NCBI GenBank assembly: GCA_002269645.1 | Contig: NIVC01000056.1 | Coordinates: 806,001 to 870,000, forward strand | Direction: 5' to 3' | Source of the DNA: Macrostomum lignano | Taxonomy: Eukaryota | DNA length: 64,000 bases | Shown: in pieces, positions 1 to 64,000 of the stretch | Layout: each line of letters opens with the position of its first letter | Position numbering within the stretch: the stretch's first letter is position 1 | The notes under the pieces: model-generated | What the model saw: only the letters and a program-made list of their open reading frames with translations | Databases searched by the model: none | Told to the model about the DNA's origin: nothing | Translations under genes and position numbers: made by a program

Positions 1-1600
1 AGACAATAGAAAGCAGAAGCCAACAAAAAAAACAAACAGAAGAAAAACACAACAGAAAAACACAATTAGAAGCAGAAGACAACAGAAAAACACAACCAGA
101 AGCAGAAGCCAACAGAAAAACACAACCAGAAGAAGAAGCCAACAGAAAAACACGACCAGAAGAAGAAGCCAACAGAAAAACACAACCAGAAGAAAAAGAC
201 AACAGAAAAACACAACCAGAAGAAAAAGACAACAGAAAAACACAACCAGAAGCAGAAAACAGAAAAACACAACCAGAAGCAGAAGCCAACAGAAAAACAC
301 AACCAGAAGAAGAAGCCAACAGAAAAACACGACCAGAAGAAGAAGCCAACAGAAAAACACAACCAGAAGCAGAAGCCAACAGAAAAACACAACCAGAAGA
401 AAAAGACAACAGAAAAACACAACCAGAAGCAGAAAAAGGAAAAACACAACCAGAAGCAGAAGCCAACAGAAAAACACAACCAGAAGAAGAAGCCAACAGA
501 AAAACATGACCAGAAGAAGAAGCCAACAGAAAAACACAACCAGAAGAAAAACAGACACAACCAGAAGAAACACAACCAGAAGAAAAAGAAAAGAAAAACA
601 CAACCAGAAGAAACAACAGAAAAACACAACCAGAAGCAGTAAACAGAAAAACACAACCAGAAGCAGAAGCCAACAGAAAAACACAACCAGAAGAAAAAGA
701 CAACAGAAAAACACAACCACAACCAGAAGCAGAAAAAGGAAAAACACACACCAGCAGCAGAAGCCAACAGAAAAACACAACCAGAAGAAAAAGAAGAAAA
801 ACAACAGAAAAACACAACCAGAAGAAAAAGACAACAGAAAAACACAACCAGAAGAAAAAGACAACAGAAAAACACAACCAGAAGCAGAAAACAGAAAAAC
901 ACAACCAGAAGCAGAAGCCAACAGAAAAACACAACCAGAAGAAAAAGACAACAGAAAAACACAACCAGAAGCAGAAAAAGGAAAAACACAACCAACAGCA
1001 GAAGCCAACAGAAAAACACAACCAGAAGAAGAAGCCAACAGAAAAACACGACCAGAAGAAGAAGCCAACAGAAAAACACAACCAGAAGAAAAAGACAACA
1101 GAAAAACACAACCAGAAGAAAAAGACAACAGAAAAACACAACCAGAAGCAGAAAACAGAAAAACACAACCAGAAGCAGAAGCCAACAGAAAAACACAACC
1201 AGAAGAAGCCAACAGAAAAACACGACCAGAAGAAGAAGCCAACAGAAAAACACAACCAGAAGAAAAAGACAACAGAAAAACACAATTAGAAGCAGAAGAC
1301 AACAGAAAAACACAACCAGAACCAGAAGACAACAGAAAAACACAACCAGAAGAAAAATACAACAGAAAAGCACAATCAGAAGCAAAAGACAACAGAAAAA
1401 CACAACCAGAAGCAGAAGACAATGGAAAAAACAACCCGGAAACAGAAGACAACAGAGAAACAACCAGAAGCAGGAAACAGAAAAACACAACCGGAAGCAG
1501 AAGAGAACAGAAAAACACAAGGTAACTAGAAGCAGAAGACAATAGAAAAACACAACTAAAGGCAGAAGACAGCAGAAAACATAGCCAGAAGCAGAAGACA
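1..1600. repeat. A-rich minisatellite (27-30 bp unit, e.g. ACAACCAGAAGAAGAAGCCAACAGAAAAAC) in DHTKD1 intron 2
   Basis: Tandem units are directly visible. The array lies just downstream of the GTGAGC donor at 1645 on the minus strand. Confidence 0.95.
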
Positions 1601-1645
1601 GTGTAAGACAGCAGAGCACACCTACCAAAAAAGCAATCAGCTCAC

Positions 1646-2299
1646 CTGATTATTAACCACAATATGAATAGTGCCACCAATGCTGTAGTGAGGAACCTCG
1701 GCCATAGCCAGGGTCTCGTACACAATGCCTTGGCCAACAATAGACGCGTCACCGTGAATTAACACGCAACAGGTGGAATCGCCATTCTACTACTACTACT
1801 ACTACTACCCTCAGTAGTATCCTCACGATAATCTCCTTCGCCAAGTCGTTGCATTTTTGATCGAGTCTTACCAGCAGCCACTGGTACGCAAGCTTCTAAA
1901 TGAGACGGATTAGGAATTAACGATACCGTAATGCTCTTCTCTCCGTAGCGCTTGGCAACAGATTGGAAATAATGCGAGAACGTGTCGCCAGTGAAGCCTT
2001 CGGTTTCAGTGCAACCGTCTGGAAATTCGCTCAACCCGCGCATCTTTCTAAAGTACAGATGAGCCGGCAAGTCCAATAGTACGGTTAATAGATTATTCCG
2101 ACCCCGATGAGCAATGCCAACAATCATGTTGCTAAGGCCAGCGGTGGAGCAACCGCGCTCAATCAGCCTGTCCATAGCAACTAATAAGCTTTCGCAGCCT
2201 TCGCCGCCGTAGCGTTTTACCGAACCGAATTTTGCGCCAAGAAATTCATCAACTATTTGAGACTGAGACATCACTTCGGCCATGCGGACAATTTCCGTT
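1646..2299 (-). CDS. DHTKD1: DHTKD1 (2-oxoadipate dehydrogenase E1) exon 2, with a frameshift at about 1787
   Basis: Motifs [29 protein letters not shown] and PNPSHLEA are present. The ThDP-binding motif [19 protein letters not shown]...IHIVVNNQ follows in a shifted frame. Acceptor TGCAG|A at 2300/2299 joins exon 1 in phase 2; donor GTGAGC at 1645. Confidence 0.9.
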
Positions 2300-2499
2300 C
2301 TGCAATTTGTTATCAGTTTTATTGTCCCCTGTTTTAGCAGAAGCAATTACATTCAAACTGTTTGAGACTGTCTGTTCATCCCCGACTAGCCTCATGTGCT
2401 CAACCTAGCTTAAACGCTATTTGACCTTCTTAGCCTACTCAAGTAGCGACTGAACCTACTTAATCACTATCTAAACCTACGTGTACTCAACCGCTACTC

Positions 2500-3060
2500 A
2501 ACCGCTACTCAACCTACTCAATCGCTACATCAAACTACTCAATAGCTACATCAAACTACTCAATAGCTACATCAAACTACTCAATAGCTACATCAAACTA
2601 CTCAATAGCTAAATCAAACTACTCAATAGCTACATCAAACTACTCAATAGCTACATCAAACTACTCAATAGCTACATCAAACTACTCAATAGCTACATCA
2701 AACTACTCAATAGCTACATCAAACTACTCAATAGCTACTCAACCTACTCAAATCGCTACTAAACCTACTCAAATCGCTACTCAACCTACTCAATAGCTAC
2801 ATCAAACTACTCAATAGCTACATCAAACTACTCAATAGCTACATCAAACTACTCAATAGCTACATCAAACTACTCAATAGCTACATCAACATGCTCAATA
2901 GCTACATCAAACTATTCAATAGCTACATTAAACTACTCAATAGCTACTCAACCTACTCAAATCGCTACTAAACCTACTTAAATCGCTACTCAACCTACTC
3001 AATAGCTACTCAACCTACTTAAATCGCTACTCAACATACCTAAACCGCTACTGAACCGAC
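2500..3060. repeat. 21-bp minisatellite (CTACTCAATAGCTACATCAAA) in DHTKD1 intron 1
   Basis: Tandem copies visible between the two exons. Confidence 0.95.
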
Positions 3061-3083
3061 TCAAATCTTTATTAACAACTCAC

Positions 3084-3688
3084 TCATTAGGATTAAACTC
3101 CTCTCGACAAGCTTCAAACCGTTTAGCAAACCAGATTCTCTCCCTCCAATCGGCCAGGTGATCAAATTCGGCAGACAACTGACCGCAATATATTGTTTCT
3201 AATTGTTTAGCCAAATCGCCAAGTCGAGTTGCACAAGAACTAAAATCTGATGGTATCGAATCGACAGAGACGGCTTCGTCAGGATCAATTCTATTTAACA
3301 GATTCGACAGTTCCTCGTCAACTTCTTTGCTAGCTAAGCCAAGAGGATCAAGAGCCGCCTGACGATGCCCGTGACGCCGATAAAGATCAATTAATCGCCT
3401 AGCAACGGGATGGCAACCGAGCGACAAAGACTCATTAGCCGCCTGATGGGGAATGGTATCAGCAGGCGGTTCCTCTCTGTGGCCATAGACAAATCCTGCG
3501 GTGCGGTAGTGCCGGATGTGGCCATAGACAAATCCTGCCGTGCGAGAGTGCCGGATGTGGCCATAGACAAATCCTGCCGTGCGAGAGTGCCGGATGTGGC
3601 CATAGACAAATCCTGCCGTGTGGTAGTACCGCATTTGTATACAACAAGCCAGTCGAGTCAAACGACTGCACATTGCTAGCAGAGGCAT
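3084..3688 (-). CDS. DHTKD1: DHTKD1 exon 1 (mitochondrial presequence and N-terminus)
   Basis: ATG at 3688 gives MPLLAMCSRLTRLACC, which is Arg-rich and lacks acidic residues. Further motifs: RRLIDLYRRHGHRQAALDPLG, YCGQLSAEF, ERIWFAKRFE. Donor GTGAGT at 3083 (phase 2). Confidence 0.85.
3479..3634 (-). repeat. Four 39-bp in-frame coding repeats (13 aa, about IRHSRTAGFVYGH)
   Basis: Copies at 3479-3517, 3518-3556, 3557-3595 and 3596-3634. Confidence 0.95.
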
Positions 3689-4018
3689 TGCGTTAAACCC
3701 GTGCGTGTTTTTTAAAGATGTTTCTCTGTAATATTTTCGCAAAACTACTGTTAGTAGGATAGAAAACAAGTATTAAGATGACTGCACATCGGAGATTTCT
3801 GGCGTTGAACAGACGAACGAAGTGGGTGAAGCTGAAATTAAAATAACATATTATTTAGTAAAGCTTTGAATGCACAGTTTAAATGTTTTCTATGAAATTA
3901 CCCTCTATTAACGGAAATATCAACGTGACGGGGAAACAAAACCTAAATTGGAGATATGAGAAAGTATAGACCAGAAAAGAAAGACCCGGTAGGAAAAAGG
4001 GAAACAAAGACCTAATGG

Positions 4019-4395
4019 AAGGGCCGTAGCGTAGCCTAGTAGTCAAGCGTGGCGCTCTGATGTGCCAGCGGCCCAGGCTCGATTCCAAGTGCAGTCACAT
4101 TAATTTGGGGCTGAATTGGAATCTCGGCTTGGCTCTGCTCGTGCAATTAACACCTTTGAAGGGCCAACCCCCCAAGGCACAGTGAAGTGTACATGCCTAA
4201 CGATAAACAAAGTTAGGGCCACTGTACACTCCTGTGTGAGTGTGTGCCTGTGCGTATGACTGCGTACGTATCCGCGCGCTTGTGTGCCTGCTCAGGGGAG
4301 TCGGCGGAATTGGCAGCAATGCCTCTCGCCGGTTGTGTGACAATGTCGCTTAAAGTGCGCCAGGGTGCACCCAGCCCCCTGCCTCTGATCTATAA
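4019..4395 (+). mobile_element. tRNA-derived SINE, family A, copy 1
   Basis: tRNA-like head GGGCCGTAGC...GCTCGATTCC. Collinear with the copy at 9175. Confidence 0.75.
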
Positions 4396-5240
4396 AAGAC
4401 GTAATCGAAAATTGAGGGAACAAAGACCAACTAGAAGATAAAAGGCAACTAAGCTTTCCTACACTATCAAAAGTTTCAATTTTAACTAATTAAAAAAGCC
4501 AAAAGACTGAATACAATACAATATAGTTATTAGTAAACCATTTTAATGACTTTGAAAAGTTAGATAAATGACAAAGACAAAACAAATAGTTTAGATGCTA
4601 TACACAGAAAAAGTTAACAGACGAAAAAGTTCACAGGACCAGCAATAAATCAGTTGAGTAAATTGAATTACAAATTAAATTATACAGTCTTTGAAGTATA
4701 GAAAATATACAATTGGACACAAAAAAGACACAACATAGAAGATAGGATCTTATGATTAATTTAAGTACACTACACAATTAAAACTAGCTAAATAATTAAT
4801 TACGCATATATATACATATATAATAGCGAGTACTTACTGAATTCTATGCCAAAGAGTACAATGATAACAAAGAACGAATGACGATTAGCAACTGACAAAC
4901 GATATATAAGCAATGTTATGTGACACTACTATTATAATTCTTAAAATTTAGCAAGGAAATTTGTGCAATAGAAAACAGATTAAAAATATAATCACTGCTA
5001 CAATAAATGATAGTATTTTAATGATTACTGTGATTGCTTATAATGAAATAAAAAGAAGATAATAAACGTTCTTTTCAACAAATTAGGCGTAGGCAACTTA
5101 AAGCAGAATTAAAGCTGTTGTTTATGTTTAAGAACATAAAAAACTTGCAGAGCTGCATGTACTTACCCATACTGGCTATGCTAGGATATATAAAAAGTTT
5201 ATTATATTCTAAACTATTTATTGTCATATATTATAGAATA

Positions 5241-5459
5241 GGCCGTGTACGGCTGTTCAGTCCAAGGACTGGGGGTGCCACACACTCCTCCATTACCACG
5301 GCTAAAGCTGGCACCCATTTTACAGCTGGGTGAACTGAAGCAATGCAGAGTTAAATGTGTCTCGCTGAAGGACACAAATTGTTCCGAGTGGGTCGAGAAT
5401 CGAACCCCACACCTCTCAGTCGTTAGTCCGACGCTCTAACCACTAGGCTACATCCCCCC
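5241..5459 (-). mobile_element. tRNA-derived CORE-like SINE, family B, copy 1
   Basis: Minus strand reads GGGGGATGTAGCCTAGTGGTTAGAGCG...GGTTCGATTC (A and B boxes), then GTGTCCTT...TTAACTCTGCATTGCTTCAGTTCACCCAGCTGTAAAATGGG, which resembles the MIR/CORE domain. Confidence 0.75.
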
Positions 5460-5848
5460 TAGTATAGCATGCAAATTATAGACCCAAGCTTAAAGTTTAA
5501 TAAGATAACGATGCAATAAAGACGGAACCAAATAAACAGCTGTTTTTGCCCATTGCCTTAATTCTCAACTTAACGATCTGTTTTGCACATAGGAATCACT
5601 TGTTTTTTTACAAACAAAGCTTTACAAAAATCATTGTGCTATTTTGTCTCGGGAAGCGTATTTTTAGACCCTCAAATGTTTCGCCTCCTACTTAAGTAGT
5701 CCATATAGTTCATATAGTTCAACCAGAAAAGAAGTTCATACTATGCAAACAGTACAATATCTATAAACAACAAGCGATATAGGCTGCCAAGAAAGATATA
5801 AGACAATAATAGGTACACGAGAAATAGAGTAACGCATATGTCAGACAC

Positions 5849-8689
5849 TCATCGAGCAGACACCCTGGCAACTACCACTCGCTTCCGCGTTCCGGAACTA
5901 GCAGCGCTAGGCACAGTGACGGCAGCAGACTTCCTAGCGTACACAGGATCAGTCGCTGCAGGTTCAACAGTTGAATTTGAAGACGACGCAGCGGAGGAAT
6001 CCAATCGAGCTTTTTTAGTAGCAGATCCGCCATTTTCTTTAGTTCGAATAGCTATCGCCGGTTGTTGCTGTTGCGAGGCGCTGCTGTTCAAAGCTACGAA
6101 TGCTCGAAAAACGTTTGGCGATATTTCGTCGTGCAATTTTCGATACAGCGGACCGGCCCCTCTGGTGTTTAACAATACAGGAGTGACTGTCGTTGTTGCA
6201 GTTGCTGCTGCCGCTGCTACTGCGATCGGTTGTTGAACGATAATCTTCTCTTTGGGTACCGTACTTTCTAGTGACTGTTCTTTTGGTTGTTCCTGATTTA
6301 GCACCTGTTGTGCAATAGGCTGCTGCTTTCGTCTATACGGATGGTAAAGCTTCGGATCAGCTGATAAAGGTTTATCTGTTGGCAGAAATCTTGCTCTTTG
6401 TTGACTGCCTATTTCCCCTCTTTTAGTAGACAGTAGATCGGCTTTTGACACTCGAACAACTTGAATGGGATTCGATTGATTATCTAATGAAGGCAGCTGC
6501 TGACGCGAACAAGAAGGATTTGAGTCCGATAGATCGGTGAAATTTTGCATCGACAAAGACGATTGTTGAGTTTCCGATAGAGGAGGAACGACGTTAAAAT
6601 TAATGTTGATTGCAGCGTCTGGGTCTACGAGCATATCGGATGCGGCCGATCCTGCGGTTGATGAAGCCTGAAGAGGCTGAGGCATCGGTGGAGACTGCTG
6701 TTGCTGAGCAGATGCAACAATTCTCATAGGTTTGTCGCATTTTCGTTTACGACGATTGTTGGATTCGATTGATCCACTAGGAGCAACAGATTCGTCTTGC
6801 GTCTCTGCGGCAGAGTCTTTCAATTTGGGCTGTGACCCACTGCTCTGCTGCGTCTCCTGCCCCTGTTGAGCCAAGAAGCCTGCCCAATCGATCTCGCGGG
6901 GCGCTACAGCTGCAGACGTTGTTTTACGTCGCGAATGCTTTGGCGGCAATTGTGGCTTAACAGAAATCGGATTCGAATCAACGACCACGGTTCGTACAGC
7001 AATCGAAGACTGCGGAGAAGGCAAAAGAGGAGTAGATATAGGTTCAGGCGTTGTTTCGCCTCCATTAACTTGCAAAGTCATGGAACTTGAAGATGGTCCA
7101 GATTGAACTGTAGATTGAACCGGAAGTTGCAGAGCTAATTTACTAAGATGAACTAAAGGATGCTGCTGCTGTTGTTGTGATTGCTGAGCTGGCTTTGGAT
7201 GATGCGCCGCTACAGGGTCTACAGGAGTCGACACCGTGCGAATGCCTACCTGACCAACAGCTGGTCCACCATCTTGCAGCTTCCTATAGTAGCGCGAATT
7301 TGGCGCGTCCCAACTGATTGGCGCCGGTGCTGGACTTTTGGGGTGCAACTTTTGGGCAGCAGATATTTGTTGTTGTTGCAATTTCTGCTTCTGCTGTTTC
7401 TTCTGCCGCTCCATAGCAGCTTCGGCGGTTAAGTCTACAATCGGAGTTTCGTGTACAACATTCACCACGTTTACAGCTGGGCGACCCCGACCCCTGTGAG
7501 TAGTCGGATGAGACTTGCTAGTAGTGGAAGGCTCAACTGCAGGTGCGGCAGATGGAAGTGGCAACTCTGGCAGCGTGAAAGACTCGGCTTCAAGCTCGGC
7601 AGCTACCGGTGGAGTTGGTGGCAACTCGTTATGGTAACTATCGCCAGCAGTACCGGCTAAGGTAGTGTCTTCGCTGCAAGCCTCGGCCGAGACTTCGATG
7701 CAAGCGTCCTCTTCAATGTGCTGCGATTCAGAATCGGACGATGAGGAGACGGCTTCGTTGCAGAAGCTCGAATCTGACTTGCGATTATTCTTATCTTGCT
7801 TGCTGCTGCTGCTAGTAGAGGTCTTATTAGTGATGTTGTCTTTCTTTTTTCTTTCACTAATAGTGACACTATGGACAACAGGAGACGCAGAAGCTCTTGT
7901 GCGACTGGATGAACTGCTTCTGTTATTAGGACTTGTTGAAGACTTATCAGACGACTGGTTTTGAGTCAGATTCTTTAGATCCCCCGCAGGATGTCGACGC
8001 TTTCCAAGACGTTTAAGGTCAGTAGCAGCAGGTGCAGATGGTGTCGCTGGGTTACAGCTTGCAGCTACAGATGTTGCAGTCGATGACCTTTGCTGCCTTG
8101 AGTTGCTTACTGACTTTTGCTGCTTCTGCTGATATGCCTGTTTTGTCTTCGGTTCCTGTTTATTCTGTTGTTCAAGCTTCCCTGGTTGCTTTTGCTTCTT
8201 CGGGTGTTCCTGTTTCTTCTTCAGCTCCTTTTCCTGTTTATCTTGATTCTTCAATTGTTGCGGCTTCTTTGGCTGCTCTGACTTCTGCTGTTCTTGCTTT
8301 TTCTGTTGTTGTAGCTTCTTCTGTTGTTGTAGCTTCTTCTGTTGTTGTAGCTTCTTCTGTTGTTGTAGCTTCTTCTGTTGTGCTAATTTCTGCTGCTCTT
8401 GTTCTTTTTGCTGCTCCAACTTCTGCTGCTCCTGCCTCTGCTGTTCTTCGTGCCAATGATTTCTCTGCTTTTTGTGCTTCTGCTCCTGCTTTTGCTGCCT
8501 GACTTTCTTTTTCGACACACTTAGTGGGCTAACCAAAACAACAGGACGGGAAATTCTACCGCCACTGCGAAGCTGCTTGTCACGATTCTGCTGAATTGCT
8601 TTGCTTTTTTGTCGCATGATTCTGCTTTTAAGAACTGTTGCCTTTTTAGCTGGATGACTGTCTTTTTGGCATGCAAAGAGTTTAAACAA
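5849..8689 (-). CDS. Long Q/S/K-rich, probably disordered protein; large terminal exon or single-exon gene of unknown family
   Basis: 946 uninterrupted codons ending in TGA. Basic NLS-like clusters (RRKRKCDKP, KRLGKRR) and a 7-aa QQKKLQQ repeat. No recognisable domain; the 5' boundary is uncertain. Confidence 0.7.
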   Translation of the reverse strand: MFKLFACQKDSHPAKKATVLKSRIMRQKSKAIQQNRDKQLRSGGRISRPVVLVSPLSVSKKKVRQQKQEQKHKKQRNHWHEEQQRQEQQKLEQQKEQEQQKLAQQKKLQQQKKLQQQKKLQQQKKLQQQKKQEQQKSEQPKKPQQLKNQDKQEKELKKKQEHPKKQKQPGKLEQQNKQEPKTKQAYQQKQQKSVSNSRQQRSSTATSVAASCNPATPSAPAATDLKRLGKRRHPAGDLKNLTQNQSSDKSSTSPNNRSSSSSRTRASASPVVHSVTISERKKKDNITNKTSTSSSSKQDKNNRKSDSSFCNEAVSSSSDSESQHIEEDACIEVSAEACSEDTTLAGTAGDSYHNELPPTPPVAAELEAESFTLPELPLPSAAPAVEPSTTSKSHPTTHRGRGRPAVNVVNVVHETPIVDLTAEAAMERQKKQQKQKLQQQQISAAQKLHPKSPAPAPISWDAPNSRYYRKLQDGGPAVGQVGIRTVSTPVDPVAAHHPKPAQQSQQQQQHPLVHLSKLALQLPVQSTVQSGPSSSSMTLQVNGGETTPEPISTPLLPSPQSSIAVRTVVVDSNPISVKPQLPPKHSRRKTTSAAVAPREIDWAGFLAQQGQETQQSSGSQPKLKDSAAETQDESVAPSGSIESNNRRKRKCDKPMRIVASAQQQQSPPMPQPLQASSTAGSAASDMLVDPDAAININFNVVPPLSETQQSSLSMQNFTDLSDSNPSCSRQQLPSLDNQSNPIQVVRVSKADLLSTKRGEIGSQQRARFLPTDKPLSADPKLYHPYRRKQQPIAQQVLNQEQPKEQSLESTVPKEKIIVQQPIAVAAAAATATTTVTPVLLNTRGAGPLYRKLHDEISPNVFRAFVALNSSASQQQQPAIAIRTKENGGSATKKARLDSSAASSSNSTVEPAATDPVYARKSAAVTVPSAASSGTRKRVVVARVSAR

Positions 8690-9174
8690 TAAACTTTATA
8701 TTTAATTATGACAGTATCAATTAAAACAAACTTCAAATAAAACCTACACTATAAAATCTATGATAATAGTTTAATTTTTTAATACTTAGAGACAACTGAT
8801 TTGTTAGATAAAAAATTGCTACTATTTTAAAAAGCTAATAAATAATGGCATTATTGTGATATATTGGCTTTCTTTTATATTGTTTTGTTTAATTTTATTA
8901 AAATCTAAAGTATGATACAAAAGAAAAAGAAAAAATAATAATTTTTTTTAATTAGATAGCTAAAATACAAGGGGTCTTGCAAAAGTTTTAGACTAATGTT
9001 TACATATACATCATTTTTGCTCAGTTTGGATAAAACTAAATTAATATTTGTTTTAAGCATAGGCAAATTTTAAGCTAAAATTTGTAAAGATTAGATAGTC
9101 ATAAAATGGCACAATAAACAGCAAATTTCTAAATCTAAATTAAAATTTTACCTCTAAGTTTCTCATTCATTCAA

Positions 9175-9500
9175 GGGGCCATAGCCCAGTGGTAGCGCAG
9201 CTACTCTGGTGTGCCAGCAACCCATGCTCGATTCCAAGTGCAGTCACATTAATTTGGGGCTGAATTGGAATCTTGGCTTGGCTCTGCTCGTGCAATTAAT
9301 GGCCTTGAGAGCCAACCCCCCAAGGCGCAGTGAAGTGTACATGCCTAATGATAAAATAAAGTATGCCTACTTATATGCCTACTTGTAAACTTGTATGCCT
9401 ACTTAGGGGAGTTGGCGGAATGGGCAGTAATGCCTCTCGCCGGTTGTGTGCCTGTCGCTTAAAGTGCGCCAGGGTGCACACAACCTCCCTGCCTCTAATG
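9175..9500 (+). mobile_element. tRNA-derived SINE, family A, copy 2
   Basis: Head GGGGCCATAGCCCAGTGGTAG...GCTCGATTCC. Body is near-identical to 4080-4210 and 4290-4385. Confidence 0.75.
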
Positions 9501-10242
9501 CCTCTAATAATAAGTTTCTCATTAAACAAAACAAATACAACTTCTATTTTAACCAAATAAAGCAAAATGTGTAGACATGGTAAGCATTAATCAACTATAT
9601 AGGTATATTTAGTGTTTATATTGTTGCAAAAATATAAACCTATGTTAAATTATCATAGAAATGGACATGGCTATAGGAAGTTATAAACGTTTTTAGAACA
9701 TATAGATATAAATTTGGTTATAATATTATAAGAATGCAGATTTCCTACATAGTTGAGTTTTTATACTTATTAATATTCATCACTATTGATAACTAAGACT
9801 TTATTAAAGATTTTAAGATATCATTCAACCTCTGATTTATAGGCAAAAGAAGAATTAAACAATTGAAATGAGTAAATGCTGCCCATTTAAAAGCTTTTAA
9901 AAGGGGAACTCTTAAGTTCCTAAGACTTAAACAAGACTTAACAATATTTATATTCTTTGTTACACTTGTTTATAGTTAGATACTATATTCATTTTAGTTT
10001 CTATATATTTTTAAAAGAGCTTTCTTGATCAAAAGTTAGCTATACCACATATGCCAAACTTATGATAATAATTATAATAATTGAGTAGATCTGCCCTAAT
10101 AAGCAAATATGCAACCTACAACTTAGCTGCAACTGTTGTGGTATATCTAAAAGCTACATATAGCTCTTAACTCCAAGGATAAAGGGTTACTATCAATAAG
10201 CTAGACTAGATAAGCTAGTCAATCTAGTTAGTTGATAAGAGG

Positions 10243-11123
10243 CAGTGTTGGACATTGGTCCATTAATAACTGTTAAACCATTAATAAGCATTAATAAGCA
10301 TTAAGATTTTTCATTAACATTAATAGACTGCCATTAAGACTTTTTTCACTAACAGATTAATAAATTTGCATTGATAATTTTGTGAGTTAATGACAAATTC
10401 ATTGTTAACATTGATAACAGTATCAATGACAGACACAAAGAAAGAACAAAAATACAAGTCTGATGAAAAGTTATAGCATTATCCAAATACCTTATTACTT
10501 GATAATTATCAAGGTATTTGAATTTACCTAATGCCTAGTTAATCTTTTTTGTTTATGACAAAGATAATGCAGATGTAATAGCTTTTTACTAATAAACTTT
10601 AATAATGAAATAAAATTGTGAACTTTCTTGCTTGCATATAAGCATTGATTGCTTTGATTCACTTTTTTGCTAATCTTTTGTAACTTTTTGCTGCATCTAC
10701 TAGTGCTACTGAAGTAGCCTTCCTATTTGTATTTTATTATTAACTAATTAGCTTTGAATTTTCAAAAAAAAAGTTACTTCTTTTACTGTATGCTTACTTT
10801 AATAGTATTATACATACAAGTTTTTACTATTATTATTATTTGTTATTTTTTAGTTTGTAAATCACTTGGATGACCTATGTTTTGCTAAAAAGATAGAAAA
10901 GCAAAAACAGTGTATCATTAAGTCTGTTTTGGAAAAAGTGCAAGATTTCTATATTTTCTATGTAGGCCCTAACTTTAATGGATTAACACTTATTAACAAT
11001 TATCAGTTAATTTTCAGTTAACTTAATGGAATTAAGAGTTAAATAATTAAGATTTTTTGTTTTAACACTAAAGCTTTTGCCATTAATAGAAGTTAAAAAT
11101 TTCATTAACAGTGCCCAACACTG
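10243..11123. mobile_element. Non-autonomous hAT-type element (MITE)
   Basis: TIRs CAGTGTTGGACA / TGCCCAACACTG. 8-bp flanks ATAAGAGG and GTAAGAGG (7/8 match). A related inverted copy lies at 53014-54697. Confidence 0.8.
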
Positions 11124-13819
11124 GTAAGAGGCCTAACCAAGTTAGGCCCTAAGTCACAAAAATGCTTATAAAAAATAGACATGGTATAAATAAGATGATC
11201 AGGCCTTTAGCTTTAATATTATTATTAGTCATGATTATTCATATAATTAATTTATCTAAAATTTAAATTATGATCATTACTTTTTGCTCAGCCTTTTTCT
11301 TTTATAGGTAAATTATATTTTTGGTCAAAAAGTAAACTGTACAACTACTATAAGTCAGGGGATATGCATATATGATCTTGACTAAGCCTATAAACAATTG
11401 AATGGTTTATAAATAAGTAGTAAGTTCTTGTGCCTCAACATAATATAGGTCCTTATACCTACTATTTTATATATTCAAAAGCAATAGTTAAGAATATATA
11501 ACAAACCTTCGGCTTTAGAATTAGATAATCATATATTGTAGGCCTATAGAAAATGAGGTTTCTGTTTTTTTACTCTACCTAAGGCCTTAATAATAGTTTA
11601 GACCCAAATATTATTGGGGTTTATATTATATTATTAATAAAAAAATTTTGGATTCTTCAAATGCTAAGTCTAAGAATCAATTTATTTAACTATAATATAG
11701 TCTATTTAGACTCTAGTGACTTAAGATTTTATAAATACGCCATGTTACTTTTTAGTATTTTTCAATTTCATTTGATAAATCTCAGACTTCAAGTTTGTCA
11801 ATAAATTAGTTGCAGTTTTGATAGGATTATAATTATTTTTCAATAATGGTTTTTGGTGATGCTGATTTTAAATTTACTATTAGGGCTTAACCTATACCTA
11901 ACCTCAGTAGGCCCTAGTCCTAGTGTTAGTTAAGAGAAAGGTTCATAATTTTAGTTGAATTACCAACCACGCTGCTTAAACTAGTGATCAAATTATTATG
12001 AATTAGCTATACACAAAGTCCAAAGATGACAAGTATGTCAGTATGATTACATGGCAAAAAATTTCTATTTTAAACACTAACAGACCTAGTCTACTACAAC
12101 AACAAGAGCAAAAAAAATGCACTGGCTACCTAGATAGAAAGCATAATGAAAGGCATTACTTTTAGTTATAGCTAGGCCTACTTAAATAATATTTAGCATA
12201 TCATGCCTACGCGTTGAGTCGCGCAATATCAGTAATTTAGTAATTCAAGTAGTGAGTGAGTCTAACTTTACTTCGCATTAAAGTAGTAATTTTAGAAAAG
12301 GTTGTCCTTCATTTGTCAAAATGTAAACACCGTTCAAAATGAAGCTAATGTAAATTATTTTCATTAAAAAAGGAAAAAATATACTTGAGTACAACATACT
12401 TTTCTGTAGCCTGTTTCTTGTAACCAAAAAAGCTAAATTTGTTATAACCTGATTAACGAAGAAATTATGTGAGCTCTTTAAAACTAAAAAGGTTATTTCT
12501 ACTGTCTACTATAGTTTCTACATTCTTTAAATTGGTAAAACTAAAAAGGTTATTTCTAGTTTCACATCTAAAAACCAGCTCAGCCTTCGGAATTTTTTTC
12601 GGAAACTTATAATATATCATTTTTCGCAGAAATTAATGAAACCTTAAATGCCTTTTGAACAATTGAATTTTAATTTGGCGCACTTATTACAACTGCGGTT
12701 GGATCTGAATTTTATTTCAAGGAAACGTGCAGCTACGACCAAGTCTCCATGGCCTAGTCTCACGCAAAATTTTAACGCGTTATTGGCATCCGTACGTCGT
12801 ATATAGACTCGTAAGATAAGAGCCTTCATTGCGATCTCTTCAAACAAAATAAACGCTCCCTCCTCTGTGTGGAGTCGTGTCAGTAATATGTGGATGAACT
12901 CCATATATGCAACGTATGTAGTACTGTTTAAAATGAGTTAGCTACAGCTACATGTAGTCTAGCTCTGCCAGAATTTTGCCCGTCTCTGAATATAACATTT
13001 TGATATAACTTTGCTAGTAGTGCGATCGTCGTATCAAACTCAAGGACTACTAGACTTGATATAATGAAGTGTTCCTAGTGGTCCTTGATCAAACTTTGGG
13101 GGCGCTGCGCTTCGACTACGTAAATTAGCAAGGTCTATAATTAAATTTGTCATAACTTGATTAATGCAAGAAAATTCCGGGTGACAATGTGGAAATTTTC
13201 GGGCTCTATGTTAGGGACAGGCAGCTGAGTGTTGGAGCTGAGAGCAGCATGTCGTCCGAATTTGCGTCCGAAATAGGTGTGACGTCCGAATTTGCAACTC
13301 GATATCTGGAAGAACTAAGTGGCTAGGTTGCTCGAAGACTGGAGGCTTTCCGGCGGACTTAAGTGAAGATGCGCTCGAGGATCTGATCGAGAGCTTGAAC
13401 AAGAAGCAATTCCAGTCTTTTGCAAATCAGATGGAAGACACACTGTACGTGACCCGCGGTTACAAGCGTTTTTAATCGAAGCAAACTGCCGTCCAATCTG
13501 ATTCGAGTGCTACCAACTATCTGAGAATGACTATTTGCGTCTTTTCTACTCAATAATCATCTCTTCTGAACGCAACCTGGAAGAAAAGCGATCTAAATAA
13601 GGCTACGCCATCAATCGTCGTGAACTTCAATAGGATGTTCCAGAATTGCACTTTCAGTTTAGGTGGTTTAGTAATGGTAAGCAGTAATTTTTGGAAAGTG
13701 AACGTCTGTTTTAACTGAGAACGAACCGAGCTTCCAAACTGATCATATGTTTCATTGTTATCATTTACGTACTCACCGTCGAAAGAGAAACTCAGTTTGA
13801 ATGAAAACCAAGGTAAAAT

Positions 13820-14088
13820 GGTATAGGCTCGAAGGACGAAGGAAAGCGCGGCTCTCAATACAGAATTAACAGCCTTTCGAATTAAAGTCAACGAAGACCA
13901 TTGTTAGCGGGGTCCAGGTACGGGTCGGTCGGATATCCAGTACCGACTGCAGACGATCAAGCAGCAGCCGGTTGAAGAGCTTCGCAGTGCAGGACATCAG
14001 CGAGACCCCGCGGTAGTCTTCTTTCCGCATTGTCCCTGCCTTCTTCGGGATCGGCACGATTTGGGCGACGGTCCCAGCCGATGGGCGC
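13820..14088 (-). mobile_element. RTE-clade LINE, RT fragment (3' side of the LOA insertion)
   Basis: VPIPKKAG...DYRGVSLMSCTAKLFNRLLLDRLQSVLD and VLRAALSFVLRAY. Same family as 32330-33870. Confidence 0.8.
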
Positions 14089-14199
14089 TTTGACTTACTT
14101 GACTTAGCTGCAGGGCGGTCAGAAGACGCAGCGGGGAGGCGAGCGTCGCCCATTCAGCTAATCCCTGAAAGACCCGCAAAGGCTAGGGCGCGGGGCCAG

Positions 14200-17100
14200 T
14201 CAGGGAGGTCTGCCGGTCCTGTCTGCAGCGTTGTCTTCGGTGGGGAAGATGGAGGCTCGTTTGGTAGCCCGGAGGAACCGGATGAGCCGTGGGATGTTCT
14301 CGGGCCGGCAAACGTCGTCCAGGGACGGGTTGGGCCCGAGGTGGTTGAACCGGTCTCGGTTGAAGGCCGGGCAGTAGCAGACGAAGTGCTTGGCATCTTC
14401 GTTCTCGAGGCTGCAGAAGGGGCAGAGTTCACTCCGGCAAACACTTCGGAGGAAACAGTGCCTGGCAAAGCAACCGTGACCTGTGAAGGTCATAGTGAGA
14501 GCGCGGATATCTTTTCGATTTTGATTCAAAAGGATTCTCCGCAGCTTGAGGGATGGATTGGGCACTGTAGCACGGGACTGGCGGCAGTTGGAAATGCCAC
14601 CCCATCTGCTTAAGTGCAGGATGTCCGCCCAGTCATTAATCTCACGATTAATGACCGTGGCGGGGATGGGGGCCAGGGGCACGGGGCCAAGGAGCGAGCC
14701 AGAACTACCCGCCTTGGCGAGAGAGTCGGCGGGCTCGTTACCTTTGAACCCAGCGTGTCCTGGGATCCACGTGAGCCGGACGGTGTTCCTCCGAGCCAGC
14801 TTGTTGAGCTGCCCGATACAGTTGCGGACTGTTTGGGAGTTCGTAGTGGTGTGACACAGGGCCTGCAAAGCGGCTTGGCTGTCAGAGTGGAAGAAGAATC
14901 TTCTGTCCTTGAAGTCCCTGCAGTGGAGCTCAGCTGCACAGGAGCTGATGGCAAGGATTTCGTTCTGGAAGACGCTAGAGAGTCTGCCAGTGTGTTGGGC
15001 GTGAGTAGCGATCACGCCGCCGTTGATAAGGATACAGACTCCAAAGCCGGATAAACCGTCTTTGGAGGATCCGTCAGTGAAGCAGTGAACCTCCTGAGGG
15101 GCCCAGCTGTCGTTGGCGTTCTCCCTGGAGGGGATAGTGACCTTGAAGCGTTGGTAGAGACTGAGGGAGCGCGGCTCAGCGTCCGAAAGGACAGCCGTAC
15201 TCCCGCTCTCCTCCAGAACTTTAAGGCACAGGCCAGAGTGCGGCAATAGCTTGCGCTTCGCCATCGCTCTTTGTGGCTTGAAGCTAACGCCAGCCTCGAT
15301 TAGCCGGCGGGTGGTTTTAGCAGCCTCGCGACGGACAAAGATGTCCAGAGGCGGGAAACAGAGAAAAGCGTTGAGGCCGTCAAAGGGAGCAGAGAGCGGG
15401 GCATTCAGAATCATGCGGCACGCGCGTCCCTGCACCTTTTTAAGGGCTTCGTAGCAGGTTTTAATCTGCAAGGCGCTGGTACAGATCATGCAGACCGGCG
15501 TAGGTATCGGCCGGTCGGACCATTGCGATGTAGATCCACCTGAGCCGTTTCGGGGTGAGGCCCCAGGTGGTGCCAACGGCTCTGTGCAGCTGCGCAAGAA
15601 TCGCGAGGGCTTTTTTGGTTTTGGCCTGAACGTGGGTGGACCACCTCAGCCGGTGGTCCAGCGTAACGCCGAGACACTTGGTTTGCTTGCAGGATGGGAT
15701 TTCCACCCCGTAAAGCTTTAGTGGGCGAATACGCCAGTTGACCCTGCTGGTGAACATGATCGCGACAGTTTTGGTCTCGGAGAGTCTGAGGCCGCACCTG
15801 TCCGCCCATCGTTCAGCAGAGCGAATAAAGTTTTGCAGAAGATCCCTAAGGGTTTCAGGTGACGGTCCGGATGCTACGGCTGTAACATCATCGGCGTAAC
15901 CGACCTTAAGGATGGGGTCAAGATGGCTGTCCTGAAGAAGCTCATCGATGACCATGTTCCAGAGAACTGGAGAAAGGACACCGCCCTGGGGGCTGCCTTT
16001 GCAGACGGTTACCGTCCGTTGGTGGCCCAGCAGGTGTGCGGTGGCAGTGCGGTGGCTGATCATATACATGATCCACCGGGTGAGGTGCGAGTGGGTTCAT
16101 CTAGCACGTAGAGCTCTGTCAAAAGCCTCAAAGAGGACATTATCAAAGGCTCCAACAATGTCGAGGAAGACAGCGAGAGCGTAGCCATTACCAAGAACGG
16201 CTTTCTCCAGCATGTCGACCAAGACATGAAGCGCGCTCTCCGTGGACCGGCCTGCCCGAAAGGCGTGCTGTTTCTCACTGAGCGGCTTGTTCTTCAGTTC
16301 CACAAAGAGGAGGCGCCAGAGCACCAGTCTCTAACAGCTTCACCAGTGAGGAGGTGAGGCTGATTGGTCTGAAGGATTTAATGGACCGATAGTCCGGTCG
16401 GCCGGGCTTGGGGATAAAAACCACCTTGGCCTCGGTCCAGGATTTCGGAACAAAGCCGAGTACAATGCAAGCTTTCAAGAGCTGGCAAAGGTACCGCAGA
16501 AAACCGGTGAATTTCACCGCCTCTCGCAGGAAAGCTGGCACAACGCCGTCCGGTCCTGGGGATTTGAATGGTATGAAGGAGGAGACTGCTTTAGTAACGC
16601 GGTCCTCCGTAATGATTGAGTCAGCCAGTCAGCCAGTACGTGTCCACCCACTGAATGATCAGGGGGGTTAGGCCTGGCTGGCTCGCACGGGAAAAACGCT
16701 GTTAGCATCGCCTCCAGCGTTTCTCCTGGGTTCTCAGTGAGCGAGCCGTCGGCTCTCTTTACTGAGGAGAGTTTGGACATTTTGTCCAGAGTGAGGGCTT
16801 TAACGATTCTGGAGGTGGGGCGGGAGCCCTCAAGTTCCTCACAGTATTCGCGCCACTTATTGGTTTTGGCATTCCTAACCTGCCTCTTGAACTCGTGGAT
16901 AGAGTTCAGGTAGGCGGTTTGGTCGGCCGGATTTTTAGTTTTTTGGGCCCTACGGTGAAGCCTTTTGGCTCTGCGACGGAGGTCGCCAAGCTGTGGGTTC
17001 CACCATGGGGCCGACTGTTTGCCTTTATATGCCTTTAGTGGGCATGAGGCTTCGAAGGCAGCAGTGAGCGAGTCCGTAAGTACGGCCGCAAATTCATCTG

Positions 17101-17814
17101 CTTCCTCGCAAGTGTTGATGGAGACTGGAGTGCTAGTGCATCGATAGGTCTCCTCCAAGGCAAGCCTGAAGGCGGTCCAATCGATATTCCTAGCATTCCG
17201 TTTCCAGTAAAGCTGGCCTGCGTTTTGGGCGCTGGCCAGCGTGAAAGAGATGAACTTGTGATCGGAGAGGGACGCCTCAGGAAGCACCCGCCACTCCCTA
17301 GTGCTCTGGAAGAGCCTGGGCGTGGCGAGGGTGGCATCCAGCACCTCCGATCGGCGTCCGTTATTGAAATTAGGGGTATTACCCGAGTTACAGAACTCAA
17401 TAGTTGTAGTAGTGATATAAGCCAGGAAGTCTTCACCTCTCTGGTTAATATCAGAACTGCCCCAGTGGATGTGGTGGGCGTTGATATCGCCTGCCACAAG
17501 CAGCTCATAATTCCTGGTGGAGCAGAGCTCGACCAGTGTGACAAGCTCTCCTGGGATCATCTCGCCGTTGCCCGGTAGGTAGACCGAGGCGATGAGGGTA
17601 GTCCTCCCAGGGAGTATGTCTTCAGACTGGATGACACAGATGTCCCTGGTAGACATGTGGGGACATGGTGGAGGCTGCCCCTTAGCGTCCAAGGTTCCTG
17701 GATAAGGATAATCCCTGGTGCGTATTGGTCAGTGTGTTTCAATAGGTTGACTGAAGCAGCAATGCTGTGCTGCAGGTTGACCTGCAAGCAGTGGATGCCC
17801 TGGGAGACAGTCAT
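14200..17814 (-). pseudogene. LINE ORF2 (APE, RT, RNase H, CCHC) with several frameshifts
   Basis: APE: QVNLQH, IQEPW, SVYLP, GDINAHH. RT: FIPKPG..YRSIKSFRPISLTS, QHAFRAGRST, LDIVGAFDN, PQGGVLSPVLWN, GYADD. RNase H: FTDGS, NEILAI, SDSQAAL, WIPGHAG..GNE.AD. C-terminal CPFC...HFVCYC. Confidence 0.9.
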
Positions 17815-18296
17815 GTCTACTGTCCAGGGGAGGAGAAAAGCAACTCATTCTCAGCCTCATCGGTGAGAGTTGAGTCGCCAATTTCCATTGGCTCAGGCTC
17901 AGCCGCCTCCTCAGCCGCCGCGGAGGCGGACACGGCGCCCACGACAGGTGAGTCACCTAGCCGCGCTACACCGCCCTCCCCCCCCCAGCGACTGGGGTAC
18001 GGCTGCTGCCTTCGCCTTGCGCCGCCATCGGGAGTCTGAGCTCGGCCGGCAGTGTCCTCCTGGTGGTAATCCCACCAGTTGGAAGGCTGAGCCATGCCGT
18101 CGTCCAGTTCCCTCGGCTGGCTTTCAGTGTTTTTGCGAGCGGCACGAGTCCGCTCGAGGTGAAGTCTCAGAGACTGAGCTTCGTCAAGTGCGCGCTGAAT
18201 TAGCCCGGACCGCCGGTTACTGCGGGCGGATCTACGTCCGCGCGAGGCGGACTCGGCAGCGCGAATAGCCTTGTTAGGCTCGAGATCGGGTTGCTG

Positions 18297-19344
18297 CTAC
18301 CACTTGGCCGGCGGAGCCTGGGCCCCAGCTCCGGGTGCGGCGCGCTTCCCGTCGTTCTTGGTCTCCACCTTGCCCTCCTCACAGCGGAGGATGGTCAGTT
18401 GGTGGAGACCAAGGTGGAGGTTTGAGCCATGCGGTAGCCGCTTGGCCCATCCCTCCGTCAGGCCGAGGATGACGGTGGCCCCGGTCGTGCCCTTGCGGAC
18501 CGTGCTGTGGTACACAAGACCACTGGCGTCGAGATCCGGGTGCCGCTTGAGCAGGAGCTGCCGTAGCTGCTCCCCGGACTTAATTGCATTGTTGGCCGGG
18601 ACCCAAATCCTATGGCGAATGGTCTTCGGCCGCTCGCTCTCCAGGGCGAAGGTCAGCTGGCCCAGGTCGCTGTGCCAGTCGAACTTAGGCAGCTGATCCC
18701 GCAGGAGCTGGGTTCTTTCCTCGGATTTGCACCACAGTAGGATGCACCCGTTCGGCTTGGTGGACTTGACGATGTCCACGAAGACGCCCTCCAGGGTTAG
18801 GTTGAGCAAGCCCTCGTCGATGGTACGCCACGCGACGTCGAGCTGCTCAGGCGTCAGGTCGAAATCCCCGCCGAGGATCATCACGGCGGGTTGCAGCGGC
18901 TGCTTGACCTTGGAGGCGTAGGACTCGGAGGTCTTGAGCGGGGCCGCTTTGTCCTTGGAGAGCGCTAGGCCGGCAGGGTTGCCCCCCTGAGAGTCCGAGG
19001 ACACGGCGGTTCCTGACGGCCCAGCGCCCCACCGGACTCCCCAGAGGGCCTCCTCGCTGCGGTGGCTCCCGAAGGCCTCACCGCAGCTTGCCCTCCCTCC
19101 GCGGACGCAGCAGCAGCCCGCTTCTCCTGCCGCTTACGGTTGCGGCGGATTTTCGCTGCCGTCGGGACTCGGCCATGCGCGGTCGGCTAGACTGGCGGCC
19201 AGGGTGCTCGGCGGCAGCGTCAGCTGGCCCGGTTGGACCAGGTTGGGCGTTGGTGCTACCAGTGGTAGCTACCGGAGCGGCTGATCCCGGTGAGCCAGAG
19301 GCGACCGGGTCAGTTTCTTTTGAGATGATGGCGTTAGTGGCCAT
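18297..19344 (-). pseudogene. LINE ORF1, frameshifted; C-terminal part resembles LOA/R1 ORF1 domains
   Basis: Two ORFs (19078-19344 and 18297-19004) lie directly upstream of the APE domain. There is a low-complexity N-terminus and then a globular segment RHRIWVP...TVILGL. Confidence 0.65.
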
Positions 19345-19814
19345 AGCTGAAAAGCGGGGGGAGGGCTACTCGTTATGCGAGTTGAGTACCCGACTGGCCG
19401 ACACCTCAAGCCAGCCGGTTTGAAAAAAGGACCGCTAGCGACCGGACTACTCCCCTGCCTTCCAGCCCATCGGCACGGTCAAACACCTTAGGCATTAGAG
19501 GGTACGTTAAGCAGTACTACGGCCTGCAGGCAGGCAAACCAGACCCGCATACCCAAATTCGGCCGAAGCCACTGGATGGGTCCTCAGCGCCGAAGCCCAG
19601 TCTGTCCAGCAGCCCTAGAGTCTGCCTTCAATACACGAGGGGGACGAGTACCCCTGATTTGACTTGCGAGACAGCGTGGGGGGGGTCTGCGGCTGCCAGA
19701 GTCAAATAGAGGGTGCAGACCTCCCACCAGCCTTGACCTGCTGAAGATAGGGGCAGGCCCAAAGGCCTGGTCTGTCGCATACTTTACTGGCATGCTGAAT
19801 ACGCCTTCGCGTGC

Positions 19815-20440
19815 GCCGATGGGCGCAGGGGCGCAGGCGAGCACGCTGTTCATGACGCCCATAACCTGGAAGGCCACACAGCGGAGCCGAGCGCCTTGCC
19901 GCCTTGTGTTTTCCGAACGAACAGTACAACGTCCTCCGTGGTGACTGGGCTGGTGCAGAAGTCCTCCCTCCCAATGGGAGCGGCGTGTCCAGTGGGAGCG
20001 TAAAAATTGCGGCCCGCGGCGACGCGGGCCCGTTTACGATGCCGGCGAAGAACTCGCGCAATTCATTCCTGCGCTCCTCCGGGGTGTCGCCAGCCAGGTT
20101 CGGCGCCACGCGCTTTTTGCGCCCTGTCAGAGTCCGGACGGCCGTGAACACTGCACGGCTCTTCATGTTGGGGCCGGCTGCAATGATGGACCTGACGGCG
20201 TCGTCCGCGCCTGCTGCCGCTCGTCTAGAAGGCGCTCAAACGCGTCTTCAGCGTTGCCTGTGGGCCGCCGGTTTCTGCGAAGTCGCTCGATGTTGAACCA
20301 CGCCTGCCTGATGCCTGTCTGCCGACGTGTACAGGAGATTCCAGTCGGCTCCGAGGTCCTCAGAGTGGAGCCCCGGCTCAGCTACGCTAGAAACCTCCTG
20401 CAGCATAATGAGGTCACAACTGTTCTGCTGGAGCCATTGG
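19815..20440 (-). mobile_element. RTE-clade LINE fragment (5' side of the LOA insertion)
   Basis: AVFTAVRTLTGRKK...ELREFFAGIVN, then LCGLPG/CVAFQVMGVMN, collinear with the RTE copy at 32330-32540. Confidence 0.75.
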
Positions 20441-21692
20441 CGGTGGTCCGATTTCCAACGGCAAACAATTTACTGTGGTCCAACGGCCGTCCATAATGAC
20501 TCATTATATTTGCAGAGCCATTATATTTGCAGTCATTATATTTGCACGCCCTTACTAATAGTGCTGACACCTCCTGGCATAGCTGCCAGATCAGCAGACC
20601 GCGCATGACCTCGGTTGGCTCGGACGGCCGCACCTCGGCTGCGGCAGCAAAGCTCAGCACACCAGGGACACACAGAGGTCGGCGCTGCGCGCAATGTCGC
20701 ACTGAGCGCCCAGTCCCTGATATTACAACATGATCCGCCGGGTGGCTCCGAGGATCACGAGGCCAATCTCCATCTGGCCCCAGCTGTAACAGGTGGTGGC
20801 CGCCTCCGACTCTGAAAACCCTTGGCGTCGCATCATCCTCGTCCAGCTGGGCCACGACCGTTAACGTTAATGTTAAAAGTCTGGCTATGGAACCTGACAT
20901 CTACTACCTTTTTACAGAATTTTATGACAATTTCTGATATCAATATTTCTTGTTTGAAGACTCAAAAAAGACTTCTTACAAAAACTTCTTCATCCAAACC
21001 AATTTTAGCGCTAAATATCTCGTTAGGACAAATGTTTATTTATGGTATTAACGTGTATAAACAGACTGTTGCAAAATACTTGTGATAAAAAGTACACGGA
21101 TAATTGCTACTCAACTTCAAATATCGTGTCAGACAGTCTCTGTTAGGTGGAAACTCCCACAGTCACGAACAGTCATGAGTTCGTAGCTTTCACAATAAAT
21201 GGTGGATATTTATTTCATTGAATTAGGCAAGGCTGATCAAGGCCAACCTTTAAGTAGTCACTAACAGGCAGAGGCCATGGTGACAGATCCATGCAGCCAT
21301 TTTTCGAAAAATAACTGCATAAAAACCTAATCGTAGTGTATAAAAACCTATTCATGGGGCCAGGAAAGTCGAAATGCAGGAAGGAATCGGCGCTTGAGGC
21401 AGCTTATTTTACGAGCGTAGCTATAAAGATGAATAGAAGCAACGAAATGGTCCCTGTAGAAAAAATGCGTTAATTTTTGTGTCGCATTCACGCAGAAACT
21501 CTCCCAATTTCCTGCATGTTCTTTGCTTAAAAATGCTGGAAATACATGCATGCAAAAGCTCTTCAAACCTATAAGAAGTAGTCAAGTGATTTGAGTGCAG
21601 TCACCGTGAGAGCACGAGTTTCTGTATTTAAGACGAAACAATTCTCAATTTCCCACTAATGGTCTAAGGTTTTCGCTATCGAGAGAGCAAAA

Positions 21693-22261
21693 ATGAAAAC
21701 ACAATTGGATTTCAGAAAATGCAGGACACCGAACATTATTTTGGCAGTGCTGCTCCTGCAAGTTGACTCATCCCAGCAGCAGGCCGTGTGCCCTGCTCCG
21801 TTCAACATCGAGGCTGGCAAGTGCGTCTTCGTGAACACTTCGATCGTATTCAACTGGTGCGAGGCCAACCGGCAGTGCGCAGCGATCGGAGGTGAGCTCA
21901 TCAACTCGAACGAGACGCTGAAACTGCTCAGCAGCATGCCGAGCATGAATGTCTTTACGCATTTGTGGCTCGGAGTGACCGACCTCGCGGACGAGCGACT
22001 GACATCTCGGTCGGGCTGGCAGACGGTCAACGGCAATGAAAATCTACCGCTAGACAACGCACTGTGGTACGGATGGATGCCAAACAACAACGGGAATCAG
22101 GACTGTGTGATGCTGGCAAATGACAACAGCCACACCTTTGTTGATCAATCCTGCATTCTTAAAAAAAGGGGATTCGCTTGCGAATTCACCCCAAAAATGG
22201 GGCCTTCATGCGCTACCTGGGTACAGGTGCCGTTCAAGCGCACTGAGTACAATGACGAGTA
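21693..22261 (+). CDS. Secreted C-type lectin domain protein, 5' part (interrupted by EnSpm)
   Basis: Hydrophobic leader IILAVLLLQV, then a CTLD: C..F....GKC, WCEANRQCAAIGGEL, WLGVTD, W....PNN.GNQDCV, VDQSC....FACE. Confidence 0.85.
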
Positions 22262-22777
22262 CACTGTAAATCTTATGGGTCCGGATAAGGTCCGAATTGC
22301 ATAATGCGGACCTTCATGCCTGAAGGCGGACCTTCATGTCTGAAGGTCCGATTTTTTTGGTCAGAGAAAACGAATGAAATTTTTTCAAGTGCCCTCAAAT
22401 GATATTTTTTTAAGCACACGCGAGATTTTATAGAGAAAATCGGACTGGAAATAAATTTAGGTTTTATACCACCGTATTTTTTGCCGCATAAAAACACAAA
22501 TAAAATTATCCGTCAAATGTAATTGCACAATCGAAAGCTCTAAATGCCTTAAATTAAAGGAATTATATATTGTATTCCTTTTAACAGGTACAAGCGCATT
22601 TCTAACACAGATCAAAAATATGTTGGGAACTTTTGTTTCACTCTACTAACTTCGAACATTTAGATTGTTGCGTGCAATTCGTTCTGATCAAACCTAAAAA
22701 TTAGTGCTTTTTAAACGTTTTTACGCGTTGTCCATTCCACAACGACGAATTTAGTAGGCTTATCCACTGTCCAGGAT

Positions 22778-25331
22778 ATGTTAAATGGAGATGAAAATGT
22801 AATTTCAAAACTATTTCAATGTAGTATATGTCTTCATACACACAAGGATTTATTTAAGCTTATAAGTCATATAAAACTATACCATTCTTTTGGGAATAGC
22901 AATTTTTTATGTCCAGTTAGGGGATGTTACCATATTAGTGTTACAATTGAAGGATTACAAGCACATGCCTATCGTATGCACAAAAACAGTGTTGTTGATA
23001 ATTTTTCCCAAGACCAAGTTCTACAGCCAAATTGTGTTCATAATAACCCTACTCTAGACTTATTAGGAAACCCTTTAGAAAATGAATTGCAAGCTGTGCC
23101 TATAGATATAGCCATATTATCTACTATTTGTAACCAAGTTGAAAATGAAAAAAAGACCCTGAATTTGAAATGTCTAGTGATTTTTTATGTGAAAATACAA
23201 GAAAACATCTTGCTGAAAATTTTGTTTACTTTTATCTAAAGTCTAGACATTTCTTTTTAATTCCTAAAAGCAAATCTAATCAATTATGTGAACTTGTTAA
23301 GGAAATAGTATTGAAGTTTGCTGATGACTATTTTTTGTTATTTGAGCAATTTTTAAAAGAAGAATGTCCTTCAATAGTTAACAGCTATAATTCTTATAAA
23401 AATAAATTAAATTTGCAAGAAATGATTGACCTTTCATTAGAGCATCTATTAAGTAATAAAAAAATATTTGAAATTTTACAAAACAAGTTTAATTTTGTTG
23501 AGCCCATTGAAATCATAGATGAAGAATCAAAATTAAAAATTCTATATATTCCAATAAAAGAAACACTTAGTTCTATTATAAAAAATGAGACATTGCTTAA
23601 GTATATTATTACAAATTCTTATTTAAATGCAACCAACAAAGAAAATTTTTTTTCAAGTCTACTTATTTTGAAGAACATATTAGTCCATTGTTAACAAATA
23701 AGAATGGTATATTCATAAAACTTTATTCAGATGAAATTGAAATATGTAATCCTATTGGGTCTGCCAAAACAAAACATAAATTATGTGTAGTATACTTTAC
23801 TATTCTTAATTTCCCTGAATATCTTAGTTCATCTTCAGACTTATATTTTCTTTTAACAGTATTTAATGATTCAAATGTTAAAAAGAAAGGTTTACAGTTT
23901 TGTTTATTTCCATTAATTAGAGAGCTGAATGAGCTTTACTTTGAAGAATTTCAAATAAGTAATTTGATAAAAATGCCTGTTATTGCTGCTTTCATGACTG
24001 GGGATAATTTATCAATACATAGAATGTTAGGTATGCAAACTTGGTTTTCAAGTGGTTATATTTGTAGATTTTGTTTTATAGGTTATAAACAGCTTTGTAG
24101 CATTAGATTAGAAGAATTAAGTACATTATTCCTATTTGAATATCGAGATAATTCATCATATATTGAAGATTTTAAATCCTTAAGTAATGGTTTAATTTCA
24201 CCATCTGTGTTTAGAAGTGTAGCATATATTAACTTTCAATATTTTTTCCCCCCTGATATAATGCATGATGTGTTTGAAGGGTTTTCTCATGTTGTTATAT
24301 GTATTATTCTATTAAGTATTATTCAAAATCATAATATTAGTATAGACTATATAAACAAACAACTAAATTTGATTAAAGAAGTCAGTATTCCTACAATAAA
24401 TAAATATCACTTACAAAATTATCATCTACCATGTACTTCTAATCAAATAATTGTTATTCTACAATACTTTGGACTTTTATTTGGACATTTGTTTGAGTTG
24501 GATGATGATATTTGGATATTATTTAATTGTCACAGGCAGTTTCTTGACATAATTTTGTCCCCATATGATAGTAGCATAAACTTAGAATATTTTCAATCTC
24601 TTATTTCTGGCCAATTAGAATTAATATATAGAAACACGGGCTTCAATCCTAAATATAAATGTAAATTGCATTATATATGTCACTATCCTGAATTTTATCA
24701 TTATTATAGTGGTCTTAAATACTTATGGTGTATGCGAGGTGAAGCTCATCATCAATTGCTTAAGAATATAAACAGGCATGCAAGAAATTTCAAAAATCCT
24801 GCCTATACATGTGCAAAACAATATCAAATTCAAAAGGCACTTATCATTAAGCACTATGAACCAGGTACAATTAAGAGCCATAATATAAATCCTATTAGCT
24901 TAAATATGCTATTGACAATAGATGAACAAACTGAGTTATGCAACAACATGAATTTAGATACAGACTCAATTATTGGCACTATTTGTCTTTCTACTAATGA
25001 ACTAAAATATCAGGGGTTTGTATATCGGACTCCAACATTAAATTACCGTTATTGTTTGCCAATTTTAGAACCAACTGGAATTGCTTTAGCATTAATTAGC
25101 CATATTATTCAACTTTCCAACAAGTGGATAATTATTTGTAAAAAAGTGAATGCTAAATTTTCTTGTCATTATAGCAGTTTTATATGCACTGTGAATAATG
25201 ACCATTTAGTATTTATTGAACCTACTCAGCACTTTTTTCATCAGCCAATTCCATTTTTAATGTATCAAGGGAAACTTTTTCTTTCTTTAAAATATTATCC
25301 AATGCTACATTGCCAAAACATTGATCAATAA
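22778..25331 (+). CDS. EnSpm transposase with two N-terminal C2H2 fingers (about 851 aa after two 1-nt corrections)
   Basis: CSIC..HIKLYH and CPVRGC..HAYRMH. Then LYSDEIEICNPIG..KHK..YF.ILN.P, GDNL, CRFC, PPDIMHDVFEG, KLHYICHYP and LWCMRGEAHHQ, which match animal EnSpm transposase motifs. Confidence 0.88.
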
Positions 25332-25636
25332 TCTACAATCTTAGTGGGTATCATTTTAGATAAATTTAAGCATATAACAATATGGCATACACTTGCACTT
25401 CATAAAATAACAAATTATTACAAGGGCCACCTTGCCTCTAGCACAAGGAACTGTGCTCTCCACCTTACATAGATTTCTGGCCTATAGGTGTCTAACCTTT
25501 TTATGATAGGTCGGCTTGCCCTTCCTTGACTAGGCTAGTTCTATGTAGATGGTGCATGTTTTCGAACCATTTCTTGCCTAAAATGGGTTCATCCTCTGTC
25601 TAAGCTTGTTGAAGCTTCAGCTTTTAGTATTGAAGA

Positions 25637-26178
25637 GTGAAGATTGTTCAGAAAAAAGCAACAAAAAAACAAAAACATCATAAAAACACTAAACATTTTG
25701 TTGTCACAGTCATTACTTATGGCTGCAAGGTATGGGGTCCACTGGCCAGGCAATCAAAAATTAAGGATCTGGATAATATTCAATTGAAATTCTATAAGTC
25801 TCTCCTTAAATTCTTAATCTACCAGAGCATACATACAAGCAATAAAGTCATACTCAATGAACTCAACATTCTTCCTATTTCTGAAATCATTAAGAAAAGG
25901 TACCTCCTTTTCTGGTTAAAACTTATTTAAAGCTAACTCTACTACCACTAGTCTCTTTAACAACAATGACAATCCAATTGATCCTTGGAAGAAAGCCATC
26001 TCACAGCAACTTAAAGGCATTGATCTAATGCAAAAACTTCTACTGTTTAAATTGTATTGTCCATTATTGACAACTTTTGTTAACACTAAGTTATTCATAT
26101 CTAATTAAATACACTCTATTAACATAACGGGCACTACTTGCCCAAGCCAATTAACTACTACTACTACTACTACTACTA
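25637..26178 (+). mobile_element. 3' fragment of an L2/CR1-group-like LINE with a (TAC)n tail, inside the EnSpm
   Basis: ITYGCKVWG...LDNIQLKFYKSLL...ILNELNILPI...RYLLFWLKL is a typical LINE ORF2 C-terminus. It is followed by (TAC)n at about 26153-26178. Confidence 0.6.
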
Positions 26179-26310
26179 CATTAAGTCAAGCCAAGGACAA
26201 AAGCCGAAAAATCATAATGAACAAGAATTCCTTGGCTTTATAAATTCATTTTATCTGTGTCTTACCAGATGTATTCTGATTGAGGTTGTGCACATCATAC
26301 CTCATTTCAG

Positions 26311-28029
26311 CTTCGAATCTGCAACGGCTCAGAGGAGCGCAAGAAGCTCCTTCCAGCTTCTGGCCTGACCTTGGCGGACCTTCGCATCAAAGGTTGTTTA
26401 AAATTGGACATTGCAGATGTTGAAAATGTTCGCATTGTCACTTCTGACGGTTTCGAAATCGACGACGATGATTTAATATCGGAGGTGGCAAAGGAATGTA
26501 GAACTGTGTACTTCCTTCTTTCTGGAGAGTTGCTTCCAAGCTGCGGTGCATGCCCTGTAGAACCTTCAACTACACCAAAGCAGCAAAGCGAAATACGCAA
26601 TGTCGAGATTGCCACAACACCGAGTCGAGGCACACAGGCTCTGAGTCCAAATCCAGCTGTAGCAGCTACGGCTGCAACTACACTTCCATGGCCCGAAGTG
26701 TACTCGCTTCCACGAATGGACGATCTCGCCAACGCCCTTCGTGATCTACGAATGCACCCCGAAAAGGGTTCCGATTTAAAAATGAACGCGACGTTTGTCA
26801 ACAAGTTCCTTAAATTCATCGTCGATCACATCTGTTTGAACTATCTGTCGCCAAATGAACCATACCTGTCATCTAGCCAGATAACAGATGTGTGCACTTC
26901 CATAGTAACTTCGTATCCTGGACTGAAGGACACCTCATTAAGTGGGAGCTCAAGCTTTTGGCGCCAAAAGCTTATTCGGCGTTTCAAAGAGCTCCGGTTC
27001 GTTGGCGACTTTGTCGACAAGAGCAGCCCAACGGTTCAGGAGATGCGACGGAAGCATGGTCGACTTGGTCATCGGCGTATAATTCTACCAAATGCTGCTG
27101 CAGCTGCTGCAGGCCCAAGTGCGGTTACTGTGAGCCAAAGGCATAAACGGCAGTACAAGGAAGTTGAAGGCCAGGAAGATGATGACGACAATGAAATTAT
27201 AGCTTCACGTGCTAAAAGAGCCAACAAGCAGCGTATCAACGACGACGAAGATCTGATCGAAGAAGAAGGCGATGATGATAGTGATGCAGACGATGCTGGC
27301 AGTGCAATGGCGAAGAGCGTTGACTTCGGCGAGTTCGATACCGATGTACCACCGTCACACGAAGCTCGTCGAACGAGATTGAACGAGACTCATCATGACT
27401 CTTCAATATCAGACGTTCTCAACGAAATGCAGGCTCTGTTTCCGATTCGAATATTGCGGTGCCAAGATTTGACGGTTAGTGACGAAATTGCCTTATATGC
27501 GCCACTGGTAAACATCGCAGTACTGCAGCAGGAGGCGTATCTCATGATCCAGACATACAACAGAAGCAAAACTGACTATGTACTTCCACCAAGTCCATCG
27601 GAAATGAGAATCAGGATTATTAACGCCTTGTTGCTTGTGTACAGTAAAAGGCAGTTGCTAAAAAATTTCAAGCTGTGCAAGGATTATGTGGAATTGCCAG
27701 TTGTTTCAGAGGAGGACAAGCTGCCTGTGGCTGTCTTTCTTCTTCTCGGTCGGTTGCGAGTCGACCCGTCTATTATTCTTCGCGACGCACTGCCAGTCAG
27801 AATTCTGACAGAGGATGGAAAATGGTGCGGCGTTTTCGTCAACGGTGCGAGCATCCCATTCGACAGTGTTACTGACTCGATAATTGCATTTGTAATTGTC
27901 TTCATCGCGTTCAACCTCCAGCACCTCCCTGCCCTAGAGGCGTTTCTGGAGGTAATCGAAGTGCTGTCGGGCCTTCGCAAGAAAGCCGTCCGCAAGGCTG
28001 CAGTAGCTATTTTGGATGCACTTCGTTAG
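26311..28029 (+). CDS. EnSpm accessory ORF: CIDE-N-like N-terminus, acidic middle region, conserved C-terminus
   Basis: 572 open codons from the putative acceptor ATTTCAG|26311. The C-terminal IIAFVIVFIAFNLQH...FLEVIE resembles the accessory ORFs of animal EnSpm elements (often auto-annotated SAMD3-like). Confidence 0.75.
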   Translation, partial: LRICNGSEERKKLLPASGLTLADLRIKGCLKLDIADVENVRIVTSDGFEIDDDDLISEVAKECRTVYFLLSGELLPSCGACPVEPSTTPKQQSEIRNVEIATTPSRGTQALSPNPAVAATAATTLPWPEVYSLPRMDDLANALRDLRMHPEKGSDLKMNATFVNKFLKFIVDHICLNYLSPNEPYLSSSQITDVCTSIVTSYPGLKDTSLSGSSSFWRQKLIRRFKELRFVGDFVDKSSPTVQEMRRKHGRLGHRRIILPNAAAAAAGPSAVTVSQRHKRQYKEVEGQEDDDDNEIIASRAKRANKQRINDDEDLIEEEGDDDSDADDAGSAMAKSVDFGEFDTDVPPSHEARRTRLNETHHDSSISDVLNEMQALFPIRILRCQDLTVSDEIALYAPLVNIAVLQQEAYLMIQTYNRSKTDYVLPPSPSEMRIRIINALLLVYSKRQLLKNFKLCKDYVELPVVSEEDKLPVAVFLLLGRLRVDPSIILRDALPVRILTEDGKWCGVFVNGASIPFDSVTDSIIAFVIVFIAFNLQHLPALEAFLEVIEVLSGLRKKAVRKAAVAILDALR

Positions 28030-28659
28030 ATGATTTTATAACGCCTAGACATGACTATTGTAATCATTTTCATTTTTATAATAATTATATTCATTTTCAT
28101 GTTAGTACGATTGAATATGACTGTGAATTAATCGTAATCACAAGCCTAATCACAATCACAATATTTATTTTCATATTCACAATCATAATCATAGAGTGTT
28201 ATCTGTCATCAGAGGGTCACGGCGATGTTGGCTGCTTATTTATTGCCCTGTGTATTTAGTTTGTGCTTTTTAGTCTGTATATTCAACTTCACTCTTTGAG
28301 TGACCAAAGCAAACACTTATTCGCAATGTGTAATGTGCAACAAATAATTACTAAATATTATTATTACCACTGTTTTTGTACTACAACAATAAATATTTTA
28401 GGATCAATCTTTATATACCATAAAAAATACTTTAAATTGGTTAACATCCTTCATAAACATGCAATTGTTGATTACGAATGCTTCACTTCTTACTTTTCTT
28501 AAATTGAGCAATGACTGACAACATTGTATGCCTCACATAATGTAATTGGGAACAATTTTACAGGTAAGGAAATTCATAAAATTCATACCTATAATAGTGG
28601 GTATTTTGTGTCTTGCAGATCAAGTGAATACATTTTGGGGTGTAATCGTTTTTATATTT

Positions 28660-28870
28660 CGGACCCATAATGCGGACATCTGAAAAATATGGACTTTGCA
28701 ATAGGGACCTTTCAAAATACGGACCTTTCAAAATACGGACCTTGCAATACGGACTTTACAATACGGACCCATCAAAATACGGACCTTTCATGGTCCGTTA
28801 TTTCGACGCTCCGGACCCTCCACAATGGACCTTTCCCGGACCCTTCTTCGGACCTTTAGGAATTACAGTG
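28660..28870. repeat. Subterminal repeat array (AATACGGACC-like) at the EnSpm right end
   Basis: More than 10 CGGACC/GGACC motifs, mirrored by GGTCCG/CGGACC at 22275-22350. Confidence 0.85.
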
Positions 28871-29059
28871 TACTGCTACACTGAGATGCAGCAAGTTACC
28901 GATGTGCTTCACTGCTTCGCCTCAAGCAAGTACTCGAATGCCAGGAGCGTGTTGTACAATAAAAATCTTCGCAAGTGCCGGTTGCTGCAGTTTATTGACG
29001 CCCAAGTCGAACAGGAAATCGAGAACAGCAGCGACTGGATAAAGTTCGTTCTTCAGTAA
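28871..29059 (+). CDS. C-type lectin gene, 3' part (PAN/apple-like domain)
   Basis: YCYTEMQQVTDVLHCFASSKYSNARSVLYNKNLRKCRLLQ...* is in frame with 21693 once the element and one TA are removed. Confidence 0.8.
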   Translation, partial: YCYTEMQQVTDVLHCFASSKYSNARSVLYNKNLRKCRLLQFIDAQVEQEIENSSDWIKFVLQ

Positions 29060-30319
29060 GGAGGCAAGTTATACTCTTGAACTTGGATACGACAATAAAC
29101 TTCGATAAAACGAACTTTTTGGAACGAGTAAAAACCATATAAGCATGTTTTAAGTATACCATGCAATTTCTAATGTTTTGCATGGCATGGTTTCTCTGTT
29201 GTTTTTGCAATGGTCGTTATGATATAATCTGCTTACAATGTTCTTATGTTGCACTATATCTGCCGACCAACACTGCTTCGGAGCCGTATCTCAAAACATT
29301 TTTTTGAATATGTTACATCCTTATTCTATCTGCTGTCAGTTCTTTTCTTTCAGCTTTTCTAAAATAAGTTTCCATTGAGAATTAAATGAATAGTTTAAAA
29401 CTACCGTACTGAATATGCGTAAGTTTAAAATAAAACTGTGATTTTTTATTACCTTGGCTACGTTTCATTCCGACATACAAAAGCCGAAAAGTCTATGAAT
29501 AGATGCTCGTAAATCTCAGTATCTAGTCACAAGATCACTTCGAAATTACGCCTGTATGAAATGAAAGCTTCAGAAGTGCTTCAGAAAGTGCTTCATTCGT
29601 TCTTTTATTCCGTCAAGTACATGTACGTGTTCATTGCTTTCAGACCCAAACAAATATGTAAATTCGTATTTTAGCCAAGTACGTACGTTGAAACATGCCG
29701 TTCTTCAAGTGTCGACAACAACGCGTACCGGTTACCGACCGATGTTTTCAACGTCTATCAAGAAGTCGAAGACAAATGGCTACTTAATTTTACGTTAAAA
29801 CGATCGATGGCCGACTTATAACGAAGATGCAAATCTGCCTTGAGCTGCTTTAGATTGCAAAGTTACGAGCTACATGCATTAGGAGCTATGTTGGACTATT
29901 TTCCATGCGACAGAAATTGCAAATGCACTTTATCTCCGATTGGAAACTTGATTCAATCTGTTTAAACAATACCAACAGTATACATTTCTTAAAGAAAACA
30001 AATTAGCAGGAATCTATCTAATCAAAAGAAACGTCTTTTATAAACTAACTTAGTTACGGCTGTTTTTAAAGAAGACTAGAATTTGTTTAATCAACCGGAT
30101 AGCACTAAAAATTGACATATTTTGCTTGCATTTATATACTGAAGTAACAGCTAGAGATAAGGAGAGCTTGAATCGCGTTAATAAGGGGGGTGATCAGTAT
30201 CCACTTAATATTTCGCATTATTTCTACAATGAACCTCCAAAAAACCTCACAACACAATAGAATTATGGGTCTTGGGGAGGAAAATGCGTGGGCCGGGCCT
30301 GACTAAATTGATTGACAGG

Positions 30320-30690
30320 CGGCTGCACTGACTTCGTTAGTACCGACTGCTAGGAAACACAAAGCAATTCGTTTTTTTGTCGAGAGTCGAGACCAGCGTT
30401 CCGCATATTGCGTATATTCAAGAGGCAGCTTGCTTTTGTTTCGAAACGTTTTGAAAGGCAAAATAGAATAGTTTCTGCAAGCTATCTCTTCGTGTCCATT
30501 GTCTACGTCTAAAGAGGTTCTTTATAGAATTTTTTCGGCGACACTCGTGCGAAAGGATAGATTAGTCGAAAACAGAATTGCATTGTGTGTCATGAATGCC
30601 TTAGACTAGTAGTCCTGGACGAGAAATGGACTTGCAAGAGGCGTTTATTTAGCGACTTTAGACCCCTTCCGTGAGATTTATGCATTGCAT
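30320..30690 (+). repeat. Dispersed repeat, copy 1 (other copy at 37525-37890)
   Basis: Shared blocks such as GACTTCGTTAGTACCGACTGC, AAACAGAATTGCATTGTG and GTAGTCCTGGACGAGAAAT occur in the same order. Confidence 0.8.
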
Positions 30691-32329
30691 AAATGGCCTT
30701 ATCTATAGTGTTCTATAGATTAATGCAAAATGCTGAAAACAAGTACATGTAAATATTCTAGACACTACGACTACTTTATGCCATAGACAAGATAATAAGA
30801 GTTGCGAAATTATGGAATTGACTGCTAGGTGCTAGTTGACGAAAAACAATTGTGTTTGTTGCAGTTGACCGGATTCGGTACTGTAGAAACACTTTACACC
30901 TTACACTTAGCAATGCCTTTACACATTAGTTTACACGTTATACGCATTATACATTATACAAATGTATATATATATATATGTGTTCAGAGTCAAACTGTGA
31001 AGCTGAAACTGTTTCTTACAGGAGAGGAGCGAGCACGCTCTGCCCTGGGGCAGGCCGTCCTTGAAGACACGCTCGTTACTAGACCACGAGAGCCATTTGA
31101 CTTTAGCACTCTAGTCAGCACTCCAGTCCCGCTGCTTACCAACCCCCAAGTATAGCGCTGCACGCACAGACTGAAGGCCAGCAACCAAGAGTCGCGGCGA
31201 ACACACAAGCCCTGGTGACAGAATGCCTATACTTCGGACCCCAAAGAATTCACACCAAGGACTCGGGTCAACGACAATTGACCGCCAGACAATTTGACCG
31301 CCGTTCTATTCAAGGTGAAATACATGTAGGGCGGTGGTCATCAAATTGCCTAAAAGTATAATGTATAAAGTCTAAAATCCTATGATAAAACGTTGAAACA
31401 GATTCTGTGTTCCTTCACTTGGTTGCTTCTACGGCACTTATTGAGACTGGCAGATTCATACTGTCAAATCGATTTGCGCCTCCCAGTTTTGTAAGTCGAT
31501 AATGTTTGAACTGACTTTTTCAATGTGGGATCATCACGAGGAAGATAGTTATTTCTATTACTTGGCGGATTAATGAGATCATTTTTTCTCGAGTGGCTCA
31601 ATAGGCAAAGAAAAATTCACTGCATAGTATCGGACAGGGCACTGCACAGATCGACGTGGTTGAGAGCATCAACGACCAATCCACTTCCATTAGAATTGTA
31701 AATGCCATTTTTTTGCGAACAAGCTCAGCTAATGTCATTCAGATGTCATTCAGATCTTAACTCGCATATGTCATTCAGATATGCCAGGTGGTTTTGATGT
31801 ACTTATTTTCAATAAGTAATAATATCTTTTAATAGTCTATGCAACTGTTGCAGCTTAAGCTTGAATTATGCGCGAACAGACTGCCCTTCAGAAGAGTCAA
31901 GCGATTGTCGAATGGCGGATTTGATCTCACGAAGAAATTCAAACGAATCGCTTGGCACAGTCGGAATAAAGCGCAGCAATTGCTGTTTTTACAATTTTAC
32001 AAATTTTCTTATTCAAGTTTTTCAAATTGCAAAGAAGTTAATTTTAAATTTTAAATTTTAAATTTTCAAATTTTCAATTTTCAAAGAAGTTAATCCTATA
32101 GCGTTTTGATATGACTCAGATATAGCAATTGGCATATCAGTAATTAGTGGATCAGAGCTTGGGAATGCCAACAGTTTGAAAGTTACTCATACTTGCAGAT
32201 TATAAAACTATAGTAGGGCGTTTCATCTGAAAATAACCTGCCTGATTCTGTTGTGGGAATTTTTTGAAATTATTCATAGAATTTGCAAACTATATTAAGT
32301 TAATCCAAAACTCACTACTGGTCCCAGGT

Positions 32330-33870
32330 TCGACACTGAAATCGTCAGACTCAAGCAGCAAGCCCTGTCCTGAGGATTTCCAAACCTGCACCTGGAGGAG
32401 GACATCTCCTCCAGCCCAGTCACCACGGAGGAAGTTATGCTGTTCGCTCGAAAACACCAGGCGGCAAGGCGCTCGGCTCCGACGAAGTCCCAGTCGAGGC
32501 GCTGCGGCTTTGCTGTGTGGCCTCCCAGGTCACAGGCGTCATGAACCACCGAGTGGACCGTAGCGCACATCATGCCGATCCCGAAGAAGGCAGGGACAAC
32601 GCGGTAAGATGACCACCGCAGGATCTCGCTGATGTCCTGCACTGCAAAGCTCTTCAACCGGCTGCTGCTCAATCGCCTGCAGTCGGTGCTGGACCCGTAC
32701 CTGCAGAAAAGCAGAACGGATTATGGCCGCAACGCGGTACAGTGACACAGATCCTCGCACTCCGCCGTGTTATCGAGGAGGCGTGCATCCGATGTGTTAT
32801 CGAGGAGGCGCGCATCCGCCAGTCTACGCTGATCATTGTCTTCGTTGACAATTTCGAAAGGCGTTTGACTCGGTGCTGAGAGCCGCGCTTCCCTTCGTCC
32901 TTCGAGCCGATCCGGTCCCGAAGCAGCTAAACGACGCTGTCATGTCTTTGTATTGCGACACTCGAGCTGCTGTGGTGACGGCGACCTGTTCGTCACATCA
33001 TCAGAAGTTCTGCAGGGCGACACGCTTGCGCCGTTCCTCTACGTGCTGCTGCTGGACTGGGTGCTTCGGATCGCACTCCCGCAGACGCATCGGTCGCCGC
33101 CACATCGAAAAGCGCTTGAGCGTGCTTGGCTACACCGACGACCTCGCCCTCACGTTGAAGGCACCCAGCGCCAGATCTACAGGCTGGTCGAGGTGGCATC
33201 GCTGAAGACCGAGGTGCTGACTGTGCCAGCCGACATCCCAGCGGACCTGACGTGCCGCGTCGCTGACGGGCAGATGACCAAGCTCGCACACTGCCAGCGG
33301 TTCACCTACCTCGGTGGTCTGATGCCCCACGTGGAGGAAGACCTCTGGCGGCGCAAAGTATTTGCCTGGGCGCCTTCCGTTTGATCCGAGCCGTCCTCCA
33401 GTCCGAAGCGCTGCCCGACACAGAGGGCTCGGCTGTGGCAGGCGGTGATCGAAACCGTCCTGCTATGCAATGCTAAGACATGGACACTGACGGCTACGCT
33501 GGAGCGGCAGCTGGTCTCGGCGCACTCAGGGCTGCTCCGTGCGGCCTTTCGAGCTGACGAGAGCGTCGGGACCGAGGCCCTGTACTATCGGGCCAAGCTG
33601 CAGCGCTCGCCCATCATCCTGCGCCGGCGGCAACTTCAACTGAAGGGCCGAGATCTGGGCCGAGGGCTACTGCCCCCAACCTCTTCAGGACGTCTTGCTG
33701 CTCACTTGCAGGGCCCGTTCAGGCGGGGTCAGGCCCGAACCCGTCGATACGTGGACTCTGGGGCGCCCGGCACTGCTAACGGGGCGGACTTCGCCCGCTC
33801 TCAGGCTCTGCGGCGCGCCATCTGACGCACCCTGCTCTCTGTGACTTTTCAAGCGGGGCTGCGTACTTTG
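32330..33870 (+). mobile_element. RTE-clade LINE, decayed 3' part
   Basis: MPIPKKAG, ISLMSCTAKLFNRLLLNRLQ, QILALRRVIEE, VLQGDTLAPFL, YTDDL, VIETVLL.NAKTWTLT, and a short GTT tail. Confidence 0.85.
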
Positions 33871-34039
33871 CTGTTGTTGATGTAAAACTTAAGAACATCT
33901 GCAAGCTACATGCTTATATCTATCGCCATTTGAATCAGCAACCGTCAGCTTAAAGTTTTAAAACAGATCTATAAAACTAATGAGTCGAGCTTTGCCATTT
34001 TTATGAGTTTAAGCACTTGACATGTACGTAGAATTTAAT

Positions 34040-34200
34040 ATTAACATACAGTCCCATTTTTCAAACGAAAAGCTCTATGAAAATCAATAGAGCTACATAA
34101 GAAAGGCAAGACATATCAAAAGATGAATTTTGGTCTTCCTTCTATCAAAGGAAATAACAGTTTTTGTGCTGAAAAGATGAAAAAATTCCTTTTTCGTAAT
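34040..34200 (+). repeat. Dispersed repeat (other copy at about 38150-38310)
   Basis: Collinear blocks AAAAGCT.TATGAA.ATCAATAG, ACATATCAAAAGATG, TTCTATCAAA and TTTTTGTG.TGAAAA. Confidence 0.7.
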
Positions 34201-34493
34201 GTATTTTTTTCGGTAAAACCTACGTAGTTTCCTTCTCTTCTACTTAAGTAGTCCTTGGTCCATTCCAAGGAACCAATAACAGTGTTCAGTGCAGATATTT
34301 TAATTAAATTCAGATGCATCAAAGTTCAGACTGTTAAAACTTTTTATTAGAAGTTACTTAAGAAAGAGAAGAATTAATAACCGTAAAATTTCGGGATAAA
34401 GGTAAACATTGAGTTTAAGTTCTCAGGTCCCTACATAGTGTCCACGATCCGTCTTGTGTTGTAGCTGCAGTCAATTGAGTGCAGCGTAGTGAG

Positions 34494-35432
34494 TTAGGCA
34501 GCAAAGATAGACAGCCTGTCAGCCTTCTGAACATCCGTTCTCCAGTGACCAGTCGAGCTATTCGTGAACAAAATCCTCGGCGCGGCAGTGAAGTTTCCCT
34601 TAGAAAATGGGCAAACATCATCGGTATCCATTATCATTAGCAGTCCATTGTCAGCAGAGCAACCGCCGTAGTCGTAGTTGATGAAAAACCTGCGCTCGTG
34701 ACTCCATCCAGAAGCGGTAGACACGTGACCAGCTACGGAGAAATAGTTGACAGTCCTGTTAGCGAGGCCATCTACCGGCCAGCTCGATTTGAGGCAATCG
34801 AGGGCAAACCAATTCTGCGCCGTGAGTCCCGGCTTGGATACGTCAAACGTCAATCGAATAACGGGAACGTTTGATTTGTACACGATTACGCGAAACTCTT
34901 TCATGGTTAGAAAGTTTTTCAGTTCGTTCAAATTGTCCAGAAGATCCGAGCGGAACACATCCGGCTGTCCAGCAGTTGAGCTCTCGCTCTCAACCGTTAG
35001 GACGTGCTCATTGCCAGCTGCTGTGACGAAAGAGTTGTAGGCCTTGCGGTTAACTCCAGCTTTGATGGTGAAGATCAAGTGAGACACTACCGGGGCATCT
35101 GGTGCCCGACACGGAAGCCAGGACTCTAGAAGTCCATCGGACGAAGATGGCAGGCACTTTAGCGGGCACTCGCTGCTCAGTAGGTGGCACTCGCCTGAGC
35201 TGCCGTTCAGAAGAACTTGACTGGCACGCCAAATCATTTTCGATTCGAACTCTTTTTGCAGTTTTGTTATCCAACAAATGTGTCTCGGTATGGCGGTCTT
35301 GCAAGCTAAGTTCTTCAAGCAATCAGCGCAACCGTTAAGCTTCTGAACTTCAAAGCATGACTCTGTTCGGGCCTGAGACCAAACAGAGTTTAAAAAAACA
35401 AATAACAGAAGTAGATTTGCTGCAGATAACAT
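34494..35432 (-). CDS. Intronless secreted Cys-rich protein, 312 aa, family unassigned
   Basis: ATG followed by signal peptide MLSAANLLLLFVFLNSVWSQ. Cys-rich N-terminal half. The C-terminal half contains NWF..D.LKSSW, YFSVAG, RRFFINYDYGGC..D.G and ADRLSIF. Confidence 0.8.
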   Translation of the reverse strand: MLSAANLLLLFVFLNSVWSQARTESCFEVQKLNGCADCLKNLACKTAIPRHICWITKLQKEFESKMIWRASQVLLNGSSGECHLLSSECPLKCLPSSSDGLLESWLPCRAPDAPVVSHLIFTIKAGVNRKAYNSFVTAAGNEHVLTVESESSTAGQPDVFRSDLLDNLNELKNFLTMKEFRVIVYKSNVPVIRLTFDVSKPGLTAQNWFALDCLKSSWPVDGLANRTVNYFSVAGHVSTASGWSHERRFFINYDYGGCSADNGLLMIMDTDDVCPFSKGNFTAAPRILFTNSSTGHWRTDVQKADRLSIFAA

Positions 35433-35599
35433 TTTCTTCAGTTCAAGATCAATTCAAAAGTTTTGCTGTTGTTTGGAAATATGCGACTCTGTCGATGTAT
35501 GGAGCAGAGCCTGTATGTTGGCTCTCAATGTGTTTTATAAGCCCTATCTTCAGCGAAACTTTCAAACTGTAATTGTAATGCTTTTCATTGGGTGCGCCA

Positions 35600-36720
35600 A
35601 GTCCCCGCCAGTAGTGGGCAGGTTCGCAGAGGAGGCATCGGCGACCCTCATCCTGCGGTATCTCAGACGAAGGTCACGGATGTTGTCCAGGCTTGGTCAG
35701 CTCGTCCATCCGCTGGGGGTGGTCGAGGTATTTGTGCCGCGCCTTGTTGAAGTGAGGGCAGAAGGTGACGTGATGCTCCGCGGTCTTCTCTCCCATGCCA
35801 CAGAAAGGACAGGTAGGAGGGCAACCGGTTGGCAACGGGATATGTCTCTGAAAGAATCCATGGCCGGTTAGGACCATGCACATCTCCCTAAGGTCGGTTC
35901 TTTTAAGTGAGATCAGATACTCAGAGAATTTCCTGTTCAGGTGAGGTTCTGCCTGTAGTCGGTACAACTGTTCCAGTGGACCTGGTGGTGCTGGTGGAGC
36001 CACCTGTTGATATGGCGGGTGATTTGCGACCTAGGAATGGGTAGCCTCACCAGACGGTGGTTACCGTCTGGGTTGCTGCCCTCCATGGCAAGTGAATTGC
36101 TGTGACCGGGTGTCCAGATAATTCTAATCCTGTTGAGGACTGAGACAGATTGTGCACTGTAGTAACATTGAGATACTGTTGCAGCGGAGATTTTTCGGCG
36201 GTTAGGGCCTTGATCGCGGCGAATTGGCTATCAGCGTAAAAATGAATATTGAAATTCCTGATGTTTGCCTGGAGCAGATGCTGGTCGCACTGCTCAACGG
36301 CGCAAATTTCGGCTTGGAAAACATCGATGTTCTCGCCGAGGTGCAGACTTTCCTGAAAGAGAATCTTACCCTCGTAGAAGATGGCAACACCCGCTCCAGC
36401 GCGGCCGTGATACGGCGTCATTGGCATGTCTAGTTAAAGCCGGAAGGTTTGTCATTTATCGTTTTATCTTTGAAAAGTCCAGAGGCGGATTTCATAGCTT
36501 CCACCCTAATAAACAAAGGGAGCAGAGGTAATTAAAAAATGTTCAGTCCCTCGATTGGGGTTGATGGGTACGCACCAGTGATGGCGCGGCAGATGCTGTC
36601 CTGCAGCTGGTAGAGGCGCTCACGAGGGTCCTCTGCTCCAGCAAGCTCACGTACGTGATGCTGGGCCAGATGCTGGACCAGACCGGTGTAGATCCAACGG
36701 TCTGTTTTCGAGGAGCGGCC
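35600..36720 (-). mobile_element. Decayed 3' fragment of a second LOA-like LINE (RNase H, CCHC)
   Basis: [38 protein letters not shown] and CPFCG...EH...FCP. Confidence 0.75.
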
Positions 36721-37059
36721 CCAGGTCGGCCCGATGGCTCGGGGGCGCAAATTAATGACTAAGGTACTGTAATTTTTGAAGAGTTTGATCGGGTGGTGAT
36801 CAGTCACCCGAAAACTCCCACTTCCAGATACTTAAGCCTGGGAACAAAATCAGTGATCACCTGTTGCGGGCTCCTCTTCTTTTGTTGTTGGGGGTCCGCA
36901 GAGCTCGTCTTCTTAAGTCCGCTTCCTCCGGAGTAGTCCTCTTGAATTCTCCTCACCACTATATCTCCTCCTCAGCCGATGTCGCAGTTATGGGAGATAT
37001 AACCCGCAGAACAAGCAGCGGTGATACATTAAAACTGACTGGTTGCGAGGAACATCCAC

Positions 37060-37300
37060 CGGCAGGCAGCGCGCTGTGTACAAGTGGTAGGATCGGTTCA
37101 AGGGCGGCTGCACTTCGACCCTGGACGAGCCGAGATCTGGGAGACCCTGAGAAGTGCGGACTGAGAGCGACATTGAGCTCATCTGTGGTCTGCAGGAAAT
37201 CGATTCACGATGGACCTCGGAAGAAATGACAGGACTTATAGTGGAATTCTTTCATCCAGCATCCACCAAATTCTCACAGAGAACTTGGGGTCGCCGGTAT
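37060..37300 (+). pseudogene. Decayed mariner/Tc1 transposase N-terminal (HTH) fragment
   Basis: Manual translation gives AVYKW*DRFKGGCTSTLDEPRSGRP*EVRTESDIELI..DSRWT.EEM and SIHQILTENLG, matching the mariner DxPRSGRP linker. Confidence 0.7.
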
Positions 37301-37524
37301 AAACGAGCTCTTCAACTAGATCGTCCGACTTCTGAAACACCTGAGTGATTCGGGTGCTGCAGACGGCGTTCAGAAGTTGGCCGAGCGGTAGGAACGAGCC
37401 ATCGCATTCATTGGATCCTATTTTGAATCCCTGTGAAAAATAAACTGTTTGTTGTGATATCAGTCCAAACTGCAACACGATTGCACGAATTTTTGTTATG
37501 GCCATCGAAGCCCTCGAAACAGCT

Positions 37525-37890
37525 AGAGGTTGCTGCACGGACTTCGTTAGTACCGACTGCTTGGAAGCACAAAGGATTTGATTTTTTGTCGAGACCAGAG
37601 TTCTGTATATTCCGTATATTCAGCTTGCTTTTGTTTCGACACGTTTTGAAAAAGCAAAATAGTTTTTTCAAGCCAGCTATTCGTGCATGGGGCCATTGTC
37701 TATTGAAGAGGTTCTTTTTTCGGTGACACCCGTGCGTGGCATTTTAGTCACAGAAAGCATAGATTAGTCAAAAACAGAATTGCATTGTGCGTCATGGATG
37801 TCTTAGACTGGTAGTCCTGGACGAGAAATTGGCTCGAAAGAAGCATTTCTTATTCGGCGACTTTAGACTTCCGTGAAATTTATGCATTTG
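37525..37890 (+). repeat. Dispersed repeat, copy 2 (other copy at 30320-30690)
   Basis: Collinear with 30320-30690. Confidence 0.8.
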
Positions 37891-40146
37891 CTTACAACAA
37901 CTATGAACAGCATATTTTCAACCTAGCAAACTATACATGTAGTTTGGTCTGTTCGTTGACTAACGTTTGCACTAACTACGAACAATTGCATATTCCTGTG
38001 CCTAAAAACCAGTAAAATTCTTAGCTGACTGTGTTACAATATGTGTACCAGATATGATAAAATCGATTCATAAAAAACAGAGTCAAGCTGTGTCTTGAAT
38101 TTTTATGATTTCTAGGTACAGGAAATGTATGTAACAAAAATTGACATAAAATTCTAATTTTCTGAACAAAAAGCTTTATGAATATCAATAGAAGCTATAA
38201 GACAGGCACAACATATCAAAAGATGGACATTGGGTCCGCATTCTATCAAAAGCAATAACAATTTTTGTGTTGAAAAAAATGAAAACTTTCTATCTCCGTA
38301 AGTTTATTTTCGGCGAAACCAGCCTCCTAAACATTTTCTAAGAAAAGTTATAGTTTCCCGTCCTTCATCTTGAGTAGTCTTTGGCACGGACCATAGAGAA
38401 AGAGATAAAAGTTGTGGTAGATTGTTTCAATAACTTTGTAATAGACAATGGATAAATAATCAGCGGTCCCAGTGCGTGACAATCGTTGCTGAATCAAGCA
38501 AAGAATCAGCGGTGAGCCACCGCTGATTCTTTGCATTATTTTTCTGTTTGACGGTCCTAAAAACAATGCATTGTTTGTAGTAATGTATTGTTCTGCATAA
38601 ATAATGCGAATAATGATCGTCAAATTGCTAAACAATGATTAAATTTATTACACTCGCGGCGTTGCCATCGGCGCATTGTCTCATAAAGTTTTTTAGTAGC
38701 TTTAAAGAATGATTTCGAAGCGTTGGATAATGAATCAATACACTGTAGAGGCTTATCCATTCATAAAATGCTACTGTAAGTAGAACAACGCAAAGACGCG
38801 CAGCAACTTAAACTACGAGTATGAATCACGTTGTTACAATTTATAACAAAAAATGAATCATTTTACTATTTATAAAAACTGTTTCCTGTGAAGCCGTGAA
38901 GCCGACTTCAGAATTCAAGGACAGGACTCCGAAAGAAACAACTTCAAGAAGACGAGCTCAAATAATCTACCCGTTAAAGAAGAGGAGCCCGCAACATTAA
39001 GTGATCACTAAGTTCTGTTCGCAGTCTGGGAGTGGAATCGCTTTCGAGTGACTGATCAACAGTCTTAAACTTTTCAAAAATTAGAAAATCTCGCCTAGGA
39101 TAACTTGAAAATCTCGCCATTGTACTTTGTGCTTGTTGTCCTTGTGCTTCCGAGGACAACCGAAATAAACGTATTTTCTCTACACTAGATTATCTGTCGG
39201 AAGAATTGGGATCATTCCAGCGCAGACGTTTCTCAGCAGAGTTTGTCTATGGGCGAAACCCAATTCAGTAGTTTCTAGATGATTCGATGTTTGCAGGTGA
39301 GTGTACATTTGTCCGCCGTCCGCCTGTCTATGGTCAAAGTGTTGTATAGCCAAAGACTTGGGCTTTCCAGTTGTAGTTGCAAAGATAAAGTGCCAGGACT
39401 ACACGATCGATGTTTTAAACAGCCAGACATGTCGCGTGATCAATAATAACATTGTACAGATAATTTATCAACTACTCTACCGAAAGTGGCAGTGCACGCA
39501 AAAGAAAAGAAAACTGTTAATATAGTTAGCATTTACGTTATACCGTACTTATAGTAGAAATACCAGCGGAACAATGATAATATTAAATTAACCGTCAATT
39601 TACGACACAACACAAAGCAAATTTGCTCACAACAGATTTAAGCATGCGTAAAATTGGATAATTAGTGTACGTCCGTTGAAGGAACAAAAATTAAGTGTTA
39701 TCTATAATTCTCATGTTCCCAATTGTCTCTAGCACGTGCCAGAGAGTACTTTAAGTACGATCGTAGACGCCCATTCATTTCTATGACGTTGTCCGTCAGT
39801 TTTCCCTCAATATATTTTTTCTGATTTTTTCATGTGCGTCATGCAGAGAGTGGTCTGATTCGATGTCCAAGTAGCTGCAGAAACCCGATGTCATTCTTTT
39901 ATAAACGCACCTCAGCGTGTAGGTTTTTTTTCTCATCAGCCAGTCTATAGTAATATATTCCCAATGAAAGAAGCAACTTTGATATTAATTTTGCTCGTAG
40001 AATTCTTTTACTCATCTCATCCAATCAAAATGACGCGTTGTCTCCTTGAGTGGGCCTTGAATGTTTTTAGATGCCGTCAGATATACATCTAAGTAGACAA
40101 CAGCGTATATCTAACATCAAGTGCGTATACGATAGACCAAACGCAT

Positions 40147-40434
<288 letters not shown>

Positions 40435-40481
40435 CTTAGTTTCTTTATTCAAGAGAAAGAAACTTGAACAAAAAAGCTGAT

Positions 40482-40947
40482 ATTGCGAGCATTTTCATTA
40501 GAACGACATGTTTCGCCTAACTTTAGGCATCATCGGGCCAAATTGGAATTTATTTAATTTAAGTCAAAACGTAGAGTATAAATACATTTCAGTGGCAGAT
40601 AGTCAGTGATGCACAAAATTGTAATAACAAAACACGGGGGGGAGTCAACAGATCAAACCGAGACAGACAGAGAAAGAGAGAGAGCGAGAGAGAAAGAGAG
40701 AGAGAGAGCCGGGGAGAAAGAGAGAGAGCGAGAGAGAAAGACAGACTCTCTTTCTCTGTCTGTCTCGGTTTGATCTGTTGACTCCCCCCCCCCGTGTTTT
40801 GTTATTACAATTTTGTGCATCACTGACTATCTGCCACTGAAATGTATTTATACTCTACGTTTTGACTTAAATTAAATAAATTCCAATTTGGCCCGATGAT
40901 GCCTAAAGTTAGGCGAAACATGTCGTTCTAATGAAAATGCTCGCAAT
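40482..40947. repeat. Near-perfect inverted repeat, about 200-bp arms with a GA-rich spacer
   Basis: 40482-about 40680 is the reverse complement of about 40745-40947. The only difference I found is G7 versus C10. Confidence 0.95.
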
Positions 40948-41301
40948 CTCCTTTCTTTTACTTCTCATTATCAAGCGTGCTGTTCTACCAGAAAGCTGAT
41001 ATTAATTATGGGCGTCAGCTAAGAAGATTTCAACCATTATGTACCTCATCGGGTACTCAATAAATAATCTGGTCTGTTATTCACGGACAAAGAACTTCCC
41101 GCCATCAACGCCAACAAGCTCATGCGGCAGAACCGGAAACTTCAGCAGATAGCAGTCGCCCAGGTGAAACAGGGCAGCCTGGCAGTTTCCATCGCAACGA
41201 GCCAAACAGTGGATGGAGTTCTTAGTTGACTGTACGATGCGGAAGATGGGCCCGCCAGAGGTGATCACGTTTAGGTAGACGCGCTCAGCTGTTATGAACT
41301 T

Positions 41302-42123
41302 ATGTCCTTCAGCGAGAAGATTGTTGTTGAGCTCTGCTACAACTTGCTGCACCAAGGCTACCGCATCTTTGTCGATAAATGGTTCGGTTTCTATCGGCTG
41401 TCAGAGTACCTGCTGACACAAGGAACGCACCTGACTTGTACCGTCCGGGCCGACCGAGGTGTGCCGATTGAGCTCAGACAGCTGCACGTTCCACCTAACG
41501 ACGTCGCCTTCATGCGCAAAGACGGGGTGCTGGCTGTCAAGATCGTTGAACGAAAGGAGAGTGGCCTGAAGACTCTGTATTTGCTGGACACGAAAGAGGC
41601 GGCTGAATGGGTTCAAACCAGACGCGTGGTTTGTGGAGGAGCAGAAACAGTTGTGCAGAAGAGCAGGTCAGTTCTCACCTACAATCGGTGCATGGGTGGT
41701 GTTGACAGAATGGACAGTCATCTACAGCCTCATCTGCCAGGGAGGAAAACTACAAAGTGGTTTTTGAAGCTCGGCTTGCATCTATTTCTTCAAATGATTC
41801 GCAACGCTTGGATTGTGTACAGCCGGTGCGGTGGAGAGAAGACGTTCGCCAAGTTTCTTGAGGCCAGCATTCGGGAGCTGGTGGAGCGTACCGGAACGAG
41901 CAGGAAGCGCCCGGCCGCTGCCATCCAGGCCGCTCCAGGTGGCCCAGTCAGTCCGCACTTTCCAACGAAGATCGTGGCGCGGGACAGTCAGCCAAGACCA
42001 ACAAAGCGCTGTCGTGTCTGCTACAGAGCTGGAAGCAGCAAGCCCACGATATACTGCTGCCCTGAGTGTCCAGGGGAACCGGGGCTCTGCTTGGAAGCCT
42101 GCTTTCAGCAGTTGCAAGCCTGA
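41302..42123 (+). pseudogene. piggyBac transposase, C-terminal half
   Basis: YRIFVDKWF, YNRCMGGVDRMD, KWFLKLGLHL and the Cys-rich tail CRVC...CCPEC....LC...CF. The N-terminal half is missing or decayed. Confidence 0.85.
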
Positions 42124-42561
42124 TCTTCGACTGCGATTTGGACTAAGTCTGCCTTAATGAATCTATTCGAAGGCAACCTGTTCACTTGAACTTATTACTT
42201 AGTCAAAATATAATGCAAGCCAGTATACTTTAATGTAGGTTGTATGTTTACTGAGTTATTATGTTTATTTAAAGTTTAAAGTTATCTAAACACATATCAC
42301 AATGTTCTTTTTTGCCTTTTGGAGTACTTTTGCATCTAAATGTACGATCTGTACGATCTGCTTACTTTTGTTTTACTTTGTTAAAATATTTTTCGTATGA
42401 TTTTTTCCTCAGTCGAATTGTTTCCAGACCGGGAATGATCTGTAGCAGATTTCAACCAACTGCGGTATAAAAGCAAATGACTAATTTTTTATTTGGAAGG
42501 ATAAAAGTAAAGCTAGTTCCTTTTTGAATAAATATTTGTCCATGTCCCCTAATGGCTGAAT

Positions 42562-42612
<51 letters not shown>

Positions 42613-42629
42613 AAGACAGACAGACAGAA

Positions 42630-42678
<49 letters not shown>

Positions 42679-42679
42679 G
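42562..42679. repeat. (AGAC)n microsatellite
   Basis: Directly visible. Confidence 0.95.
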
Positions 42680-43703
42680 TCAGTTTTAAAGAGCTGCTCA
42701 ATCTGATTTTCCTAACTTCAATTCTATATGGCAAGCTCTGCTTACCATAGCCGACCGGAACGGCCTGTGGCCAGCCATAGACTTATAGACTTTCCTCACT
42801 CGCGAAAGTTTAGGCTTGGATTGGAGTGTCAGCGTGGTAAGCACTGCTTACCATCAGACTGCTGGCGGTTAACCAGCAGTGGCGGTTAAGTGGTTTAACA
42901 GTGGATATTTGTTTATGAAACCAACCTTTAGCGGACTTTTAAATATCCGCGGTCATCTAGCTGCTGCTAACTGCTAGCTGACCAGTGCTTCATGAAATCG
43001 GTTCCTGGTTTCGGGGTTGAGACTTTCGCATCTTAATAAGTGTACATATACGAGTAGATGTACTTTATACAAAGTATAAATATTATTTTCTGTGTCAGCC
43101 ATAGACATGCTGGGGAACTCTCGCTTTACAGGTAATGGGTTTGAAGCCGGCGATTGCTAGCTGAAAAATACGCAAGCGCATTAGAGAGCCCAAAGCTCGT
43201 ATTGAGTTTCGAACTCGCAGTAGTTTTTGTCTCGACTTCAATTTGGTTCAACAAAGAAGGGGAGAACACGACAGATTTAGGCTATGAAAAAGCACGCGAT
43301 GTCGAATGCTTCGAATTCGAATAATGATAAATTTATTGCACAATAAATCAATAAATCAAAAAAGTAAATAAGAAAAGTAAAATCAAAGTAAAATCACAAT
43401 ACTGCGCTGGAAGTACATACCATCTACATGTACATTTGATTGTCAACAGAATACGGAACTGTAATTAAACTACATATTGCCAATATTCGCATATTTTTAG
43501 CCAGTGTTGCAAAAATTAAATGTGCCAACTTTCGCTGGAAGCCACGGGTTTCTCGGCGAGATGCTTCAACAAGATATAATTAATATCGCACTTTGTTTTG
43601 TATAGCAATGAATTGATAAATACCCTGGCATCACACCTAAGAAACTTCCAAATTTTCTAATGAAGCAAGAAGCATGTGCGCTTGCCCCGGGTGGACTAAT
43701 TAG

Positions 43704-46700
43704 TTCATCCCCGACACTTCATATAATATATCCGACACTTCATATAATATATCCGACACTTCATATAATATATCCGACACTTCATATCCCCGACACTTCA
43801 TATCCCCGACACTTCATATCCCCGACACTTCATGTCCCCGACACTTCATATCCCCGACACTTCATATCCCCGACACTTCATGTCCCCGACACTTCATTTC
43901 ACCGACACTTCATGTCTCCGACACTTCATATAATATATCCGACAATTCATATCCCCGACACTTCATGTCTCCGACACTTCATATAATATATCCGACAATT
44001 CATATCCCCGACACTTCATGTCTCCGACACTTCATATAATATATCCGACAATTCATATCCCCGACACTTCATATCCCTGTCACTTCATATATCCGACACT
44101 TCATATCCCCGACACTTCATGTCTCCGACACTTCATATCCCCGACACTTCATATCCCCGACACTTCATATCCCCGACACTTCATGTCTCCGACACTTCAT
44201 ATAATATATCCGAAACTTCATATCCCCGACACTTCATATCCCCGACACTTCATATCCCCGACACTTCATATCCCTGTCACTTCATATATCCGACACTTCA
44301 TATCCCCGACACTTCATGTCTCCGACACTTCATATAATATATCCGACAATTCATATCCCCGACACTTCATGTCTCCGACACTTCATATAATATATCCGAC
44401 AATTCATATCCCCGACACTTCATATCCCTGTCACTTCATATATCCGACACTTCATATCCCCGACACTTCATGTCTCCGACACTTCATATCCCCGACACTT
44501 CATATCCCCGACACTTCATATCCCCGACACTTCATGTCTCCGACACTTCATATAATATATCCGACAATTCATATCCCCGACACTTCATATCCCTGTCAAT
44601 TCATATATCCGACACTTCATATCCCCGACACTTCATGTCTCCGACACTTCATATAATATATCCGACACTTCATATCCCCGACACTTCATATCCCCGACAC
44701 TTCATGTCTCCGACACTTCATATAATAATATATCCGACAATTCATATCCCCGACACTTCATATCCCCGACACTTCATGTCTCCAACACTTCATATCCCCG
44801 ACACTTCATTTCTCCAACACTTCATATAATATATCCGACAATTCATATCCCCGACACTTCATATCCCTGTCACTTCATATATCCGACACTTCCTATCCCC
44901 GACACTTCATATAATATATCCGACACTTCATATAATATATCCGACACTTCATATCCCTGTCACTTCATATATCCGACACTTCATATCCCCGACACTTCAT
45001 GTCTCCGACACTTCATGTCTCCGACACTTCATATAATATATCCGACAATTCATATCCCCGACACTTCATATCCCTGTCACTTCATATATCCGACACTTCC
45101 TATCCCCGACACTTCATATAATATATCCGACACTTCATATAATATATCCTACACTTCATATCCCTGTCACTTCATATATCCGACACTTCATATCCCCGAC
45201 ACTTCATGTCTCCGACACTTCATATAATATATCCGACACTTCATATCCCCGACACTTCATATCCCCGACACTTCATGTCTCCGACACTTCATGTCTCCGA
45301 CACTTCATATAATAATATATCCGACACTTCATATCCCTGTCACTTCATATATCCGACACTTCATATCCCTGTCACTTCATGTATCCGACACTTCATATCC
45401 CCGACACTTCATGTCTCCGACACTTCATATAATATATCCGACAATTCATATCCCCGACACTTCATATCCCTGTCACTTCATATATCCGACACTTCATATC
45501 CCCGACACTTCATTTCTCCAACACTTCATATAATATATCCGACAATTCATATCCCCGACACTTCATATCCCCGTCACTTCATATATCCGACACTTCATAT
45601 CCCCGACACTTCATATAATATATCCGACACTTCATATAATATATCCGACACTTCATATCCCTGTCACTTCATATATCCGACACTTCATATCCCCGACACT
45701 TCATTTCTCCGACACTTCATATAATATATGCGACAATTCATATCCCCGACACTTCATATCCTGTCACTTCATATATCCGACACTTCATATCCCTGTCACT
45801 TCATATATCCGACACTTCATATCCCCGACACTTCATGTCTCCGACACTTCATGTCTCCGACACTTCATATAATATATCCGACAATTCATATCCCCGACAC
45901 TTCATATCCCTGTCACTTCATATATCCGACACTTCCTATCCCCGACACTTCATATAATATATCCGACACTTCATATAATATATCCTACACTTCATATCCC
46001 TGTCACTTCATATATCCGACACTTCATATCCCCGACACTTCATGTCTCCGACACTTCATATAATATATCCGACACTTCATATCCCCGACACTTCATATCC
46101 CCGACACTTCATGTCTCCGACACTTCATGTCTCCGACACTTCATATAATAATATATCCGACACTTCATATCCCTGTCACTTCATATATCCGACACTTCAT
46201 ATCCCTGTCACTTCATGTATCCGACACTTCATATCCCCGACACTTCATGTCTCCGACACTTCATATAATATATCCGACAATTCATATCCCCGACACTTCA
46301 TATCCCTGTCACTTCATATATCCGACACTTCATATCCCCGACACTTCATTTCTCCAACACTTCATATAATATATCCGACAATTCATATCCCCGACACTTC
46401 ATATCCCCGTCACTTCATATATCCGACACTTCATATCCCCGACACTTCATTTCTCCGACACTTCATATAATATATCCGACACTTCATATCCCTGTCACTT
46501 CATATATCCGACACTTCATATCCCCGACACTTCATTTCTCCGACACTTCATATAATATATGCGACAATTCATATCCCCGACACTTCATATCCTGTCACTT
46601 CATATATCCGACACTTCATATCCCCGACACTTCATTTCTCCGACACTTCATATAATATATGCGACAATTCATATCCCCGACACTTCATATCCCTGTCACT

Positions 46701-47175
46701 TCATATATCCGACACTTCATATCCCCGACACTTCATGTCTCCGACACTTCATATAATAATATATCCGACAATTCATATCCCCGACACTTCATATCCCCGA
46801 CACTTCATGTCTACGACACTTCATATCCCCGACACTTCATTTCTCCAACACTTCATATAATATATCCGACAATTCATATCCCCGACACTTCATATCCCTG
46901 TCACTTCATATATCCGAAACTTCATATCCCCGACACTTCATGTCTCCGACACTTCATATAATATATCCGATAATTAATATTCCCGACACTTCATAACCTC
47001 CGACACTTCATTTTTCCGACACTTCATATCTCCGACACACTTCATATCCCGACACACTTCATATCCCGACACTTCATATCTCCGACACTTCATAACCTCC
47101 GACACTTCATATCTTCGACACTTCAGTTTAGCATAATTCCGACACTTCAGTTTAGTATAACTCCGACACTTCAGT
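43704..47175. repeat. Satellite array of 15-20 bp CCGACACTTCATAT variants with a higher-order repeat
   Basis: About 3.5 kb of tandem monomers. Long identical stretches recur at an 836-bp offset. Confidence 0.95.
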
Positions 47176-47368
47176 TTAGCATAAGTCCAACACAAATTCA
47201 TTTTAATGCGAACATCGGGTTTCAGTAAAACTTGCATGATTTGCGAGCGTATAGCGTTTTTCTACATTGACTTACAGTTGTTCATTGGGACAGTAACACT
47301 GGAATACATCTAAATCAGTTAAATCTGTGACTTTTGACAAGCAGTTTCGCCAGTTAGTCAGAAAAATA

Positions 47369-47724
47369 TTAGTTTGGCGTGGGAACCAATGCTATTCTCG
47401 GTACTCGAACGTTCTCATCGCATTGGCAAGCCGGCCGCTCTCCGCTTCCCGAAGCAACAATCGCGCGAGCTCGCTTCGCGAATCGAACAGCCGCCACCAC
47501 CGCTTGAGTTTGAAGCGACTGGTGCAGCAGTTGAACACCGCGAAATATGCCTTCGTGTCGAGGCAATCCGTAGTCAGTGACGCCAGGGCCGCTGCTATCG
47601 ACGTTCGCGTCGTCGCTGCTCTTGGCACGAAAAGTCATTGCTCCAGGACCGTCAGGGGAGCCGTTGGTAAACTTACCGGCAAAGCTGATGCAGCCAACTG
47701 TGGTGACTTTTTTGCTGCCTTTTC
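47369..47724 (-). CDS. MORN4: MORN4/retinophilin-like protein, exon 2
   Basis: Acceptor TTGACAG| is phase 1. MORN repeat FAGKFTNGSPDGPG. YGLPRHEGIF..QLL...AVVAAVRFAKRAR resembles the MORN4 C-terminus (HGIPRNEGLF..KLL..., recalled from memory). Confidence 0.7.
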
Positions 47725-47961
47725 CTGTCAATGGAATCAGGCAAATACGTTTTGACTATGTAATAAAAAACGTGTGATAACAATAACCGAAAACAAGCTG
47801 ATAAATGATAATTTTATAGCGCAACGCCTTCGGTGACACCATTCTCACAACCACATAGGCGGTGTACAGCGACCCTGACTTTCCAGTCGCTCTCTGTCCT
47901 GCTCCTGTCCTGCAAAATCAGTTGAGCCATTTTTTCTAGAATCGATCACACACATACCTAC

Positions 47962-48464
47962 CTACCGACAGACCATTTTTAGTATATGGACTAGCAATCT
48001 TCGCCCCCCGATGGGGGACATCTGGATAGAATCTTTGTTCTTTACAAGTAACAAATAGACAACGAAAAAACAGACATTTCCTCTAAAAAGAAAACATCCC
48101 AAGAAAGCAAGCATCCCCCAAATAGCAAGCATTCCCAAAATAGCAAGCATCCCCCAGATAGCAAGCATCCCCCAAATAGCAAGCATCCCCCATTGCAAGC
48201 ATCCCCCAGATAGCAAGCCCCCCCCCCCAAATACAACAGCAAGCACCCCCAAATACAATAGCAAGCACCCCCAAATACAATAGCAAGAAGCATCTTCCAG
48301 ATAGCAAGCATCACCCAGATAGCAACCCCTCACCCCAAGATAGCAAGTACCCCCCCCCCCCCCGAGAGCAAGCCTTTTGCCTCCCTAATATCAAGCATCC
48401 CCAGACAGCATGCAAGCATCCCCCAGATAGCAAGTCTACCGACAGACCATTTTTAGTATATGGA
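47962..48464. repeat. About 18-bp minisatellite (AGCAAGCATCCCCCARAT) bracketed by 29-bp direct repeats
   Basis: CTACCGACAGACCATTTTTAGTATATGGA occurs at 47962-47990 and 48436-48464. Confidence 0.9.
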
Positions 48465-48605
48465 TGAATGCGGCCGCGCAGGGAGTCAAACCAATAGTCC
48501 TGTCAGACCAGACCCGTTAACCGTGCTGAGCTGCTCTGCTCCTCCTACCGACGAACTATAAGCTCGTAGCAAGCTTTGAGTAGAAATATGTCTTGCAAGG
48601 GGGTT

Positions 48606-48822
48606 GGGGGTTGTAGTGGTTACAGTGTGGGACTCACGACTTGAAGGTCGGGGGTTCGATTCCCGATCCCACTGGAACAATTTGTGTCCTTGAGCAAGAC
48701 ACTTAACTCTGCATTGCTTCAGTTTACCCAGCTGTAAAATGGGTGCCAGCATTAGCTGGGGTAATTGAGGGTGTGTGGCGACCCCCCCCCCCAGTCCTTG
48801 GACTGAGCAGCCGTACGCAGCC
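48606..48822 (+). mobile_element. tRNA-derived CORE-like SINE, family B, copy 2
   Basis: GGTTCGATTCC B box, then GTGTCCTTGAGCAAGACACTTAACTCTGCATTGCTTCAGTTTACCCAGCTGTAAAATGGG. Reverse complement of 5241-5459. Confidence 0.8.
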
Positions 48823-48981
48823 TTCAGATGCGCCACGCAATAGCTGCGGCTGAGCTGTCGGTTGCACATCTGGCCGAATTGGGGCAGGTGTAATCAATTA
48901 CGAGTATAATAATTATTATTATTATGTCTTGCAAAATCTTAAACATACGCATTTGAAAAAATCATGCCCGTACAGCAAGCT

Positions 48982-49173
48982 GATGTCGGTGACGTCGGCC
49001 GAAGAGTTCTCTACGTCTATCGACGTCGCTGACGTATATGTACTTTTACATTACACCAACGTTTAGCCAACATACAACGTCGTTTTCCGTAATTATCCGT
49101 CGGTGTAATGTAAGTACACATTTTTCAGCGACGTCGATAGACGTAGGGAACGTCGGCCGACATCGCCGATGTC
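48982..49173. mobile_element. Small CpG-rich MITE-like inverted-repeat element
   Basis: TCGGCCGA...CTACGTCTATCGACGTCGCTG is mirrored by CAGCGACGTCGATAGACGTAG...TCGGCCGA. Confidence 0.65.
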
Positions 49174-49242
49174 CGATTGCTGTACATGTGCGCGGGATGC
49201 GGGGCAAAAGTTGCACCTCTGATTTCGAGCCCCTATACTGAC

Positions 49243-49483
49243 CTTTTCCGATCTCCATGCAGTCCATCTGACCGAACCCGTCGATTCGACCTCGACAAAT
49301 CTGGCCATAGTAGACGTAGCTTGACGTTGCTAAGCAACCAAGGCCGTTCGGCATGCCGTTGGACCATTCGCCGTGGTAGAAAATTTTCCCATTTGTGAAG
49401 CAGCCGAAACCGTCTTTTAGAAGGCATTGTTCGGAGCGGTCACGTGTGTAGACGAAGCCTCTAGAATCTGGCTGGCTAAGCAT
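49243..49483 (-). CDS. MORN4: MORN4/retinophilin-like protein, exon 1
   Basis: MORN repeats YHGEWSNGMPNGLG and YYGQICRGRIDGFG. Donor G|GTCAGT (phase 1) matches the exon 2 acceptor. The start codon is uncertain. Confidence 0.7.
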
Positions 49484-52400
49484 TGGCTGCAAATTGGATG
49501 CATTTGCTTCTTCATCGGAATTTCTCGGGTTTTTTCAATTCGAATTGGCACTGATGGCGCTCATCATAGTGTGGTCTTTGACAAATGTTTTGCTGCAGTA
49601 GAAAGAGAGTTATAGAAGATATTGTTTATGGAGTTATAGGATTTTAATAATGATCGATACATGAAAAAATGTCATGTTTATACTTCTGTTACAATTACTA
49701 TCACCCGCTTTTTGTGTTGCGAGATATTGTAAATTAGGGCTCGATATTAAGAATTCTTCATATGGTCGGCCGTCTGTACTCAAACCTTGGCTACGCCAAT
49801 TTGTGGGAAAGCCTGTAAAAATTCAATTAAACAATTAAACATGTTCTCTAGTAAAAGGGAATATCAAACGGACTAATTGCTTTGCTGGAATAGATAAATA
49901 TTCCTGTGCTTAAGTTTATCAATATCATATATATCCTAACACCCAATTGTTATTTTTGATCGTTTAAACATGATCAGGTATAAGTCTCTTTGTTTTTGAT
50001 TGATTTAGAGTTGATTTTAAAGAATATTTGCGTTTAGAGTTTTTCTGTGAATCGATAAACAAAACATATGATCGAGAGATGCAAACTTAATTGGCATGGT
50101 CACAAAATATTTTAGCTACTGACAATTATTCCCCTCTATCGGCATTCATAATTGGTACATGTACCACACATAGCTTAAATAACTAAGTAGTCTGAGCGGC
50201 AAAACGTCTGGCTCTCCAATTCTAAAGCTCATAGACATTAGTTCTGTTCAGTCTGTTCTGTTCTATTGGCGAGGGAAATTTCGCTTGGTCTCCCTTCCTC
50301 CAAAAGCTATTTTTCAGCGTCTCCAACAGAAGAGATTATAGCATCCCGTTCTTGGTTCGATTCCTCACGTCGCACGTGGTAACATCAATGTGAGGTTGAA
50401 GGCTTGAGGACCAAAACCTTGAAGAACAGTTTATAGTCGTTATTATTGCTCAGCTTGGAGGTTCTATTTTGATGCAGAGCTTCATCTACAGAAGAAAAAT
50501 ACAGAAAGAATCGCTGAATCTGAACTAAGCCTACTATAAGAACTATTTTAATTTGCTACTAAGAAGGAAATAAATTCTGATATTTTGGCGAAATTGTTTT
50601 AAACCTTTGTAATTCAGTAATTGGTCTGATGTGTGTTTAACGTGTGGCGTCTGCTTGTTATGACACAAATACCTAAAACAAGCGATATACTCGTACCAAG
50701 GGAGATTACCATGTAGTAATTGACAGCATTTGCGTTTCTCTAATTGTACAAGTAATTAAATGATCTAGTAATGTATAGGATTTGGATGGTGCCCACACTT
50801 TATAATTGCAATTAAAAATAAACCCTTGGTCTTGCTTTGAAAAGCTGATAAATTTGAGTCACAAGAAACATATAATAAAATAATTAACAAGCAAAGTCAA
50901 TCATTTGTAGTTAATTTTGAAATATATTGCTTGGACAATTTTGCTTTCATATTTTAATATATCTTTAGGAGATAGTAACAGTGTTTTAATGATAGACATT
51001 TGAAATTTTTTAAACGCCACTCGGCCGGTCCTAGACTTTTATTATTGCATGAACGAACGCCTTGAATGATGTCTTGTTTAACGGAAAATTTTTTCATCAG
51101 GACTAGGCCTAGGCCTACGCCTACTCAATTTTCTTCAGTTATTTTCAGAGCTGCGCGTTTCTAGAACCAGAATCATATGAGATAAATAGATTTACTCCCT
51201 ATTCTAAGCCTAGGCCTATGGCATATGCTGTATTTTCAGATGAAATATTCAATTGCATTTCTAAAAATAGCATCCATTCATCAAAGAGCAAAGACCAAAA
51301 TAAATAAAGTAGGCCTGCCAAAAGTAGGCTAATGATGTCAATTTTATTAAGGCCTTTGAATCCAGGTCTAGGCCTAATGAATGCTCCAAAGAATGCTAAT
51401 AATATTAGAGGGACCATGTAGGCCCCTTGGCTTAAGTTTTACAAATTAAAAAAATTAAATTAGGCCTAATAGGCATTTGCCTTATAATAAAACATCAATA
51501 ACATATACATAACTAGCTATGCATAACTATATAGCCCTTTATGGCTTTAAAGAAACATTTCTTGCAATAGCAAGTACTTAGTTAGCCTAAATAGTAGATT
51601 TATCTCTACGCACGAAGGAACCTAGTGATAGATTCATTGATTTATGGGCAAAGCATTCTTCTAGTTTTAGCCATAGACATAGATAGATAACGCGACTGTG
51701 CAGTAAATCCCAAGCCATGCAGTAAATTCCATTTAAGCATGCTTGGCCATATGTCAATTGCCTAGGCTAGGCCTATATGACATAAACACCACTCGGTTCT
51801 AAATATAGAATATAGGCCTAGCCTAGGCTATTTAGGCTAACCAAGTACTTGCTATTGCAAGAAATGTTTCTTTATAGCTATAAAGGGCTATATAATTATG
51901 CATTTTCACTTTCAAAGTTGGGCTTAGTAGGTCTATACTACTATACCCCACTCCACAGTCAGGAAAGTAGTAGATTTCATGCAAAATTGCCGCACACGGC
52001 GCACACTCAAATGAATTTTCTGGCACACATGGTGCACACATGGCATATGGTACACCATATTTAGTGTAGAGTCAATAGTAAAATCTTCTTAGTTCACATT
52101 TAAAATAAGACATGTAAAGGGTGCTTGCATGCTTGTATGCTTGCATACTTACATGCTTGGCACACAGCACATAGTTAAAAATTTGACTGGAGATTTGTTA
52201 CGGTGCACATGGCTTGCTCACCTTCCTAACAATGGAGTATACCTAAATAAAAAACTTAAATAGGCCCTACCTAAATAAAAAATTTGCTATTATTATAATT
52301 AGAATACCTAGCATCCTAGGTCTAGGCCTGCAGTACAATATAAAAGAACTTAAAAAAACAAAATAAATACATTTTTATATGTTTTCTTTTTATAAATATC

Positions 52401-53013
52401 AAATTTAAGTTGTTTGCCAACCCAACCTATCTCCCCCTATGTTATAAATCAATAATAAAAATTATATAAATATCAAATTGGTAAAAGTAAATTAAAAGCT
52501 TTCAAGATCAAATTCACATAAAAATCATATAAGTATATATTTTAAATTGTATAATTAGTTATTTTGATTGAAAGACATTTAATTTAAAATCATTATATCA
52601 ATGAAATGTTTATTATTCTATATCTTTGCCTTTATTATCTTTAAGTATTTTTTAATTGATTACTATGCTTTAATCTCAAAATAGTTTTTTTAAAATGATA
52701 TATAGCTTTTAAAAATTAAAAATTAAATAAAATTGCACCCTAAATTTTAAAATAACCAAACCCTGAACTTGAAAATTGGGTATAGCTTAGGTTAGGTGCA
52801 ATCTATTTTATATATACCCTAGCCTATTTTTCTTTTGAAGCCTTATTTGCACTTTCTTTGAATAAAAAAAGAGAAATTGCACTCTGAGCCTTAAAATTAC
52901 ACCTTGAAAGTGAGCATAGGGTTCAATTTTGCACTTTATCTCTGGCAAAAAACCCTGGAGCCTATATACAATACTTATATAGAAATTATATAGAATTAAA
53001 TTTATATTTTAAT

Positions 53014-54697
53014 CAGTGTTGGGCATCAATAATGACATACATATGCAACTTCCAAAATTCAGGCAGCTGCGTGACTTAGTTTTAACAAAAAATGCGACAT
53101 AGTTTTTGGCCAAAAATGCGACTTACCTATGAAAGAAACCCTAAAACAATTTGCCAACAGATCTGCCAACAGTTGCGCATGTATAGTTAATGAAAATCTT
53201 GACTTCCATTAATGGCAAATGTGTTAGCATTAAAAAAAATCTTAATTTATTGTCTTATCTTTGTTAAGTTAACTGAAAGTTAACTGATAATTATCAATAA
53301 GTGTTAATCCATTAAAGTTAGGCCTAACATAGGAAATACAGAAATCTTGCACTTTTTTCCAAAGCAGACTTCATAATGTATTTATTGTCTTTGCTTTTAT
53401 ACCTTTTTAACAAAATATAGAGGTCATCTAAAAGATGACCTCTATATTTTCCAAGATGTCAGCAGTTCATCTACCTCAGCGGTCTGGTTCCCAATGTTCG
53501 CGAGGATCTGTGGCGTCGCCAAGGACTTGCCTGGGCTGCCTTTCGTTCTATAAGGTCAGTCCTGCAGTCCGAGGCCCTACCGGACCGCCAGAGGGTGGCG
53601 CTGTTCCAGGCGGTGATCGAAACTGTCCTGTTATACAACGCCGAGACCTGGACGCTGACAGACTCGCTCGAGGCTCAAGTCGACGCGGTGCACGCTGGCC
53701 TGCTGCGCGCCGCCTTCAAGATCGGCAACAAGCGAGTCACCAACACGGCGCTCTATCATCGCACCGGCCTGGCCCGTCCTAGCGATCTGCTGCGCCGTCA
53801 GCGACTCCAGCTGGCAGGCCACGTCATCTGTGCCGAGGCCTACTGTCCAGAGCCGGTGCAGGAGGTGCTGCTACTTACGTTGCAGGCACCCTACCGGCGG
53901 GGACAAGCGAGGACACGGCGCTACGTCGACTGTCTGCTGGCTGACGCCGGCGCCCCGGACTCTGCCGGCGGTGCGGCCTTTGTTCGCGCCCAAGCTTCGA
54001 AGCGCGCCATCTGATGCTGCTTTTTCGATCCGGCAGCGTACTCTGTTGTTGTTGTTGTTGTAAAAGATTTACAAGCTAAAAAAAGTAATAAATAATAATT
54101 TTTAAAACTTGTATATAATAAAACTAAGCATATGGTTGAAGAAGTAACTTGTTTATATATTTGAAACTTGAAAGCTAATTAGTTTATAATAAAATACAAA
54201 TAAGAAAGTTGTTTCAGTAGCATTAGCAGATGCAGCAGAATGTTACAAAAGATTGGGAAAGAAGTAAATCTAAGTGATTAATGCTCATGTGCAACAATAA
54301 AGTTTACAATTTTAATTTATTATTAAAGTTCATTAGTAAGAAGTTGTCACATTTGCATGATCATTGTTATAAACAAAGAGATTAATCAGGCATTTAGGTA
54401 GATTCAAATTAAAGTACAAATTAAATTCAAATGTAATTACAAAATTACATTTGTAATGTTGTAACTTTTTGTCAGACTTATGTTTTTGTTCTTTCTTTGC
54501 ATCTTTGGTCATTGACATTGCCATTAACATTAACCATGAATTTGTCATTAACTCATATAATTGCAAATTTGTTAATCTGTTAGTTCAAAAATATCTTAAT
54601 AGCAGTCTGCTAATGTTATGAAAAATCTTAGTGCTTAGTCGATTATTAATGTTTATTAATAGATTAATGCTTATTAATGGACTAGTGCCCAGCATTG
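53014..54697. mobile_element. hAT-type MITE, copy 2 (inverted relative to 10243-11123), carrying an RTE insertion
   Basis: Termini CAGTGTTGGGCA and TGCCCAGCATTG. The interior is reverse-complementary to 10250-11120. Flanks ATTTTAAT / ATTTTTCT (6/8). Confidence 0.75.
53437..54060 (+). mobile_element. 5'-truncated RTE LINE with a (GTT)n tail
   Basis: ALFQAVIETVLLYNAETWTLT...LRRQRLQLAGHV, then a (GTT)n tail. TSD TAAAAGAT at 53429-53436 and 54061-54068. Confidence 0.9.
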
Positions 54698-55292
54698 ATT
54701 TTTCTCTTCTATTTTTCTTTGCTACATTTATATCATTTCTTCATTTCTGTTTTATAGGCCATTTTATAACTTGCTTTAGCCAATGATCTTTTTTAGTTAG
54801 ATTGACTAGGCTAGCTAAGCATTTCATATTTATGAATGAATTACCTTGGATAACACTTGGTTGACTTAGATAATCTAGATAGATAAAATATTACCAAGAC
54901 AAGTATATTGCAAAACTGATCAACCAAGCATAAAAATATAAATGAAACAAAAAATATAAAAAGTAAAAAAAAAAATAAAAAATTGACAAAGTAGACAAAA
55001 AGGATAGAACTTGTATTAGTGATTGAAAAGCATATAAATTAATTAAAAGGAACAATAACTAGTTGAAGCAAAAAAGAGAAAATATTTTAGAGTTGCAAAT
55101 ATATTATAAAATGTCCTCTAAATATAGGTATGCCACACATAGAAAACTATGTTGCATCATCAATGTGAAATTCAAAAAGTCACATGTGTATCATATTGAA
55201 TTTTGTAGAGTTAGATTTATTGTTCTTAAACTAGAATTACCTAAAGCCTAAAGTGTTTATAAAAATAAATAAGTTAAAAGAATGATAGTTAA

Positions 55293-55712
55293 AAAGGGGG
55301 TCATTTCACAAATCCTAATTTTTACAAAGTCAAAATTAGAACTTTTAATAAAACTTACAATTCATAAACCCAAATTTTTATTATGTCAAAAATGAGCAAT
55401 GCAATATATTTCATAACTAAATTTTATAATCCCTTAAAAGCATGCACAGAATTTCATAAGCTCTAAATTTCACAAATATCATAATATCATCTCTAAATAT
55501 CATGATGTCAAAAATGAAATTTGCTTCTAATTTCATGATTCCTAAATTTCATAAGCCATAAATTTGACAATGCCTAAAAGCACCATAAGTATACAATCTT
55601 TTAGAAGCCCCAAATCATATCGCCACATTGCATTTTGGCATTTTGAAATTTAGAGCTTATGAAATTTTGTGTCTTGCAACATGAAATTTAAGGTTTGTGA
55701 AAGTAACCCTTT
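55293..55712. mobile_element. Decayed MITE-like element
   Basis: Imperfect inverted ends GGGTCATTTCACAAATCCTAA / TTAAGGTTTGTGAAAGTAACCC and internal TTTCATAAG repeats. Confidence 0.5.
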
Positions 55713-56199
55713 GAGAATAACCAGACTATATTTAGCTTTAGCTTGCTAAGAATATTAAATAAATAATGTTTTATCTTTGTATTAAAAATCGATGTCTAGG
55801 GATAGTTGCAAATAAAATAGTTAAGTGCTAAGGGCATTTTTAGCTATTTAAAATACTTCTTATATGTTGTTACTAGAAGTAGCCAGTATGATTTTTGTGG
55901 CAAATATAAAACTGGATCTTCTAGCAGAAATCTGATTGGTTGAAATGATGCCATTGCCTGTTCACATAGAGTGATACCATCAACCAACCCTAGATATGAA
56001 TTTTGTTAATATGAACTACTTTAGTATAAAAGCATCAGATAGTTAAGCAATATAGTTCGCATCCATTGGGCATATACACTGCATTTAAACTGTTTTATCT
56101 GCAGAAATGGATTATTTTGCTGTACTCTCGTAAGTTGTCTTTATTCATCATTTTTTTGCTACTTTCACTCCATTTTTGTTGTCCTCACAATAACTTTCC

Positions 56200-56730
56200 A
56201 GTCCTCACATTTGCTGTAGCCCTTCAGAATCCTCAGTTTGTGCCACAACCACCTGCCTTCCCAGATCCTCAGTTTCTGTGCCACAGCCACCTGCCTTCCC
56301 AGATCCTCAGTTTCTGCGCCACAGACACCACCTGCCTTCCCAGATCCTCAGTTTCTGTGCCACAGCCACCTACCTTCCCAGATCCTCAGTTTCTGTGCCA
56401 CAGACACCGCCTGCTTTCCCATATCCTCAGTTGCTGGGATACCCTCCCAGATCTTGTTGCTGTGCCACCTCTAGCCTTTAGATGCTCAGTTTCAGAGCCA
56501 CTTTGCTCGGTTGTCTCATCGTTTGTTTCCTCGGTTGTTAGGCCAGCCTCCCAAATCCTCAGTTGCTAGGCCAGCGTCCCAGATCCTCAATGTCTGGGCC
56601 AGTATCCCAGATCCTCAGTTGCTGTTCCAGCCTCCCAGATCCTCAGTTGCTGTTCCAGGCTCCCAGATCCTCAGTTGCTGGGCCAGCCTCCCAGATCCTC
56701 AGTTGCTGTGCCAGCCTCCCCAGATGCCCA
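56200..56730. repeat. Minisatellite with core CCCAGATCCTCAGTT, upstream of Shal
   Basis: Tandem degenerate units are visible. Confidence 0.9.
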
Positions 56731-57008
56731 GTTGCAGGTCTTTACGAATCATATATGTCTTTATTACTGGCGCAAGTCGGTATGCCTGCCCAGTTCTTAA
56801 TAAAAGGTTCAATAAAAGGTTGCAGAAAAACACACTGCTTTCGTTTCGTTTGCTTTTGAATGATTTGTTAATCACGTTTGCAGTTGTATGGGCCTGCTCC
56901 TTGCTTTATACAATACTTATAAATGAATTCTAAAAATGTGCCTTTTGTTTTAAAACAATTTCAGTCAACGCAATTTGAACTAAAAGCAGAGGCTTATCGC
57001 CCGTTACC

Positions 57009-57133
57009 ATGGCAGCGGTTGCCGCTTGGCTGCCGTTTGCTCGGGCCGCCGCCATTGGCTGGGTGCCAGTGGCTCAGCACCCCATGCCGAGGCCGCCGCC
57101 GCCAAGTGTGCAGCATTCCCCGGGGGAGCACAG
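57009..57133 (+). CDS. KCND: Shal/Kv4 channel exon 1
   Basis: [22 protein letters not shown] is the Kv4 N-terminal signature. Donor GTTAGT. Confidence 0.95.
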
Positions 57134-57269
57134 GTTAGTTAGCACTAATTTTATTAGTGATTGAGTTCAAAGGTTCTCTTACGTTTTCTAGGAACTAATC
57201 AGCTGGCGAGGCTGTACTGCCATTTTTACTCCCGCATTTTACCCAAAACATTTTGTTATTTTTTTGCAG

Positions 57270-57479
57270 ATCGGACGAAAAGTTATCCATCATAGTGTCC
57301 GGTCGGTTATTTGTCACCTGGCGTAATACGCTAGAAAAATTTCCTAACACCCTGCTGGGTAGCGACGAGAAAGAGTACTTTCTAGACGAATCGACTGGTC
57401 AGTACTTTTTCGATCGCGATCCTGACATGTTCCGGCATATTTTGACCTATTATCGAACTGGAAAACTGCACTTTCCCAG
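57270..57479 (+). CDS. KCND: Shal/Kv4 exon 2 (T1 domain)
   Basis: [28 protein letters not shown]...[25 protein letters not shown]. Phase-2 junctions are consistent. Confidence 0.95.
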
Positions 57480-57625
57480 GTGAGTTGACGCTTCAAGGTT
57501 ACATTCATTTAGGTATTGTGTGCGCACTGATGCCTGGCAAAACAGCGAGGGCCATGGTCACCGCCCTGATGTCCGCTACGATTGAGTCCAAGCCGGGCCC
57601 TGCGGAGGGCGGGGGAAGAAAGACA

Positions 57626-58712
57626 GGCAATTGTCAAGTTCCGTTCGTAAAATTATTTTGACTCTAGAAAAGTACTGTGCGAACTATTTCAAGTACAAAT
57701 AGCTATTTTTAAGATACCTAAGCTTAATCAGGCACTAATTTTATGCTTCAAAACTTGTCATAATGTACCTGACACCGAAAAGCTGCAATAGTCTATGGCC
57801 AAAACGTTAACAAGTGAACGAGTCTTAACAGAAACAAATAAAACGTATTTTTGTCTATGGTCAAACTGCCAACGAACAGCAAAAGCTTTACACGCTATTG
57901 TAGTGGGAAATCCATAATAGGATTTGTATAAGATATTCTATGGCTTTGAGGCTGGTATGTGATTAAGTGAAATACCGACCTCAAACCCATAGAATATCTT
58001 ATTTAAACTACTTTAATTTTGCGGGATGTATTCAGAAAAATCCCGGAGCCATACTTGTATGTCTATGGTTGAAGTTAGGGATGGGGGTGTGGGGGCCAAG
58101 CCCCTGCTGGGGGTGTGGGGGCGAAGCCCCCACATTCTTACCATTGACAAAATTTCATTAAGAAATTTCTCGAGTCACGAAGGAAGAGAAGAGAAAAGCT
58201 CGCTTATTTAGATACATACAATAGTCATTGCAATATGTCCGGGAAAGTGATCGATTAAATCCCGCAAAATAAAATCTATGTCAATAGCCTCCCTGAAAGT
58301 GAGCTTTAAAGTGGTTTAATCCCAAATGGCTTCACTGGGTTTAGTTGACGCCACAATTCCTCTAAGTATGTTTCTAACAGGGTTTGTGAAGTCCCATGCA
58401 TGGCGCGCAGCATAGCCTTGCTAAATTTAGGACTTTACTTTAGTTATTTGTTATTTGTCAACTTGTTAAAGATCATTGATGTTTAGACTTGACCATAGAC
58501 CTTTTTTCAAGTCGAAAAATGTTCAAACGTTCTGGCCATAGACTATTGCAGCTTTCCGGTGTCAGATACATTTTAACAAGTTTTGAAGCATAGAATTAGT
58601 GCTTAATCAGGCTTAAGTCTCTTAAAAATATTTATTTGTACTTAAAATAGTTTGTAGATTACTTTTCTGGGGTCAAAATTATTTAACGATCGAACAAAAC
58701 TTGACAATTGCC
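57626..58712. mobile_element. Long-TIR (MULE-like) non-autonomous element in Shal intron 2
   Basis: Termini GGCAATTGTCAAGTT / AACTTGACAATTGCC. Imperfect inverted arms extend about 230 bp. No clear TSD. Confidence 0.7.
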
Positions 58713-58850
58713 GAAATAAACAGCGTGCGGAAAGCCCACCGGGGGACCGCAGCCATCCTACGAAAAATGTTTATGGGGCCAACCTCTAAGGCACAGTGTA
58801 TACTGGTAATCAGCCTGCGATGCAACAGTGCACCGACTTCCTTGTCTCAG

Positions 58851-59292
58851 ATCGGAGTGCATCGCAGACTACGAAGAGGAACTGGCCTTTTTCGGCATCG
58901 CGCCAGACGTTATGGGCGACTGCTGTTTCGAAGATTATCGCGATAGGAAGCGCGAGAACGCCGAACGATTATTCGAAGACAAAGATTCTGAAGCGGAGAA
59001 ATGCATGCCGCATAGTAATGTTCGAGAGAAATTATGGCGCGGGTTTGAGAACCCGCAATCGTCCACTGCTGCTCTGGTGTTTTATTACGTCACCGGCTTC
59101 TTTATTGCCGTATCAGTATTGGCTAATGTTATCGAAACTATACCGTGCGGCATTGTGCCCGGCACTAATCTTAATCCGGCTTGCGGTGATAAGTTCTCCA
59201 ATGCATTCTTCTGTCTAGACACGGCCTGTGTGCTCATATTTACTATGGAGTATCTGGCTAGACTGTACGCTGCACCGGACAGACTTAAACAT
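58851..59292 (+). CDS. KCND: Shal/Kv4 exon 3 (end of T1, S1-S2)
   Basis: [68 protein letters not shown]. Confidence 0.95.
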
Positions 59293-59363
59293 GTTAGTAT
59301 ATAGAGCTAATAATTAACCATGGATTAGTACTATTTTTTCATTGATTCTTAGTCACTTCTAAT

Positions 59364-59921
59364 CACTAGATGGGCCACTCAGGCATATATACTTAGAATA
59401 AATGTTAGTCAAAGTGTAACTGAGATCCCAAATCCCCTCCAATGTGTGATTGAGATCCCAAATCCCCTCCAATGTGTGATTGAGGTCCCTAATCCCCATC
59501 AAGGTGTGACTGAGATCCCAAATCCCCTTCAAGGTGTAACTGAGATCCCAAATCCCCTCTAATGTGTGATTGAGATCCCAAATCCCCTTCAAGGTGTGAC
59601 TGAGATCCCAAATCCCCTCCAATGTGTGACTGAGATCCCAAATCCCTCCAAGGTGTGACTGAGATCCCAAATCCCCTTCAAGGTGTAACTGAGATCCTAA
59701 ATCCCCTCCAATGTGTGATTGTGATCCCAAATCCCCTTCAAGGTGTGACTGAGATCCCAAATCCCCTCCAAGGTGTGACTAAGATCCCAAATCCCCTCCA
59801 AGGTGTGACTAAGATCCCAAATCCCCATCAAGGTGTAACTGAGATCCCAAATCCTCTTGAATGTGTGACTGAGATCCCAAATCCCCTCCACTAGATGGGC
59901 CACTCAGGCATATATACTTAG
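59364..59921. repeat. 30-bp minisatellite (TGAGATCCCAAATCCCCTCCAAGGTGTGAC) bracketed by 33-bp direct repeats, Shal intron 3
   Basis: CACTAGATGGGCCACTCAGGCATATATACTTAG occurs at 59364-59396 and 59889-59921. Confidence 0.9.
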
Positions 59922-60999
59922 TAAAACAGCTTTTTACTTTCAGTTCAGTAGCAAAGAAGAACACATAAGCTATTTTATTGAACACATAAGCTTGATCGGC
60001 GAAACTAGAGAAATCAGCATCAGGGTGTCCATAGTCACCTGGTGTAATTTGTTGAAGGTGCCGACGGCGTCAGGATGATGACGGAATGCTTGAGAGACTA
60101 GCTAAGAATGTCTGACGGTTGATTCTTGCCCACTGTCGAGGCTTGATCGGCGAAACTAGAGAAATCCGCATCAGGGTGTCCATAGTCACCTGGTGCCACA
60201 GCTGTTGAGGGTCCAGAAGCTCCACCTGGGTAAAGGCTAGTGACCAACGAAGTCAGAACTGATGCAGACACATGTGGTCGACGTGCTGATGAAATTTGGA
60301 GACTTGGCAAGGCTGCACTGAGGCGCAGTGCTGATTGGCGCACAGGGGTGTACTGAATACACTAGCGCTTATGGGAAAAATCCGACCTTCTGGCAGAATC
60401 GTCGAATATCTCGACGGTCCGGAGGGCTGGCGACTTGATTCTTGTTTGAGAAGGTGCGCAACAATAAGTTAGCCCGTGTTCTTGAATTTCGTGTGCCTGC
60501 GTTGCTCCGTTCCGGCGTAGCAAAAAAAATTGTCAGGGGGGGGGAATTCCCCCCCCCCTTGGTAGTTCTACTGATAATGTACATTAGCCAGTCCACTGAA
60601 ATGTACATTGCAGCTTTGGGCTGAAATTCCGTGAAAGGCAAAAAATGGGTGGCGGGGCGGGGGTAAAGCTTCTGTGTGGAGTTGGAGGGGCTTAGGCTAG
60701 GGGAATAAGAGCCAATAATGAGCCTGGTCTTTAGAATACATTAAAATGCTTCAGTTCAACTTACTACTGAACTGAAAGTAGATTACACGCAAATATCTGT
60801 GCTCCTAATTCCAGTGGATGCAGCTCTTCTAGTTCACTCTGCTTCCAGTTGATAGAGTTCTTTCTATTGTAGTTCACTTCACACCTAGTGGGTAAAGTTT
60901 GTTCGAGGTGACTCCCAACCCAGTAGCCTAAGTTTAATCCTTATTTTTACTAGAGGTTACTCATGTCTATTGGTTAAATTTCATTTTTAGTGACTCCAC

Positions 61000-61280
61000 G
61001 CCCTAGTCCCTAAAGTACATTCTAGGTCATTCCAAACCCAGTCTTCAAAGTACATTCTAGGTCACTCCACACCTAGTATTCAAAGTACATTCTAGGTCAC
61101 TCCACACCTAGTATTCAAAGTACATTCTAGGTCACTCCACACCTAGTCTTCAAAGTACATTCTAGGTCACTCCAACCTAGTCTTCAAAGTACATTCTAGG
61201 TCACTCCAAACCTAGTCTTCAAAGTACATTCTAGGTCACTCCACACCTAGTCTTCAAAGTTCGTTCTAGGTCACTTCGCA
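61000..61280. repeat. About 35-bp minisatellite (CTAGTCTTCAAAGTACATTCTAGGTCACTCCACAC), Shal intron 3
   Basis: Tandem copies are visible. Confidence 0.9.
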
Positions 61281-61425
61281 TCTAGTAGCTAATCCTTATC
61301 TATTCACCTAGTATTTCAAGTTCATATATATATTGGTTTTGATTTGCTGCCACAAAAAAATAAGGAGTGTAGTATTAAAAGCATTATAAATCATATTTAA
61401 GCTTGAAATTATATCCTACATTCAG

Positions 61426-61769
61426 GCCCGAGAAGTAATGAGCGTTATCGATTTAGTAGCCATCCTGCCATACTACATTGGCCTATTCATGCCCGACAAC
61501 AAAGACTTGAGCGGCGCATTCGTCACTCTGCGAGTATTTCGAGTGTTTCGAATTTTCAAATTCTCCCGCCATTCGATGGGATTGAGAATTCTTGGCTACA
61601 CTTTGCAGTCTTGCGCCTCCGAACTGGGCTTCCTACTGTTCTCAATGTCTATGGCCGTTATCATATTTGCCACTGTTATGTATTACGCCGAGAAAAACCA
61701 GCCAGATACTGGATTCTCATCCATACCTGCATCGTTTTGGTATACTATTGTTACTATGACAACGTTAGG
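61426..61769 (+). CDS. KCND: Shal/Kv4 exon 4 (S3-S5 and pore helix)
   Basis: [14 protein letters not shown]4 [45 protein letters not shown]. Confidence 0.96.
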
Positions 61770-62049
61770 GTGAGTGGGCTGAACTGGTATCTTCTGTTAG
61801 ATCTATAGCCTTTTAGGTTAAATCTAAAAATTTCGGACATGTCAGTAATGTCTCTTGTGGTTTACAATATTTTATATATGGCTAACTAGTTGGTCAAACT
61901 CCCAGAGGACTAAGGGCAGGCCAATGCAGTTAGTATGATTTTTATAAAGGTTTAGATGGTAAACTAAGATCACAAAGTACTTTTTGAAATCTGGCTAGAA
62001 ATTTCAACTATCTTTTTCTGATGCTGTTTAGAGAGAATGTTTTAAGTAC

Positions 62050-62950
62050 AGGCTCTGTAGTGACTTCTTGTGGTAATCTGAAGGATTGGAGGGTGTCACT
62101 CTGGAGTAATAAAGAGTGTCACTCGAGTATTCAGGGTTATCACTCTAGAATATTGGAGGGTGTCACTCTGAAGTGTTGGAAGGTGTCACTCTGGATTATT
62201 GGAATGTGTAACTCTAGAGTATTTGGAGGGTTTCACTCTAGAGTATTGAAGTTGTAGGATGTCCCTTTGGAATATTAAAGGTGTCACTCTGGAGTATTGG
62301 AAGGTGTCACTGGAGTATTAAGGGGTGTCACTCTGGAGTATTGGAAGGTTTCGCTGGAGTATTGAAGAGTGGCACTCTGGAGTATTGGAAGGTGTCACTG
62401 GAGTATTGACGGGTGTCACTCTGAGTATTGGAAGGTTTCGCTGGAGTATTGAAGAGTGGCACTCTGGAGTATTGGAAGGTGTCACTGGAGTATTGAGAGG
62501 TGTCACTCTGGAGTATTGGAAGGTTTCGCTGGAGTATTCAAGAGTGGCACTCTGGAGTATTGGAAGGTGTCACTGGAGTATTGAGGGGTGTCACTCTGGA
62601 GTATTGGAAGGTTTCGCTGGAGTATTGAAGAGTGGCACTCTGGAGTATTGGAAGGTGTCACTGGAGTATTGAAGAGTGGCACTCTGGAGTATTGAAGGGT
62701 GGCACTCTGGAGTACTCAAAGGGTGGCTCTCTGGAGTACTCAAGGGTGTCACTAGAGTATTGAGGGTGGCACTCCGGGGTATTAAAAGGTTGTCACTCTG
62801 GAGTATTGGAAGGTTGTTACTCTGGAGTATTGGAAGGTGTCACTGGAGCATTGGAGGGTGTCACTTTGGAGTATTGGAGGGTGTCACTCTGGAGTATTGG
62901 AGGGTGTCACTGGAGTACATGTATTGAAGGGTATCAGTCTAAAGTACTCA
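62050..62950. repeat. Degenerate 21-23 bp minisatellite (TCACTCTGGAGTATTGGAAGGTG), Shal intron 4
   Basis: Tandem variants are visible. Confidence 0.9.
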
Positions 62951-63091
62951 AGGCTGTCGCGTCACTCTAAAGGATTAGGGTGGTAAGATGAAACTTGCAT
63001 AGATCAAACACAGCAGTTAACAGAAAATATCTTATTGCTGTTAAAGTAGACCAGGTAAATAAAAATGGTAATGTGCTTCACCAATTTGCAG

Positions 63092-63254
63092 GTACGGCGA
63101 CATTGTCCCGGCAACCATAATGGGGAAAATAGTGGGCGGAGTTTGCTCTCTATCCGGCGTGCTGGTAATAGCCCTGCCCGTGCCAGTTATTGTCAGCAAT
63201 TTCTCTCGGATCTATCATCAGAATCAGCGGGCTGACAAGAGAAAGGCGGAAAAG
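63092..63254 (+). CDS. KCND: Shal/Kv4 exon 5 (GYGD filter, S6)
   Basis: GG|G TAC GGC GAC gives TLGYGDIVP. Then [29 protein letters not shown]. Confidence 0.96.
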
Positions 63255-63349
63255 GTTTATGTTTTATTGTAATATCTGTGCATCCCCCCAACATGGGATT
63301 AGTTGATTTGGATCCCATTGCTCAAGATGGAATTGAGAACTCCTTCGAT

Positions 63350-63610
63350 TATGTAACCCCTAAATCCCAAATCCCTTTCAAAGTGTAACTGAGATCCCAA
63401 ATCCCCTCCAATGTGTGATTGAGGTCCCTAATCCCCATCAAGGTGTGACTGAGATCCCAAATCCCCTCCAAGGTGTAACTGAGATCCCAAATCCCCATCA
63501 AGGTGTAACTGAGATCCCAAATCCCCATCAAGGTGTAACTGAGATCCCAAATCCTCTTAATGTGTGACTGAGATCCCAAATCCCCTCCAAGGTGTAACTG
63601 AAATCCCAAA
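63350..63610. repeat. The same 30-bp minisatellite as 59410-59890, in Shal intron 5
   Basis: Same unit and orientation. Confidence 0.9.
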
Positions 63611-63655
63611 TTTCGAATGCTATCTAATAATCCTATTTGCGTAACATTGTTGCAG

Positions 63656-63916
63656 AAATCCCGCCTAGCTCGCATCCGGTTGGTCAAAGCCACTTCCGGT
63701 GCAGCATTCATTGCTAGCAAGCTGCGCTGCAGTGGATCCGCCGATGCAGCCGCACTCGCAGCCGCTTCTGGTGCATCAGACGAGCATCTAGCAGGCAATC
63801 ATAGCGCCGCCGCTTCGGCCGCGTCTAACGCTGTTGCTGCTGCTACCTCCGCGGCCGTTGCTGGGCCATTTGAACGGCAGCATTATCATTTGCTCACCTG
63901 TCTGGAGCGCACGACT
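63656..63916 (+). CDS. KCND: Shal/Kv4 exon 6 (proximal C-terminus); the gene continues beyond the window
   Basis: KSRLARIRLVK, an Ala-rich linker, and FERQHYHLLTCLERTT (Kv4 C-terminal motif). Donor GTGAGT. Confidence 0.92.
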
Positions 63917-64000
63917 GTGAGTTCAAGACGCCTAAAAAGTACAAAAAATCACATCGGAAATAACTTATTAGATGACGAGGAATTGGCTTCTAATGCTACA

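What the first reader, a model, noticed from the sequence alone, without database searches (positions are those of the whole stretch)
21693..29059. A secreted C-type lectin gene is split by a CACTA/EnSpm element; exact removal restores the ORF
Seen: joining 21693-22261 to 28873-29059 gives ...KRTEYNDEY|CYTEMQQ..., a stop-free 251-aa protein (leader, CTLD, PAN/apple-like tail). Neither half has picked up a stop or frameshift, which suggests a recent insertion. The current allele stops 14 codons into the element (TAA at 22302-22304), predicting a secreted CTLD-only product. Knowledge: CACTA excision usually leaves footprints. Inference: this could be a polymorphic or somatically unstable lectin allele, with TE-driven variation in a putative recognition protein.
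Basis: partly seen in the sequence, partly recalled or inferred. Interest (0 to 1): 0.8.

Follow-up and report, generated by a model that had tools for sequence, protein, structure and literature searches.

The report
Flatworm lectin gene split by transposon
A C-type lectin gene, almost certainly from the flatworm Macrostomum lignano, is cut in two by a very young 6.6-kb cut-and-paste DNA transposon; this is an ordinary event, but the element looks able to move still.

Summary
A lectin ORF (21693-22261) is interrupted by a 6,609-bp element (22262-28870). The element has CACTG...CAGTG termini and is flanked by a 2-bp duplication (TA). Removing the element and one TA gives a stop-free 251-aa ORF. 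A 50%-identical homologue from an ENA contig reads straight across the junction and carries the same 17 nt (GAGTACTGCTACACTGA).

The element is 99.6-99.7% identical to full copies in M. lignano assembly GCA_002269645.1, with only two substitutions in 6.6 kb. Four independent insertion sites there show 2-bp duplications (AT, TA, TG, CA). Its transposase has the DDE triad with C(2)C and H(3)H motifs, so it belongs to the Chapaev-Mirage-CACTA superfamily. It is the animal type with 2-bp duplications, not a classic CACTA/3-bp En/Spm element.

As assembled, the window copy's transposase has two 1-bp homopolymer deletions. Intact 851-aa copies exist elsewhere in the genome.

The "PAN/apple" tail is not supported. 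Polymorphism and somatic excision could not be tested. With a 2-bp duplication, the simplest excision footprint (+2 nt) would not restore the frame.

Verdict: a real, recent transposon insertion that truncates the gene. It is a new member of a known kind and of modest interest.

The parts
21693..22261 (+). 5' part of the lectin coding sequence: start codon, hydrophobic leader, C-type lectin domain (about residues 33-165) and the first 25 residues of the conserved tail. It ends with the left TA of the target-site duplication.
   Evidence: ORF listing and translation. Pfam Lectin_C E=3e-8 and 1.1e-8. PDB DC-SIGN CRD hits. Homology to P0001.
22260..22261 (.). Left copy of the 2-bp target-site duplication (TA)
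   Evidence: Element boundary fixed by alignment to L002 and L003. All other copies have 2-bp duplications. Satellite empty sites in the L003/L006 flanks.
22262..28870 (+). Full-length CMC-superfamily (animal CACTA-like) DNA transposon, 6,609 bp, with genes in the same orientation as the lectin
   Evidence: 99.64% identical end to end to L002:5484-12076 and 99.71% to L003:906-7509, both from M. lignano GCA_002269645.1.
22262..22275 (+). 5' terminal inverted repeat CACTGTAAATCTTA
   Evidence: Identical in L002-L006.
22278..22350 (.). 5' subterminal repeats: five CGGACC/GGTCCG motifs in both orientations
   Evidence: Motif map. 14 of the window's 28 motif copies lie in the two 100-220 bp termini, against a background of 0.22 per kb.
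22302..22304 (+). Premature stop codon (TAA) of the interrupted lectin ORF, inside the element
22778..25331 (+). Transposase gene (851 aa in intact copies): N-terminal C2H2-like zinc finger plus a DDE catalytic domain. In the window copy it is broken into three frames by 1-bp deletions in an A-run (23147) and a T-run (23645).
   Evidence: Three-frame translation. 99% identity to M. lignano PAA60002.1 and the intact 851-aa PAA61829.1. Indel positions. Conserved D319, D410, C430/C433, H632/H636, E656.
26314..28029 (+). Second element gene (571-572 aa in other copies), with an N-terminal CIDE-N-like domain and an acidic middle region. Function unknown. By position and by analogy it is a candidate binder of the subterminal repeats.
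   Evidence: ORF. Called as a 569-572 aa gene in L002, L004, L005 and L006, and as a shorter 396-aa product in L003. Pfam CIDE-N 23.5 bits, exactly at the cutoff. No PDB or NCBIfam match.
28660..28855 (.). 3' subterminal repeats: nine CGGACC/GGTCCG motifs, mostly direct, spaced 14-16 bp apart
   Evidence: One 16-bp unit is missing in L002.
28857..28870 (-). 3' terminal inverted repeat (CACTGTAATTCCTA on the minus strand)
   Evidence: Identical in L002-L006.
28871..28872 (.). Right copy of the 2-bp target-site duplication (TA)
28873..29059 (+). 3' part of the lectin coding sequence: last base of codon 190, 61 further codons of the conserved Cys-containing tail, and the stop codon

Best explanation
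**What it is.** This is a loss-of-function (truncating) allele of a secreted-type C-type-lectin-domain gene. It arose by a recent cut-and-paste insertion of a 6.6-kb DNA transposon of the Chapaev-Mirage-CACTA (CMC) superfamily into the coding exon, in a Macrostomum lignano-type genome.

**How it arose.**
- Shown: the transposase made a 2-bp staggered cut at a TA in codon 190 (GAG TA|C TGC) and inserted the element, leaving TA on both sides.
- Shown: the element has CACTG...CAGTG termini, clusters of CGGACC repeats under both ends, a DDE transposase gene and a second gene.

**Effect on the gene.**
- Shown from the sequence: the lectin reading frame now runs 13 codons into the element and stops.
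- Inferred: any product keeps the leader and the lectin domain but loses 61 residues of a conserved cysteine-containing tail.

**Can it still move?**
- Shown: the element belongs to a family whose copies are almost identical. Its ends are the same as those of the other copies, and intact 851-aa transposase genes exist elsewhere in the genome.
- Inferred: the copy can probably still be mobilised in trans, even though its own transposase gene is frameshifted as assembled.

**Would excision repair the gene?**
- Inferred: excision would restore the lectin only if it were precise or left a footprint that keeps the reading frame. Keeping both TA copies gives a +2 frameshift.
For: **Restored ORF and homologue**
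- Exact ORF restoration.
- The homologue is collinear across the junction (E=4e-61) and has an identical 17-nt junction sequence.

**Element ends and duplications**
- The TIRs are unique in the window.
- Alignment to other full-length copies fixes the element ends.
- Five independent insertions have 2-bp duplications: TA, AT, TA, TG, CA.
- Uninterrupted satellite units reading CAGCTACTGAC serve as paralogous empty sites for the L003/L006 copy.

**Superfamily**
- 4,502 transposase homologues at E<=0.001.
- Invariant D319, D410-N411, C430-x2-C433, H632-x3-H636 and E656 in 60 diverse homologues. This matches the CMC/CMCT signature described in PMC12730594.
- 14 of 60 homologues hit Pfam Transposase_21 (best 1e-6), 3 hit Plavaka and 3 hit DUF4218.
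- Animal CACTA elements with CAC..GTG termini and 2-bp duplications are on record (PMC6004678).

**Recency**
- The window copy differs from L002 and L003 by 2 substitutions and three 1-bp deletions. L002 and L003 show no substitutions between themselves.
- An intact 851-aa transposase exists. It is listed as UniRef100 n=3 in M. lignano.
Against: - No empty-site allele, homeologue or sequencing read from the same species could be retrieved. The insertion's frequency and present mobility are therefore unknown.
- The window copy's own transposase ORF is broken at two homopolymer runs. These may be real mutations or long-read assembly errors.
- The window copy's direct Pfam Transposase_21 score is below threshold (15 bits against 28.6).
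- The species assignment rests on the element alone. The host genes in the window have no match among annotated M. lignano proteins.
- No RNA data are available, so splicing of the element out of the transcript cannot be excluded.
Confidence: 0.88

Rival explanations
1. The element is tolerated because it behaves as an intron. Splice signals in or near its ends remove it from the mRNA, so the gene still makes a near-full-length lectin. dSpm and Ds insertions in maize exons behave this way.
For: - The termini contain splice-like signals: a donor ACT|GTAAAT at 22266 and an acceptor TTACAG| at 28868.
- The pairing 22266 with 28885 would be in frame, giving ...NDEYT|MQQVTD....
- The element lies in the sense orientation.
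Against: - The pairing that uses both termini (22266/28868) leaves +8 nt and shifts the frame.
- The only in-frame pairings delete the conserved CYTE, including invariant C191.
- The donors match the consensus at only 6 of 9 positions.
- A 6.6-kb intron holding two sense genes and AATAAA signals at 22450 and 22499 is likely to end transcripts early.
- No RNA evidence is available.
Confidence: 0.07
2. It is an old, fixed pseudogene. The insertion is ancient, the lectin has long been dead, and the clean halves are a coincidence.
For: The window is crowded with transposons: non-LTR retrotransposon pieces at 14200-17692 and a piggyBac-like fragment at 41302-42123. The window lectin has MPN where its homologue has the canonical EPN sugar-binding motif.
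Against: - Both halves are free of stops and frameshifts.
- The tail keeps 35 of 62 residues, including three cysteines, identical to a homologue that is 50% identical overall.
- The element differs from other copies by only about 0.03% substitutions, against roughly 2% between M. lignano subgenomes (PMC10733133).
Confidence: 0.03
3. It is an assembly artefact. A transposon copy was wrongly placed inside the lectin gene during long-read assembly of a repeat-rich polyploid genome.
For: The M. lignano assemblies are known to contain chimeric scaffolds and collapsed or expanded variants (PMC10733133). The three single-base deletions private to the window copy look like long-read errors.
Against: A misjoin would not produce a TA duplication placed exactly at the element's true termini, with the flanks rejoining into a perfect homologous ORF.
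Confidence: 0.02

Closest known systems
Animal CACTA/EnSpm-type elements of the CMC superfamily with 2-bp target-site duplications (for example ENS1_Cis of Ciona savignyi and CMC-NA MITEs, PMC6004678; the Mirage group, from my own knowledge of the Repbase classification)
   Same: [quoted passage not shown]
   Different: No reference sequences were available, so placement within CMC (Mirage or animal EnSpm) is not resolved. The second gene carries a CIDE-N-like domain, which I did not find reported for these elements.
Plant En/Spm (CACTA) elements and their insertion alleles in maize genes
   Same: - Short TIRs beginning CACT.
- Arrays of subterminal repeats in both orientations.
- Two element genes.
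- Insertion into an exon in the sense orientation, with splice-like signals in the termini.
- Weak relation to Pfam tnp2 (Transposase_21).
   Different: - Termini are CACTG, not CACTA.
- The duplication is 2 bp, not 3 bp.
- Both genes look like single exons rather than alternatively spliced transcripts of one unit.
- No similarity of ORF2 to TnpA was shown.
Chapaev elements (PMC4079192)
   Same: CMC superfamily, animal hosts, CAC...GTG termini.
   Different: Chapaev makes 3-4 bp duplications (TWA in Chapaev3). This family makes 2-bp duplications with no fixed sequence (TA, AT, TG, CA).
DC-SIGN/CD209-type and invertebrate secreted C-type lectin domains
   Same: The lectin domain fold signature is present: Pfam Lectin_C above threshold, best PDB matches to DC-SIGN CRDs and mosquito mosGCTL-1. 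The cysteine framework is long-form.
   Different: The sugar and Ca2+ motif positions read MPN and VDQ rather than EPN/QPD and WND, whereas the homologue L001 has EPN. An 86-aa conserved C-terminal tail has no known family.

Membership tests
CMC (Chapaev-Mirage-CACTA) transposon superfamily | [quoted passage not shown] | tested here: met
   In an alignment of 60 diverse homologues, D319, D410-N411, C433, H632, H636 and E656 are invariant, and C430 is conserved in at least 90%. The criterion is as stated in PMC12730594.
CMC (Chapaev-Mirage-CACTA) transposon superfamily | Termini 5'-CAC...GTG-3' | tested here: met
   CACTG...CAGTG in the window and in five other loci.
CMC (Chapaev-Mirage-CACTA) transposon superfamily | Short target-site duplication (2-4 bp; 2-5 bp for the wider CMCT clade) | tested here: met
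   2 bp at five independent sites: TA, AT, TA, TG, CA. Paralogous empty sites in a satellite array.
CMC (Chapaev-Mirage-CACTA) transposon superfamily | Profile match to the tnp2/CACTA transposase family (Pfam PF02992) | tested here: inconclusive
   Window protein scores 15.2 bits, E=0.012, below the 28.6-bit cutoff. The intact copy P0157 has no hit at E<=0.01. 14 of 60 homologues hit it, best 1e-6, and 3 hit Plavaka.
Classic En/Spm (CACTA sensu stricto) | Terminal pentanucleotide CACTA | tested here: not met
   Termini are CACTG.
Classic En/Spm (CACTA sensu stricto) | 3-bp target-site duplication | tested here: not met
   2 bp in every copy examined. Extending to 3 bp fails in L002 (GAT against ATG) and in the window (GTA against TAC).
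Classic En/Spm (CACTA sensu stricto) | Subterminal repeat arrays plus a second, TnpA-like protein that binds them | tested here: inconclusive
   Repeat arrays are present and a second ORF is present. No homology to TnpA was shown and binding was not tested.
Chapaev | 3-4 bp target-site duplication (PMC4079192) | tested here: not met
   2-bp duplications.
Mirage group of CMC | 2-bp duplication plus phylogenetic placement with Mirage transposases | not testable with these tools
   The duplication length fits. No Repbase reference proteins were available for a phylogeny.
Tc1/mariner | Obligate TA target duplication and a Tc1/mariner-type DDE/D transposase | tested here: not met
   The window's TA duplication is not obligate: other copies have AT, TG and CA. 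No Tc1/mariner Pfam family was hit.
C-type lectin-like domain (CTLD) proteins | Match to the Lectin_C profile above the curated threshold | tested here: met
   34.8 and 36.2 bits against a cutoff of 22.6. DC-SIGN CRD matches in the PDB.
C-type lectin-like domain (CTLD) proteins | Canonical Ca2+/sugar-binding motifs (EPN or QPD, and WND) | tested here: not met
   The window protein has MPN at 129-131 and VDQ before C154. The homologue L001 has EPN. It is therefore a CTLD member, but sugar binding cannot be assumed.
PAN/apple domain (claimed for the tail) | Match to a PAN/apple profile, or the PAN fold | tested here: not met
   Neither the window tail nor the homologue's tail has any Pfam hit at E<=10. 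No PDB sequence match covers the tail. The AF2 model has pLDDT 35.9 and cannot be interpreted.

The most novel reading that the evidence does not exclude
This element may belong to a currently active, autonomous CMC/CACTA-type transposon family in the model flatworm Macrostomum lignano. On that reading it carries a previously undescribed CIDE-N-domain accessory gene. The lectin insertion would be a young insertion found in only one subgenome or strain. It would be polymorphic, possibly excising in the soma or germline, and would generate presence/absence and footprint variation in a putative recognition protein.
Probability: 0.3. Interest if true: 0.5.

Novelty: new member of a known kind. Interest (0 to 1): 0.3.

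Why it matters
A transposon landing in a gene is routine in a repeat-rich genome. Its main practical use here is for annotation: gene finders will miss or truncate this lectin. The loss is probably buffered if the two other homeologous subgenomes reported for M. lignano carry intact copies.

The more useful by-product is the element itself. It is a complete 6.6-kb CMC-type transposon with a defined structure: 2-bp duplication, CACTG ends, CGGACC subterminal arrays, an 851-aa transposase and a CIDE-N-like second gene. Its copies are almost identical, which points to very recent or ongoing movement in a laboratory model that has transgenesis and stem-cell biology. If it is active, it could contribute to genome instability in this neopolyploid. 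It could also serve as an endogenous insertional mutagen.

Tried and rejected
**Searches for an empty-site allele or homeologue. All came back empty.**
- Exact look-ups of the 251-aa joined product, the 203-aa truncated product, the 129-aa chimeric ORF and ORF2.
- Look-up and homology search of the neighbouring 312-aa ORF, to reach homeologous contigs.
- A protein-pattern scan and an exact 30-nt empty-site scan of JGI metagenome contigs.

**Protein homology searches.** The searches on the transposase ORF and ORF2 timed out. The representative-library search replaced the transposase search. ORF2 was never searched for homologues.

**Other ideas I dropped**
- TSD length. From the window alone it was ambiguous, because GTAC flanks both ends and allows 2, 3 or 4 bp. 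Other copies settled it at 2 bp.
- Tc1/mariner, suggested by the TA duplication. Rejected because other copies have non-TA duplications and the transposase is of CMC type.
- A LINE reverse-transcriptase fragment nested at 25637-25930, suspected by eye. There is no significant similarity to LINE ORFs in the window or to Pfam, and the segment is present in all copies.
- Structure prediction of the joined lectin to test the PAN/apple idea. The model was unusable (pLDDT 35.9), so I ran no fold search.
- Paralogues of the lectin or further copies of the element in the window: none.
- A relative of the transposase in Tara metagenome contigs (L007-L009) shows no comparable second gene.


Full report
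**1.

- The ORF starting at 21693 runs to 22261. It continues 13 codons into foreign sequence and stops at TAA 22302-22304.
- Joining 21693-22261 to 28873-29059 gives 756 nt and a stop-free 251-aa protein...KRTEYNDEY|CYTEMQQ....
- The intervening DNA starts with CACTGTAAATCTTA and ends with the inverted CACTGTAATTCCTA. These are the only two matches in the 64-kb window, against 0.10 expected by chance.
- Repeats with a CGGACC/GGTCCG core lie under both ends. There are five in the first 100 bp and nine in the last 220 bp, against a background of 0.22 per kb.

**2. The joined reading frame is the ancestral gene, not a coincidence**

- The only database relative is P0001, on a 967-bp ENA metagenome contig (L001). 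It is 50% identical.
- It aligns in a single segment across the junction (query 70-248, E=4e-61).
- Its DNA reads GAGTACTGCTACACTGA at that point, identical to the predicted empty site.
- The 5' half is a C-type lectin domain: Pfam Lectin_C at 34.8-36.2 bits against a cutoff of 22.6, and PDB matches to DC-SIGN CRDs.
- The insertion does not fall between domains. It splits a conserved 86-aa tail, with 25 residues before the junction and 61 after. The lost part holds three cysteines that are invariant between the two proteins.
- The tail has no Pfam match at E<=10, and the AlphaFold model was unusable (pLDDT 35.9).
- The window protein has MPN where the homologue has the canonical EPN motif. Sugar binding cannot be assumed.

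**3. What the insert is**

- A search of 1.84 billion representative proteins with the 547-aa ORF (23688-25331) gave 4,502 hits at E<=0.001.
- The top hit is 99% identical. It belongs to a cluster of 11 hypothetical proteins, nine of them named Macrostomum lignano in the source records and all on NCBI contigs. The cluster includes an intact 851-aa form listed as n=3 in UniRef100.
- Five loci fetched from GCA_002269645.1 carry full-length copies. The window element aligns end to end (22262-28870) at 99.64% to L002 and 99.71% to L003.
- This fixes the boundaries at CACTG...CAGTG and resolves the duplication length. From the window alone, GTAC on both sides allowed 2, 3 or 4 bp.
- The target-site duplication is 2 bp: TA (window), AT (L002), TA (L003 and L006, which are the same site), TG (L004), CA (L005).
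- The L003/L006 copy sits in a 49-bp satellite. Its uninterrupted units read CAGCTACTGAC, which are natural empty sites confirming the TA duplication.

**4. Classification**

- In an alignment of 60 diverse homologues, the conserved positions are D319, D410-N411, C430-x2-C433, H497-D498, H632-x3-H636, E656, H659 and K663. All are invariant except C430, which is conserved in at least 90%.
- Pfam Transposase_21 (tnp2) is below threshold for the window protein. It is hit by 14 of the 60 homologues (best 1e-6), alongside Plavaka and DUF4218.
- CAC...GTG termini with a 2-bp duplication are documented for animal CACTA elements such as ENS1_Cis (PMC6004678). Chapaev makes 3-4 bp duplications (PMC4079192).
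The two classical hallmarks, CACTA ends and a 3-bp duplication, were tested and are not met.

**5. Anatomy of the element**

| Part | Window coordinates | Notes |
|---|---|---|
| 5' TIR and subterminal repeats | 22262-22350 | five CGGACC/GGTCCG motifs |
| Transposase gene | 22778-25331 | C2H2-like zinc finger plus DDE domain; 22-30% GC |
| Spacer | 25332-26313 | contains a (TAC)8 microsatellite |
| Second gene | 26314-28029 | 47-52% GC; N-terminus matches Pfam CIDE-N at exactly the gathering score (23.5 bits) |
| 3' subterminal repeats and TIR | 28660-28870 | nine CGGACC/GGTCCG motifs |

All these parts are shared by the other copies. Both genes lie in the same orientation as the lectin.

**6. 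Age and autonomy**

- Against L002 and L003, the window copy has five private differences. Three are 1-bp deletions (22527, 23147, 23645) and two are G-to-T substitutions (25557, 27611).
- L002 and L003 show no substitutions between themselves, only indels.
- That is about 0.03% substitution divergence, far below the roughly 2% reported between M. lignano subgenomes (PMC10733133). The family spread very recently, and the lectin insertion is probably younger than the polyploidisation (inference).
- The deletions at 23147 (A-run) and 23645 (T-run) break the transposase into three frames in the window. Both lie in homopolymers of at least 8 bases, so they could be assembly errors.
- Either way, the ends are the same as those of the other copies (apart from a 16-bp subterminal repeat unit that L002 lacks), and intact transposase genes exist. 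Mobilisation in trans is plausible (inference).

**7. Consequences**

- As assembled, the allele predicts the leader, the CTLD, 25 tail residues and 13 element-encoded residues (shown from the sequence).
- AATAAA signals at 22450 and 22499 could end transcripts early (inference).
- The termini carry splice-like signals (ACT|GTAAAT at 22266 and TTACAG| at 28868), but using both leaves +8 nt. The only in-frame pairings delete the conserved CYTE. I rate rescue by splicing as unlikely but untested.
- An excision that keeps both TA copies yields a +2 frameshift and a 246-aa aberrant product.

**8. What could not be done**

- I could not retrieve an empty-site allele or homeologue.
- Three protein searches timed out.
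- The host genes in the window have no annotated M. lignano counterpart in the protein collection. The species assignment therefore rests on the element alone.
- Polymorphism and somatic instability remain open.

**9. Verdict**

This is a real, recent, exon-disrupting insertion of a CMC-type DNA transposon with a 2-bp target-site duplication. It is an ordinary kind of event and a new member of a known kind. It is of modest interest, mainly because the family looks recently or currently active in a model flatworm and carries an undescribed CIDE-N-like second gene.

Noticed in passing
window 26284-28029 (+): The element's second gene begins with a CIDE-N-like domain (Pfam 23.5 bits, exactly at the cutoff). 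It has an acidic D/E-rich middle and no other Pfam, PDB or NCBIfam match. Its GC content (47-52%) contrasts sharply with the transposase gene (22-30%), which hints at a captured host sequence.
   Followed up: partly
window 22077-22085 (lectin residues 129-131); L001 433-441: The window lectin has MPN where its 50%-identical homologue has the canonical mannose-type EPN motif. The WND position is also non-canonical (VDQ).
   Followed up: no
window 28670-29059 (+): The last 200 bp of the element are open in the lectin's reading frame. This creates a 129-aa chimeric ORF with an ATG inside the subterminal repeats, fused to the lectin tail.
   Followed up: no
window 22527, 23147, 23645, 25557, 27611: These are five differences private to the window copy, compared with two GCA_002269645.1 copies that show no substitutions between each other. 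All three indels are single-base deletions, two of them in runs of at least 8 bases, so they may be long-read assembly errors.
   Followed up: partly
window 14200-17692 (-): Non-LTR retrotransposon pieces: endonuclease, reverse transcriptase and RNase H domains in successive ORFs.
   Followed up: no
window 41302-42123 (+): piggyBac-like transposase fragment (DDE_Tnp_1_7 plus a zinc finger). It covers only the C-terminal part of the profile.
   Followed up: no
window 34494-35432 (-): A 312-aa ORF with a signal-peptide-like N-terminus and many cysteines. It has no homologue at E<=0.001 among 5.8 billion proteins and no exact record.
   Followed up: partly
L003 406-905 and L006 5984-6483: One copy of the element sits inside a 49-bp tandem satellite (unit CCTACAGCTACTGACACAATTGACACGATCATACATTGCGAGCTAATAC). 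The same insertion, with identical flanks, appears on two different contigs of the assembly, which may be haplotigs or a duplicated assembly region.
   Followed up: partly
L001 100-260: The homologue's lectin frame extends upstream of the called start, through the conserved CPAPF...GGEL region. It meets a TGA at 110-112 with no in-frame ATG. The contig ends in AATAAA. This suggests a transcript-like or trans-spliced source, or a contig error.
   Followed up: no

What the first reader, a model, noticed from the sequence alone, without database searches (positions are those of the whole stretch)
26311..26540. The transposon accessory protein begins with a CIDE-N (CAD/DFF40-like) domain
Seen: extending the ORF to the acceptor at 26311 gives LRICNGSEERKKLLPASGLTLADLRIKGCLKLDIADVENVRIVTSDGFEIDDDDLISEVAKECRTVYFLLSGELL. 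Knowledge (recalled): the DFF40 CIDE-N domain reads ..RKFGVAGRSCQEVLRKGCLRFQL....LCLYEDGTELTEDYF....LVLLTLGQAW. The RK..., L..KGCL, DG.E.D.D and L..G(E/Q) blocks fall in register. CIDE-N domains form hetero- and homo-oligomers that control the apoptotic nuclease CAD through ICAD. Inference: this CMC element carries a TnpA-like partner with a CIDE-N module. It might oligomerise the transpososome or bind and titrate host DFF/CIDE proteins, or it may point to a shared origin of CIDE-N and the beta-grasp domain of EnSpm accessory ORFs. I know of no description of this arrangement, but cannot search for one.
Basis: partly seen in the sequence, partly recalled or inferred. Interest (0 to 1): 0.85.

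Follow-up and report, generated by a model that had tools for sequence, protein, structure and literature searches.

The report
Flatworm transposon gene with CIDE-N domain
A 6.6-kb cut-and-paste DNA transposon in the flatworm Macrostomum lignano carries a second gene whose protein really does begin with a CIDE-N domain, the self-assembling module otherwise known from the cell-death DNase system. The same two-gene layout recurs in other invertebrate sequences, and I found no description of it.

Summary
Translating 26311-26540 gives the quoted peptide. Pfam CIDE-N (PF02017) is its only hit, at 28.0 bits against a cut-off of 23.5, and relatives score up to 48.2 bits. A profile built only from this family's N-termini finds only CIDE-N structures in the PDB with E below 0.1. 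An AlphaFold model superposes best on DREP3, FSP27 and DREP2, with TM about 0.7.

The gene lies inside a complete transposon at 22262-28870. The element has CACTG...CAGTG ends, a 2-bp TA duplication and clustered CGGACC subterminal repeats. ORF1 carries a zinc finger and the CMC-type D, D, C(2)C, H(3)H, E signature. Removing the element restores a 251-codon host reading frame.

The same ORF1 then CIDE-N ORF2 order occurs in a second M. lignano subfamily and in contigs from three other samples.

ORF2 has no ATG. It starts at a conserved TTTCAG acceptor, and the host spliced leader ends in ATG. The start codon is therefore probably donated by trans-splicing (inferred).

All charged residues of the CIDE head-to-tail interface are kept, so self-assembly of the accessory protein is my favoured mechanism; it is untested. 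The rest of ORF2 matches no known fold. I judge this a new variant of a known kind, of moderately high interest.

The parts
22260..22261 (.). Left copy of the 2-bp target-site duplication (TA).
   Evidence: TA flanks both ends of the element. The two other resolved elements also have 2-bp duplications, TA in L002 and CA in L001.
22262..22290 (+). Left terminal inverted repeat, CACTGTAAATC...
   Evidence: Inverted repeat I1. End-to-end comparison gives 8 of the first 8 bases and about 22 of 29 matching. L002 has the same CACTGTAATTCC terminus.
22278..22350 (.). Left subterminal cluster of the hexamer CGGACC/GGTCCG (5 copies).
   Evidence: 14 of the 28 matches in the 64-kb window lie in the two terminal clusters. 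Shuffles give a mean of 12, and none of 100 reaches 28.
22778..25331 (+). ORF1: two C2H2 zinc fingers plus a CMC-type DDE transposase. In this copy it is split over three frames by two 1-nt frameshifts in homopolymer runs, an A7 run near 23145 and a T8 run near 23645.
   Evidence: tblastn of the intact 832-aa L002 ORF1 hits three frames. Another M. lignano copy (P0178) is 99-100% identical and reads through both sites. The motifs D (23730), D (24003), CxxC (24063-24074), HxxxH (24669-24683) and E (24741) are kept in 32-35 of 35 homologues. Pfam Transposase_21 and DUF4218 give only sub-threshold hits.
25332..26310 (+). ORF1-ORF2 spacer (presumed outron), ending in the acceptor TTTCAG at 26305-26310.
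   Evidence: The acceptor is TTTCAG, CTTCAG and TTCCAG at the same position in three diverged copies, and sequence conservation collapses upstream of it. It matches the M. lignano trans-splice acceptor motif [T/C]TNCAG (PMC8629364).
26311..28029 (+). ORF2 (572 codons plus stop), the accessory protein. No ATG of its own.
   Evidence: It is 100% identical over the matched 98% of the open frame to PAA77931.1; the printed sequences differ at two residues. At least 13 sequence variants above 90% identity occur on about 15 M. lignano contigs.
26311..26535 (+). CIDE-N domain (residues 1-75), the subject of the finding.
   Evidence: Pfam 28.0 bits. Family-only profile against the PDB. AlphaFold model with pLDDT 77.8 and topology b-b-a-b-a-b. 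Foldseek best TM scores are on DREP3, FSP27 and DREP2.
26683..27060 (+). Central all-helical basic domain (residues 125-250, pI 9.2). It opens with the conserved motif WPxVYSLPxM and ends in the basic run RRKHGRLGHRR.
   Evidence: AlphaFold pLDDT about 87, pI, invariant columns. No PDB or BFVD fold match.
27061..27315 (+). Disordered, mostly acidic linker with KR-rich patches.
   Evidence: pLDDT below 50 over fragment residues 133-214. Composition. Length varies between homologues.
27316..28026 (+). C-terminal alpha/beta domain, the most conserved part of ORF2. Fold unknown.
   Evidence: pLDDT above 90. No Foldseek match with E below 1 in the PDB or BFVD. No Pfam hit.
28660..28854 (.). Right subterminal cluster of CGGACC (9 copies).
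   Evidence: Equivalent clusters occur in L002 (CGGACC) and L001 (TGGACC variant).
28842..28870 (-). Right terminal inverted repeat, ...GAATTACAGTG.
28871..28872 (.). Right copy of the TA target-site duplication.
21693..22261 (+). 5' part of the interrupted host reading frame.
   Evidence: Deleting 22262-28872 joins it in frame to 28873-29056 and gives one 251-codon ORF. That ORF has no Pfam hit.
28873..29056 (+). 3' part of the interrupted host reading frame.

Best explanation
Shown: 26311-26535 encodes a genuine CIDE-N domain at the N-terminus of ORF2 of a 6.6-kb two-gene DNA transposon (22262-28870). The element belongs to the CACTA/Mirage/Chapaev (CMC) group and has recently inserted into a host reading frame in Macrostomum lignano. 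ORF1 is the zinc-finger DDE transposase. ORF2 has five parts: CIDE-N, a linker, a basic helical domain, an acidic disordered linker, and a conserved C-terminal domain of unknown fold. It is a conserved second gene of this transposon lineage.

Inferred, step 1 (probability about 0.7): ORF2 has no start codon of its own. It is released from the element's transcript by spliced-leader trans-splicing at TTTCAG|CTT. The 3'-terminal AUG of the M. lignano spliced leader then becomes its initiator, giving M-LRICNG....

Inferred, step 2 (probability about 0.35-0.4): the CIDE-N domain keeps both the basic and the acidic face that drive head-to-tail CIDE filaments. It therefore polymerises ORF2. ORF2 would be tethered to the arrays of CGGACC subterminal repeats, either directly through its basic helical domain or indirectly through ORF1. 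The polymer would bundle the two element ends into a higher-order complex for ORF1 to cut. This is the job TnpA does for En/Spm, carried out here with a different oligomerisation module.
For: CIDE-N identity. Pfam PF02017 is the only hit and lies above its cut-off in the window protein (28.0 bits) and in five relatives (31.9-48.2 bits). The family-only profile finds only CIDE-N chains in the PDB with E below 0.1. The AlphaFold model (pLDDT 77.8) has its best TM and rmsd on DREP3, FSP27 and DREP2, at 0.69-0.72 and 2.1-2.2 A. Ubiquitin and SUMO give 0.55-0.66.

Transposon context. The element has CACTG/CAGTG termini, a TA duplication, and 14 of the window's 28 CGGACC hexamers packed at its two ends. 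Excision restores a 251-codon ORF. The same termini, 2-bp duplications, subterminal repeats and gene order occur in L002 and L001, whose proteins are only 38-51% identical. ORF1 followed by a CIDE-N ORF2 also occurs in L006 and L008-L010. ORF1 keeps D, D, C(2)C, H(3)H and E in 32-35 of 35 homologues. This is the CMC signature as described in PMC12730594.

Trans-splicing. There is no in-frame ATG. The [T/C]TNCAG acceptor is conserved while upstream conservation collapses. The spliced leader ends in ATG (PMC8629364). Use of the leader's AUG as initiator is documented in flatworms (PMC9851317). The GenBank models of several paralogues start exactly at this acceptor and are flagged 5'-partial.

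Self-assembly. The charged DREP2 interface residues are K13, R22 and K23 on one face and D56, E61 and E64 on the other; K13D abolishes the filament (PMC6292858). Through the alignment these map to R2, K11 and K12 and to D46, D51 and D54, all retained. K11, K12, D46, D51 and D52 are invariant among the three full-length family proteins aligned. Head-to-tail filaments are proposed as a general property of CIDE domains (PMC8647176).
Against: There are no expression, binding or assembly data for this protein. The trans-splice junction is inferred from sequence and from annotation boundaries, not from reads. L002 has an in-frame upstream ATG, and L006 and L008 have their own ATG, so the leader-donated start is at most a Macrostomum adaptation. 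DNA binding by ORF2 is a guess from its pI of 9.2, and the ORF1 zinc fingers could equally be what reads the repeats. ORF1 has no CIDE-N domain, so a CAD/ICAD-style heterodimer with the transposase is excluded. Foldseek E-values for the 81-residue model are weak for every target (best 5.6e-3, on the SMCHD1 N-terminal ubiquitin-like domain), so the fold alone does not separate CIDE-N from other beta-grasp domains; the sequence profiles do that. ORF1 in this particular copy is frameshifted, so this copy may not be autonomous, although these may be assembly errors. More distant ORF1 relatives (L003-L005) show no ORF2, though only one of those contigs (L004) extends about 2.9 kb past ORF1.
Confidence: 0.55

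Rival explanations
1. The CIDE-N domain is aimed at the host, not at self-assembly. ORF2 would dock onto host CIDE-N proteins (DFF40/CAD-, DFF45/ICAD- or DREP-type). This could blunt an apoptotic DNA-fragmentation response to transposon-induced breaks, or borrow a host nuclease or chaperone.
For: CIDE-N domains form heterotypic pairs through the same basic and acidic faces (PMC6292858; PMC5730196, listed). The acidic motif DGFEIDDDD resembles ICAD's DGTIVDDDD. Transposons that make double-strand breaks would plausibly benefit from damping a death pathway (inference).
Against: No host DFF or DREP gene of M. lignano was examined here. Both faces are kept, which also fits homotypic filaments. The family profile shows no special affinity for one host subfamily: DREP2, ICAD and CIDE-A score about equally.
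Confidence: 0.15
2. ORF2 is a regulator or inhibitor rather than a co-factor. It would coat the subterminal repeats or sequester the transposase and so limit transposition, comparable to the repressor side of TnpA or to ICAD holding CAD inactive.
For: The anatomy is the same as for the best explanation. ORF2 is intact in many copies (13 variants) while ORF1 copies carry lesions, which would fit a trans-acting dampener. ORF2 has a host-like GC content of 47-51% against 27-33% for ORF1, which suggests a different expression regime.
Against: ORF1 has no CIDE-N domain for a CAD/ICAD-type pairing. There are no functional data either way. Conservation of the two-gene order across very divergent elements fits a required factor at least as well.
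Confidence: 0.15
3. ORF2 is a passenger: a host gene fragment captured by the transposon, as CACTA and Pack-type elements do, with no role in the element's life cycle.
For: The GC content of ORF2 (48.5%) differs sharply from the rest of the element (27-34%). CIDE-N is otherwise a host-gene domain.
Against: The same ORF1 then ORF2 order, with full-length open ORF2 in the window, L001 and L002, is kept in elements whose proteins have diverged to 38-51% identity, and it recurs in contigs from three further sample sets. The exhaustive profile search of 1.84 billion representatives found only about seven near-full-length relatives, and none is known as a host gene family. In L006 and L007 the two ORFs have the same GC content.
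Confidence: 0.08
4. The N-terminus is just a generic ubiquitin-like or PB1 beta-grasp domain, and the CIDE-N label is a chance or over-read match.
For: The top Foldseek hit by E-value is the SMCHD1 N-terminal ubiquitin-like domain, and many ubiquitin and SUMO chains follow with TM 0.55-0.66. A single-sequence phmmer search against the PDB found no CIDE-N chain.
Against: Pfam lists only CIDE-N, above its gathering score, in six independent family members. The family-only profile retrieves 11 distinct CIDE-N chain sequences and nothing else with E below 0.1. The best TM and rmsd values are on CIDE-N structures. The hallmark charged residues are in register.
Confidence: 0.03

Closest known systems
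En/Spm (CACTA) of maize and the CMC group (CACTA/EnSpm, Mirage, Chapaev; 'CMCT' in PMC12730594)
   Same: The termini begin CAC(T)G...C(A)GTG. The target-site duplication is short (2 bp, within the group's 2-5 bp range). Short subterminal repeats are arrayed at both ends. [quoted passage not shown] Two proteins are made from one element, a transposase plus a second factor.
   Different: ORF2 has no detectable similarity to TnpA: it gives no Pfam hit other than CIDE-N. ORF1 reaches Pfam Transposase_21 and DUF4218 only below threshold. The duplication is 2 bp, not the 3 bp of canonical CACTA. ORF2 is probably expressed by spliced-leader trans-splicing rather than by alternative cis-splicing. The presumed oligomerisation module is CIDE-N.
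CIDE-N proteins: DFF40/CAD, DFF45/ICAD, Drosophila DREP1-4, CIDE-A/B/C (FSP27)
   Same: There is an N-terminal domain of about 75 residues with the CIDE-N sequence profile, a predicted alpha/beta-roll fold, and both the basic (R2, K11, K12) and acidic (D46, D51-D54) interface residues.
   Different: Everything after the domain is unrelated. There is no CAD nuclease domain, no DFF-C domain and no CIDE-C domain. The gene sits between transposon inverted repeats and is multi-copy.
Two-ORF cut-and-paste transposons with a DNA-binding partner (PIF/Harbinger with its Myb/SANT ORF2)
   Same: The logic is the same: a catalytic DDE protein plus a separately encoded partner that the element carries with it.
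   Different: The superfamily and the partner domains are different. No Myb/SANT domain is present here.
Flatworm mRNAs that take their initiator AUG from the spliced leader (Cheng et al. 2006, cited in PMC9851317)
   Same: The ORF opens directly at a trans-splice-type acceptor with no ATG of its own, and the leader ends in AUG, in frame by construction.
   Different: Here the recipient would be a transposon gene downstream of the transposase, an operon-like use. This is not verified by reads.

Membership tests
CIDE-N domain (Pfam PF02017) | Matches the family profile at or above the curated gathering score. | tested here: met
   28.0 bits against 23.5 for the window peptide. Relatives score 48.2, 42.7, 35.7, 32.8 and 31.9 bits. 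No other family is listed at E up to 10.
CIDE-N domain (Pfam PF02017) | Alpha/beta-roll fold (two helices, four to five strands) superposable on solved CIDE-N domains. | tested here: met
   The AlphaFold model has pLDDT 77.8 and elements E2-5, E11-13, H21-31, E40-44, H52-60, E65-70. TM is 0.69-0.72 and rmsd 2.1-2.2 A to DREP3, FSP27 and DREP2, better than to ubiquitin or SUMO. All Foldseek E-values are weak.
CIDE-N domain (Pfam PF02017) | Two oppositely charged faces that mediate CIDE-CIDE contacts. | tested here: met
   DREP2 K13, R22, K23 and D56, E61, E64 align with R2, K11, K12 and D46, D51, D54. This rests on sequence mapping only.
CIDE-N domain (Pfam PF02017) | Actual homo- or hetero-oligomerisation. 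| not testable with these tools
   Needs SEC-MALS or electron microscopy of the purified domain.
   CAD chains are among the weakest CIDE-N matches (E 0.07-0.8), against 2e-7 to 4e-7 for DREP2, ICAD and CIDE-A. No nuclease domain is found by Pfam or Foldseek.
CMC (CACTA/Mirage/Chapaev) DNA transposons | 5'-CA..TG-3' (CACTA/CACTG) termini and a 2-5 bp target-site duplication. | tested here: met
   CACTGTAA...TTACAGTG with TA in the window and L002, and CACTGTG...CGCAGTG with CA in L001. The criterion is taken from PMC12730594.
CMC (CACTA/Mirage/Chapaev) DNA transposons | [quoted passage not shown] | tested here: met
   D305, D396, C416xxC419, H620xxxH624 and E644 (L002 numbering) are present in 32-35 of 35 homologues. 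The catalytic roles are assigned by pattern, not by structure.
CMC (CACTA/Mirage/Chapaev) DNA transposons | Significant profile match to a curated CMC transposase family (Pfam Transposase_21, or DUF4218 or Plavaka). | tested here: inconclusive
   Only sub-threshold, collinear hits were found. Transposase_21 gives E 0.012-0.1, in 7 of 35 members. DUF4218 appears in 7 of 35, best 0.0018. Plavaka appears in 1 of 35 at 0.0016. The family consensus sequence does no better.
CMC (CACTA/Mirage/Chapaev) DNA transposons | Arrays of short subterminal repeats. | tested here: met
   There are 5 and 9 copies of CGGACC within about 90 and 200 bp of the ends, and none of 100 shuffles reaches the window total. 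The same holds in L002 and, as a variant hexamer, in L001.
En/Spm TnpA (plant accessory protein, Pfam Transposase_24) | Sequence homology of ORF2 to TnpA. | tested here: not met
   No Pfam family other than CIDE-N is reported for ORF2 at E up to 10. The resemblance is positional and functional only.
Spliced-leader trans-spliced mRNA with leader-donated AUG | [T/C]TNCAG acceptor at the first exon base, no own in-frame ATG, and a leader ending in AUG. | tested here: met
   TTTCAG|CTT at 26305-26313. The acceptor is conserved in three copies. The motif and leader sequence come from PMC8629364. No ATG is present.
Spliced-leader trans-spliced mRNA with leader-donated AUG | Leader-containing reads joined at 26311. 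| not testable with these tools
   No read data are available here. The only indirect support is that the GenBank models start at this base and are flagged partial.

The most novel reading that the evidence does not exclude
A lineage of CMC-type DNA transposons, spread over several invertebrate groups, builds its transposition complex on a CIDE-N filament. This would be a death-pathway style higher-order assembly recruited by, or originating in, a mobile element. The CIDE-N module of the metazoan DFF/CIDE system and this transposon module would then share a direct evolutionary link, through capture in one direction or the other. In Macrostomum the element has additionally become dependent on the host spliced leader for the start codon of this gene.
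Probability: 0.3. Interest if true: 0.75.

Novelty: new variant of a known kind. Interest (0 to 1): 0.6.

Why it matters
CIDE-N has been treated as a module of host cell-death and lipid-droplet proteins. Finding it as the conserved N-terminus of a transposon's second gene, in several diverged elements, gives it a third and quite different context.

It also offers a concrete, testable idea for how a CMC element outside plants might pair its ends: a salt-sensitive head-to-tail polymer instead of TnpA.

The finding opens the question of whether mobile elements spread or supplied CIDE-N domains in animals. For example, the raised CIDE-N counts reported beside transposase domains in Hydra genomes (PMC7642931) could have this explanation.

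The likely use of the host spliced leader's AUG by a transposon gene would be a neat case of an element adapting to host mRNA processing.

There is a practical point too. These multi-copy 'CIDE-N domain-containing proteins' in M. lignano annotations are transposon genes, not apoptosis genes.

Tried and rejected
(1) Single-sequence phmmer of the 76-residue peptide against the PDB found no CIDE-N chain, only a spurious RNase E hit at E 0.2. Profiles were needed.

(2) My first N-terminal profile (A3) included generic CIDE-N fragments and was therefore partly circular. I repeated the search with six family-only sequences (A8).

(3) I recalled a resemblance of the central WPxxYxLP...YPxLxD..G..W module to a large SAMD3-like metazoan family. 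The exhaustive profile search gave only 45 hits in 1.84 billion representatives. Two weak hits (P0040 and P0045, E about 1e-3) carry that module behind other N-termini. I did not pursue this, and it remains a lead only.

(4) Foldseek of ORF2 residues 118-572 against the PDB and BFVD found nothing with E below 1.

(5) I first took E487, in the invariant DIMHD..EG motif, as the catalytic E. The CMC rule that C(2)C and H(3-4)H lie between D2 and E fits E644 instead.

(6) A guess that 25634-25927 in the spacer is a LINE reverse-transcriptase fragment was not supported by Pfam. Nor was a guess that the interrupted host ORF is a C-type lectin.

(7) More distant ORF1 homologues (L003-L005; insect-type sequences are among the homologues) showed no ORF2 or CIDE-N nearby. 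Only L004 has sequence (about 2.9 kb) beyond ORF1.

(8) Three loci of close free-standing CIDE-N hits (L011-L013) have no ORF1 and look like ordinary host CIDE-N genes.

(9) Literature searches for CIDE-N together with transposase or transposon returned no description of this arrangement.
Full report
**1. What is at the coordinates**

The window is Macrostomum lignano genomic DNA. The open frame at 26284-28026 is 100% identical over the matched region to GenBank PAA77931.1 (BOX15_Mlig000438g17, 'partial').

Base 26311 follows a TTTCAG. The frame has no in-frame ATG near its start.

**2. Is it a CIDE-N domain?**

Yes. Four lines of evidence agree.

- **Pfam.** Against Pfam-A at E up to 10, the peptide hits only CIDE-N (PF02017). 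The score is 28.0 bits, E 2.4e-6, against a curated cut-off of 23.5, over profile positions 5-63 of 76.
- **Relatives.** The homologous proteins score higher: L002 ORF2 48.2 bits (profile 4-74/76), P0004 42.7, P0002 35.7, P0007 32.8 and P0005 31.9.
- **PDB profile search.** A single-sequence search of the PDB found nothing. A profile built only from six N-termini of this family (A8) retrieves DREP2 (2e-7), ICAD (3e-7), CIDE-A (4e-7), DFF45 (3e-6), DREP3 (2e-4), then DREP4, FSP27, CIDE-B and CAD. Nothing else scores below E 0.1.
- **Structure.** An AlphaFold model built on 71 sequences has mean pLDDT 77.8 and the order strand-strand-helix-strand-helix-strand.
  - Foldseek E-values are weak for such a short domain, and the first hit by E-value is the ubiquitin-like N-terminus of SMCHD1.
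  - The best TM-scores and rmsd are on CIDE-N structures: DREP3 0.69/0.72 at 2.1 A, FSP27 0.71/0.70, DREP2 0.71/0.71. Ubiquitin and SUMO give 0.55-0.66.

One correction to the title: the domain is not specially CAD/DFF40-like, because CAD is among the weakest CIDE-N matches.

The domain call itself is already in databases. UniProt names two fused M. lignano gene models (A0A1I8HFV0 and A0A1I8IIT0) 'CIDE-N domain-containing protein'.

**3. Is the gene part of a transposon?**

Yes, and the whole element can be delimited.

- **Ends.** An inverted repeat pairs 22258-22290 with 28842-28874. The element proper runs from CACTGTAAATC at 22262 to GAATTACAGTG at 28870, flanked by TA on both sides.
- **Subterminal repeats.** The hexamer CGGACC/GGTCCG occurs 5 times within about 90 bp of the left end and 9 times within about 200 bp of the right end. 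These are 14 of the 28 matches in the 64-kb window. Shuffles give a mean of 12, and none of 100 reaches 28.
- **Clean excision.** Deleting 22262-28872 joins two flanking open frames into one 251-codon ORF. This is a clean and probably recent insertion into a host reading frame.
- **ORF1.** Upstream of the CIDE-N gene lies ORF1 (22778-25331). It has two N-terminal C2H2 fingers; the family consensus passes Pfam zf-C2H2. It also has a large catalytic region.
- **ORF1 damage in this copy.** ORF1 is split over three frames by two 1-nt shifts in an A7 and a T8 run. Another M. lignano copy (P0178) is 99-100% identical and reads through both sites. The shifts may be real mutations or long-read assembly errors.
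- **ORF1 relatives.** There are 52 relatives in the word-indexed search, mostly unnamed proteins of about 800 residues from aphids, ants, a firefly and read-archive assemblies.
- **Pfam on ORF1.** Pfam gives only sub-threshold, collinear hits to the two halves of the plant CACTA transposase (Transposase_21 and DUF4218, 7 of 35 members each) and one hit to Plavaka.
- **CMC signature.** The signature is nevertheless present. D305, D396, C416xxC419, H620xxxH624 and E644 (L002 numbering) are kept in 32-35 of 35 homologues. [quoted passage not shown]

**4. Is the two-gene arrangement conserved?**

Yes. The table lists the loci examined. Identity is to the window's ORF2 protein.

| Locus | Source | ORF1 | ORF2 | Ends |
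|---|---|---|---|---|
| L001 | M. lignano, NIVC01000126 | 760-aa ORF | 47% identity | CACTGTG...CGCAGTG, CA duplication, TGGACC repeat arrays |
| L002 | JGI metagenome contig, organism unknown | intact 832 aa | 38% identity | 6,068-bp element, CACTGTAATTCC termini, TA duplication, CGGACC arrays |
| L006 | read-archive assembly ERR11523656 | about 800 aa | starts MPQTFIKIMNF..., Pfam CIDE-N 32.8 bits | not resolved |
| L008-L010 | read-archive assemblies ERR148583xx | ORF1 family | CIDE-N exon with its own ATG, a GT donor, then an exon opening KPWETSRIIPIEEF (the start of the central module) | not resolved |
| L007 | read-archive assembly SRR26493805 | ORF1 (contig-truncated) | more distant; N-terminus only weakly CIDE-like | not resolved |

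These data come (L001 and L002; L006 and L007; L008-L010).

Further observations on distribution:

- In M. lignano the window's subfamily alone has 13 protein variants above 90% identity on about 15 contigs. At least three other subfamilies exist (P0002, P0004, P0005).
- The exhaustive profile search of 1.84 billion representatives found only 45 hits, about seven of them near full length. The full ORF2 architecture is therefore rare and, as far as can be seen, transposon-borne.
- More distant ORF1 homologues (L003-L005) showed no ORF2, but only L004 has sequence beyond ORF1.
- Three loci of free-standing CIDE-N hits look like ordinary host genes.

**5. Anatomy of ORF2 (572 residues)**

| Residues | Part | Notes |
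|---|---|---|
| 1-75 | CIDE-N domain | pI 4.6 |
| 76-124 | linker | rich in P, S, T and A |
| 125-250 | all-helical domain | opens with the conserved WPxVYSLPxM motif; pI 9.2, pLDDT about 87; runs into a basic stretch RRKHGRLGHRR |
| about 250-335 | acidic linker | disordered (pLDDT below 50), variable length |
| 336-572 | C-terminal alpha/beta domain | highly conserved, pLDDT above 90 |

Neither folded domain after CIDE-N matches anything in Pfam, the PDB or BFVD. ORF1 has no CIDE-N domain.

**6. How ORF2 is probably expressed (inferred)**

- The three Macrostomum-type copies share the acceptor TTTCAG, CTTCAG or TTCCAG immediately before [C/T]TTCGAATCTGCA. Sequence conservation collapses upstream of it.
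- This matches the M. lignano trans-splice acceptor motif [T/C]TNCAG (PMC8629364).
- The 35-nt spliced leader of this species ends in ...TTGCATG.
- Flatworm leaders are known to donate their 3' AUG as initiator (PMC9851317, citing Cheng et al. 2006).
- Joining the leader to 26311 gives ATG CTT CGA ATC..., in the ORF2 frame.
- GenBank models of several paralogues begin at exactly this base and are flagged 5'-partial. That is what leader-trimmed transcripts look like.

I put this reading at about 0.7. The alternative is a cis-spliced upstream ATG exon. For example, ORF1's own first seven codons are followed by GTAAT, which would also join in frame. No read data were available to decide.

**7. 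How the domain most likely works (inferred)**

- CIDE domains polymerise head-to-tail through a basic and an acidic face, and this has been proposed as a unified assembly mechanism (PMC8647176).
- In DREP2 the contacts are K13, R22 and K23 on one face and D56, E61 and E64 on the other. K13D alone turns the filament into a monomer (PMC6292858).
- Through the profile alignment these map to R2, K11 and K12 and to D46, D51 and D54 of the window protein. All are retained, and most are invariant among the three aligned family proteins.
- The transposase has no CIDE-N partner domain, and the element carries repeat arrays at both ends.
- The simplest model is therefore that ORF2 self-assembles through CIDE-N while tethered at the subterminal repeats, and bundles the ends for ORF1. 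This is the role TnpA plays in En/Spm.

I give this about 0.35-0.4. The rivals are docking onto host DFF/DREP proteins (0.15), acting as a brake (0.15), and being a passenger gene (0.08, weakened by the conservation across elements).

**8. Comparison and novelty**

The element works like a CACTA-type two-protein transposon, and it meets the terminal, duplication, repeat and catalytic-motif criteria of the CMC group. Its curated-profile membership is inconclusive.

ORF2 is a true member of the CIDE-N domain family. It is not a member of the DFF40, DFF45 or CIDE protein families, and it is not a TnpA homologue.

Full-text searches for CIDE-N with transposase or transposon found no description of such an element. 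The nearest hint is an unexplained rise of CIDE-N counts next to transposase domains in Hydra genomes (PMC7642931).

I rate it a new variant of a known kind. The finding is real, specific and testable. It should surprise people who work on CIDE/DFF proteins and be useful to people who work on transposons. The functional claim is still only a model.

Noticed in passing
window 22778-25331 versus 26311-28026; L001 and L002 likewise: There is a sharp GC split inside one element. ORF1 and the non-coding parts are 27-34% GC, while ORF2 is 47-51% GC. This holds in all three Macrostomum-type copies even though their proteins are only 38-51% identical. It is not seen in L006 or L007 (31 vs 33%, 36 vs 37%). 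The cause is unexplained; possibilities are different codon or expression regimes, or a different origin for ORF2.
   Followed up: partly
window 23140-23160 and 23640-23655: The two ORF1 frameshifts in this copy sit in an A7 run and a T8 run. An otherwise 99-100% identical copy elsewhere in the genome (P0178) reads through both. They could be real slippage mutations or long-read assembly indels.
   Followed up: partly
window 21693-22261 plus 28873-29056: The transposon interrupts an open reading frame that becomes a continuous 251 codons when the element and one TA are removed. The restored protein has no Pfam hit, although it has a cysteine pattern that reminded me of C-type lectins.
   Followed up: partly
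window 43707-47125: A 3.4-kb satellite with unit ATATCTCCGACACTTC (16 bp, higher-order 101 bp, about 200 copies). It accounts for the extreme GC skew (-0.68) of that stretch.
   Followed up: no
window 11-1600 and 2494-3034: There are two further satellites. One is an A-rich 30/177-bp repeat (AT skew 0.82). The other is a 21-bp repeat, CTACTCAATAGCTACATCAAA, with 26 copies.
   Followed up: no
window 59410-59890, 63364-63611, 62077-62911, 60993-61286: More tandem arrays lie near the 3' end of the window. A 30-bp unit occurs in two separate blocks, and there are 23/44-bp and 35/139-bp arrays.
   Followed up: no
window 14200-17692 (- strand), GC 55-64%: A non-LTR retrotransposon with an endonuclease (Exo_endo_phos_2), a reverse transcriptase (RVT_1) and an RNase H domain, in several overlapping ORFs. 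A similar RT-like ORF pair lies at 32953-33825 (+).
   Followed up: partly
window 41302-42123 (+): A C-terminal fragment of a piggyBac-type transposase (Pfam DDE_Tnp_1_7 at E 6.6e-17, plus its zinc finger).
   Followed up: partly
P0040, P0045 (profile-search hits, not in the window): Two short proteins from other sources carry a weak match (E about 1e-3) to the central WPxxYxLP...YPxLxD..G..W module of ORF2. P0045 carries it behind a different, beta-grasp-looking N-terminus. This hints that the helical module is older and combines with interchangeable N-terminal domains.
   Followed up: no
L006 7867-8246: A dense cluster of nested palindromic repeats (unit about ACTTTGTATGCCATACAAAGT) lies about 1.5 kb downstream of the last ORF2-like segment in the ERR11523656 element. 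It may be that element's subterminal repeat array. Its ends were not delimited.
   Followed up: no
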